A stretch of DNA of 48,743 nt from Clostridia bacterium (GTDB taxonomy: Bacteria; Bacillota; Clostridia; Christensenellales; UBA1242), in assembly GCA_045645925.1 (NCBI GenBank), contig JAZRJQ010000010.1:1-48743 (forward strand), read 5' to 3'. The translations under genes were made by a program, and so were the position numbers. This document shows, piece by piece, positions 1 through 48,743 of this stretch (its first letter is position 1; each line of letters begins with the position of its first letter). The notes under the pieces are model-generated. The model saw only the letters and a list, made by a program, of their open reading frames with translations. It was not told the DNA's origin and did no database searches.

Positions 1-56
1 ACTTAAAAACATTTTTTGTGTAATATATTAGTAGTAATAAAAAAGGAGAAAATGTT

Positions 57-278
57 ATGGCTAAAAAATCAGATTACTTTGGATTAGGTTATCTTGTAAG
101 CGTAATCCTAGCTATTATTCCTGTAACAGCATGGATTTGCGGTGCTCTTACAAGATTCCAAGAAGGCAAAATTGTTGCTGGTTTAATCAGATTAATCTTC
201 GGTTTCAATATCGTATGGATTATTGACCTTATCATGATGATTACAAGCAAACACATTTGGCGCTTACTTAACGTTTAA
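57..278 (+). CDS. small integral membrane protein (two predicted TM helices), function unknown
   Basis: 73-aa ORF with AAGGAGA Shine-Dalgarno about 7 nt upstream of the ATG. Two hydrophobic segments (LGYLVSVILAIIPVTAWICGAL; FGFNIVWIIDLIMMI). Followed by a hairpin plus T-run. Confidence 0.6.
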   Translation: MAKKSDYFGLGYLVSVILAIIPVTAWICGALTRFQEGKIVAGLIRLIFGFNIVWIIDLIMMITSKHIWRLLNV

Positions 279-292
279 TCTTTTAAACTAAA

Positions 293-323
293 AAACATCA
301 CCAATCAGGTGGTGTTTTTTTAT
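293..323 (+). terminator. rho-independent terminator of the 57..278 gene
   Basis: Stem ACATCACC / GGTGGTGT with a 4-5 nt loop, followed by T7. Confidence 0.6.
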
Positions 324-330
324 GTTTTAA

Positions 331-370
331 AAACAAAAAAAACAACCTGATTTAGGTTGTTTTTGTTTTT
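331..370. terminator. bidirectional hairpin terminator (ends the rpsF-ssb-rpsR operon on the minus strand)
   Basis: Stem AACAACCT / AGGTTGTT (341-361), flanked by an A-run on one side and a T-run on the other. Lies directly 3' of the rpsR stop at 373. Confidence 0.55.
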
Positions 371-372
371 TA

Positions 373-654
373 TTATTCGCCAACGTATGGAATTAATGCC
401 ATGAAACGTGCACGTTTGATAGCTGTTGTTAATTCACGTTGATGTTTTGCACATGTGCCTGTTTGTCTTCTAGGAACAATTTTGCCTTTTTCTGTGATAT
501 ATCTACGTAGTTTGTTGATGTCTTTGTAATCAATATAATCAGCTTTGTCTACGCAAAAATTGCAAACTTTTTTTCTAGAAGTTTTCTTAAAGCGTTTAGG
601 TGCACTAGCAACTTTTTCTTCTGTTGCAACAACTTCGATTTTTTCTTCGCTCAT
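373..654 (-). CDS. rpsR: 30S ribosomal protein S18
   Basis: 93 aa. Conserved S18 core (KKVCNFC...IDYKD...[42 protein letters not shown]). Sits in the canonical rpsF-ssb-rpsR order. Confidence 0.95.
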
Positions 655-681
655 TATAAAACTCCTTTATACATTATTTAA

Positions 682-1077
682 TTAGAAAGGAAGGTCGTTA
701 TCGTCAATAGGTTCTAACTTTGTTACTTCTTCTTCTCTTCTTGGTTCGCTTCCGTCACTGTTTTTGGTGCTAATAAATTCAACTTCATCAGCAACAACTT
801 CGGTTACATAACGTTTTGTTCCGTCTGGAGCATCGTATGCACGGCTTTGTAAAGTTCCAACAACAGCAGCTTTGCTACCTTTTCTTAAAAACTTATGGCA
901 ATTTTCTGCCAAAGCACGCCAAACCACAACGTTAATGAAATCAGCTTCACGTTCACCACTAGCGTTTGTGTAACGACGTGTTACTGCCAATGCAAAACGA
1001 CAAACTGAAACACCATTTGTTGTTGTTGAAATTTCAGGGTCTTTGGTTAGATTACCAATTAAAATAACTTTATTCAT
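682..1077 (-). CDS. ssb: single-stranded DNA-binding protein
   Basis: 131 aa. N-terminal OB fold (MNKVILIGNLTKDPE...RFALAV) and the acidic C-terminal tip DDNDLPF typical of bacterial SSB. Confidence 0.93.
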   Translation of the reverse strand: MNKVILIGNLTKDPEISTTTNGVSVCRFALAVTRRYTNASGEREADFINVVVWRALAENCHKFLRKGSKAAVVGTLQSRAYDAPDGTKRYVTEVVADEVEFISTKNSDGSEPRREEEVTKLEPIDDNDLPF

Positions 1078-1101
1078 ACTTTTATCCTTACTATAAATTA
1101 A

Positions 1102-1389
1102 TTATGCTTCTTTTTTTAAGCACAAACTACGCATAACAGCTTCATCAATATTCATTAAGTCGTTAATGCGTTTTGGTAAACCAGGTTCTGATTCAAATTC
1201 GAATAAAACATAGTAACCTTCTTTCTTGTAGTTAATAGGGTAAGCAAGTTTTTTAACACCCCATTTGTTGATACCTACAAGTTTGCCATTTTCGCTTTCG
1301 ATTAATTCTGTGTATTTTTTAACAACAGCATCTTTATCTTCGTCTGTAAGTGTTGCAGAGAAAATGGTTAGCATTTCGTATCTGTTCAT
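1102..1389 (-). CDS. rpsF: 30S ribosomal protein S6
   Basis: 95 aa (MNRYEMLTIF...GVKKLAYPINYKKEGYYVLFEFE). AGGAGG Shine-Dalgarno upstream. First gene of the operon. Confidence 0.95.
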   Translation of the reverse strand: MNRYEMLTIFSATLTDEDKDAVVKKYTELIESENGKLVGINKWGVKKLAYPINYKKEGYYVLFEFESEPGLPKRINDLMNIDEAVMRSLCLKKEA

Positions 1390-1473
1390 AAATTACCTCC
1401 TTATGGTCTTATCGGCTTTCTTTTACAAAAGCAAGTTGGCAACTAATAACTCATTTGTATTAATTACGTGTGT

Positions 1474-1502
1474 ATTATAACAAATAAAATTATAATTATC
1501 AA
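1474..1502 (-). promoter_or_regulatory. sigma-A-type promoter for rpsF-ssb-rpsR
   Basis: Minus strand reads TTGATA, a 17-nt spacer, then TATAAT with an upstream TG (TGTTATAAT), about 85 nt upstream of the rpsF ATG. Confidence 0.5.
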
Positions 1503-1589
1503 GCATTAATTTTAATTTATTTATTGCTATTTATATTATTAATTATAAATATATTTAAAACAATAAAAGAGATAAGTTTTACTTATCCC

Positions 1590-2903
1590 TTAAATTTTTG
1601 CTTGAATTTTAAAATCACAAGTAAATGTTACGTGGTTTAAATAATCGTCAGGATTTTTTAAACCTTCTAAAAACTTACGCCATTTTTTGTTGTGATATTT
1701 ATGGAAATATTCATAAACACCTAACACATCAGCCTTTTCGTTTTTTGCAACATTAACAATTTGAGAAATTTCGTTTTCTAGGGTTATTTTGAGTTTGTTT
1801 TCAACTTCACCCGTAACATAGTTTTGAACAGATTTCATATTGTTTAAAGTCAAATTTTCCATAACCACTTCTTCCAATTTTACAACCAAATCAACGTCAA
1901 AATTAAACACAGGTTTATCACCCCCAAAAGAGCCTTCTTTTTTGCTTGTTTTGTCAAAAATTTCGAAGCACAAATCAGCATTTTTAAAGCCATTTGCAGT
2001 AACATTTTCAATTTTAACATGTCCACGTTTTGTGTTTTTGTCAATCAAACTAATTCCACGCATTTGTTCAGTGCTTAAAATTGTTACAAGTTTACCGTTT
2101 TTAACAATTGCGCCTTTGCCATCGTTTTTAATAATTTTTTGCGCTCTACCACTTGCACTTTCACCACCACTTTCGTTTTCTCCGCCACCACTACTACCAC
2201 TAACACTTCGTTGTGTAGATGTGTTTTCTTTGCTTGATTGCGTTTTATTTTGTGTTGCTCCTTCACCATCAATTTGGTTGTCTGGTTGCTTACTATCACC
2301 AGAATTTAACACTGGCACCATTGCAACATTAGGCTTTGAAAAATAGTTTAAATAAAAATAGTCAATATTGGCTTTTTCACCCAGTGAATATTCGTTGTTC
2401 AATAAAAATATTTCACTTAGGGAAACAGCCCTTAACCCTTTTTGTTCAGCACTTGTTTCAATAATAGTTTTTGCATCTTGCTCTGCAATAATTATGGTTG
2501 CATTGGAAGTTAAGTTGTTTGTTCTAACAAAAAAATCGATATATTTTGTTACATCTTCCAAAAACAATTCTTTGTTTATTATTATTGAATCACAATGTGC
2601 CAAGCCCGGCATTTTTCCAATCAACAACGTTAGGTTTGAAAAAGCAGTTGACACATCTTCACCCAACACACACACTGTTTTTACTGTTCCATCTGTTCCA
2701 CCACTACTGCCTGCTTGCCCACTATTTGGCACAACAATGTTTGCACTTAACAACAATTTATCTTCTTGTTTATCAAGCCCTAAACTGGTAACGACTGCAA
2801 CTTTTTCGGTTTCAGCTTGCTGTGATAACGAAAAAGGAATCAACACAAACACAAAAGCCATAACATAAACAATCAGTTTTCGTTTTTTTATAAAGTTAAG
2901 CAT
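1590..2903 (-). CDS. spore germination protein, Ger(x)C family (C subunit of GerA-type receptor), atypical N-terminus
   Basis: Third gene after the GerAA- and GerAB-like genes. VAVVTSLGLDK... core typical of GerAC. I prefer the ATG at 2903 (AAGGTGG SD 8 nt upstream; ATGCTTAA overlap with the upstream stop) over the track start at 2915. There is no lipobox Cys. Confidence 0.75.
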   Translation of the reverse strand: MLNFIKKRKLIVYVMAFVFVLIPFSLSQQAETEKVAVVTSLGLDKQEDKLLLSANIVVPNSGQAGSSGGTDGTVKTVCVLGEDVSTAFSNLTLLIGKMPGLAHCDSIIINKELFLEDVTKYIDFFVRTNNLTSNATIIIAEQDAKTIIETSAEQKGLRAVSLSEIFLLNNEYSLGEKANIDYFYLNYFSKPNVAMVPVLNSGDSKQPDNQIDGEGATQNKTQSSKENTSTQRSVSGSSGGGENESGGESASGRAQKIIKNDGKGAIVKNGKLVTILSTEQMRGISLIDKNTKRGHVKIENVTANGFKNADLCFEIFDKTSKKEGSFGGDKPVFNFDVDLVVKLEEVVMENLTLNNMKSVQNYVTGEVENKLKITLENEISQIVNVAKNEKADVLGVYEYFHKYHNKKWRKFLEGLKNPDDYLNHVTFTCDFKIQAKI

Positions 2904-4092
2904 TTTTAACACCACCTTTTCGGCTTTTATACTTATGCTTTGTCACCGTTCCACAAATTTCGGTTAATTCATATTTTATTAATTTGTGCCTAAAAACATC
3001 GGTTAATTTTGTTTTGTTTTTTTGTGTTTTTATTGCCGACACAACCACTACCACCAAAAGCACTGCCTGAAAACTCAAATCGGCTATAATAAACGGTAAA
3101 CTTGTTATAATGTTTATTGCCCTAATCAAATTTAAATAAAGCAAGGCAACACTAATTAAAACACTTATAACAATAACAAACATTGTTACAATCTTGTTTT
3201 GAATATTAAAACATTGTCCAACAAGTTTTGCTGAACTAAGCATAACAATTCCAACTTGCAAAAACAAAATTATTAACCAAAACAATATATTTAACCAGTT
3301 AATGCTTCCGTTCAAAGTGTTAATGCTTGTGTACAACAAAAGTTCGCTTAGTGCCAACGAATGATTTAAACCAGTGTCACCAAATACTGCTGAAAAAACA
3401 ATATAAAAACCAACAACAAAAATATCTGTTACCAACAACCATGTTAACACTGTTTTTGTGGTTTTGGGTTTAAATTCAACCTTGCCCATAAGTAAAAATA
3501 AAATTAAATAATCACCAAATGTGAATGAACACCTAAACACCCCCACAAAAACACCAGCAACACCATTTTCAAAAATTGGCAACAAATTTGAAAAATCAGC
3601 TTGCGTTGCTGGAATTACAACAGAAACAACCAAAGCCAATGCTATAAGCCAAATAAAAAGTTGGATTGTTCTGCCAAAAGTTCTAAAATCTTTTAATACC
3701 ATATAACCAATTAAAACTAACAACGGAATAACATACACAAACCAATTAATATCGTCAAACAAAGTTTCATTAAAGTAATTATGAATTTCTTTTATAATTA
3801 AAATTCCTTTACAAAACAAATGCACTGCTAACAAAAAAATTAAAATTTTTGCAACAACTTTACCAAACGCCCTAACAATTAGTTGTTGCAATGTTACATT
3901 TGGATTGTTTTTCATAACACCCAAAACAATTGCACAAAACAAAAAATCAATAGCCAAACCTATTGCAACCGAAATATAAACATCACTAAACGCATATTTG
4001 GCAAACAAAGCAGGAAAAACCAAAAAGTTTAAGCCAATTGTTGTAATACACAAAATTAGTGCACACTGCATTCCACTTATCTTTTTTGTCAT
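2896..4092 (-). CDS. spore germination protein, GerAB/APC-permease-like B subunit
   Basis: 398 aa, about 10 TM polytopic protein between the A and C subunits. Its start abuts the stop of the A subunit. Confidence 0.85.
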   Translation of the reverse strand: MTKKISGMQCALILCITTIGLNFLVFPALFAKYAFSDVYISVAIGLAIDFLFCAIVLGVMKNNPNVTLQQLIVRAFGKVVAKILIFLLAVHLFCKGILIIKEIHNYFNETLFDDINWFVYVIPLLVLIGYMVLKDFRTFGRTIQLFIWLIALALVVSVVIPATQADFSNLLPIFENGVAGVFVGVFRCSFTFGDYLILFLLMGKVEFKPKTTKTVLTWLLVTDIFVVGFYIVFSAVFGDTGLNHSLALSELLLYTSINTLNGSINWLNILFWLIILFLQVGIVMLSSAKLVGQCFNIQNKIVTMFVIVISVLISVALLYLNLIRAINIITSLPFIIADLSFQAVLLVVVVVSAIKTQKNKTKLTDVFRHKLIKYELTEICGTVTKHKYKSRKGGVKNA

Positions 4093-5544
4093 TTACCCCA
4101 TTCTCCTTCTGTTTTTGTTAGTAATTGATTTTGGTCTGGTTTTCATGCTTGTTAGTGGCTTTTTAAAAACTGCATCTTTTAAATCGTTTTGAACAATTGG
4201 CGAAAATGGACTTAAATATGGTGATTTGTAATTATCAAAATCATTTAAATATAAAATCAAAAACAAACTAAAAATCACAATTCCATAAAACCCTAACGCA
4301 CTTCCAATAATTGTATAAATCACTCTCAAAATACTTAACTGATTTGCTTGGTCAGGAATTGTGTAAAGCGTTATACCACTTAACGCAATAATCATTACAG
4401 CCGGTGGCGAAATTATTCCAGCCTTAACTGCTGTGTCACCTAAAATCAGTGCACCCACAACCGACAACGCAATTCCTAAATACTCTGGCATTCTTAAACT
4501 TGCTTCATACAAAATTTCAAACAGCACAAGCACAAACAAAATTTCAACCACTGGGCTTAGTGGCAATCCTTGTGTTGAATTTATTATTGTTACCAAAAAA
4601 GAAAGTGGCACTGCTTTGTAATGATACATTTGCATTGCAATATAAAGACCAGGCAACAACATTGTTATAAAACAACTTGCAATTCTAAGCATTCTAACAA
4701 ACGTTGCGTGCGATGCATCTTTATAGTAATCATCGGCAGCCTGAAAATCTTCCATAAGCACAAACGGCAAAGTTATTGCAAGTGGCGAACCATCAACCAA
4801 AATAATAATTCTGCCTTCAAGCATTTTTGCACAAGCAATATCTGGTTTTTCAGTGTTGCCAAGTTGCTTAAACATGCTTGCCTTGTGTGGCTTTAAAAAC
4901 TCTGCAACATAGTAGCTATCAATAATTCCATCAATGTTAATACTTTTAAGTTTGTTAATAATTTTTTTAACCAACGTTTTATCGGCAACATTTTCTAAAT
5001 ACATAACACACACATCTGTGCTTGTTATTTTTCCAACTTTAAGCATATGTGTTTTAAGTTGGTTGGTTGCAAAAATTTTACGAATTACTGCAATGTTTGT
5101 TTTTATGTTTTCATTAAACCCTTCACGTGGACCTTTTAAAACTGCACTTGTTGGTGGTTCGGTTAAACTACGTTCCTTGGGGTTGTCAAGTTCCAAAACA
5201 AACACTTTGTTGGTATTGTTAAAAATTAACACAACTTTTCCTTTTGTTATTTCATTTATAACATTAGAAAAATCAGTTTCTGTTTTCACTTCCGGAAACG
5301 AAATCACATTATTCACAACATAGTCAACCTGATTTATTTTTGGCATATTTTGTGCTGTTTGCATGGGTTTTATGACATAATCTGCCAATTGTACAACATT
5401 AACCATACCTTTCAAATACATCACAGCAACATCGTAATTACCAGTTTTAAACTGCTTAACAATAACATCGTTGCTACAAAAAAAAGATTTTTTTATGTTT
5501 AAAATATTAACTTTTAAAGACTTAGAAATTTGCATAACCAACAA
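4093..5544 (-). CDS. spore germination protein, GerAA family A subunit
   Basis: 483 aa. Conserved GerA signatures (TEPPTSAVLKGPREGFNENIKTNIAVIRK; C-terminal TM bundle). The start could instead be the ATG at 5535. Confidence 0.9.
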   Translation of the reverse strand: MLVMQISKSLKVNILNIKKSFFCSNDVIVKQFKTGNYDVAVMYLKGMVNVVQLADYVIKPMQTAQNMPKINQVDYVVNNVISFPEVKTETDFSNVINEITKGKVVLIFNNTNKVFVLELDNPKERSLTEPPTSAVLKGPREGFNENIKTNIAVIRKIFATNQLKTHMLKVGKITSTDVCVMYLENVADKTLVKKIINKLKSINIDGIIDSYYVAEFLKPHKASMFKQLGNTEKPDIACAKMLEGRIIILVDGSPLAITLPFVLMEDFQAADDYYKDASHATFVRMLRIASCFITMLLPGLYIAMQMYHYKAVPLSFLVTIINSTQGLPLSPVVEILFVLVLFEILYEASLRMPEYLGIALSVVGALILGDTAVKAGIISPPAVMIIALSGITLYTIPDQANQLSILRVIYTIIGSALGFYGIVIFSLFLILYLNDFDNYKSPYLSPFSPIVQNDLKDAVFKKPLTSMKTRPKSITNKNRRRMG

Positions 5545-5640
5545 CTTTTCCTTAAAAAAATAGTTAGTTTAGTTTGCGAAATTTTACCAAATTTATGCAA
5601 ATTTAATTATTGCACAGGCATTAAAAACAATTATTAAAAA

Positions 5641-5670
5641 CAAAAAAAGTTGGAGCAAAACTCCAACTTT
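5641..5670 (-). terminator. rho-independent terminator ending the surface locus
   Basis: Stem AGTTGGAG / CTCCAACT with a 4-nt loop and T7 on the minus strand, 11 nt after the stop of 5681..7789. Confidence 0.6.
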
Positions 5671-5680
5671 ATTTATATTT

Positions 5681-7789
5681 TTAATTTGCAGAATCACCTA
5701 AGTTAATAAGTGTTAAACAATAAATTGTGCCATAGGTTGTTGTGCTTACACGTTGGCAAGTCCAACCAATAACCAAAATGTTTGCATCACTTATTCCACA
5801 TGCTTGTTTAACTGCTTTACACTCTGTTGTAACTTGTTCATCGTGAGCAACATCGTTAACAACAGGCAATGTGATGTAGTCACCACTAAAAGCAACTTCG
5901 TAACTTAAATTACCACTTTCCAACATATAATTAACAAGTTTGATATATTCTTCACGTGAGTTAATAATTCTTAAATCTGTTCCGTTATATGTTGAATTGC
6001 CATAGAAATAATAATCTTCATTAGCAGGCATTGAATTATCATAAGCTTCGTCAACCGGATAGTGCGTTGCCGCAATATAACTATCTGAAACCAAGAAATA
6101 TTTATAACTTAAAAATTCTTTTGAATTAAAGTTTATTGCTTCGCCACCAGTTGTAAAATCACCAACACCCGTTTTTGTTACTGTCCAAGTAATATCTACA
6201 ACATACCACTTACCATTTAACAAAACTTTGTTCCAAGCATGCAATCCTTGGTACACACCATTTTTATAAATTTTACCTGTTATACGTTTACAATCAATAC
6301 CTTCCATGTTGCATAGCAATGCAAATGTTTTAGAGAATCCATCGCAAACTGCCAAGCCATCGTCTAGTACACCTTCCAAATAGAAACTTGTGTAACTAAT
6401 AAAACTTGGTGTTGCGTTTGCATCTAAATCAACAATTTGGTCATCATAAACAGAGTTAAATGAAACATAATCAAAAATACTTAAAATTTTCTCATAGGTT
6501 GTCATTTCGTCCATAACAATTTCACGTAACACTTTTTTAGCATCTTGATATAATTCATACGCTTTGCTTGTGGTTCCATTAAACAATGGTGTTGCACCAC
6601 TTTCAACAACATGATAAAGTTGTTCACCAGTTTCAACATATTCAGTAACTGATTGTTTATCACTTGCAAAATTATCGTAAGTTTCAGAACGTTTTGTATA
6701 ATTTACTTGTTTATAGTATGGTGTATCAAAACTATTTTGAGTTCTAACTTTGTTTGTTGTGTTTACTGGTTGTTTTCCACCAGCAAATGTAAAGTTTATT
6801 GTAAAATCATTTTTGCTTGGATTTGATGCAGTAATGTTTGACAGGTTTGTGTCGTAATCACATGTTTCAGTAAAACTATAACATGCTTTTTCAACGGCTT
6901 TTGATAAATGATATAATTCAATCCTTTGGCCATACGAATAACCAACTGAACCATAAGTGTTAATTAGTTGTTGCATGTATGCATCAGAGAAATACACATC
7001 CAACTTATCAACTTTATAAATAAATCCATAATAAATAAGTTTGTTTAATTCTGCTTGGCTTGTGATGTTGTAATCACCAACAAAACCATCAATGTAGAAA
7101 TATTTTGAAGTATAAGAATTGTTTGTTTGATTTGTGTTGTAATAAATTTGTTTTGAAAGTGTTACTTGATTTTCACCACTTTCTACGCCAACACGAAACA
7201 AAACAACTTCATCATCGTCAACATATTCATCAAAATTAAACCCGTTAACATCTGTTTCAAAATATCTTAAACCCAACGCATTTGTGTAAAGTGAAACATA
7301 ATATTCTGTTGCCCCAGATACTTCGTTCCAACTTAGCACTTTATCGTTGATTGTTATGTTTTCAACAATGTTTGGCAAAGAGTTGTCAACCAACATTTGT
7401 GATTCAACACTTACACCTTCAGTTGAATTTAAGTAGGTTACAACATTACTTTTTAAACTATCATTGTACCCTTCTGCATAAGCAATTACGTAAAGTTTAT
7501 ATATTTTAACATCATCGTTTACAGCAGTTGAAAAGTTGCAATAGTTAATGTCGGCTGTTGCCGCAATTGTTTCGTACAATGTTGAATTTAAATAAACATT
7601 ATATTTTTCAGCATTTTCAACTGCATTCCAGTTAATTGTTTTATTTTCGGTATCTAAAACAACCACTGGTGTTTTTAAGTCAGGAGCAAACCACTCACCA
7701 AACGAACAGCCTGCCAACGAAAAAGACGAAAAAAACATAACTATTAAAGATAACAATGTAAGTAATTTCTTTTTCACTTTTTTCTCCAT
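5681..7789 (-). CDS. lipoprotein with two Fn3-like modules and a C-terminal transglutaminase-like (Cys-His-Asp) core
   Basis: Lipobox SLAGC at the N-terminus. Modules carry the xNW..V..A..Y.VY signature (INWNAVENAEKYNVYL; LSWNEVSGATEYYVSL). Transglutaminase-core motif: GLAVCDGFSKTFALLCN...GLHAWNKVLLNGKWYVVDITW. Confidence 0.8.
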   Translation of the reverse strand: MEKKVKKKLLTLLSLIVMFFSSFSLAGCSFGEWFAPDLKTPVVVLDTENKTINWNAVENAEKYNVYLNSTLYETIAATADINYCNFSTAVNDDVKIYKLYVIAYAEGYNDSLKSNVVTYLNSTEGVSVESQMLVDNSLPNIVENITINDKVLSWNEVSGATEYYVSLYTNALGLRYFETDVNGFNFDEYVDDDEVVLFRVGVESGENQVTLSKQIYYNTNQTNNSYTSKYFYIDGFVGDYNITSQAELNKLIYYGFIYKVDKLDVYFSDAYMQQLINTYGSVGYSYGQRIELYHLSKAVEKACYSFTETCDYDTNLSNITASNPSKNDFTINFTFAGGKQPVNTTNKVRTQNSFDTPYYKQVNYTKRSETYDNFASDKQSVTEYVETGEQLYHVVESGATPLFNGTTSKAYELYQDAKKVLREIVMDEMTTYEKILSIFDYVSFNSVYDDQIVDLDANATPSFISYTSFYLEGVLDDGLAVCDGFSKTFALLCNMEGIDCKRITGKIYKNGVYQGLHAWNKVLLNGKWYVVDITWTVTKTGVGDFTTGGEAINFNSKEFLSYKYFLVSDSYIAATHYPVDEAYDNSMPANEDYYFYGNSTYNGTDLRIINSREEYIKLVNYMLESGNLSYEVAFSGDYITLPVVNDVAHDEQVTTECKAVKQACGISDANILVIGWTCQRVSTTTYGTIYCLTLINLGDSAN

Positions 7790-7841
7790 ATATATTTTAT
7801 AACTTTTGTAATAGTATATTCATTAAAAACAAATTTAACTA

Positions 7842-9275
7842 TTACCTTTTCTGATTGTAGTTTATAAATTCAAATTTTTTCTTTTTCTTACGTCTGGTTG
7901 AAACAATAATAATAGCTAAAATTAAAATAACTGCAACACACGCAAACACAATAATCCACCAAATGTTAATATCGGTTTGTTGTTCTTCTTCGTGTTCACC
8001 TGTGTCTGGGAACGTTGTTGTTATATATTCAACCCAATTTTGTGGGGCGTTTGCCCAAATTTCACGGTTTTTTACAATACTTGGAATTGCTTCCAATGCT
8101 TCAATATCAACCTTTAAAATCGCATCGTTTCCACCAATAACTTCGGTTATTTTTGTTTCGCTAAACCTTAGCCAATTAATTAATGTAACCTTTTCGTTAG
8201 GCCACAAAACCTTACGGCAATAATAATAACCATCATCTTCTTTAACAACTGGTGTTGGATCGGTTGCGCTATTAGTATAGCCTGCTTCAATATCAGCATC
8301 ATACCTTTCCCAAACTTCGGTGTCTGGTTCAAAATAAATATAATCTTCGTATTCAACACCATTAACAATTAATGTTATTTTAAAACGAACATAAATTGTT
8401 AACCATTCATCAATATCGGTATCACCAGCAATTGAATTGCTATTACTTGCAACAATGTTTAGTGCAAACCTATCTCCCGGGCTAACATCTTTTGGAATTA
8501 GCTCACCAGTAACTTCGGTATCATAAAAAATATCTTTATTGGTCATGCTAACACTAACACGTATGTACTGATCAGCATAAGCTGTTGTATGCCTAATATA
8601 CAAGAACACACCCAAAGCAATAACAGCAATCAACATTAACACTAGCGCAACAGTTATAATAATTGTTATTATTTGCCTACGAATGTCAACAATATCTTTA
8701 ATACGCTGCCTGGAATACCTATAAACGTCTTCCATAAGTTGTTCGTTCTTTCTAGCAATACGTTCCGATCTTCCAATAAGCTTGCCGGTTCTATCTCTGT
8801 ACCCAATTTCTTCTTTTGTGTTACCTTGTTCTTCTTGCAAGGCTTTGTTTTTATCTTCAAAACTAGGTTCATCAGCCATAAGCTCACGTTTAATACGAGC
8901 TATTTTTTTCTTATCAATTTTTTGTTTTTCTTTTGATGCATCATTAGTATTTGCATCATCTTTTGATGAAACTTCTTCAAACTTAACATTATGTTTTTTT
9001 GAATCTTTCATTGCCTTTTCAGCTTTTGAAATAATGTCATCGTGCTCATGGCTGTTAACATCATAAGTTAGTTTTGGATTTTTGCCTATGTTTTGAACTT
9101 GTTCGTGAATATCTTCAAGTTTTTCTTTTGTTTTTTTGTGTTGAGCAACAGTTGAAATTTTTTCAGAAACTTTATTTATTTTTTTTGCAGCATCAGCAAA
9201 TTTAGCAGCAGAAGAAGATGCCGATTTTTCGGCATTAGTTTCAACTTTCCTTTTTTCATCTTTTTCTTCTGCCAT
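7842..9275 (-). CDS. bitopic membrane protein: K/E-rich cytoplasmic N-domain, TM, extracellular TasA-like beta domain, C-terminal TM plus poly-Lys
   Basis: 477 aa. About 200 aa of charged low-complexity N-terminus. TM IITIIITVALVLMLIAVIALGVFLYI. The ectodomain shares GYYYCRKV and IWANAPQNW motifs with 10254..10979. Terminal TM WWIIVFACVAVILILAIIIV is followed by RRKKKKK. Only a 13-nt gap to the upstream gene. Confidence 0.6.
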   Translation of the reverse strand: MAEEKDEKRKVETNAEKSASSSAAKFADAAKKINKVSEKISTVAQHKKTKEKLEDIHEQVQNIGKNPKLTYDVNSHEHDDIISKAEKAMKDSKKHNVKFEEVSSKDDANTNDASKEKQKIDKKKIARIKRELMADEPSFEDKNKALQEEQGNTKEEIGYRDRTGKLIGRSERIARKNEQLMEDVYRYSRQRIKDIVDIRRQIITIIITVALVLMLIAVIALGVFLYIRHTTAYADQYIRVSVSMTNKDIFYDTEVTGELIPKDVSPGDRFALNIVASNSNSIAGDTDIDEWLTIYVRFKITLIVNGVEYEDYIYFEPDTEVWERYDADIEAGYTNSATDPTPVVKEDDGYYYCRKVLWPNEKVTLINWLRFSETKITEVIGGNDAILKVDIEALEAIPSIVKNREIWANAPQNWVEYITTTFPDTGEHEEEQQTDINIWWIIVFACVAVILILAIIIVSTRRKKKKKFEFINYNQKR

Positions 9276-9288
9276 AATCTAAACCCTT

Positions 9289-10068
9289 TTAAATGTTACT
9301 ATCGCTACCTGCAAATGCTTCGTTAAACACACTTTCAACATTACGAATTGTTGTTACCATATATTCACCAGTTGTATCATCAGCACTTACTGGGATTTTT
9401 GCTTGGATTGCTTGAACTGAGAACCAGAAAGTTATTTTTGAACCCGAGAATTTGTTATCAACTTCGGTTGGGAAAATAAGGTTTTGACCTTTTGAGTAAG
9501 GATTTAAAAAGTCAATAATTGGACCAGTTTCACAATCAATATGGTCAACCAATGTGTTTTGAATATCGTCGTTATCCAAACTTTTACCACCAGTGTAGTA
9601 CCACCAACCAGTTGTTGTGTCTAGCACCCAAAGTGGCAAACTATATTTTTCGGTGTCAAACTTTAAGGCTTTATCAATAATTTGATTGTTCAAACTGTTA
9701 ATAAGTTCAGCAACTTCGGTGGTTGTTGCACCACTACTTTCAACCGAAATATTAAGTTTAACACGCAACAACGCAGGTGTTTTACTTTCCTGGAATTTAA
9801 CAGAAGCATAGGTTTTAATCTGCATTCCAGGCATTAATCTAACATTGTTTATGGTAAAAGGCAATTCTGCCCCATCTGGCAAAATTGTTCCATCAGTTCT
9901 TTCAGTAATGTTTACAACAACTGGGTCACCCAAAGTAACAACTGTTTCTTCACGATCAGTTGATGCAAACCACGCAAAAGTTGCGCCTGTAACCAACGAA
10001 ATGGCTAAAAGCACACTTAAAACTATTATTAAGCTTGTGTATTTGTTTATTTCCTTAGAAAATTTCAT
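9289..10068 (-). CDS. TasA/camelysin-like secreted protein with SipW-cognate signal peptide
   Basis: 259 aa. N-terminal hydrophobic segment ending in LVTGATFAWFASTD, then a beta-rich body with WWYY and a terminal VQAIQAK strand shared with its paralogs. GGGAGA SD. Confidence 0.7.
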   Translation of the reverse strand: MKFSKEINKYTSLIIVLSVLLAISLVTGATFAWFASTDREETVVTLGDPVVVNITERTDGTILPDGAELPFTINNVRLMPGMQIKTYASVKFQESKTPALLRVKLNISVESSGATTTEVAELINSLNNQIIDKALKFDTEKYSLPLWVLDTTTGWWYYTGGKSLDNDDIQNTLVDHIDCETGPIIDFLNPYSKGQNLIFPTEVDNKFSGSKITFWFSVQAIQAKIPVSADDTTGEYMVTTIRNVESVFNEAFAGSDSNI

Positions 10069-10253
10069 GTTTCTCCCATCAAACTTTTACATAAGCATAA
10101 TTACACATCTTACTCTCTAATAGTATATTAAATTTTTAGGTTTTAGTAAAATAAAATTCCCTAAATATATTTTATTATTATATATATATTTATTTAATTT
10201 TTTGTAACTTTTGCTTTTTATATTTCAACCCATCAGTTTTATAACATTTATAT

Positions 10254-10979
10254 TTAACTATTTAGCCAATTTTGTGGGGCGTCAACCCAAAGTAAACCTG
10301 CAAAACCACCATCATAACTTAAACTTTCAACAGTAAAAGTTAAATAACTCATGCCAGAATTGTTTTCAACGTTTAAAACACCACTTTTAAGTTCAACTTG
10401 TTCACACAAAAGAATATTGCTGGTTTCATCAACAATGTTGCAATAATACAAATATCCATCAGTGCCAAGTTTCCAGTTACCATGCTCAGCTAATTCAATT
10501 TCAACACTCTCACCATTTGCTTTTGTTAATGTTGCTTTACCCCTTACAACTTGCCTTGTTTTTAAGTTTGAAACATCCAATTTCACATTTTGAGTGTAAG
10601 TAACACCAGTTAATGTATTGCTTAAAACTTTAACACTAACATTATTGCTTTTATTTTCCAAAACTTTAAGCGAAACATTGCTTAACATCATCTGCTTGTT
10701 TTCGTTAAAAAATTGTTTATTGTTTTGCCACAAACCAATAAACGCACCAACAATAAAAACCAATAACAATAATACTACAAAAAACATCGCAATCAAGCCA
10801 TAATTCCACTTTTTTAAGGTGTAGATTTTATCTTTTAAAACTAGCACATTTTCATTGGTTTTAATGCTTAAATTGTTGTTTGAATTTTGATTTTTTTTGC
10901 TTGAATTTAATTCATTTTTTTGCGTTAACGCCAAGCCAAAATCCTCCTTTAATTTAATAAAAACACAAGTTTTATTCAC
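10254..10979 (-). CDS. membrane-tethered TasA-like paralog (no canonical SipW motif); 5' end uncertain
   Basis: 241 aa from a GTG with no SD. TM MFFVVLLLLVFIVGAFIGLW. Ectodomain has GYLYYCNIV and C-terminal LWVDAPQNW motifs matching 7842..9275. An internal ATG (Met65) is an alternative start. Confidence 0.5.
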   Translation of the reverse strand: MNKTCVFIKLKEDFGLALTQKNELNSSKKNQNSNNNLSIKTNENVLVLKDKIYTLKKWNYGLIAMFFVVLLLLVFIVGAFIGLWQNNKQFFNENKQMMLSNVSLKVLENKSNNVSVKVLSNTLTGVTYTQNVKLDVSNLKTRQVVRGKATLTKANGESVEIELAEHGNWKLGTDGYLYYCNIVDETSNILLCEQVELKSGVLNVENNSGMSYLTFTVESLSYDGGFAGLLWVDAPQNWLNS

Positions 10980-11040
10980 TTATAATTTTTAACATTTTGG
11001 CGTTTTATTATTCAAAATTTAACAACATTATTGCAACAAA

Positions 11041-11068
11041 AAAACCTGCAATTTTATTTGCAGGTTTT
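11041..11068 (-). terminator. rho-independent terminator after 11072..11767
   Basis: Stem ACCTGCAA / TTGCAGGT followed by T7 on the minus strand. Confidence 0.6.
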
Positions 11069-11071
11069 AAA

Positions 11072-11767
11072 TTAATCAGCAAGTTTTCCCCATGTTGGGT
11101 TACTGAAATTTTGTAATGGATTTTCAACGTTCATAATTTGGATTGCACTAACAATATAATCAATGTTAATATCTTTGTTTGCAAACACGTTTGTTAGTTT
11201 TGTGCTAATTCTAATTTGACCATTAATAAAGGTGTGAACATCTCCATCATATGCTGTTTTTGCTCTGATTTGGCCATCAATATTTTCACTAAACACCCAC
11301 CATTTTCCGCCATCTTCTTCACCAAAATCAACTTCAACCCAGTCAGTAGAAATTGGAGTTGGGGTTGTGCTACCATTATCAAATTCAACCAAGCCTTCTG
11401 TAACAATGTCACCACCAAGGTCGGTTAATGCGTTTGATGTTACTTTTAGTTTTGCCCTTACAAAAGCTGGTGACGAAGGTTTGCCTTCCATACCCATAAC
11501 AAAACCAAGTTTTAAGTTTATTTTTGTTCCTGGCAAAATGTCAACTTCATCAAGTGGCAAGGTTACAGTTCCTTGTGCCACACTCATATCGTCAGTAATA
11601 TAAATTTCAACAGGGTCAGAAAGTGTTACCCCTAACATTTCGGAAATAATACGAGTGTACCAAGCAAATGTTACACCTGCAACCAACGTTAGAAGCAATA
11701 ATGCACTTAAAACAATTATTATAATTCGTTGCGAATTAACTAAGTTGTCGCTTTTTTCTTCAAACAT
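11072..11767 (-). CDS. TasA/camelysin-like secreted protein with SipW-cognate signal peptide
   Basis: 231 aa. LVAGVTFAWYTRI motif after the hydrophobic core, KWWVF and VSAIQIM paralog motifs, AAGGAGA SD. Confidence 0.7.
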   Translation of the reverse strand: MFEEKSDNLVNSQRIIIIVLSALLLLTLVAGVTFAWYTRIISEMLGVTLSDPVEIYITDDMSVAQGTVTLPLDEVDILPGTKINLKLGFVMGMEGKPSSPAFVRAKLKVTSNALTDLGGDIVTEGLVEFDNGSTTPTPISTDWVEVDFGEEDGGKWWVFSENIDGQIRAKTAYDGDVHTFINGQIRISTKLTNVFANKDINIDYIVSAIQIMNVENPLQNFSNPTWGKLAD

Positions 11768-11839
11768 ACTATCTCCTTTTCTAAATTTTACAATAAATTT
11801 TAATAAAACACTAACATTTTTAACAAAAATACAATTTGT

Positions 11840-12544
11840 TTATGAACCAGCAGGATTACATGTTGGGCATGGTGTGCTAGCACCAACAACCTTTGTTCCA
11901 CATGTTGCACAGTCCCTAACATCATAATCAGCAATTCGTTGAACCCACTCATCTGGTGCATAATCTGCCCAATCTTCGTGTGTTTTATAAGCTTCGTAAT
12001 AACGTTGAATTGCATATACTGTTAAAGTGAATTTAACTGGTTGATTTTTATCAATATTATCAATACCATTAGTTACAACAATACCTGTGTTGAATGTTGC
12101 TGTAACATCTGGACTAATATATCCAACATAATAATAACAATCATCAGCAGAACTATAAATCCAACTTTGTTTACCATTAGCTTCGTGTTCAGCTGTTATG
12201 TGTAAGAGTGGTTCAACAACATGATAGTTGTCAACTTGATAATCTGTTGTAAGCTTTACCTTTATATAAGCTTCATCAGTATTTTCAGCACATTTTATGG
12301 TTGTAGGCATATCGTTATACATTTTATTTGGTTCCAAAATATCTCCCGGAACAGCAAGTGTTGTTTGAACATCTAAGCTAATATCTCCAACAATAAAAAC
12401 TTTTGTTCCTACTTCACTTTCACCAAACCAAGCCGAAGTTATAAAGTAGAAAATTAAAAAACACAAAACAGCAATAATAAGCAAAGATGTCATTTTGTTG
12501 AAACGACTTCCAAGATTGTTATATTCAAAAACATTTTCTTCCAT
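11840..12544 (-). CDS. TasA-like secreted protein with C-terminal CxxC-x10-CxxC tail
   Basis: 234 aa. Degenerate signal motif FITSAWFGESE. CYYYVGY and VYAIQRY paralog motifs. Ends in DCATCGTKVVGASTPCPTCNPAGS. Strong AAGGAGG SD. Confidence 0.6.
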   Translation of the reverse strand: MEENVFEYNNLGSRFNKMTSLLIIAVLCFLIFYFITSAWFGESEVGTKVFIVGDISLDVQTTLAVPGDILEPNKMYNDMPTTIKCAENTDEAYIKVKLTTDYQVDNYHVVEPLLHITAEHEANGKQSWIYSSADDCYYYVGYISPDVTATFNTGIVVTNGIDNIDKNQPVKFTLTVYAIQRYYEAYKTHEDWADYAPDEWVQRIADYDVRDCATCGTKVVGASTPCPTCNPAGS

Positions 12545-12600
12545 AATCTTTGCCTCCTTTTGTTATTTTGTGTTTCACATTTATAAAATAATTTTAAATA

Positions 12601-12790
12601 TTTAAAATTTGTTATCTTGATTTAAGACAGCTTTTCTAATAAACCCTTATAAAAAATGTGATGTGCGCAAATTTGTTTTGCGTATTTAAAATTTGTTATT
12701 TCAAATTCAAGTAATTATTCTAATAAATCCTTATTTTTAAAATGTGATGTGCGCAGTTTTAAATTTGCGAGTTTAAAATTTTAAATCGAT
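12601..12790. repeat. tandem direct repeat, two ~85-bp units plus a partial third (module A of an intergenic repeat family)
   Basis: TTTAAAATTTGTTAT occurs at 12601 and 12685. AATGTGATGTGCGCA occurs at 12655 and 12741. CTAATAAA(C/T)CCTTAT is also duplicated. Confidence 0.75.
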
Positions 12791-12815
12791 GTACAAAATT
12801 TATTTATTAGCAATA

Positions 12816-12860
12816 GCAAATTTTCAACTGTTTGAACGAAGTGAGTTTTGAAAAATTTGT
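12816..12860. repeat. conserved hairpin module (core TGTTTGAACGAAGTGAGTT), copy 1 of 3
   Basis: Arms GCAAATTTTCAA / TTGAAAAATTTGT flank a 19-20 nt conserved loop. The same core recurs at 41118 and 41291. Confidence 0.7.
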
Positions 12861-12928
12861 TATTGCGAGAAAATTCAAATAATTTAAAAAGTTATTTAAA
12901 ATTTTTTAAAGCAAATTTAAAACAAGCA

Positions 12929-13660
12929 CTACTTCCATGCAGTCCATTGTTGCAAGAAAGCAGCAGTTAAAACTCCAAATGGTTTATCAACGGCATCAAC
13001 CGGATTTTCAGGTGTGTCAACTTGATAAGCATTACCGGAATATGCCACAATTTCTGCCCTAACAAACACAAACACTTTTGAACCTTGCATACCCTCAGTT
13101 AAACCAGTCAAGCCGGTTGCAACGTTTTGTGTTGCACCACCAGCAAGTTGTGAATTGTAAAACGAATTAAAATAGTTTTGGTCATTAATTAATTCGTGGT
13201 CGTACAAATTAACCCAACCAGTTTGTTCAACTTTTAATGCACTAGTTGAAAGTATACTATAAGCGCCTTGCAGTTCATTTTCTTCGTGATCATACAAAAT
13301 TTCGTCGTTTGTTGCAACAACCAAACATCTAACAATTCCTGGAATATTGCCGGTGTTTTTAATTTTTATATCAATAGGAATTGTTGTGTTTAATGTGTTT
13401 GGCATTGTTGTTTGTAAAATTGTGCCAACCAAATAGGTTCCATCTTCTTGCTTGGTTCCATTAATTACTGTGTCACCACTATAAATTTCAATGCCAACTT
13501 CACCTATTGTTCCACCATCATCTTCTTTTGTAAAAGAATCAGTAAACCAAGCAAAAGTTACACCTAAAACAATCATAAGTGCAAACACAATAGAAACAAT
13601 CACAAAAAGTATGTTTTCAGATATTAAATTTTTTTGTTTGTATATCTTCATAAAGTACAC
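12929..13660 (-). CDS. TasA/camelysin-like secreted protein with SipW-cognate signal peptide
   Basis: 243 aa. VLGVTFAWFTDSFTKED motif and a beta-rich body. The start is ambiguous between GTG 13660 and ATG 13651. Confidence 0.7.
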   Translation of the reverse strand: MYFMKIYKQKNLISENILFVIVSIVFALMIVLGVTFAWFTDSFTKEDDGGTIGEVGIEIYSGDTVINGTKQEDGTYLVGTILQTTMPNTLNTTIPIDIKIKNTGNIPGIVRCLVVATNDEILYDHEENELQGAYSILSTSALKVEQTGWVNLYDHELINDQNYFNSFYNSQLAGGATQNVATGLTGLTEGMQGSKVFVFVRAEIVAYSGNAYQVDTPENPVDAVDKPFGVLTAAFLQQWTAWK

Positions 13661-13730
13661 ACTATCCCTTATTGTAATTTTACGTTTTTTTAAATTTTTT
13701 GTAAAGCAAATACATTAGTTGATAACGTTA

Positions 13731-13770
13731 AAAAATAGACATATAGTTTTTTACTATATGTCTATTTTAT
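13731..13770 (-). terminator. rho-independent terminator after sipW
   Basis: Perfect 13-bp stem ATAGACATATAGT / ACTATATGTCTAT followed by a T-run on the minus strand. Confidence 0.65.
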
Positions 13771-13786
13771 TATTTGCAATTTTGCT

Positions 13787-14269
13787 TTAACTATATACCA
13801 CAATAAACATTGCTAAAACAATGCAAACAGTAATAATTATGATATTGTCTTTAATTAAATCTAACAACACTCCAAGATATGGAAAATGACAGATAACCAC
13901 ACCAACAAAGTTTTTGTCGGTAACAGTTTCACGTGTTCCCAAATTTTCTTTTGCATCACCTTGGGTTTTTAATGTTACCTTGTTTCCATAAACTTGTTTT
14001 TCAACAACTCTGTGAGTTACATTATTTTCGCCAGCTTTAAATGTTACAATGTCACCAACTTCAACATCTTGAATTGGAATATGTTTAACCATAACAACAG
14101 TATCAACCGGCAATGTTGGAGTCATGGAACCCGTTAAAATATTTAAAAATTTATATCCCATAGCAAAAGAAGCAACCAATGTTATTAGTGCTGCCAAGCA
14201 TATATTTTTAATAATTATTAAAACAGATTTTACAATTATATTTTCTCTTTTGTAAATTGATTTTCCCAT
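13787..14269 (-). CDS. sipW: signal peptidase I, SipW/Sec11 (S26B, Ser-His) type
   Basis: 160 aa. N-terminal TM, catalytic-Ser box LTGSMTPTL, GDIVTF box, His box VTHRVVE, QGDAKEN box and a C-terminal TM. This architecture matches B. subtilis SipW. Confidence 0.85.
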   Translation of the reverse strand: MGKSIYKRENIIVKSVLIIIKNICLAALITLVASFAMGYKFLNILTGSMTPTLPVDTVVMVKHIPIQDVEVGDIVTFKAGENNVTHRVVEKQVYGNKVTLKTQGDAKENLGTRETVTDKNFVGVVICHFPYLGVLLDLIKDNIIIITVCIVLAMFIVVYS

Positions 14270-14350
14270 TAAGCCCTACCAAATTTATTTGTTGAGTTTA
14301 TGCCTTTATAAAGCCAATTTTTTAATTAATCACATAAATCAAATTCAACC

Positions 14351-14380
14351 TTGAAAACGTGGAATTAACCACGTTTTCAA
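14351..14380 (-). terminator. 12-bp hairpin between the giant gene and sipW (weak terminator or processing site)
   Basis: TTGAAAACGTGG / CCACGTTTTCAA perfect stem. There is no clean T-run, so read-through into sipW is likely. Confidence 0.35.
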
Positions 14381-14446
14381 AAGCCAAATTTGTAACAATA
14401 TTAGTATATACGTTTAAGCGTTTTTTTACAATCAAAATTTAGTTGT

Positions 14447-17400
14447 TTACGCTTTCCAAGTATAACCTGTCAACTGCCATTCAAACACTGGGTAACCATT
14501 GTTAATTGATGTATTATCGTTTTTGTAAATGCTACCCAAGCTTGTTGTAAGCGATGTTACAAGACTTGTTTTGTTTGCACTGTTAGATACACCAGTTAAA
14601 GCTTTGGTTGTATCGCCATGTGCACCATAAGCAATATTGATTGTACCATAAACATAGTAGTAATCGCTATTATAATAATTTGAAACGGTTGCCCTTGAAT
14701 CGTCAACTGCAACAATTGTACCAAATTTATTATCAGTGCCACCACCAGGTTTTGCTGTTCCACCAGAAACTGAAACAGTTCCTAGAACAACATAACAATT
14801 ATCAACTGAATTTGAGTTTGTTGAAGAGTTGTCACAAACTATACCTGCACCATAATGGGTTGCAGAACCATTTGCTAAACCCGAAACATACAACTTATCA
14901 ATAATTGCATAACAAGTTGAAACAGTTCCATCACCCAAGTTATCGGTATCCATGTTATTAACAACAATACCAGCAGCTTTTGCTTGAATTGAACTTTCAA
15001 ATGCTTGTGCCGTAATATTTCCTGTGCTGTAACAATAAGAAATTTGACTATAGTTAAATATTGCAATACCACCAACAAATACGCCATTTAATTCGCCTGT
15101 GTTGCCACAATTTTGAACAACTGCATTTTTGTTGTTTACGCTTACAATACCAGAAACATAGGATTTCATATTGCTAATTTCGGTATATTTCTTAATCAAC
15201 ATATTGTTTACTGAATTAATAATTGTTCCATTATTTTCAACTGCAATACCTGCAATACGTTGATCGTCTAATGGATAGTATAACAATTCGCCATCTTTTC
15301 CACTTAGAGTATATGGTTTTGTTTGAACATTTTCAATTCTACCATTGTTAACAATTGTTATACCACCCATTCTAACAGCTCTATATGAACCAGAGCCTGA
15401 GTTAATACCCACTTTTAAGTTTTTAACAACACCATTAGCGCCAATTTGCCTAATTAAAGCAACTTGGTTTAACTGACGGAATGCAAAACGAACATTGTTT
15501 AGTGAATATCCATCACCATCAATTGTTCCGTTAAACACATTACCACTCTTTCTTCCAATTACAAAGTCTGTAACATTTTGGCTTAAATCGGTTTCGCTTA
15601 ATGTGATGTGTTTACCGAACTTAAAGTAGCTATCTAAGTAGTAATCAATGTTAATAACATGTTTAGATTCTTCTAACATATAAGGATCTTCAGCTGTTCC
15701 ACTACCAGAAGCGAATATCCAACATTCACCTGTTTCAGATTCGCTATAAGCAGAAGTAATTTCTAGGTCGTTAATATCATCTTTAATATAACTTAACACA
15801 CTAACATCATATGAACCCATTGTTTGAATTTTAAATCTGTTAGTACCTGGTTTTAAGTTTGCAATAACAGGAGTTGTGCTAGTGTTATAGTAAATTCTAA
15901 CCCTTGTCCATGTGTTATTTGATGCATTTGTCCAACCAATTTCACCTGTTGAAGAAATTACATACAAATTAGATGGAGTTAAAGGAACTTCAATTGCAAC
16001 TTCGTTAGAGTTGTTACTCATTGAATATTTACCTTCAGCCGAATCATACAATCTATCTTCACCGTAAACTTGACAATAAACTGAGAATTCTTGACCAAAT
16101 GGGTTTGGTTGATCAGGAGCCAATGCATCTAAATCTGCAACAGCCTGAACATTAAACATAATGTAATTTGCATCCATTGAATAATAAGAATTTTCATCAG
16201 GAGTTGAGTAAGAATCAAATGCACTGAATGTGTGTTCTTTTATAACTTCACCATCTTTATTATACTTTCTTACAGTAAATTGATAATATCTTGCATTTGT
16301 TACTCTTGCAACAGCCACATTGTTAATAGGAGCATCGTTTTTAGTACCAATACTTAAATCGGCAACCGGAGTTGGCAATTTAAAGAATGTCATACTTGCA
16401 GGTGCAGAACTAAACCAGCAATAGTTACCAAGGTCAGCAAAGATATCTTCTTCATCTTCGCCTTCGCCACCTTCTTCACCTTCGTCAGGTTCTGTTGGTC
16501 CACCTTCCACAGGTGGTGCCTCTCCAGGACCTTCACCACCCTCACCTTCTTCGCCTTCACCTTCGGTTTCATCTTCAAAGTCGGTTTTTGTTACATATCC
16601 GTTTGAACCAAGATATGAAACTTCAATTTTATAATATCCGCTTGGAACATCTTCGTCTGTTCCAACCAATCTATAACCTTCTGGGCTGTTTACTGCTGCT
16701 GTAATATCATATTCTTCATCAATAATAACAGTACCAGACTGATCTGTTTCGTTTGCCAAACGTTGAAGTTTTACTGTAACACCTGTTGCAATAGCATAGT
16801 TAAGGTCGGTGTTATTCCATTTTATTACACCATCTTCAACACGAAGAAGTGGTCTTTCTAAACGTTTTGCCAAAATTTCAATACAATATTCACCGTTTAG
16901 ATATTCTTCTGATTCGCTGCCAGGAATTGCCCTAATTCTAATATTAAACACTTCATTTCCAAATGCTTCAGGAGCTTTGAATTCCAAATACCTAAAGTTA
17001 TCTTCAGAAACTAATGAATAACCATATTCTGTTTCACCTTCTTGAAGTTCATCATCTAATCTGTAAACTTCATATTCATAACCACCTTCAACTTCACGCC
17101 ATGAAAGTTTTCCGTTTTTCATAACAACATCTTGCGGTGGAAGTAGTCGTTTATAGAAGTGTGATTGATCTGGATCACCACTTACAAAGTAGTTTTGAGC
17201 ACCAACAACTTCGTTAGAATCAATTGTTCCTAATGGAGAAACTTTGATTGCATATTCTAATCTGTTTCCTTCTGCATCTGTTGCAGGATATAGTAACGAA
17301 TCTAAGTCATAGTAGCAATATCTTTCCTCATAAGTTACTGTTTCAGTATCTAATGATTCAAATTCGTATTCTCCTTCTTTTCTACACAAAATTTCAACAC

Positions 17401-20400
17401 TATACATTGTTGCTATTTCTGTAACACCAGCGCCATCATCATAAGAAACTCTTTCCCATCTAAACTTACCACCAACAAGCGACATTGTTGTGATTTTACC
17501 AAACTTATGAACTTTAAACGTTGCTTCGCCAGTAACAGTATTAACTGGGGCAGAAGTTGACGAAATTTTGGTTATACCATTACCAATTGCACGGCTTGTT
17601 ACGTAATAACTACCTTGTGGGAAATATCCATTTTCAATAAATGAATACATAAAGTAACCATTTTCAACTTTTACAAAGCTATAATGTGGATTTTCTTCAT
17701 CAGCACCAGCTGGTGTAAGAGTTATTAATTGTGCAACCTTTTTAGGGTCTCCTGTTGGGTTTTCAGCACTTTCATTAAATTGATATGTTGCGCCAAGTGC
17801 TGTACTCCAAATTCTAATTTCTTGGCTAACAGCTGTTTGAATTGTGCTAACAGCCACATTACCATTTGTCACCATAATGCTAGGTTTTGCCAACATTTCA
17901 ACTTCGCAACTATGGTCGTAATTACTAGTGAAGTAAACACCACTTGTCGAAGATCCAGAATCTGCTGTTCCTAACGCTTTAACTTTTAATGTATAAACAT
18001 AGCCAGTTTCAATTCCAATATCCACAACTGGAACTTTAAAGTAGGCATTAACACCACTTGTTTCAGTCATACTTTGTTCATATTTTGATCTATTTGAAGA
18101 ATTGATATAGAATTCCAAATCTTCTTTTTGTGCATCCATACAATCTGCAATAATTAAATAATCTGTAGTATAACCTGTTTCCATAAATACTTTTGCAAAG
18201 TATAAGTGGTCAGCATAAACCATTGTTACTTTTCCTTCAACCGGATAAACACCACCAACAGGGGTTTGTGGAGGTGGTAATTTGTAACCAGTAATTGCGG
18301 ACGAATAGTTTCCATTTAAAACAAGAAATACTTCCTGATTAAAATCTCCTCCCATTCCGGCACCACCACCCTCAGGAGGCATTTCTCCACCACCTTCCAT
18401 AGGATCTTCTAAAATTTGCGTGGTATATCTCCCGTTATATAGTGACATAATCTCTCCACCACCTTCAGGAGGCATTCCACCATCACCCATGTCTCCACTA
18501 CCAGATGATGAACGAGATCCCCCCATAAATCTAACTGCCAATGTATATGGATTATTTAATGTAGAGAAGTTGAAGTCATAATAATAAATAAGTTCTTTTT
18601 TAACTTCATCTAATTCAATTTTTAGAACAGTTTGGTTTTGATAAACTTTATTATTTATTCTAACTTCCAAATTCCTAAACAATTCCAAATTTTGCATCAT
18701 TGAATTTTCAGCCGCAGGATCACCCTTAGCTGCCAACAACAAACTAGAATATTTTTCCGAAATAAATTCGGCACCATTATTTAAATCTTTCAAATAAGCA
18801 TTAGTCAAAGGAATAGACCAACTCAAATAGCCGTTTCTAACTTTAAATTTACCACCTAGGGAATTTGCCTTTGGCGCTTTATATAATGTTTTAGTAATTG
18901 GTTCTGCAATACTTGAACTTAAACAATTTGAGCCATCTCCAACTGTGTAAATTTTTACTGTATAATAGCCACTAGGATATTTTGTTTCATCATCAAAATC
19001 TATACTTGCGTGCGTTGTTGTAAAACTTTCACAACTTGCATCATCTTCAAGTTCATCAGCTTTTCCTTCATAAATTTCAATCTTATAAGCAGTTCTTCCA
19101 TCAACTTCATCCCAAGAAGCAACACCATTAACTGTATAAATTGAAGATGGGCTTGCTAAAACTTTTGTTTCAAAACTTCCATTTCTACCACTTGTTAGGT
19201 ATGCCATCTCAGAAATTGTTGCAGTTGTACTACCTTCTGAAACAATATAGAATGTATATTCTGCAGCAGGAATATTGGTTGGCATCATAACACCACTTTC
19301 ACCAGCGTTATTTCCACTTGCAAAATACCCATCACGTTCAGCATCATATTTGTCGCTAAAAATTTTATTCATTTCGCCACTTTCGGAACGAATGATGTAT
19401 CCTGTTGCATTGTCAACTTTATCCCAATAAATATAACCTTCGCTAAGATAAGGAGCAAAAACCCCTTCTAATTTTTGAACCAACAACTCACCTGACAACT
19501 CGCTATCACCATAAATAATTGTTGTATCATCACCAGGTTCTTTAATTGCTTTAATTCGAATTCTATGGTTTAAGGTATCCATTATGATTTCATCATTAAT
19601 TTTTCTTGCATCCATTTGATCTGTGAACGAATCATAAATCACAGTTTCAAATTGAGGTTCATCTGTTCCTTCTTCGCCAGCGCCTTCATCTACTTGTTCG
19701 GGCGCATTAGGATCTACTGGATTTTCTGGATCTTCTGGAACTGGATCTTCTGGAACTATTTCAACTTGCCTTGAATAAGTTGCAAGTTCACCATCAATAT
19801 AAATTTGATATTGAACACCTTCTGCACCTTCATGTGTCCAATTTAAGTATCCATTTGTACTATAAAACTCTGTAACAGGATTTAATAATTCAAACTTTTG
19901 ACAATAACTTTCTCTTGGACTTAAAATGTAGTCTCCGGAATTTAATTTACCAACAACACCAAACCAAATTTTATATAATCCAGGCGTAAAATCTTCATCG
20001 TTAGGATATGTTACATAATACTCTGTTGCAGCTTTATCTAATTCGGTTGTATATAAATATTTGTCAGCACCTTCGGCAGGCTCAACTGCTTCATATGCAA
20101 CTTTAATTTTTGATGCCCTGTTGCCACCTTCATTATTTGCATTGTTCAAAATAAGTTTATTTTCTGCTCTAACATATTGATTTAAACTTAGTGCCGACAA
20201 AATTGTAACACTTATTGGATTTTCACAAACATCTCCGTTAATAAATCCATACGCTTTTTCACCAGAATCTTTTGTTCCTTTTGCAGAAATATTAAACTTA
20301 AATGTTCCAGAAACAGTTTTTCCATACTCAAACGCAATTGCTGTTGTAACAGCATTGTCGGTTTTTAAGTTGATTGCTCTGGTAATAACTTCTTCGCCAA

Positions 20401-28413: not shown

Positions 28414-29043
28414 TTAATTAAAAATTTTGTCTATATGGTAATTCAACCTATCAATCAACATTGCAATAGCATAACCATCAATGGTTCTGTGGTTTGCTTC
28501 CACATTAAAGTTTACAAATTTTTTACCATCAACGTCTTTAATTTTATCCCAACCAAATCTTGGTATAAAATCGTCAGGATCACCAGTTTTTGGGTGTGCC
28601 AATTCAGTAACTTCCATCCAAGGCAAACAAGTGATGTAGCCAATACATTTGTTATCTCTTTTGATTGGGCTATATAACGAATTTTGTGCATCGTCAAGTT
28701 CTTTTGCCCTTTTGCAAAACTCTATAACATCATCCTTATACTCAACATCAACAAATCTAATGTTTCTTTCCCCTTTTCTAAGACAAACAAAGTTTATCCA
28801 TGTATGGTCATCAACAATAATTTCACCATCAACAACCCTAATGTTAAAATCTTCAACATCTTGTAATGCCTTAAATAAGGCATAGCCTAGTGAGAAATAA
28901 AAAGAAACGCCTTCTCTTTTTGCAAAACTATAAACCTTTGTAACATCAAGAGGTGTGGTAATTCCAAACCTTGGCATTTTATTTGCGCTATAACATTCAA
29001 AAAATTCTTTACGTTCCCAAGTATTTAAATCAATTTTTCTCAT
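28414..29043 (-). CDS. type-A chloramphenicol acetyltransferase family (CAT-like) O-acetyltransferase
   Basis: 209 aa. CAT-like start (MRKIDLNTWERKEFFECY), C-terminal catalytic-His region NHRTIDGYAIAMLI (compare HHAVCDGYH). GGGGAGA SD. Confidence 0.75.
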   Translation of the reverse strand: MRKIDLNTWERKEFFECYSANKMPRFGITTPLDVTKVYSFAKREGVSFYFSLGYALFKALQDVEDFNIRVVDGEIIVDDHTWINFVCLRKGERNIRFVDVEYKDDVIEFCKRAKELDDAQNSLYSPIKRDNKCIGYITCLPWMEVTELAHPKTGDPDDFIPRFGWDKIKDVDGKKFVNFNVEANHRTIDGYAIAMLIDRLNYHIDKIFN

Positions 29044-29158
29044 AAAATATTCTCCCCATATTTACTACGCATAAGTTTATCATTTTAACAAACTTTAAAC
29101 AACAAAATTCCTTATATATAATTAAATATATATTCAATATGTTATATTAAAAAAAATA

Positions 29159-29187
29159 TTGACACATTTAAATTGTTATGTTAAACT
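29159..29187 (+). promoter_or_regulatory. sigma-A-type promoter for helD
   Basis: TTGACA, a 17-nt spacer, then TAAACT with the extended TG (TGTTAAACT), about 105 nt upstream of the helD ATG. Confidence 0.5.
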
Positions 29188-29294
29188 AGTTCTGCTAATT
29201 TTTTCGTACTAAAAATGTCAAAAGTATCGGTATTTTGAGGTTTTTAGTACTTTTTTATTAGTCCTAAAATTAAATAGTAGCGAGGTGGAAATTT

Positions 29295-31349
29295 ATGAGT
29301 GACAAATTGATGCAACAAGAAACTCAAGTGCTAGATAAAACCTTACAAGCTGTGCAGAACAAAATAGGAGTTCTGCAAGAAGAAAAACAATACTACTTAG
29401 ACAAAGGACTTAAAAGCAGAGCTGAATTCTGGGATTCCATTACCGATATGGACGACGTGGAAAAAGCTTTGAACAAAACAATTTTTGACCAGACCGTTGA
29501 TGATTATATGGTTGTGTTTAGAATGTTGCGTAGTTACGAAAAAATGCTAGACAGCCCATATTACGGCAAAATTAGAATTAAAGAAGACGGTAAAGAACAA
29601 GAATTGTATATTGGTTTGTGTGGATTCAATGAACCCCCTGCACCATTCATACTAGATTGGCGTGCTCCGGTTTCAAGTTTGTTCTACGACTATGAAGTTG
29701 GACCTGCACAATACGAAGTGCAAGACGAAAAGAAAGACCTTGACTTGCTTTCCAAAAACCAAATTAAAATTGAAAAAGGTCAATTACAATATATTATTAA
29801 CAGTTCATTAAAAATTGACGATGAAATTTTGCAAGAAGCGTTATCACACAACACAAGTGAAAAAATGAAAAACGTGGTTGCAACAATTCAAAAAGAACAA
29901 AACAACATTATTAGATTACCATACAAAACAAATGTTATTGTTCAAGGGGTTGCCGGAAGTGGAAAAACAAGTATTGCCCTACACCGAATTGCATTTTTAC
30001 TTTATCGTCAACGCAACGTGTTAAATTCAAGAAACGTTCAAATTTTATCACCTAACACCGTATTTGAAGATTATATTTCAAACGTGTTACCTGAAATGGG
30101 TGAAGAAAACATTAAAAGCATTAACTTCGACAGAATTATTAACGACTATTATTACGAACGCAAACAACAAGTTGAAAACAAAGCTGAACAATACGAACGT
30201 ATTTTAAAACTTAGAAAACTTACACCTGATATTTCTTACAAAAACTCAATTGAAATTATTAACGACTTAGAAACATTTTTAAAAGAAAATATTTTGGGTT
30301 ATTTAAAAATTAGTGATTTTGTTAAAGAAAACTTTGTTATGGAAAAAGAAAGCATAATCGAAGTTTACAAACAATATTACGATTTACCTTTCTGGCAAAT
30401 CAAAAACAAAATTAAAGGTCAGTTGGCAGTTAAAAGTGCATTATGGGATTTTGAATATAACGAATATAAAACAAACTTGGCAATTGAAAGATATTTAAAA
30501 TACCTTACACCTAAAAACCTGAACACCACAATTTACAAAGATTTTTTGGCAAAGCATGGTTTCACTTACACAAAAGTAAACGGCAAAATAAAATATGAAG
30601 ATGCTTTCCCACTAATGCTTATTGACAACTATCTTGACGGCCTTGCAAGTTTTACATCGGTTCAACACTTAGTGGTTGACGAAATGCAAGATTACAGCCC
30701 AATGCAATTTAGAGTGTTAAACATTTTGTACCCTTGCTCAAAAACAATTTTGGGTGACTACGGTCAAAGCATGTGCCCAAAAGAAAGCAAACAAGCAATT
30801 GAACAACTGCATAGTTTGTTTGACAACTCAATGTACTTAACCATTAATCGTTGCTATCGTACCAGTGAAGAAATTGGTGAACTATGCAACTTGATTGGTG
30901 GACGTGAAGATGTTGTTATGGTTAGAAAAGGTGGAAATCAACCAGGCATTATCAAAACCAAAAACGAAGAAGATTTAATTAAACAAATCAAAAACATTTT
31001 GGAACAAGTTAAAGAAAAAGAATATAAGAACATTGCAATTATTACCAAAGACCAAGTTGAATGTGATTATTATGTTAATCTACTTAAACCACACATGGAA
31101 GTTGAAACAATTAGTGCAAACTCAGTAACATTACCAAACGGATTAATTGTTGTTCCAAGTTTCCAAAGTAAAGGTTTAGAATTTGACTGCGTTATAATAC
31201 CTAACGCAAGCGAAAGCAATTATAATTCAGAATTTGAATTCCAAAACTTATATATTTCTGCATCACGTAGTTTGCATCACTTGTTTGTGTTGTACGAAGG
31301 CAAACCTTGCGAACCACTTAAAAAATATATAAACAAAAAACAAATTTAA
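29295..31349 (+). CDS. helD: HelD-type UvrD-like helicase (RNA polymerase recycling ATPase)
   Basis: 684 aa. N-terminal coiled-coil region, Walker A GVAGSGKTSIALHRIAFLLY, DEMQDY Walker B, C-terminal UvrD_C-like motif (QSKGLEFDCVII...LYISASRS). GAGGTGG SD. Confidence 0.8.
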   Translation: MSDKLMQQETQVLDKTLQAVQNKIGVLQEEKQYYLDKGLKSRAEFWDSITDMDDVEKALNKTIFDQTVDDYMVVFRMLRSYEKMLDSPYYGKIRIKEDGKEQELYIGLCGFNEPPAPFILDWRAPVSSLFYDYEVGPAQYEVQDEKKDLDLLSKNQIKIEKGQLQYIINSSLKIDDEILQEALSHNTSEKMKNVVATIQKEQNNIIRLPYKTNVIVQGVAGSGKTSIALHRIAFLLYRQRNVLNSRNVQILSPNTVFEDYISNVLPEMGEENIKSINFDRIINDYYYERKQQVENKAEQYERILKLRKLTPDISYKNSIEIINDLETFLKENILGYLKISDFVKENFVMEKESIIEVYKQYYDLPFWQIKNKIKGQLAVKSALWDFEYNEYKTNLAIERYLKYLTPKNLNTTIYKDFLAKHGFTYTKVNGKIKYEDAFPLMLIDNYLDGLASFTSVQHLVVDEMQDYSPMQFRVLNILYPCSKTILGDYGQSMCPKESKQAIEQLHSLFDNSMYLTINRCYRTSEEIGELCNLIGGREDVVMVRKGGNQPGIIKTKNEEDLIKQIKNILEQVKEKEYKNIAIITKDQVECDYYVNLLKPHMEVETISANSVTLPNGLIVVPSFQSKGLEFDCVIIPNASESNYNSEFEFQNLYISASRSLHHLFVLYEGKPCEPLKKYINKKQI

Positions 31350-31365
31350 TTTTAGGACAACAAAA

Positions 31366-31397
31366 AAGACAGTTAACTAAAACTGTCTTTTTTTATA
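31366..31397. terminator. bidirectional terminator between convergent helD and hydA
   Basis: Stem AAGACAGT / ACTGTCTT with A-run and T-run flanks. Confidence 0.65.
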
Positions 31398-31403
31398 AAT
31401 CAA

Positions 31404-33098
31404 TTAATCTTCGTGGTGATGATGTAAAAGTTTTTTATGAAGTCCGTCCGGAACTAAAAAGTTTTCGTACAAATCCATAACTTGTGTGTTTTGATGACTT
31501 TTACGATTTTCTAATTTTTGGTCGTGTTTATACAAACCTTTTGCACGAAGTTTTGCAACATCGTAATAATCGGTTTGTGTGTAGTCAACAAATGGTTGAC
31601 CACCACCATTTACGCAACCACCAGGGCAAGCCATAACTTCAACAAAATCGTAATGTTTTTTACCTTTAACAATTTGTTCTAAAACTGTTTCAGCATTTTT
31701 TAAACCGTTAACGACACAAATGTTTAAGTTTTTGTCAGAAACTGTAAGTTTAATTTCTTTTAATCCATTACTTTGACGTACTGTTTTAAATTCAACAGCA
31801 CCGTTACCATCTGTTAACTTGTCAGCAACTGTACGCAAAGCTGCTTCGGTAACACCACCTGTAACACCAAAAATTAGTGCTGCACCAGAGTAGTTTCCTA
31901 GTGGATTATCAAACGCAGAATCTGGTAATATGTTAAAGTTTATGTTTTTCATTTTAATTAATGCAGCAAGTTCTCTGGTTGTTAACACTGCATCAACATC
32001 AGGGTTATCAATAATTTCATGTTTCTTTGCTGTACATGGCATTACTGCAACAACTTTAATTTTTGCTGGGTCAATGTTGTTTGCTTTTGCGTAATAATTT
32101 TTAATTACTGCACCCAACATTTCGTTAGGGCTTTTGCAACTTGAAAGGTTTGCAACATAGTCTGGGTAATGAATTGATAAGTATTTTTTCCATGCTGGAC
32201 AACAACTTGTAAACAATGGAAGTTTTTTGTCAGTTGTAAGCCTATCAATAAGTTCAGCACTTTCTTCTAGCACTGTTAAGTCGGCACCAACGTTAACATC
32301 AAACACCTTGTTAAAACCACAACGTTTTAATGCTGTAACCATTTTACCTTCAACAAACTCACCCATAGCATAACCAAATTCTTCACCAAGCGCAACACGC
32401 ACTGCTGGTGCAACTTGTGCAATAACAATGTTTTCAGGGTCGTTCATAAAGTTTGTAACTTTACTTATATTGCTGGTTTCAAGTAGTGCACCAGTTGGGC
32501 ACACAAGCACACATTGACCACAGCCAACGCAAGTACTTTCGTTAACAGGCTTATCAAATTGACAACCAACAATTGTTGAATATCCCCTATATTGTTTTGC
32601 AATAGCACTTGTTGCTTGAATGTTTTTACACATGTTAACACATCTGCCACACAAAACACATTTTGAGTTATCACGCACAATACATGGCGAACTTAAATCA
32701 AGTTTAGGTTCAACTTCGCCACCAACTTTGGTTTCGTCACAACCAAAATCGTAACTTAGTTTTTGTAATTTACATTTTAAGTTTTTGCCACAAGTTAAAC
32801 ATTTTTTGTTATGGTTTGAAAGCAATAATTCAATGTTTGTTTTTCTTGCTTTCATAACACGATTATTGTTTGTTTCAACAACCATACCTTCTGCAACTTT
32901 ATTATTACAACTTGTAACCAAGTTTGCCTTGCCTTTAATTTCAACAACACAAACACGACACGCACCATCTTGGCACACATCTTTTAAATAACATAATGTA
33001 GGAATTTCGATTCCTGCTTTTTTTGCTGCTTCTAAAATTGTATCAGAAGAATCGGCTTGAACTTCAATGCCATCAATAATCAAATTAACTTTACTCAT
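31404..33098 (-). CDS. hydA: [FeFe]-hydrogenase catalytic subunit HydA (group A3, bifurcating type)
   Basis: 564 aa. N-terminal 2Fe-2S ferredoxin fold and multiple 4Fe-4S Cys motifs. H-cluster motifs TSCCPAW, MPCTAKKHE and EVMACPGGCVNGGGQP. Confidence 0.92.
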   Translation of the reverse strand: MSKVNLIIDGIEVQADSSDTILEAAKKAGIEIPTLCYLKDVCQDGACRVCVVEIKGKANLVTSCNNKVAEGMVVETNNNRVMKARKTNIELLLSNHNKKCLTCGKNLKCKLQKLSYDFGCDETKVGGEVEPKLDLSSPCIVRDNSKCVLCGRCVNMCKNIQATSAIAKQYRGYSTIVGCQFDKPVNESTCVGCGQCVLVCPTGALLETSNISKVTNFMNDPENIVIAQVAPAVRVALGEEFGYAMGEFVEGKMVTALKRCGFNKVFDVNVGADLTVLEESAELIDRLTTDKKLPLFTSCCPAWKKYLSIHYPDYVANLSSCKSPNEMLGAVIKNYYAKANNIDPAKIKVVAVMPCTAKKHEIIDNPDVDAVLTTRELAALIKMKNINFNILPDSAFDNPLGNYSGAALIFGVTGGVTEAALRTVADKLTDGNGAVEFKTVRQSNGLKEIKLTVSDKNLNICVVNGLKNAETVLEQIVKGKKHYDFVEVMACPGGCVNGGGQPFVDYTQTDYYDVAKLRAKGLYKHDQKLENRKSHQNTQVMDLYENFLVPDGLHKKLLHHHHED

Positions 33099-33113
33099 TA
33101 TCCAATCCCCCTT

Positions 33114-34949
33114 TTACACTTTCTCAATTGCGTTAAACTTACATGTTCTTTGACAAGTTCCGCAACCAATACATTTTTCTTCGTCGATTTCAAATGGTTT
33201 TTTGATTTCACCATTTATACATTTTACTGGACAAGCCCTAGAACATGCTGAGCAACCAATACATTTTTCTTTGTTAATTCTATATTTTGGTGTTTTTGGT
33301 TTTCCTGCATTTTTAACCAAATCTTCATATTCATTTCTGAAAAATCTTAAAGTTGATAAAACTGGATTTGGTGAAGTTTGACCTAAACCACACAAACTAT
33401 TTTCTTTAATAAAGTGTGAAAGCGCTTCCAATTCATCAATATCTTCCATTGTTCCTTTGCCATCAAGCAATTTGTTAAGCAATTCCAACAAACGCTTGTT
33501 ACCAATACGGCATGGTGTACACTTTCCACAACTTTCGTCACAAATAAATTCAAGGAAGAATTTTGCAACTTCAACCATTGAACTATCTTCGTCCAAAACA
33601 ATAAGTCCACCTGAACCCATCATAGCCCCGTTTGCACTAAGATCATCATATGTTACAGGTAAATCAAGTTTTTCTTCTGGTAAGCACGCACCACTTGGTC
33701 CACCAATTTGAACAGCTTTAAACTTTTTACCATTAGGAACTCCACCACCAATATCAAAAATAATTTCACGCAAAGTTGTTCCCATTGGTAGTTCAATTAA
33801 ACCAGTGTGTTTAACTTTTCCACTTAGGGCAAACACTTTTGTTCCAGTGCTTTTACCCATACCAATTTGTTTGTACCATTCGCCACCATTTTTAATAATT
33901 TCGGTGATGTTTGCATAAGTTTCAACGTTGTTTAAAACTGTTGGGCAACTAAACACACCACTTTGTGCAGGATATGGTGGACGATTACGTGGTTCACCAC
34001 GTTTACCTTCTAGTGAATGCATAAGTGCAGTTTCTTCACCACAAACAAATGCACCAGCACCAAATTTGATTGTTAAATCAAAACTGAAATTTGAACCAAA
34101 AATATTTTTACCTAAGAATCCATATTTTTTAGCATCTTTAATTGCTTTTTCAAGTCGTTGACCTGCAAGTGGATATTCAGCACGCAAATAAACATAACCT
34201 TTACTTGCTCCTACTGCATAACCTGCAATTGCCATTGCTTCAATAAGTTTGTGTGGGTCGCTTTCAACAATACTTCTATCCATGAAAGCACCTGGGTCGC
34301 CTTCGTCAGCATTACAAACAACATATTTTTGTTTTGCTGTTTCTTTTGCTGTAAGTTCCCATTTAACACCAGTTGTAAAACCTGCACCACCACGGCCACG
34401 TAGTCCACTAAGTTTAACTTCATCAATAACACTTTGTGGTGTCATTTCGGTTACTGCTTTATATAGTGCTGTGTAACCAAACAATGCAACATAGTCTAAA
34501 ATATTGTCTGGGTTAATAAATTCACTATCTTTTCTAGCAATAAAGTGTTGTTTCTTATAAAAATCAATATCATTTTTTGTTTGTTGTTTAGGGTTTTCTG
34601 GGTCGTATAAATATTTTGTTGCAACAACACCATTTTTGATGTGACTTTCAACGATTTCTTTTGCTGCTTCTTTTGTTACACGGCAATAAAATGTTCCTTC
34701 TGGGTACACAATAACAATTGGACCCAATGCACACAAGCCAAAACAACCTGTTCTACCAACAGTAACGTTTGTTATGTTGTTTTCTTTTAATGCTTGTTCA
34801 AAAGACTTAATAACATCGTCGCCATGATTGCTTTTACAACCAGTACTTGAACAAACCATAATTTCTTTGCTATCAGAATTTTTGTTAAAACGAACGTCAA
34901 TTTCTTTTAAACGTTTTTCACGCAATTCAACTAACTCTTTATATGTCAT
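33114..34949 (-). CDS. hydB: NuoF-like flavoprotein subunit HydB (NAD(P)H/FMN-binding, Fe-S)
   Basis: 611 aa. GLRGRGGAGFTTGVKW FMN/NADH motif, ESCGKCTPCR 4Fe-4S motif, two C-terminal CxxCxxCxxxCP ferredoxin motifs. Confidence 0.92.
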   Translation of the reverse strand: MTYKELVELREKRLKEIDVRFNKNSDSKEIMVCSSTGCKSNHGDDVIKSFEQALKENNITNVTVGRTGCFGLCALGPIVIVYPEGTFYCRVTKEAAKEIVESHIKNGVVATKYLYDPENPKQQTKNDIDFYKKQHFIARKDSEFINPDNILDYVALFGYTALYKAVTEMTPQSVIDEVKLSGLRGRGGAGFTTGVKWELTAKETAKQKYVVCNADEGDPGAFMDRSIVESDPHKLIEAMAIAGYAVGASKGYVYLRAEYPLAGQRLEKAIKDAKKYGFLGKNIFGSNFSFDLTIKFGAGAFVCGEETALMHSLEGKRGEPRNRPPYPAQSGVFSCPTVLNNVETYANITEIIKNGGEWYKQIGMGKSTGTKVFALSGKVKHTGLIELPMGTTLREIIFDIGGGVPNGKKFKAVQIGGPSGACLPEEKLDLPVTYDDLSANGAMMGSGGLIVLDEDSSMVEVAKFFLEFICDESCGKCTPCRIGNKRLLELLNKLLDGKGTMEDIDELEALSHFIKENSLCGLGQTSPNPVLSTLRFFRNEYEDLVKNAGKPKTPKYRINKEKCIGCSACSRACPVKCINGEIKKPFEIDEEKCIGCGTCQRTCKFNAIEKV

Positions 34950-34961
34950 ACCTTTCCCCCG

Positions 34962-35441
34962 TTATTTCAACTTGTTTAAAACTTCTTCAACTTTGTCTTC
35001 GGTAACTTTGCCATGAATTTGACCATTAACACTAATAACTGGTGCTAATCCACAGCAACCCAAACAACGAGATTGAGTTAAGGCAAACTTATTATCTTCG
35101 GTTTGTTCGCCAACTTTAATTCCAAGTTTTTCTTCAAATTTTTTAATGCTTTTGTCTGCCCCCAAAACATAACAAGCAGTTCCCATACACACTTCAATAT
35201 TGTATTGTGCTTTTGGTTTTAGGGTGAATTGCGAATAAAAAGTTACAACAGAAAAAATGTCACTTTCAGGAACACCTAACGATTTTGAAATCTTTTTAAC
35301 AGCATCTTCTGAAATGTATCCAAGTTCTGCTTGAACCAATTGCAAACAATGAATTAGTTCGGTTGGGTCACCTTTAAATCTATCAATAATTTTATCAATT
35401 TTGGTTGGTTGACCACAATTTGTACAATTTTTACAAGCCAT
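34962..35441 (-). CDS. hydC: NuoE-like 2Fe-2S subunit HydC
   Basis: Thioredoxin-like 2Fe-2S motifs (CMGTAC...; CLGCCGLAP). I chose the ATG at 35441 because AAGGAAGG lies 5 nt upstream. The 29-aa N-extension of the track ORF has no SD. Confidence 0.88.
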   Translation of the reverse strand: MACKNCTNCGQPTKIDKIIDRFKGDPTELIHCLQLVQAELGYISEDAVKKISKSLGVPESDIFSVVTFYSQFTLKPKAQYNIEVCMGTACYVLGADKSIKKFEEKLGIKVGEQTEDNKFALTQSRCLGCCGLAPVISVNGQIHGKVTEDKVEEVLNKLK

Positions 35442-35569
35442 AATTCCTTCCTTTTTAATTAAATTGCAAGCGTGTTTGCTTGCCACAAACAAAAGTTGTA
35501 AAGCACCACTTTTGCACGCTAATATCATTTTAGCAAATTTAACTTGTTTTTAAAAATTAATTAACACAA

Positions 35570-35605
35570 AAAAAAGAAAGATTATTAAAAATAATCTTAT
35601 CTTTT
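35570..35605 (-). terminator. rho-independent terminator after the ABC exporter
   Basis: Stem AAGATTAT / ATAATCTT followed by T8 on the minus strand. Confidence 0.5.
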
Positions 35606-35629
35606 TGTTTTTTTATTAAACTAAACCTT

Positions 35630-37495
35630 TTATGCTTGTTGTTCAGTTTCTTCCAGTTGTTCGTTTTCTTCTTGTTTTGCTTTTTCTTCGGTTTTATATA
35701 GTTCTTTGTAAACTGAGCAATTACGCATTAAAAATCTGTGTGTGCCTTCGGCTTCAACTTGGTTGTTGTTAATAACCACAATTTTGTCGCAATCAACAAC
35801 TGTTGAAAGTCTGTGTGCCACAACAACAATTGTATGTGTGCGTTTTAAGTCGTCAATAACTTTTTTTATTTTATCTTGACTTTCGTTATCAAGTGCACTG
35901 GTTGCTTCGTCAAACAATATAATTTTACTATCTTTAAGCAACGCTCTGGCAATTGCCAAACGTTGACGTTGACCACCACTTAAAACAACACCATTTTCGC
36001 CAATCATGCTATCGTACTTGTCTGGCAAACTTAAAATATAATCGTGGATTTGTGCTTTTTTGCACGCATCAAATATTTCTTCTTGGGTTGCAGTTGGTTT
36101 AACCAACAACAAGTTTTCCATAATGGTTGTGTTAAATATGTATGGAATTTGCATAACAATTGTAACGTTGTCACGCAAACTTTTTTCAGTCAAATCGTTA
36201 ACATTAACATCGTCAATTGTAATTTTTCCATCTTGTACCTTATAAAGTTTGTCAATCAAACTTAAAATTGTGCTTTTACCTTGTCCACTTTTACCAACAA
36301 ACGCAACAGTTTGTCCTGCTTTAATTTCAAAACTCATGTCCTTAAACAAAGTTTTTCCTTCTTCATAAGCAAATGTAACATTTTCAAACTTAATATTTCC
36401 TTCAACAGTTTCAAGTTCGGTGTTACCAAAAGTTTCTTTTTTATAGGTTGTGCTTTCCAAAATTTCAAAAACACGTTCTGCTGCAAGTTCGCCATCAACC
36501 AAGTGCTGTTTAACATTAATAACATAGTTGATAAGTCCACGAACACGCCCCATATAAATATAAACAATAAGCATTGTGCTAAGTGCCATTAAATTGTTTG
36601 TTACCAAGAACACACAAACAGCAATAAAAGCAAAATCTAAAATAGCAATCAAAATTTGACCAACACGACGCCACCACATGTTTGTAAGGTCGAAGTGTTG
36701 AGAAATTGCAATTGCTTCGTTTTGCAATTGTTCTGCCTTTGCAATTGCTGCTTCTTTTAAATTTAAAACTTTTACATCACGAACACCACGAACAAGTTCG
36801 GAATATGTCCCAACAACTTTTTCGTCAGCTTTTTTCCAACGTTTTCGGTTTATGAACCATAGTTTTATGCGTTTGTTTTCAACAATAAATGTTGTTAAAA
36901 CGTAAACCACAATAAATAAAAATACCCAAATGTTTAAAAATCCAATATAAATAATAAATCCAATGTTTGAAATAATGTCTGCCAAGCAGTCAACAACATT
37001 GTTATAAAAACTTGAAAGTTCGTTTGCATCTTTGTTGATACGTGAAATAAACACGCCGGAATTGGTTTTATCGTAGTTTTGAGTTTCAAGTTCGGTTAAA
37101 CTAATAATTAAATCACGTTTAATATCGGTTTTAACACTTTTGTTTAATTTAATTAAAACAATATACCAAACCGTGTAAACCATTTGGTTGAACACCGTTA
37201 CACAGAACACGCAAACTGCATAGTACATAATTTTTTCAATGTTAAACTGTGTTAGTTGATCAACCATGTGTCCTTCAAACACTGGGTTAAGCACCGAAAC
37301 ACCACTGCCTAACAAACTAAGCAAGATTATGCAAATAAACAGGCCCATGTATTTACGGTAAAATCTAAATGCTTTTTGTAAGCCTTTGTAACCACGTTCT
37401 TTAATGTGTTCGTTTCCTGCACTATCTTTTACGGTTACGTATTTACTTTTTTCCTTTTTCTTTTTTGGTTCTTTTACAATTTTTTCTTTTGCCAA
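35630..37495 (-). CDS. ABC exporter, fused permease/ATPase (MsbA/ABCB-type half transporter)
   Basis: 621 aa from a TTG start with an AAGGGGTGG SD. Six-TM N-domain, Walker A GKSGQGKST, signature LSGGQRQR, Walker B ILFDEATSALD. Confidence 0.9.
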   Translation of the reverse strand: MAKEKIVKEPKKKKEKSKYVTVKDSAGNEHIKERGYKGLQKAFRFYRKYMGLFICIILLSLLGSGVSVLNPVFEGHMVDQLTQFNIEKIMYYAVCVFCVTVFNQMVYTVWYIVLIKLNKSVKTDIKRDLIISLTELETQNYDKTNSGVFISRINKDANELSSFYNNVVDCLADIISNIGFIIYIGFLNIWVFLFIVVYVLTTFIVENKRIKLWFINRKRWKKADEKVVGTYSELVRGVRDVKVLNLKEAAIAKAEQLQNEAIAISQHFDLTNMWWRRVGQILIAILDFAFIAVCVFLVTNNLMALSTMLIVYIYMGRVRGLINYVINVKQHLVDGELAAERVFEILESTTYKKETFGNTELETVEGNIKFENVTFAYEEGKTLFKDMSFEIKAGQTVAFVGKSGQGKSTILSLIDKLYKVQDGKITIDDVNVNDLTEKSLRDNVTIVMQIPYIFNTTIMENLLLVKPTATQEEIFDACKKAQIHDYILSLPDKYDSMIGENGVVLSGGQRQRLAIARALLKDSKIILFDEATSALDNESQDKIKKVIDDLKRTHTIVVVAHRLSTVVDCDKIVVINNNQVEAEGTHRFLMRNCSVYKELYKTEEKAKQEENEQLEETEQQA

Positions 37496-37526
37496 AGCGC
37501 CACCCCTTAAAAATTTTTTACAGCAT

Positions 37527-38060
37527 TTAAAACTGCTGAACGTTTGCTTTAAAATGTTTGGTTAAGTTAAAAATTTTGCTATGTTTAGTTTTATTTTTTA
37601 CGTCTAACAAAAATTGAATAATGTCGTCACGATTAATCAGTATCACATTTTGAATTTGTGCAATTGTTTTTGCGTTTTGTGTGTACTTCCAGTTGGTTAT
37701 AACGCATGCGAAATCTGCTTTGTAATACTTTAATGCCGAAGTAACTTCTTGTACAGAGTGGTTGCCAACACCATGTTTGTAATATAGTTTTGCCTGCACC
37801 ACAACTTTAAAACGTTTTGAAATCACCAAGTCAGCACCATAATCGCCTGAGCCACCAGTTTTTTGAACATTGTAACCAGCATATTCAAAAATCAATGCAC
37901 AAATATCTTCAAATTCTTCGCCAGTTAACGCATCAATTTTTGAAATTGTAACGCCTTTAAAAAACTTACCAATATAAATTTTTTTAAATTGGTTTACAAC
38001 AAGTTTTATTAACCACCACACAAGTGTTATTGGAAAGAATATAATTTTTAAAAAAGCCAT
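37527..38060 (-). CDS. membrane-anchored Mrr-cat (PD-(D/E)xK) restriction-endonuclease-domain protein
   Basis: 177 aa. N-terminal TM (IIFFPITLVWWLIKLVV), then LTGEEFEDICALIFEYAGYNV...GDYGADLV...VVVQAKLY...CVITNWKYTQNA, matching the Mrr_cat pattern. Confidence 0.65.
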   Translation of the reverse strand: MAFLKIIFFPITLVWWLIKLVVNQFKKIYIGKFFKGVTISKIDALTGEEFEDICALIFEYAGYNVQKTGGSGDYGADLVISKRFKVVVQAKLYYKHGVGNHSVQEVTSALKYYKADFACVITNWKYTQNAKTIAQIQNVILINRDDIIQFLLDVKNKTKHSKIFNLTKHFKANVQQF

Positions 38061-38132
38061 AATTATTAGTTTAATTATACATTAAAATTATATAAAAAAC
38101 ATTTAATTAACACCTATTTAAAAATTAAGGAC

Positions 38133-38158
38133 AAAAAAAGCTGGGTAAACCCAACTTT
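38133..38158 (-). terminator. rho-independent terminator after the 64-aa gene
   Basis: Minus strand stem AAGUUGGG / CCCAGCUU (one G-U pair) followed by U7. Confidence 0.5.
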
Positions 38159-38164
38159 TCCGTA

Positions 38165-38359
38165 CTATTTTTGTGTGGTTGGAACAACTGGTGTTGTGTT
38201 AATGTTTGCATTTGAAACATATTCAACACTATGGTCCATTGTTAAACTTGTTGTTCTAGCATAAACTGAACTGCCATTAATTAAGAAAGTAAGCATTAAG
38301 CTAGCAACAACTAAAACTAACGCCACCACGCAAATAGCTTTGCCAAATAATTTATTCAT
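38165..38359 (-). CDS. small secreted/membrane protein (64 aa), unknown function
   Basis: The ATG at 38359 has a GGGGAGA SD 7 nt upstream. Signal-like N-terminus MNKLFGKAICVVALVLVVASLMLTF. Confidence 0.5.
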   Translation of the reverse strand: MNKLFGKAICVVALVLVVASLMLTFLINGSSVYARTTSLTMDHSVEYVSNANINTTPVVPTTQK

Positions 38360-38867
38360 TAAATTATCTCCCCATTTGTGATTTTTTAAAGCAAGATTAT
38401 TATAGTACAATCAAACACAAAAGTAAATAGTTTTTTCAATTTTTTTTAATTTTTTTTAATGCTATAAAAATGGCTATATTTAGTCACTTTTTTATTGTTT
38501 TTTAATTCAAAAATTAAACTTTAAAACAGATTTTCAACATAAAATGAAACATAAACAAAAATTTTAGCAAAAAATTTAAAAAATAGGGTTTACAAGTTTA
38601 AATTTATTTGTTAAACTTTTGGCAGCAAAAACTTAAAAACTTTGTTTTCATTAGTTGGTTTTTAAAGCCAAAGGTGTGTACAAAAATAATGTTAAGCAGG
38701 TTTTTAGTTTTAAAACAAATTATAAGGAAGGAAAATTTATGGACAGCGTTCCGCCGAATTATCAAAACAATTTAATATGCATAAGATAATTAGGTAAAGT
38801 TGCCTTCTTTAATTTTTAATTAGAACAATTTGCTCTTTTTCTCTTATGCAAAAAGGAGAACAAGAGT

Positions 38868-40199
38868 ATGGAAAATATTATAACAAAACTTGAAACAAAA
38901 AAATTTCAAGAACTAAAACAAGAACTTGCATCTCTAAACATTGCCGACATAGCATCAATTTTTGAACAACTAGAACAAAAACAACAAATTATTATTTTGT
39001 TCAAGTTACTTAACAAAGATGTTGCGGCAGATGTTTTTTCTTTTTTAGACCCAGAAATGCAAGAAACAATTATTAACGCACTTAAAGACAAAGAAATTGA
39101 AGCAATCATGAACGACTTGTACATTGATGACGCAGTTGACTTTGTTCAAGAAATGCCAGCAAATGTGGTTAAACGCGTTTTGAAAAACACCACAAAAGAA
39201 AATCGTGATGCAATAAACAAACTTTTAACCTACCCTGAAAACAGCGCCGGTAGCATTATGACAACAGAGTTTGTTGACATCAAACAAGAACTTACTGTTG
39301 ACGAAGCTTTTAAGAAAATTAAGAAAAAAGCAGCAGACTCAGAAACAATTGACACAATTTTTGTAACCGATTCTAAACGTAAAATTCAAGGCGTTGTAAG
39401 CATACGTGATTTAATTATTGCTGAACGTGAACAAAAAATCAGTGAAATTATGAACACAAATGTTATTTATGCTTGCACACAAACCGACCAAGAAGAAGTT
39501 AGTAAACTTTTTGATAAGTACGACTTTCAAACATTGCCAATAATTGATGGCGAAGAAAGACTTGTTGGTATTGTTACAGTCGATGATATTATGGACGTTG
39601 TAACACAAGAAGTTACCGAAGATATGGAAAAGATGGCTGCTATTTCACCAACCGAAGACCCATATTTGAAAACAAGTTCGTTCACACATGCAAAAAAGAG
39701 AATTTTCTGGTTGTTATTCTTAACAATTTCTTCAAGCATAACTGGCGCAATCATGGGATTTTTTGAAGATGCCTTTGTTGCAATACCAGCACTTGTAACA
39801 TTTATACCAACACTTATGGGCACTGGTGGAAACTGTGGCTCGCAATCAGCAACATTAATTATTCGTGGTTTAGCACTAGGCGAAGTTACCATGCGTGATT
39901 ACTTTAAAGTTGCATTTAAGGAATTTAAAGTTTCATTAATTGTAAGTTCAGTTTTGTGTTTGGTTAACTTTGCAATTGTTTGGGTACGTTATGGCGACCC
40001 ACTACTAGGACTTGTTATTGCACTAAGCCTAATCATTGTTATTATCATTTCAAAATTTATTGGTGGCGGCTTGCCAATTTTAGCAAAAAAATGCAAACTT
40101 GACCCTGCAATTATGGCAGCCCCTATTATTTCAACTTTGGTTGACTGCATTGCAATTGTAAGTTATTTCTTAATTGCATCAGCAGTTTTAGGATTGTAA
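38868..40199 (+). CDS. mgtE: magnesium transporter MgtE
   Basis: 443 aa. N-domain, tandem CBS domains, five-TM C-domain with GTGGNCGSQSATLIIRGLALGE and PIISTLVDC motifs. AAGGAGA SD. Confidence 0.93.
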   Translation: MENIITKLETKKFQELKQELASLNIADIASIFEQLEQKQQIIILFKLLNKDVAADVFSFLDPEMQETIINALKDKEIEAIMNDLYIDDAVDFVQEMPANVVKRVLKNTTKENRDAINKLLTYPENSAGSIMTTEFVDIKQELTVDEAFKKIKKKAADSETIDTIFVTDSKRKIQGVVSIRDLIIAEREQKISEIMNTNVIYACTQTDQEEVSKLFDKYDFQTLPIIDGEERLVGIVTVDDIMDVVTQEVTEDMEKMAAISPTEDPYLKTSSFTHAKKRIFWLLFLTISSSITGAIMGFFEDAFVAIPALVTFIPTLMGTGGNCGSQSATLIIRGLALGEVTMRDYFKVAFKEFKVSLIVSSVLCLVNFAIVWVRYGDPLLGLVIALSLIIVIIISKFIGGGLPILAKKCKLDPAIMAAPIISTLVDCIAIVSYFLIASAVLGL

Positions 40200-40204
40200 A
40201 AACA

Positions 40205-40238
40205 AAAAGAGCACCCAAATTGGTGTTCTTTTTTTTGT
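40205..40238 (+). terminator. rho-independent terminator of mgtE
   Basis: Stem GAGCACC / GGUGUUC (one G-U pair) followed by T8. Confidence 0.6.
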
Positions 40239-40243
40239 TTAAG

Positions 40244-40873
40244 TTAGTTAAAAACTTTTGAATAAGTTATAATCCCCTTAACAATTTCGGTTAAAGCATT
40301 AATCAACCCTTTTAGTCGTTCGGTGTTTTCAAAAATTTCACTGTTAATTTCAATTTGTAAAGCAAACACTTTGTAGGTTTTAGAAAAGAAACCTGCAATG
40401 GTTTTTTCTGATGCTTTAAATGGGTAATCTTCGGTTGTTTCAAACCCATGCTTTTTAAAAATATGTTCAATGCGTGAAAACAAAATTGTGTTACCAACCA
40501 AGTTAAACCTGTTGTTTGTGCCAAGATTTATTTGTTGGCTACGCAAATTGTTTAAACAATGAATATCTAAAACAAACTTCACTTGGTCGTTTTCGATTAA
40601 GGACGCAATTTTGTTGCGATAGTTTGAATTAAAATCAAAATTCGCATCGTCATTTAAATCCGATGTTTTTGCAATCAAACTAGAACCGGTTAGTTTGCTA
40701 ACCACATTTATTAAATTGTAAGTTTGAGTTTCAGCAAATTTGGTTTTGCCGTTTCTGGTTTGTGTTACAGCATGTGGCGCAGATAGTAGAACCATGTTTC
40801 CACTTTTAAAGGTGTAGCCCAAAGGTTCGTCAACTGGCAGAACAACACTGTTAAAACTTTCAATAATATCCAT
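40244..40873 (-). CDS. hypothetical protein, possibly N-formylglutamate amidohydrolase-like metal hydrolase fold
   Basis: 209 aa. Spaced His/Glu/Asp/His pattern (LLSAPHAV...FAETQT...VLDIHCL...LQIEIN) reminiscent of FGase-type hydrolases. No visible SD. Confidence 0.35.
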   Translation of the reverse strand: MDIIESFNSVVLPVDEPLGYTFKSGNMVLLSAPHAVTQTRNGKTKFAETQTYNLINVVSKLTGSSLIAKTSDLNDDANFDFNSNYRNKIASLIENDQVKFVLDIHCLNNLRSQQINLGTNNRFNLVGNTILFSRIEHIFKKHGFETTEDYPFKASEKTIAGFFSKTYKVFALQIEINSEIFENTERLKGLINALTEIVKGIITYSKVFN

Positions 40874-41005
40874 ATAACATATATTAAAAAATTAAATATA
40901 AATTGTAAAGTAAAACAAAATTGACCTTTTAAAAATTTTTTAATATATAACATTTTGCAACAATAAATTTTAAAACAAAACCATAAGAATATCTTTACAT
41001 TTCGA

Positions 41006-41335
41006 TAGCATTAGCAAACCCACAATCTAAACTAAAACACAAAATTTTATATTTTGCGTGTTTAAAATTTACCGTAAATAAAAGAAATTATTTTGTTAGT
41101 TTGTTTTAAATTTGTAATGTTTGAACGTAGTGAGTTTTGCAAAATTAAAACTGTTTTCAATCTTGCAATCAAAATTGGTAGCGTTAGCGAACCCGTAATC
41201 TAATGTGGGGTGCGAAGTTTTGTGTTTTGCGTGTTTAAAAATTTGCTGTATATTAGCCAAATTTAAATTATGCACTTAAAAATTTTGCAATGTTTGAACA
41301 TAGTGAGTTTTGTAAAAAATTTTTTATTGCAAGAA
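41006..41335. repeat. tandem direct repeat, two ~172-173-bp units (module A-like half plus hairpin module), same family as 12601-12860
   Basis: TAGC(A/G)TTAGC(A/G)AACCC at 41006 and 41179. TTTTGCGTGTTTAAAA at 41052 and 41225. TGTTTGAAC(G/A)TAGTGAGTTTTG at 41118 and 41290. Confidence 0.8.
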
Positions 41336-41373
41336 AAAAGCAGTTGGAAAAACAACCAACTGCAAATTTTTTT
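41334..41373. terminator. bidirectional hairpin terminator (ends the DAC-like gene on the minus strand; also followed by a T-run on the plus strand)
   Basis: Stem GCAGTTGG / CCAACTGC, with A6 on the 5' side and AAATTTTTTT on the 3' side. Confidence 0.6.
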
Positions 41374-41395
41374 AAAGCAAAACACAAAACGAGCA

Positions 41396-42436
41396 CTATT
41401 TTTTTACGGCCTTATAGAACATTTCACCTTCATGGCTTTGGAAATAAACCCCAATAATACGTTTACGACGAGAGTTTATAACAGTATATGCTGCACGTTT
41501 TCTGGCACCACCCACAACGTTCATGTTGCGTGTGTTACTTTCAACAAACACGTTGTATGCCCTAATTCTGCCGGTGTTATCAACAATGGTAATACCATCA
41601 TAATCAAGCATATCCATAAACAAATCACAGAATCCAGTTAATTTTGATTCGTTATAAGTTTTTGAACGCATAAACAATTTTGAAAAACTTATTGGTTCTT
41701 TAAGCCAAACACCATCTTGGAAGAAACCATTATCAACATAATCTTTATCAACAATAACGCAAAGTGCACCGTGAACGTTTTTAAACACAGAATCAAAAAC
41801 GTTTTCGTACATGGTTTTTATTTCGTTAAGTTTTTTGTTTGTTGTTCTAAGTTTACTAAAACTAGCATCAACAAACTCTCTAATTTCAGTTTTCCAATCG
41901 GTAACAATTGCATCGTCAAGGGTGTTAACAACATTAAGTTGTTCGCCTTTAAGGCTTGTTAGTGTTGTTGTGTAACTGTTAACCGGTTCAACATGCACAA
42001 CAGAAATTTTATCGGAACGTTCTTTTAACACAGGGTTAGAGAAAATCAAACTTTTCAAGTTTTCTTCCTTAATACTGTTTAACGCACGACAAATACCATA
42101 AGTTATGCTGTCTTCCTTAATGTTAATAAAAATTAACCAACCATGCTTACAAAACGGAGCAAGTTTTTTAATGTTATAGTTAAACTTGATTTCAGAAATA
42201 TCGTCAGTAAACATTGCAATACGATAGCAATCCGGAACATTTTTTGCAACAAAATCTATGTTGTTTGTAAACAATAGATTTGGATGAAGTTTTGTTCCTT
42301 CTTCTTCGTAATTTGCCAAACTTGAAAAAAAGTTTAAAAACTGCATGTGTAGTTTTTTAGGGAATGTTTCAAATTCTCTTTCAATAAACTCTGTAACTGC
42401 CACCTTGGCTGTTGAATATGTAACTGTATCTTGCAT
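41396..42436 (-). CDS. two-domain protein with a C-terminal divergent DAC (DisA_N, diadenylate-cyclase-like) domain
   Basis: 346 aa. C-terminal about 125 aa read VHGALCVIV...DYDGITIVDNTGRIRAYNVFV...VVGGARKRAAYTVINS...IGVYFQSHEGEMF, parallel to the CdaA/DisA pattern HGALIVI...DGAVII...GTRHRAA...VSEETG. AGGGGTGG SD. Confidence 0.55.
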   Translation of the reverse strand: MQDTVTYSTAKVAVTEFIEREFETFPKKLHMQFLNFFSSLANYEEEGTKLHPNLLFTNNIDFVAKNVPDCYRIAMFTDDISEIKFNYNIKKLAPFCKHGWLIFINIKEDSITYGICRALNSIKEENLKSLIFSNPVLKERSDKISVVHVEPVNSYTTTLTSLKGEQLNVVNTLDDAIVTDWKTEIREFVDASFSKLRTTNKKLNEIKTMYENVFDSVFKNVHGALCVIVDKDYVDNGFFQDGVWLKEPISFSKLFMRSKTYNESKLTGFCDLFMDMLDYDGITIVDNTGRIRAYNVFVESNTRNMNVVGGARKRAAYTVINSRRKRIIGVYFQSHEGEMFYKAVKK

Positions 42437-42542
42437 AAGCCACCCCTAAAAACCACAAAAAAAGAACAATTTTTGCATTTATTTTTTTATAATTTAACAA
42501 ATAAAAAAATAATTGTAAACCGATTAAACAAACTTTTTTATA

Positions 42543-42564
42543 TTTATTCATAAATATGAATAAA
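42543..42564. promoter_or_regulatory. perfect 10-bp inverted repeat (candidate operator) upstream of the DAC-like gene
   Basis: TTTATTCATA-AA-TATGAATAAA, about 107-128 nt upstream of the ATG at 42436. Confidence 0.3.
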
Positions 42565-42691
42565 AGTTGAAATTTTATTACCAAAAAACAGAGAAATGTT
42601 TTCAAATTCCGTTCCTTTGTGCTTAGGTTATTTGTAAATTTGATAAAGCCAAATGTGTAAGCCTTATTTTATGCATGAAAACTGCATAATC

Positions 42692-42727
42692 AACAAAAAA
42701 AGGATAAAAGATAAAACCTTTTACCCT
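42692..42727 (-). terminator. rho-independent terminator after the zinc-ribbon gene
   Basis: Minus strand stem GGGUAAAAG / CUUUUAUCC (one G-U pair) followed by U7. Confidence 0.5.
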
Positions 42728-42737
42728 TTTTGTTTTA

Positions 42738-43802
42738 TTATCCAAACACACTAACAATGCAAGTTATTGCAGCAATGCCCATCAAAATCCCAAACACTAA
42801 TCCAAAAATTTTCCAGCCAGACCTTGGAACTTTGCCTTGAACATAACCGGTGTAGCCATTAACTAAAAATCTGTATGGTTTTTTGTTGTAACTAAAATTG
42901 CAAGCATACACTGGCAAATAAGTGTATTGCCACATTATTGAATTAAAGTTTGAACTAACATTCATGCTTTCATATCCATCGTAACTATGTTCACGTTTAA
43001 TTCTGTATGTGATTTCTCTTTTTGCCGATGTTGTTGCATCTTTTAGCGAATTGTGAATATCAACATCGTAACCCGAACTTAAAAATCCAACAAGATATGC
43101 TGTGTTGTAAACTTTTAAAGTTTCCAAACCATAGTTACCAAGTTTTTCAAGTTCTTCTTGACTTATAGCCTTTGATGCAGATTGAATATAGTTGTTAAAA
43201 CTATCAAAACGTTTACCTGAAAACGGATGTTTTGTTTCGTAAGTTTCGGTATAAGAAACACGTTGACCATTTGCATTTGTTCTGTAACGAGTTCTGGTGT
43301 GTTTTTCAATACCAACACCACTATACGTTGTGTTAGCATTAAAATCAAAATTCCAACAAGGGAAATACATTCCTTCAAGTTTGTTTAACTGCGCATTTTT
43401 ATGAAGTTTGTTTGGCACAAATTTTCTGGTTTTAAGCCATTGCTTGTAGTTTGCAATTGCTTCTTCTTTCGTTACTTTGAACGGAACAATAGCATCTGGT
43501 TTATATGCAATTGTATCTGCCAATTCGTTAATATTAGACGAACCACAATATGGGCACAAACCATTTCCGTGTCCACCATTCACACTGCTTTTTGCACCAC
43601 AACTTGAACATTCAAAAATGCCATTTAGTTCGGTGTTTTTTTGAACTGCACTTTGTGGATTATACTCTTTTTTATGTTTTGCAGGTGCGCCTGAAATAAA
43701 CACCAATCCTTCGCATTGTTCGCATTTTAAAGCTTCATCTTTTGGGCTAAATGTAAGTGTGTAACCACAATTAGCGCACTTTGTATTTAATTTATTACTC
43801 AT
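42738..43802 (-). CDS. double zinc-ribbon protein with C-terminal TM anchor (YdjG-like)
   Basis: 354 aa. CANCG...CEQC and CSSCG...CPYCG knuckles, a central globular domain and a terminal TM WKIFGLVFGILMGIAAITCIVSVF. AAGGTGG SD. Confidence 0.6.
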   Translation of the reverse strand: MSNKLNTKCANCGYTLTFSPKDEALKCEQCEGLVFISGAPAKHKKEYNPQSAVQKNTELNGIFECSSCGAKSSVNGGHGNGLCPYCGSSNINELADTIAYKPDAIVPFKVTKEEAIANYKQWLKTRKFVPNKLHKNAQLNKLEGMYFPCWNFDFNANTTYSGVGIEKHTRTRYRTNANGQRVSYTETYETKHPFSGKRFDSFNNYIQSASKAISQEELEKLGNYGLETLKVYNTAYLVGFLSSGYDVDIHNSLKDATTSAKREITYRIKREHSYDGYESMNVSSNFNSIMWQYTYLPVYACNFSYNKKPYRFLVNGYTGYVQGKVPRSGWKIFGLVFGILMGIAAITCIVSVFG

Positions 43803-43895
43803 TTAAACCACCTTTGGTTTTAATCACATTTTAATTTAACATTAAATCAAACAAATTAACAACTAAATTTTGATATGTTATTTTCCTAATTAAAG

Positions 43896-43930
43896 TTAAA
43901 AAAGACACTTATAAAAAAGTGTCTTTTATT
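43896..43930 (-). terminator. rho-independent terminator after the SPFH gene
   Basis: Stem AAGACACTT / AAGTGTCTT followed by a T-run on the minus strand. Confidence 0.55.
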
Positions 43931-43943
43931 TTTTAAGTTTTTC

Positions 43944-45056
43944 TTATAGTTTTTCACCGCAGTCAATACAGAACTTACCTGTTCCTGTGTTTTCAGCACC
44001 ACATTTTTTACAAATGCGTTTTGTGTTTTGGCTTTTTCCACATTCTGGGCAGAATTTTGCACGTGCACTAATTTCAGCATGACAATTTACACATTGTTTT
44101 TTGCCAGCAACTGCAAATTTATGACCACATTCTGGGCAGAATTTTGCTTTTTCAGCCAAGCTTGCACCACATGTTGGACATTCTTTTTTAGGGCTTGCTT
44201 TAAATGATTCAGTAATAACTGTGCTCATTGCCATACCAGAACCTAAGCCAACACCCATACCAGCCATTCCGCCACCATTAGGATTGCTTGCGCCTTCACG
44301 CATTGCATTTGCTGCTTGATATTTAACGTATGTATCCATATCACCCATAACACCCATTGAAGAACGTGTGTCAATTGCTTTTTCAACTTCTTCTGGGAAA
44401 GATATGTTTTCAATAACCAAGTTTGTTAGTTCTAAACCAAGTTTTGCAAAGTGTTCATTAACCATACCTTGTGCAACTTTGTTAAATTCCAACAAATTGC
44501 ATGTTAGGTCAAGAGCTGAAATTTTTGATTCAGCAATTGTATCAGAAATTGATGCAACTAACATACTTTTTAGGTAACTTGTTATATCTTCTGTTTTAAA
44601 TGTTGAATTTGTTCCAAACAATTCTTTTAAGAACACAACTGGGTCAACAACTCTAAAAGCATATGTTCCATAACTTTTAATTCTTATTGTTCCAAAATCC
44701 TTATCACGCATTGTAATTGGATTGCTTGTTCCCCATTTAATGTTTGTGAATTGTTTTGTGTTCACATAATAAACATCTGAATAGAATGGTGAATTAAAAC
44801 CATGTGCCCAGTTTAATAATTTTGTTAAATAAGGCAAGTTTGATGTTGTTAAGGTGTGCAAGCCTGGTTCAAAAACATCGGCAAGTTTTCCTTTGTTAAC
44901 AAACACTGCTTTTTGGCTTTCTCTAACAGTAAGTTTGCTACCCATCATAATTTGGCGACCATCCATAGGATATTTGTAAACTATGGTGTTTTTACTGTCA
45001 TCTGTCCATTCAATATTTTTTAATAATTGGCTTTTTACAAAACTAAATAATCCCAC
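43944..45056 (-). CDS. SPFH/Band-7 family protein with C-terminal tandem zinc ribbons (COG4260, YdjI-like)
   Basis: 370 aa from a GTG start with an AAGGGGGA SD. N-terminus MGLFSFVKSQLLKNIEWTD and an SPFH body. Gly/Met-rich linker, then four CPxCG/CxxCG knuckles. Confidence 0.75.
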   Translation of the reverse strand: MGLFSFVKSQLLKNIEWTDDSKNTIVYKYPMDGRQIMMGSKLTVRESQKAVFVNKGKLADVFEPGLHTLTTSNLPYLTKLLNWAHGFNSPFYSDVYYVNTKQFTNIKWGTSNPITMRDKDFGTIRIKSYGTYAFRVVDPVVFLKELFGTNSTFKTEDITSYLKSMLVASISDTIAESKISALDLTCNLLEFNKVAQGMVNEHFAKLGLELTNLVIENISFPEEVEKAIDTRSSMGVMGDMDTYVKYQAANAMREGASNPNGGGMAGMGVGLGSGMAMSTVITESFKASPKKECPTCGASLAEKAKFCPECGHKFAVAGKKQCVNCHAEISARAKFCPECGKSQNTKRICKKCGAENTGTGKFCIDCGEKL

Positions 45057-45074
45057 AATTAATCCCCCTTAAAC

Positions 45075-45530
45075 CTATCTTAAAATAACATTGGCAGAAA
45101 CAGCACAAATTGTGTCTCCCTCAGCCAAAACCACTTCTTGACCATGTTTATACTCTCTAACATAAATACCAACACGGATGTTAAATGATTGCATGTTTTC
45201 GTCGGTTGACAAAACAACATACTTGCCAGGTTTTAATTCGGTTTGTGTTGAAATTGTTACAGGAGTGTTTTGATTTAACATAAAATCGTTTTGTTTATAT
45301 GTTGCGTTAACAGTTTCTTCTTGTGTAACTTCGTCAACGTTTACAACATTTTCTTCCATTGTGTAACGAACATCATCAACAATATCCAAATTTTCTTTTT
45401 CTTTTTTCTTTTTTATGCCAAGTTCTTCGTTTTTACGTTTTTTGTTAATAATAATTTTTATAGCCATTAAACCAATGTAGCCAACAGCAGCCACACCTAG
45501 GCCAATATATAAATAGTAAATTGGATCCAT
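45075..45530 (-). CDS. single-pass membrane protein with small C-terminal beta domain (possible NfeD-like partner of the SPFH protein)
   Basis: 151 aa. TM YLYIGLGVAAVGYIGLMAIKIII, a K/E linker and a C-terminal LKPGKYVV...GQEVVLAEGDTICAVSANVILR. AGGAGA SD. 18 nt upstream of the SPFH gene. Confidence 0.5.
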   Translation of the reverse strand: MDPIYYLYIGLGVAAVGYIGLMAIKIIINKKRKNEELGIKKKKEKENLDIVDDVRYTMEENVVNVDEVTQEETVNATYKQNDFMLNQNTPVTISTQTELKPGKYVVLSTDENMQSFNIRVGIYVREYKHGQEVVLAEGDTICAVSANVILR

Positions 45531-45704
45531 AGCAAAATCTCCTAAAAACTTTTTTACTAATTAATTTTAACACACATTTAAAATATGTTAAAACAAAAAA
45601 CACAATATTTCCCCATATTTCCACATAATTTTAGAAAATTAATTAAAAGTATTATTCCTTAAAGTATATGCCAAACTTAAAAAAATAATCAATTTAATCA
45701 ATCA

Positions 45705-45741
45705 AACAAAAAAGACCAAAACAAAAAATGTTTTAGTCTTT
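45705..45741 (-). terminator. rho-independent terminator after the kinase-fold gene
   Basis: 12-bp stem AAAGACUAAAAC / GUUUUGGUCUUU (one G-U pair) followed by a U-run on the minus strand. Confidence 0.55.
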
Positions 45742-45746
45742 AATTT

Positions 45747-46862
45747 TTATTTTTTCATGCCGTCATTTTGTTTTTGTTCAAGTTCTTGTTTTTCTTTCTC
45801 TTCAAGTTTAACTTGCGAATCACATACTTCGTAGTAATTAGCAATTCGATTGTTTAAGCAAAACAAAATTTGATTCCTTGATTTACTATCCAACAAATTA
45901 AATCTTACACCATTATTAGAAATTGCATTAACTACTTTTGTTAAAATTTTCATATCGTTTAAATACAAATTTTTACATTGACGTTCGCTTAACAAGTGCT
46001 GATGAAATCTTGAAGCACAAAATGGGAACAAGAAGTTTGAACAAATTTGATCAAGTGCTTCTTCTTGGGTGTTTGGTTGCAAATATGGATAAGGAAATCT
46101 TTTTCCAGATTTGTAAAACTTTATAACATTTTCGGCAACTGTTAATTTCTTGTTGTCGTTTGGAAGTTGCATTTTTATATAATTTAAAGTTGAAGCAAGA
46201 TCCAAATCAATTATGGTAAAACCATTTTTTGAAACCATCAAATTGCCTGCGTTTGTATCAAGCGTGTGAAAACCCATGTCGTAAAGGGTTTTATATTGCC
46301 TGAACAAATCATCAAACTTTTCTTGTGGTAAGTCTATAAGGATTTTTTGATTTTTGATGTTAAAATTATACAAGCACCTGTTAATTTTCATGCGTTGATA
46401 AAGGTTTGGTTTAATTAACACCATTTTATCTTTTATATCTTTACCCAATGCCTGGGTAACAACGTTGCTATGTCCAACCAAAGCAATTTCGTTACCAATG
46501 GCACGGTCGTAAACTTCATAATAGTGTTGGTCAGCATAAAACAAAGTATAAAGTTTTGGAACACTAAATCCTTGTGAAATAAGCCAATTATTAAACTTTA
46601 TAACTTCCTTATCATCTTCAAACTGTGCATCGCATTTACTAACTGCTTTTTTATGTTTTAACAAAGCATATTCCAAATTTTTCTCACCAAAAAAAGAACA
46701 TTCTTTTGATGCACCTTCATGTTTTTTTCGTCTGCTAGCGTTTACAATTGCTTTGGCAAACACTTTTTCTTCTTTTGTGCTTGCCAAAGTTTTTAATGTT
46801 TCAACATCAACATCTGAAAACTTTACACTATTAAAAATTCTTTCAAATTCTTTTGCGTCCAT
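45747..46862 (-). CDS. hypothetical protein with protein-kinase-like/APH fold motifs
   Basis: HTLDTNAGNLMV (D-x4-N catalytic-loop pattern) followed by FTIIDLDLAS (DxD metal-binding pattern). The track start at 46913 is a TTG inside the upstream terminator hairpin, so I prefer the ATG at 46862, although its SD is poor. Confidence 0.45.
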   Translation of the reverse strand: MDAKEFERIFNSVKFSDVDVETLKTLASTKEEKVFAKAIVNASRRKKHEGASKECSFFGEKNLEYALLKHKKAVSKCDAQFEDDKEVIKFNNWLISQGFSVPKLYTLFYADQHYYEVYDRAIGNEIALVGHSNVVTQALGKDIKDKMVLIKPNLYQRMKINRCLYNFNIKNQKILIDLPQEKFDDLFRQYKTLYDMGFHTLDTNAGNLMVSKNGFTIIDLDLASTLNYIKMQLPNDNKKLTVAENVIKFYKSGKRFPYPYLQPNTQEEALDQICSNFLFPFCASRFHQHLLSERQCKNLYLNDMKILTKVVNAISNNGVRFNLLDSKSRNQILFCLNNRIANYYEVCDSQVKLEEKEKQELEQKQNDGMKK

Positions 46863-46910
46863 ACATCTAATTGTAACACATAACCCCCAACATTTCAATA
46901 TGTAAAAAAA

Positions 46911-46940
46911 CAAAAAAGAGAGAACAAAATTCTCTCTTAA
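46911..46940 (-). terminator. rho-independent terminator of the P-type ATPase gene
   Basis: Stem AAGAGAGAA / TTCTCTCTT followed by T6 on the minus strand. Confidence 0.6.
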
Positions 46941-46943
46941 TTT

Positions 46944-48743
46944 TTAGTTGTTTGACGAAAACCTTATTTTGTTTACAAGGTTTACAATGTTTGCATACAA
47001 TGGATAACTGAATTGAACCAAACACAACACAAACAAACTGTTGGTTAAATTTATTTTAACATATTCAAAGAAACTAAATGGTATTAATGTTAGCATTACA
47101 AAACATAAAACTAACATTGCAACATACAAGCAACTACGGTAAATATCGAATGGTTTACAAATTTTAAACAACACTAATAGTCCTGAGAATGCAACCAACA
47201 AACTTGCCATTGTAACATATTGTCCACTTGTTCCTAAAAGTTTATCAAAGAAGAAACAAGCAATAACGTTTAAGGTGAATATTATTGCGCCTGGCAAACT
47301 GTTACAAATAAGGTTCGACAAGAACTTACCTTGAATAGGCTCTTTGTTTGGCTGTAACGACAAGCAGAATGCCGGAATTCCTATAACGCAATATTCTAAT
47401 AAATATAGGTGGTTTGTTGTAAATGGATATTCCACTTGTGCAATTAAATAGAACACTGTTAAGAAAATTATAAAGAAAGTTTTCATTAAGAACAGCGAAC
47501 TACTTTTTTGAATGTTGTTAACAACCCTTCTTCCTTCGGCAACAACACTTGGCATGCTTGCAAAGTTACTGTCAAGTAACACCAAGTGGCTTACGTTACG
47601 TGTTGCTTCGCTACCACTTGCCATTGCAATTGAACAATCGGCTTCTTTTAGGGCTAAAATATCGTTAACACCATCACCTGTCATGGCAACTTTGTGTCCT
47701 TTATTTTTTAACGCCTTAACCAAAATCATTTTTTGTTCTGGTGAAACACGTCCAAACACTGTGTATTGGTCGGCAGCTTCAATAACTTGTTGTTCGCTTA
47801 ACCCTTCCAAACTAATAAAGCGTTCAGCGTTTTCAACCCCAACACGTTTGCTAACTTCACTAACGGTTATTGGGTTGTCACCACTAATAATTTTAATTTG
47901 AACTGCATTTTCTTTAAACCACTTAATTGTTTCAGCAGCTTCTTCACGGATGTGGTCTTCAATAATAATTATTGCAACAGGTGTACGGTTTACAGGAACT
48001 TTGTCACCTTCAATATTTCCTTCACATTTTGCCAAAAGGATTACTCTAAACCCTTTTGAAGCATATTGTTTAACAATTGGGTCAACATCAGCATTTTTGG
48101 TTTTCAACACAAATTCAGGAGCACCAAAAACGTATGTTTCGGCATTTTTAAATGTTACTGCACTTAGTTTACGTGCACTACTAAATGGTAACACTGTTTG
48201 TTTTGTAAATTCTTTGCTATATCCAAAATAGGTTGCAAGTGCACGAGATGTTGAATTATTATCTTCCAACGCTGTAAGCATGCTACCCATAATATCGTTA
48301 ACTGTGTGGTTAACATTTTTAATTTGAACAACCGAATTAACTTTCATACTTCCATCGGTAATTGTTCCGGTTTTATCTAAGCACAACACATCGGTTCTTG
48401 CAAGCATTTCAATGCTATACAAGTCTTGAACCAAAGTTCTGCGTTTTGCTAATTTTACAACACCAACTGCCAACGCCACACTGGTTAACAAGAACATTCC
48501 AGCAGGAATCATTCCAATTGAAGAACCAGCAGTTGTGTTGATTGCTTCCAAGATTGACTTGTTTTGTCCAAATGTGTTTAAGAACATCAAAATTGTGATT
48601 GGAATAATCAAAAGACCAATAACTTTGATGATGAGTTTGAGTGATGAGAAAAGTTCTGATTTTGGTTTGCGATACTTTTTAGCAGCTTGAGCAAGTTGGT
48701 TTAAGTAGTTATTTGAACCAACCTTGTCAACTCTTGCATGGCA
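46944..48743 (-). CDS. cation-translocating P-type ATPase (HAD-IC), 5'-truncated by the window edge
   Basis: The frame stays open to base 48743 (CHARVDKVGSNNYL...). Phosphorylation motif CLDKTGTITDG, hinge MTGDGVNDILALKEADCSIAMASG and a C-terminal TM bundle. Confidence 0.9.
   Translation of the reverse strand, partial: CHARVDKVGSNNYLNQLAQAAKKYRKPKSELFSSLKLIIKVIGLLIIPITILMFLNTFGQNKSILEAINTTAGSSIGMIPAGMFLLTSVALAVGVVKLAKRRTLVQDLYSIEMLARTDVLCLDKTGTITDGSMKVNSVVQIKNVNHTVNDIMGSMLTALEDNNSTSRALATYFGYSKEFTKQTVLPFSSARKLSAVTFKNAETYVFGAPEFVLKTKNADVDPIVKQYASKGFRVILLAKCEGNIEGDKVPVNRTPVAIIIIEDHIREEAAETIKWFKENAVQIKIISGDNPITVSEVSKRVGVENAERFISLEGLSEQQVIEAADQYTVFGRVSPEQKMILVKALKNKGHKVAMTGDGVNDILALKEADCSIAMASGSEATRNVSHLVLLDSNFASMPSVVAEGRRVVNNIQKSSSLFLMKTFFIIFLTVFYLIAQVEYPFTTNHLYLLEYCVIGIPAFCLSLQPNKEPIQGKFLSNLICNSLPGAIIFTLNVIACFFFDKLLGTSGQYVTMASLLVAFSGLLVLFKICKPFDIYRSCLYVAMLVLCFVMLTLIPFSFFEYVKINLTNSLFVLCLVQFSYPLYANIVNLVNKIRFSSNN

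Follow-up and report, generated by a model that had tools for sequence, protein, structure and literature searches.

The stretch of DNA analysed here, referred to below as the window, comprises 48,743 nucleotides of contig JAZRJQ010000010.1 from a Clostridia bacterium (GenBank assembly GCA_045645925.1). Two of its intergenic regions, here termed locus 1 and locus 2, contain three copies of a hairpin with the same tip, all of which run antisense to the flanking genes; at each locus the element reaches up to the stop codon of the minus-strand gene upstream. At locus 1 this gene occupies 12929-13660 and at locus 2 it occupies 41396-42436, the latter locus being flanked on its other side by a further minus-strand gene at 40244-40873. 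The features on which the analysis is based are the following, R1 being a covariance model described below:

12599-12781, plus strand: R2 tandem units of 84-87 nt, delineated from repeat families at 84-nt spacing and from alignments

12749-12929, plus strand: complete closed long hairpin of 181 nt (-43.6 kcal/mol, z = -4.20; none of 200 shuffles reached this stability)

12810-12866, plus strand: apical hairpin of copy 1, about 20 bp (-16.9 kcal/mol, z = -2.29; inverted repeat of 23 nt, 83% complementary)

12829-12847, plus strand: invariant 19-nt tip of copy 1 (TGTTTGAACGAAGTGAGTT), an exact match (R1 score for 12812-12863 of 52.4 bits, E = 1.8e-10)

40881-40949: promoter region of the minus-strand gene 40244-40873, with TTTACA-17-TAATAT from 40909 to 40881, directly upstream of the gene

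41000-41172, plus strand: unit A, a partial tandem duplicate (direct repeats, inverted repeat; R1 score of 36.0 bits, E = 2.7e-6)

41209-41397, plus strand: unit B, a complete closed long hairpin of 189 nt (-58.8 kcal/mol, z = -5.51; none of 200 shuffles reached this stability)

41340-41363, both strands: GC-rich hairpin GCAGTTGG-N8-CCAACTGC, positive in the terminator scan on both strands and forming a side branch within the unit B element

A pattern match for the core TGTTTGAAC-RW-AGTGAGTT recovered three exact copies in the window, at 12829-12847, 41118-41136 and 41291-41309, all on the plus strand, where shuffles give a chance expectation of 0.01. This confirms the three copies reported in a preliminary description of this DNA and corrects the start of the first from 12828 to 12829; the 1.08-Mb assembly holds no core copies beyond these. 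The NN positions of the tips read GA, GT and AT, and the rest of the 19 nt is exact in all three. The pairs previously listed as closing the tip are also correct, namely A-T, A-T, C-G and T-A in copy 1, A-T, A-T, T.G and G-C in copy 2, and A-T, A-T, C-G and G.T in copy 3. Folded by themselves, the apical hairpins reach -16.9 kcal/mol in copy 1 (z = -2.3), -9.1 kcal/mol in copy 2 (z = 0.0) and -9.5 kcal/mol in copy 3 (z = +0.4), and taken alone these short hairpins constitute weak evidence. That apical hairpins 2 and 3 are only as stable as shuffles counts against the reading that we favour below.

At locus 1, copy 1 is part of the complete long hairpin at 12749-12929, which is closed by a GTGC/GCAC helix and displays a perfect 13-bp outer helix between 12756-12768 and 12911-12923 (an inverted repeat with 100% complementarity). 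Its minus strand folds at -37.2 kcal/mol versus -43.6 kcal/mol for the plus strand, and its 3' end adjoins the TAG stop (12929-12931) of the gene at 12929-13660. The R2 units found alongside it, each of which has TATTTAAAATTT at its start and an inverted copy of the gene-proximal flank at its end, are absent from every other family locus examined. As a direct repeat of 12 nt, TATTTAAAATTT is seen at 12599, 12683, (12771) and 12893. The syntenic loci of relatives with 87% and 68% protein identity lack the locus 1 element. TATTTAAAATTT flanks the extra DNA, yet it also opens each internal 84-nt unit, and the repeat would fit an insertion here or a deletion in the relatives equally well; no clean target-site duplication was found.

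Locus 2 is organised differently, as two tandem 173-nt units with repeats spaced 173-174 nt apart. Besides the 25-mer TAGCATTAGCAAACCCACAATCTAA, unit A contains a degenerate 5' arm and the apical hairpin of copy 2 (41103-41151, tip 41118-41136); it has no 3' arm of its own and is incomplete as a closed hairpin. Unit B carries the apical hairpin of copy 3 (41271-41331, tip 41291-41309; R1 score of 29.6 bits, E = 1.2e-4) within a structure that is closed by a GGTGC/GCACT helix and in which 41217-41230 pairs with 41377-41390 as a 14-bp outer helix free of mismatches. Here too the plus strand folds better than the minus strand (-58.8 vs -46.5 kcal/mol), and the 3' end adjoins a stop codon, the TAG (41396-41398) of the minus-strand gene 41396-42436. 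Only this gene-proximal unit of locus 2 is a complete closed hairpin; counting both loci, the genome has two such complete units, each about 185-190 nt long, in addition to the partial tandem duplicate. An alignment of the arms from the two loci reveals compensated changes in the outer helices, GTTTTAAATTTGC/GCAAATTTAAAAC at one against GTTTTGTGTTTTGC/GCAAAACACAAAAC at the other. The locus 2 element is missing from the syntenic loci of relatives at 84-85% protein identity; presence and absence of the element thus differ between close relatives. Proliferation in its own genome has been minimal, as there are just three copies there, all on one contig.

Beyond this genome, a scan with TGTTTGAACNNAGTGAGTT, which took one genome per species and read the phyla off the record titles, recovered at least 120 loci in at least 10 phyla, a count that is a lower bound. 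The matches listed come from Bacillota, Fusobacteriota, Bacteroidota, Campylobacterota, Pseudomonadota and Patescibacteria, and further from Cyanobacteriota (Gastranaerophilales), Desulfobacterota, Elusimicrobiota and Armatimonadota, and in nearly all of them the arms around the 19-mer are complementary yet unlike between genomes. The consensus tip is the 19-20-mer (C)TGTTTGAAC-GNA-GTGAGTT, which folds into a C-GNA-G mini-hairpin on a 2-bp helix, beside tandem G.A pairs and a U/T-rich bulge. The helix beneath it is exactly 10 bp long, with pairing stopping sharply beyond, and has at its base a purine-U pair, which 46 sequences show as A-U and 26 as G-U. Within the tip, one covarying pair is A-U in 93 sequences, G-C in 8 and never broken; the tip variants are GAAC-GNA-GTGA and GAGC-GNA-GCGA, with the middle GNA base free. 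The family hairpins are long and imperfect, with a median span of about 136 nt. A T-run follows the hairpin in 25 of 102 members, often together with a second hairpin and a possible pseudoknot; the window copies have neither the T-run nor the second hairpin. These trailing features, seen in other phyla, look RNA-like and count against single-stranded DNA as the acting form.

The stems of the family covary. In an unselected set, 73% of positions are paired in one fixed register, compared to 52-56% in the neighbouring registers; stem cells are paired in 94.9% of cases against 60.9% in shuffles, with doubly changed cells numbering 220 against 61, and among 103 model-harvested sequences there are 391 doubly changed cells against 108 in shuffles. 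There is likewise a folding preference for the plus strand: among the matches listed, it folds better in 111 of 120 hairpins, and family-wide the plus-strand folds of these matches contain 574 G.U pairs versus 229 in the minus-strand folds. Together with the compensated changes in the window, these figures uphold the earlier proposal that the stems covary and that the structure is specific to the plus strand. Part of the apparent arm compensation could stem from palindrome-templated correction rather than from selection.

The preliminary description had called for a covariance model built from all copies and for an Rfam search that would rule out a known family. The model, R1, was trained on other genomes only, with the window left out. 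It detected exactly the three sites in the window, scoring 52.4 bits (E = 2e-10), 36.0 bits (E = 3e-6) and 29.6 bits (E = 1e-4) against 31.6-72 bits across the family, and no further site in the window scored above generic hairpins. An internal-loop consensus lying below the 10-bp helix, GTTAAG/TAG, was not found in the three window copies. Given the R1 match, the stable closed folds of about 185-190 nt and the compensated outer-helix differences, the window hairpins are more than chance, and they are members of the cross-phylum hairpin family. Rfam 15 gave no match at the gathering threshold for the window and 10 family loci (12 stretches searched); with E-values up to 10 the same sequences gave chance matches only, mostly to miRNA and snoRNA models. 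Literature searches by literal sequence, using the tip and its GC variant as well as SRM-like words and the arms of the second hairpin, yielded nothing relevant, and searches by concept led to a different motif only, MRSC-65-2. A paper on circularly permuted group II introns uses the phrase 'conserved terminal loop', but these introns are unrelated to the family.

We then consider how the family is distributed within genomes. Inside a genome the copies resemble one another, but across genera they have just the tip in common, and the element has no conserved ends from one genome to the next. One Fusobacterium vincentii record has the element in at least 18 places; tandem arrays are present, and extra copies lie nearby in either orientation. 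The family is not linked to any gene: at the loci among the matches listed, no Pfam family recurs in more than two of the 117 nearest neighbours, all of which are housekeeping, and all-against-all BLAST of the flanking ORFs uncovered no conserved neighbour or transposase. No RAYT (Y1 HUH) is present among the 25 families listed for these 117 neighbours, and neither a transposase nor a GIY-YIG-like ORF, the latter sought by motif scans, lies near the roughly 120 listed loci, the window being clear of the latter as well. There is also no conserved promoter in the family, none being found ahead of the conserved unit in within-clade alignments of other genomes. With respect to orientation, the element shares the main coding strand at 50 loci and opposes it at 48, and the gene settings (22 convergent, 37 tandem and 5 divergent) favour gene 3' ends, with a modest co-orientation with the upstream gene (51 vs 32) and about 40% of the scored copies antisense, all among the matches listed. 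The GC skew of the element strand at these loci is positive in 49 and negative in 49, showing no replication-strand bias. The family hairpin was not found in phage collections: the sole non-coding match, to two near-identical Vibrio filamentous-phage records (21/22 bases), is devoid of complementary arms, the other phage matches fall inside annotated genes, and three matches in IMG/VR comprise the tip alone with no stem. A match to a Bacillus cereus plasmid is attributable to chance. Weighing against the reading favoured below, no partner protein was found, copies in the window's own genome are few, and no clean target-site duplication was seen.

That a 19-base tip remains letter-perfect on otherwise unrelated hairpins in more than 100 species and at least 10 phyla, without an accompanying gene, implies that some conserved reader exists, so far unnamed. 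We hold it probable, if some way from assured, that the window hairpins represent a non-coding repeat, widespread and multicopy and REP- or SRM-like in character, that works as a folded single strand. A conserved trans-acting protein responsible for spreading or maintaining this repeat would then recognise the invariant tip, along the lines of NTS/SRM with Ssn or REP with RAYT, and the acting strand would be either ssDNA or RNA. We think that ssDNA is the likelier of the two; the G.T/G.U wobbles and the conserved purine-U pair fit both. More tentatively, we suggest as a possibility that the tip is the docking site of a conserved single-strand-specific protein, which might be an ssDNA nuclease or transposase unrelated to Ssn/SRM or RAYT/REP, or a K-turn-like RNA-binding protein. 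If this were true, it would represent an undescribed repeat-enzyme system on the scale of REP-RAYT or SRM-Ssn, one whose arms can arise from flanking DNA by inverted duplication, as hinted at by locus 1.

The alternative that survives best, which we regard as rather unlikely, is that the element is a structured plus-strand RNA, functioning either in cis as a 3'-end stabiliser, terminator or insulator, or as a small RNA whose tip binds an RNA-binding protein such as a K-turn reader. The strand-specific fold and the conserved purine-U pair on which the 10-bp helix rests are in line with such an RNA, and the tip has a K-turn-like layout of C-G pair, bulge and tandem G.A pairs; its C-G-closed GNA triloop, however, points to DNA, as these triloops are a hallmark of stable DNA mini-hairpins, e.g. 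d(GCGAAGC), rather than of RNA. The genomic setting is similarly divided, since the favoured gene 3' ends and the modest co-orientation with the upstream gene suit an RNA, whereas nearest-gene orientation is only weakly biased, the split relative to the main coding strand is nearly even and each of the three copies in the window runs opposite to the genes that flank it. A T-run follows about a quarter of the members, often with a second hairpin and maybe a pseudoknot, but neither accompanies the window copies, for which there is also no Rfam match, and within-clade alignments show no conserved promoter. As for intrinsic termination, the three conserved hairpins are AT-rich and followed by A-rich sequence, and do not present a GC-rich hairpin with a U-run; this combination is seen in the window element only in the separate hairpin at 41340-41363, on both strands.

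It is improbable that the family belongs to the published NTS/SRM class and is recognised by Ssn. SRMs are hairpins of about 30 nt with a conserved palindrome sequence and flanking tags, and one often flanks the ssnA gene, which codes for a GIY-YIG protein of the cd10448 group; Ssn itself is an ssDNA nuclease of this group that binds a folded single DNA strand and not dsDNA or RNA, and NTS/SRM hairpins are bound and cut by it as ssDNA only and in one orientation only (Chenal et al., Nat Commun 2025, PMC11893778). The family resembles this class in its many copies in many phyla, in its orientation-specific hairpins and in its C-GNA-G type apex, which it has in common with the NTS CGTCATTCCCGCGMAVGCGGGAATCYRG, and two family loci even have SRM-like short hairpins with a GAGC-GNA-GCGA core. 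Nevertheless, the SRM pattern HGTCWYN(0-2)YYVSBRHN(0-5)WNVSBRGN(0-2)RNCYNB has no match in the window, the family consensus or 824 kb of family loci in a search that matched the NTS sequence as its positive control, and the GTC tag 5' of the palindrome is absent from the family. Moreover, the palindrome sequence itself counts for recognition of the NTS (PMC11893778), whereas the family hairpins span 100-200 nt and keep only the tip fixed, their arms being free, and no ssnA-like gene is nearby, with no GIY-YIG-like ORF in the window or near the approximately 120 listed loci. That the family falls outside the SRM definition may point to another such partner.

Still less likely is the model originally put forward for locus 2, in which 40950-41373 is a single plus-strand ncRNA of about 400 nt, antisense to the flanking genes and equipped with its own sigma-70 promoter and terminator. 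The proposed promoter, TTGACC-17-TATATA, does stand at 40921-40949, but the claim that it functions as one is at odds with a consensus scan of the locus 2 region, from whose output (2 promoter-like sites, below the 5.2 expected from shuffles) it is absent; its TATATA hexamer has no T at position 6 of the -10 consensus, and it overlaps the promoter region of the gene 40244-40873, the better minus-strand promoter TTTACA-17-TAATAT adjoining it. Likewise, the hairpin proposed as terminator, at 41340-41363, is real, passes the terminator scan and is followed on the plus strand by AAATTTTTTT, but it passes on both strands. On the minus strand it is directly followed by TTTTTT, 33 nt past the stop of the gene 41396-42436, for which it is as good a terminator or better. 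No counterpart of this hairpin was found at locus 1, whose element is without that promoter too. The supposed transcript is instead built from two tandem 173-nt units, only one of them a complete hairpin, and the window element, itself insertion-polymorphic, belongs to a cross-phylum repeat whose members elsewhere show no conserved promoter and no co-orientation with neighbouring genes. A tRNA and tmRNA search of the window found none. The element would be neither a regulator specific to the flanking genes nor a single 400-nt sRNA, and the alternative raised alongside that model, a REP-like recognition structure, is the better fit.

Finally, we see almost nothing to be said for a functionless palindrome or chance AT-rich complementarity, with the arms kept alike by palindrome-templated repair, or for a small ORF (MFERSEFCK...). 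In their favour, AT content is very high in this genome, shuffled sequence matches apical hairpins 2 and 3 in stability, and a frame of 28 codons opens with the ATG at 41117, immediately ahead of the copy 2 tip, and ends in TAA at 41201-41203. Neutrality cannot, however, explain why the 19-nt tip is identical in at least 10 phyla when the arms vary freely, and symmetric repair would not be expected to yield the observed strand asymmetry. The ORF is rejected as it is not conserved between the copies, CTG taking the place of the start codon in copy 1 with a TGA 7 codons later, and the family stems also vary regardless of reading frame.

Viewing the window hairpins as copies of a repeat keeps such elements from being taken for gene-specific riboswitches, sRNAs or small ORFs in annotation, and marks loci 1 and 2 as two rearrangement-prone spots in a reduced genome. 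Several known systems invite comparison with this repeat. Like the REP, BIME and REPIN elements associated with RAYT (TnpA-REP, a Y1 HUH protein), it is extragenic and multicopy, occurs near gene 3' ends in either orientation and at times forms tandem or inverted clusters, and REP/REPIN hairpins too are thought to act as single strands. In REPs, however, the stem and a 5' GTAG or CGTC tag are conserved within a species and differ between species, and the REPIN loop is variable; in the family, unlike in a REP/REPIN, the loop is fixed across phyla and the stems vary. Bacterial MITEs that fold into long hairpins, such as Correia, ERIC/IRU, RUP and bcr1, have conserved terminal inverted repeats and are lineage-restricted. 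The family matches them in being non-coding, intergenic, insertion-polymorphic and folded into a long hairpin, but it conserves the centre, spans phyla and yielded no clear target-site duplication. A further parallel is provided by the ssoA-type single-strand origins of rolling-circle plasmids, which are long, imperfect, orientation-specific hairpins in which only the sequence of the terminal loop (CS-6) and one stem site are conserved between hosts. The family likewise is a long imperfect orientation-specific hairpin with a conserved terminal loop; unlike ssoA it has other sequences, is chromosomal and multicopy, shows no link to a Rep gene and is not found as a hairpin in phage and viral collections. 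The 'mobile/repeat sequence candidate' MRSC-65-2, for which its authors left undecided whether RNA or DNA is the functional form, is comparable in having a single long, strongly covarying stem, often dozens of copies per genome, diverse phyla and inconsistent orientation, and is set apart as a different motif by the repeated UYCCGG that defines it and that is absent from the family (Narunsky et al., NAR 2024, PMC11109978). Among all of these, the SRM-Ssn pair offers, by analogy, the best available model of how a conserved feature of a hairpin may be read, and its precedent indicates that such repeats can lead to a new enzyme class of practical use.

The window holds three copies of the 19-nt hairpin apex, or tip (TGTTTGAACRWAGTGAGTT), starting at 12829, 41118 and 41291, always on the plus strand and against a chance expectation of 0.01; these are the only copies in the whole assembly (1.08 Mb, 162 contigs, 87% complete). 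The preliminary description had recognized all three, and the flanking arms and wobble pairs that it listed are read from the sequence as stated. The short apical hairpins of copies 1, 2 and 3 fold with -16.9, -9.1 and -9.5 kcal/mol (z = -2.3, 0.0 and +0.4, respectively). By themselves they are thermodynamically unimpressive in very AT-rich DNA, and the three window copies alone would not carry the argument.

Searching one genome per prokaryotic species (596 Gb) with the pattern TGTTTGAACNNAGTGAGTT recovered at least 120 loci, where our own arithmetic gives a chance expectation of about 70 matches for its 17 fixed bases. Nearly all the matches listed carry complementary arms on either side of the 19-mer, and the arm sequence changes between genomes; a handful lie inside genes without arms and were rejected as chance matches. 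By their record titles, the matches listed belong to Bacillota, Fusobacteriota, Bacteroidota, Campylobacterota, Pseudomonadota, Patescibacteria, Cyanobacteriota (Gastranaerophilales), Desulfobacterota, Elusimicrobiota and Armatimonadota, and their hairpins span a median of 136 nt (upper quartile 192 nt). Read on the opposite strand, the tip loop is AACTC / TCAAACAG. The family was not found in Rfam 15, the check proposed in the preliminary description, and a literature search by literal sequence found no paper containing it; this cross-phylum hairpin repeat is apparently undescribed so far. A covariance model built from family members of other genomes, using no window sequence, was run on the window with filters off and recovered exactly the three sites (52.4, 36.0 and 29.6 bits; the rest of the window at most 19 bits), family members themselves scoring 31.6-72 bits. 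The window element represents the cross-phylum repeat locally, in somewhat degenerate form.

Examination of an unselected set of members revealed 73% of positions paired in one fixed register versus 52-56% in neighbouring registers; in the favoured register position -1 (mostly C) is unpaired and pairing ends abruptly after 10 bp, below which many members have an internal loop GTTAAG / TAG. A gapless alignment of 56 members, selected to have 8 or more of 10 pairs, has 94.9% of cells paired against 60.9% in shuffles and 220 doubly changed cells against 61, while 103 distinct model-harvested sequences, in an alignment fitted to the model, have 391 against 108. The stem covariation first noted in the window is seen family-wide as an excess of doubly changed paired cells. 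Within the tip, the nominal loop GAAC-GNA-GTGA alternates with GAGC-GNA-GCGA, its internal pair being A-U in 93 sequences, G-C in 8 and never broken, and the middle base of the GNA is free to vary. Taken with the fixed-register stem, this alternation shows that the tip is a folded unit comprising a C-GNA-G mini-hairpin, a 2-bp helix, tandem G.A pairs and a U/T-rich bulge. Short hairpins with the same 11-nt core, GAGC-GNA-GCGA or GAAC-GAA-GTGA, occur at two loci of other genomes (L045:672, plus; L121:607, minus) on short stems of a different sequence (TCATCCT..AGGATC and CATTCT..AGAAT). Their resemblance to SRM-type repeats suggests a wider superfamily with a common C-GNA-G apex and tandem G.A pairs.

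Taking as plus the strand with the tip as written, 111 of the 120 hairpins listed fold better on this strand, with summed minimum free energies of -5543 versus -4691 kcal/mol and 574 G.U pairs versus 229 in the minus folds. The earlier plus-strand inference from the window was thus right, and the argument holds family-wide, with over 100 independent hairpins now in its favour.

The complete units in the window exceed the short hairpins seen previously. At both loci a segment some 150 nt deeper in the intergenic region recurs, as its inverted complement, in the DNA that adjoins the upstream minus-strand gene at its stop codon, and the following features are present:

12749-12929, plus strand: closed hairpin of locus 1 (copy 1), -43.6 kcal/mol, z = -4.2, 0 of 200 shuffles as stable
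Locus 1: tandem units of 84 nt
41000-41172: partial tandem duplicate at locus 2 (copy 2), 173-nt period
41209-41397, plus strand: closed hairpin of locus 2 (copy 3), -58.8 kcal/mol, z = -5.5, 0 of 200 shuffles as stable

Minus-strand folds of the two closed hairpins are weaker by 6-12 kcal/mol, and their perfect outer helices show compensated differences (GTTTTAAATTTGC/GCAAATTTAAAAC at locus 1 versus GTTTTGTGTTTTGC/GCAAAACACAAAAC at locus 2). The 84-nt units were not found in any other locus compared. Ahead of each 173-nt unit, outside the long hairpin, lies a 25-mer, TAGCRTTAGCRAACCCRYAATCTAA (41006-41030 and 41179-41203; 0 expected by chance), which contains TAGCGT/TAGCGA.

At locus 1, relatives (87% and 68% protein identity) have the same gene order with a 90-120-nt spacer lacking the element; at locus 2, in relatives with 84-85% identity, the gene ends in TAA and its own terminator, followed by a different gene. 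No element scored in about 37 kb of loci from these relatives. The extra DNA of locus 1, about 295 nt bracketed by TATTTAAAATTT, may have arisen by insertion, the flank being copied in inverted orientation, or may have been deleted from the relatives; its 3' arm is native DNA, present in the relatives too, and the same arm pair recurs at locus 2. The locus 2 breakpoint relative to L126 coincides exactly with the stop codon, which is TAA in relatives and TAG in the window. In the relatives (L126:4042-5693) a 511-aa gene lies 116 nt after the 346-aa gene, and in its place the window (40244-41395) has the repeats and an unrelated 209-aa gene weakly matching N-formylglutamate amidohydrolase (FGase).

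Copies within one genome are alike over 165-290 nt, and between genera the tip alone is common. A single Fusobacterium vincentii record has the repeat in at least 18 places; tandem arrays occur, with further copies nearby in either orientation. Several genomes, at loci L029 (4083-4142, minus, with 4248-4299, plus), L090, L020, L050 and L014, have another copy, more divergent and in opposite orientation, at a distance of 150-300 nt, resembling the inverted pairs of BIMEs. In many phyla (e.g. L049:5440-5600, L072, L077, L004, L097, L010 and other family loci) a T-run and a second hairpin, its arms conserved (..YTTTTG-GTTACTTTTCTTTG / CAAAGAAAAGTAAC..), come after the long hairpin. In this second hairpin the loop often complements the bases immediately 5' to the T-run (CTTGAT/ATCAAG in Bacteroidota; GGTGAGC/GCTCACC, TAGCC/GGCTA and TTGAGC/GCTCAA elsewhere); from its sequence, this region could form an H-type pseudoknot or triplex. 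The window copies lack this arrangement.

The flanking ORFs show no recurring protein family (of 117 nearest neighbours, no more than 2 belong to one family, all being housekeeping genes), and no transposase is among the families listed for these neighbours. Gene settings are convergent in 22 cases, tandem in 19 and 18 (by element orientation) and divergent in 5, and neither local GC skew (49 versus 49) nor coding strand (50 versus 48) relates to the element's orientation. Searches of 50,697 phage records and 2.9 million viral contigs yielded no hairpin copy. In the window, a 3334-aa ORF (14447-24451, minus) is followed by an S26/SipW-like signal peptidase (13787-14269); the region 9289-24451 (minus) also holds a row of 231-259-aa genes, three of which were scanned without a Pfam match. 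Its gene order is kept in the relatives L128, L129 and L131, and one homologue bears the JGI name 'predicted ribosomally synthesized peptide with SipW-like signal peptide'. Near locus 2 lie genes for an Mrr-type restriction endonuclease (37527-38060, minus) and an SPFH/Band-7 protein with C-terminal double zinc ribbons (43944-45056, minus).

The invariant tip is most likely a recognition site, which would be read on a folded single strand. We lean towards ssDNA rather than RNA as that strand, because orientation is independent of transcription, no promoter is conserved, a GNA mini-hairpin is characteristic of stable hairpins in DNA, and the Ssn nucleases provide a precedent for such recognition. 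RNA as the functional form is a live rival, though a less likely one.

A single sRNA of about 400 nt with its own promoter and terminator, as first proposed for locus 2, is not supported by the sequence, since its plus-strand promoter (TTGACC-17-TATATA) fails the -10 rule of the scan, its terminator hairpin (41340-41363) passes the terminator scan on the plus strand as claimed but equally on the minus, and locus 1 has no counterpart of either. The region holds fewer promoter-like sites than shuffles (2 versus 5.2), the sole nearby one listed being TTTACA-17-TAATAT, which lies on the minus strand immediately ahead of gene 40244-40873; on that same strand TTTTTT directly follows the terminator hairpin, 33 nt past the stop of gene 41396-42436.

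For a tip recognized on folded ssDNA, the best model, by analogy, would be the Ssn/SRM system. NTS/SRM hairpin repeats occur across phyla (Chenal et al. 2025, PMC11893778), and their binding and cleavage by small GIY-YIG Ssn nucleases require the ssDNA form and one particular orientation (PMC11893778). The published SRM pattern has 0 matches here (the NTS control does match) and motif scans found no GIY-YIG-like ORF near family loci, so an SRM-like mode of action may apply to the element, which is not itself claimed as an SRM. REP/RAYT and the repeat candidate MRSC-65-2 (PMC11109978) are likewise analogues, each differing from the present family in which part is conserved.
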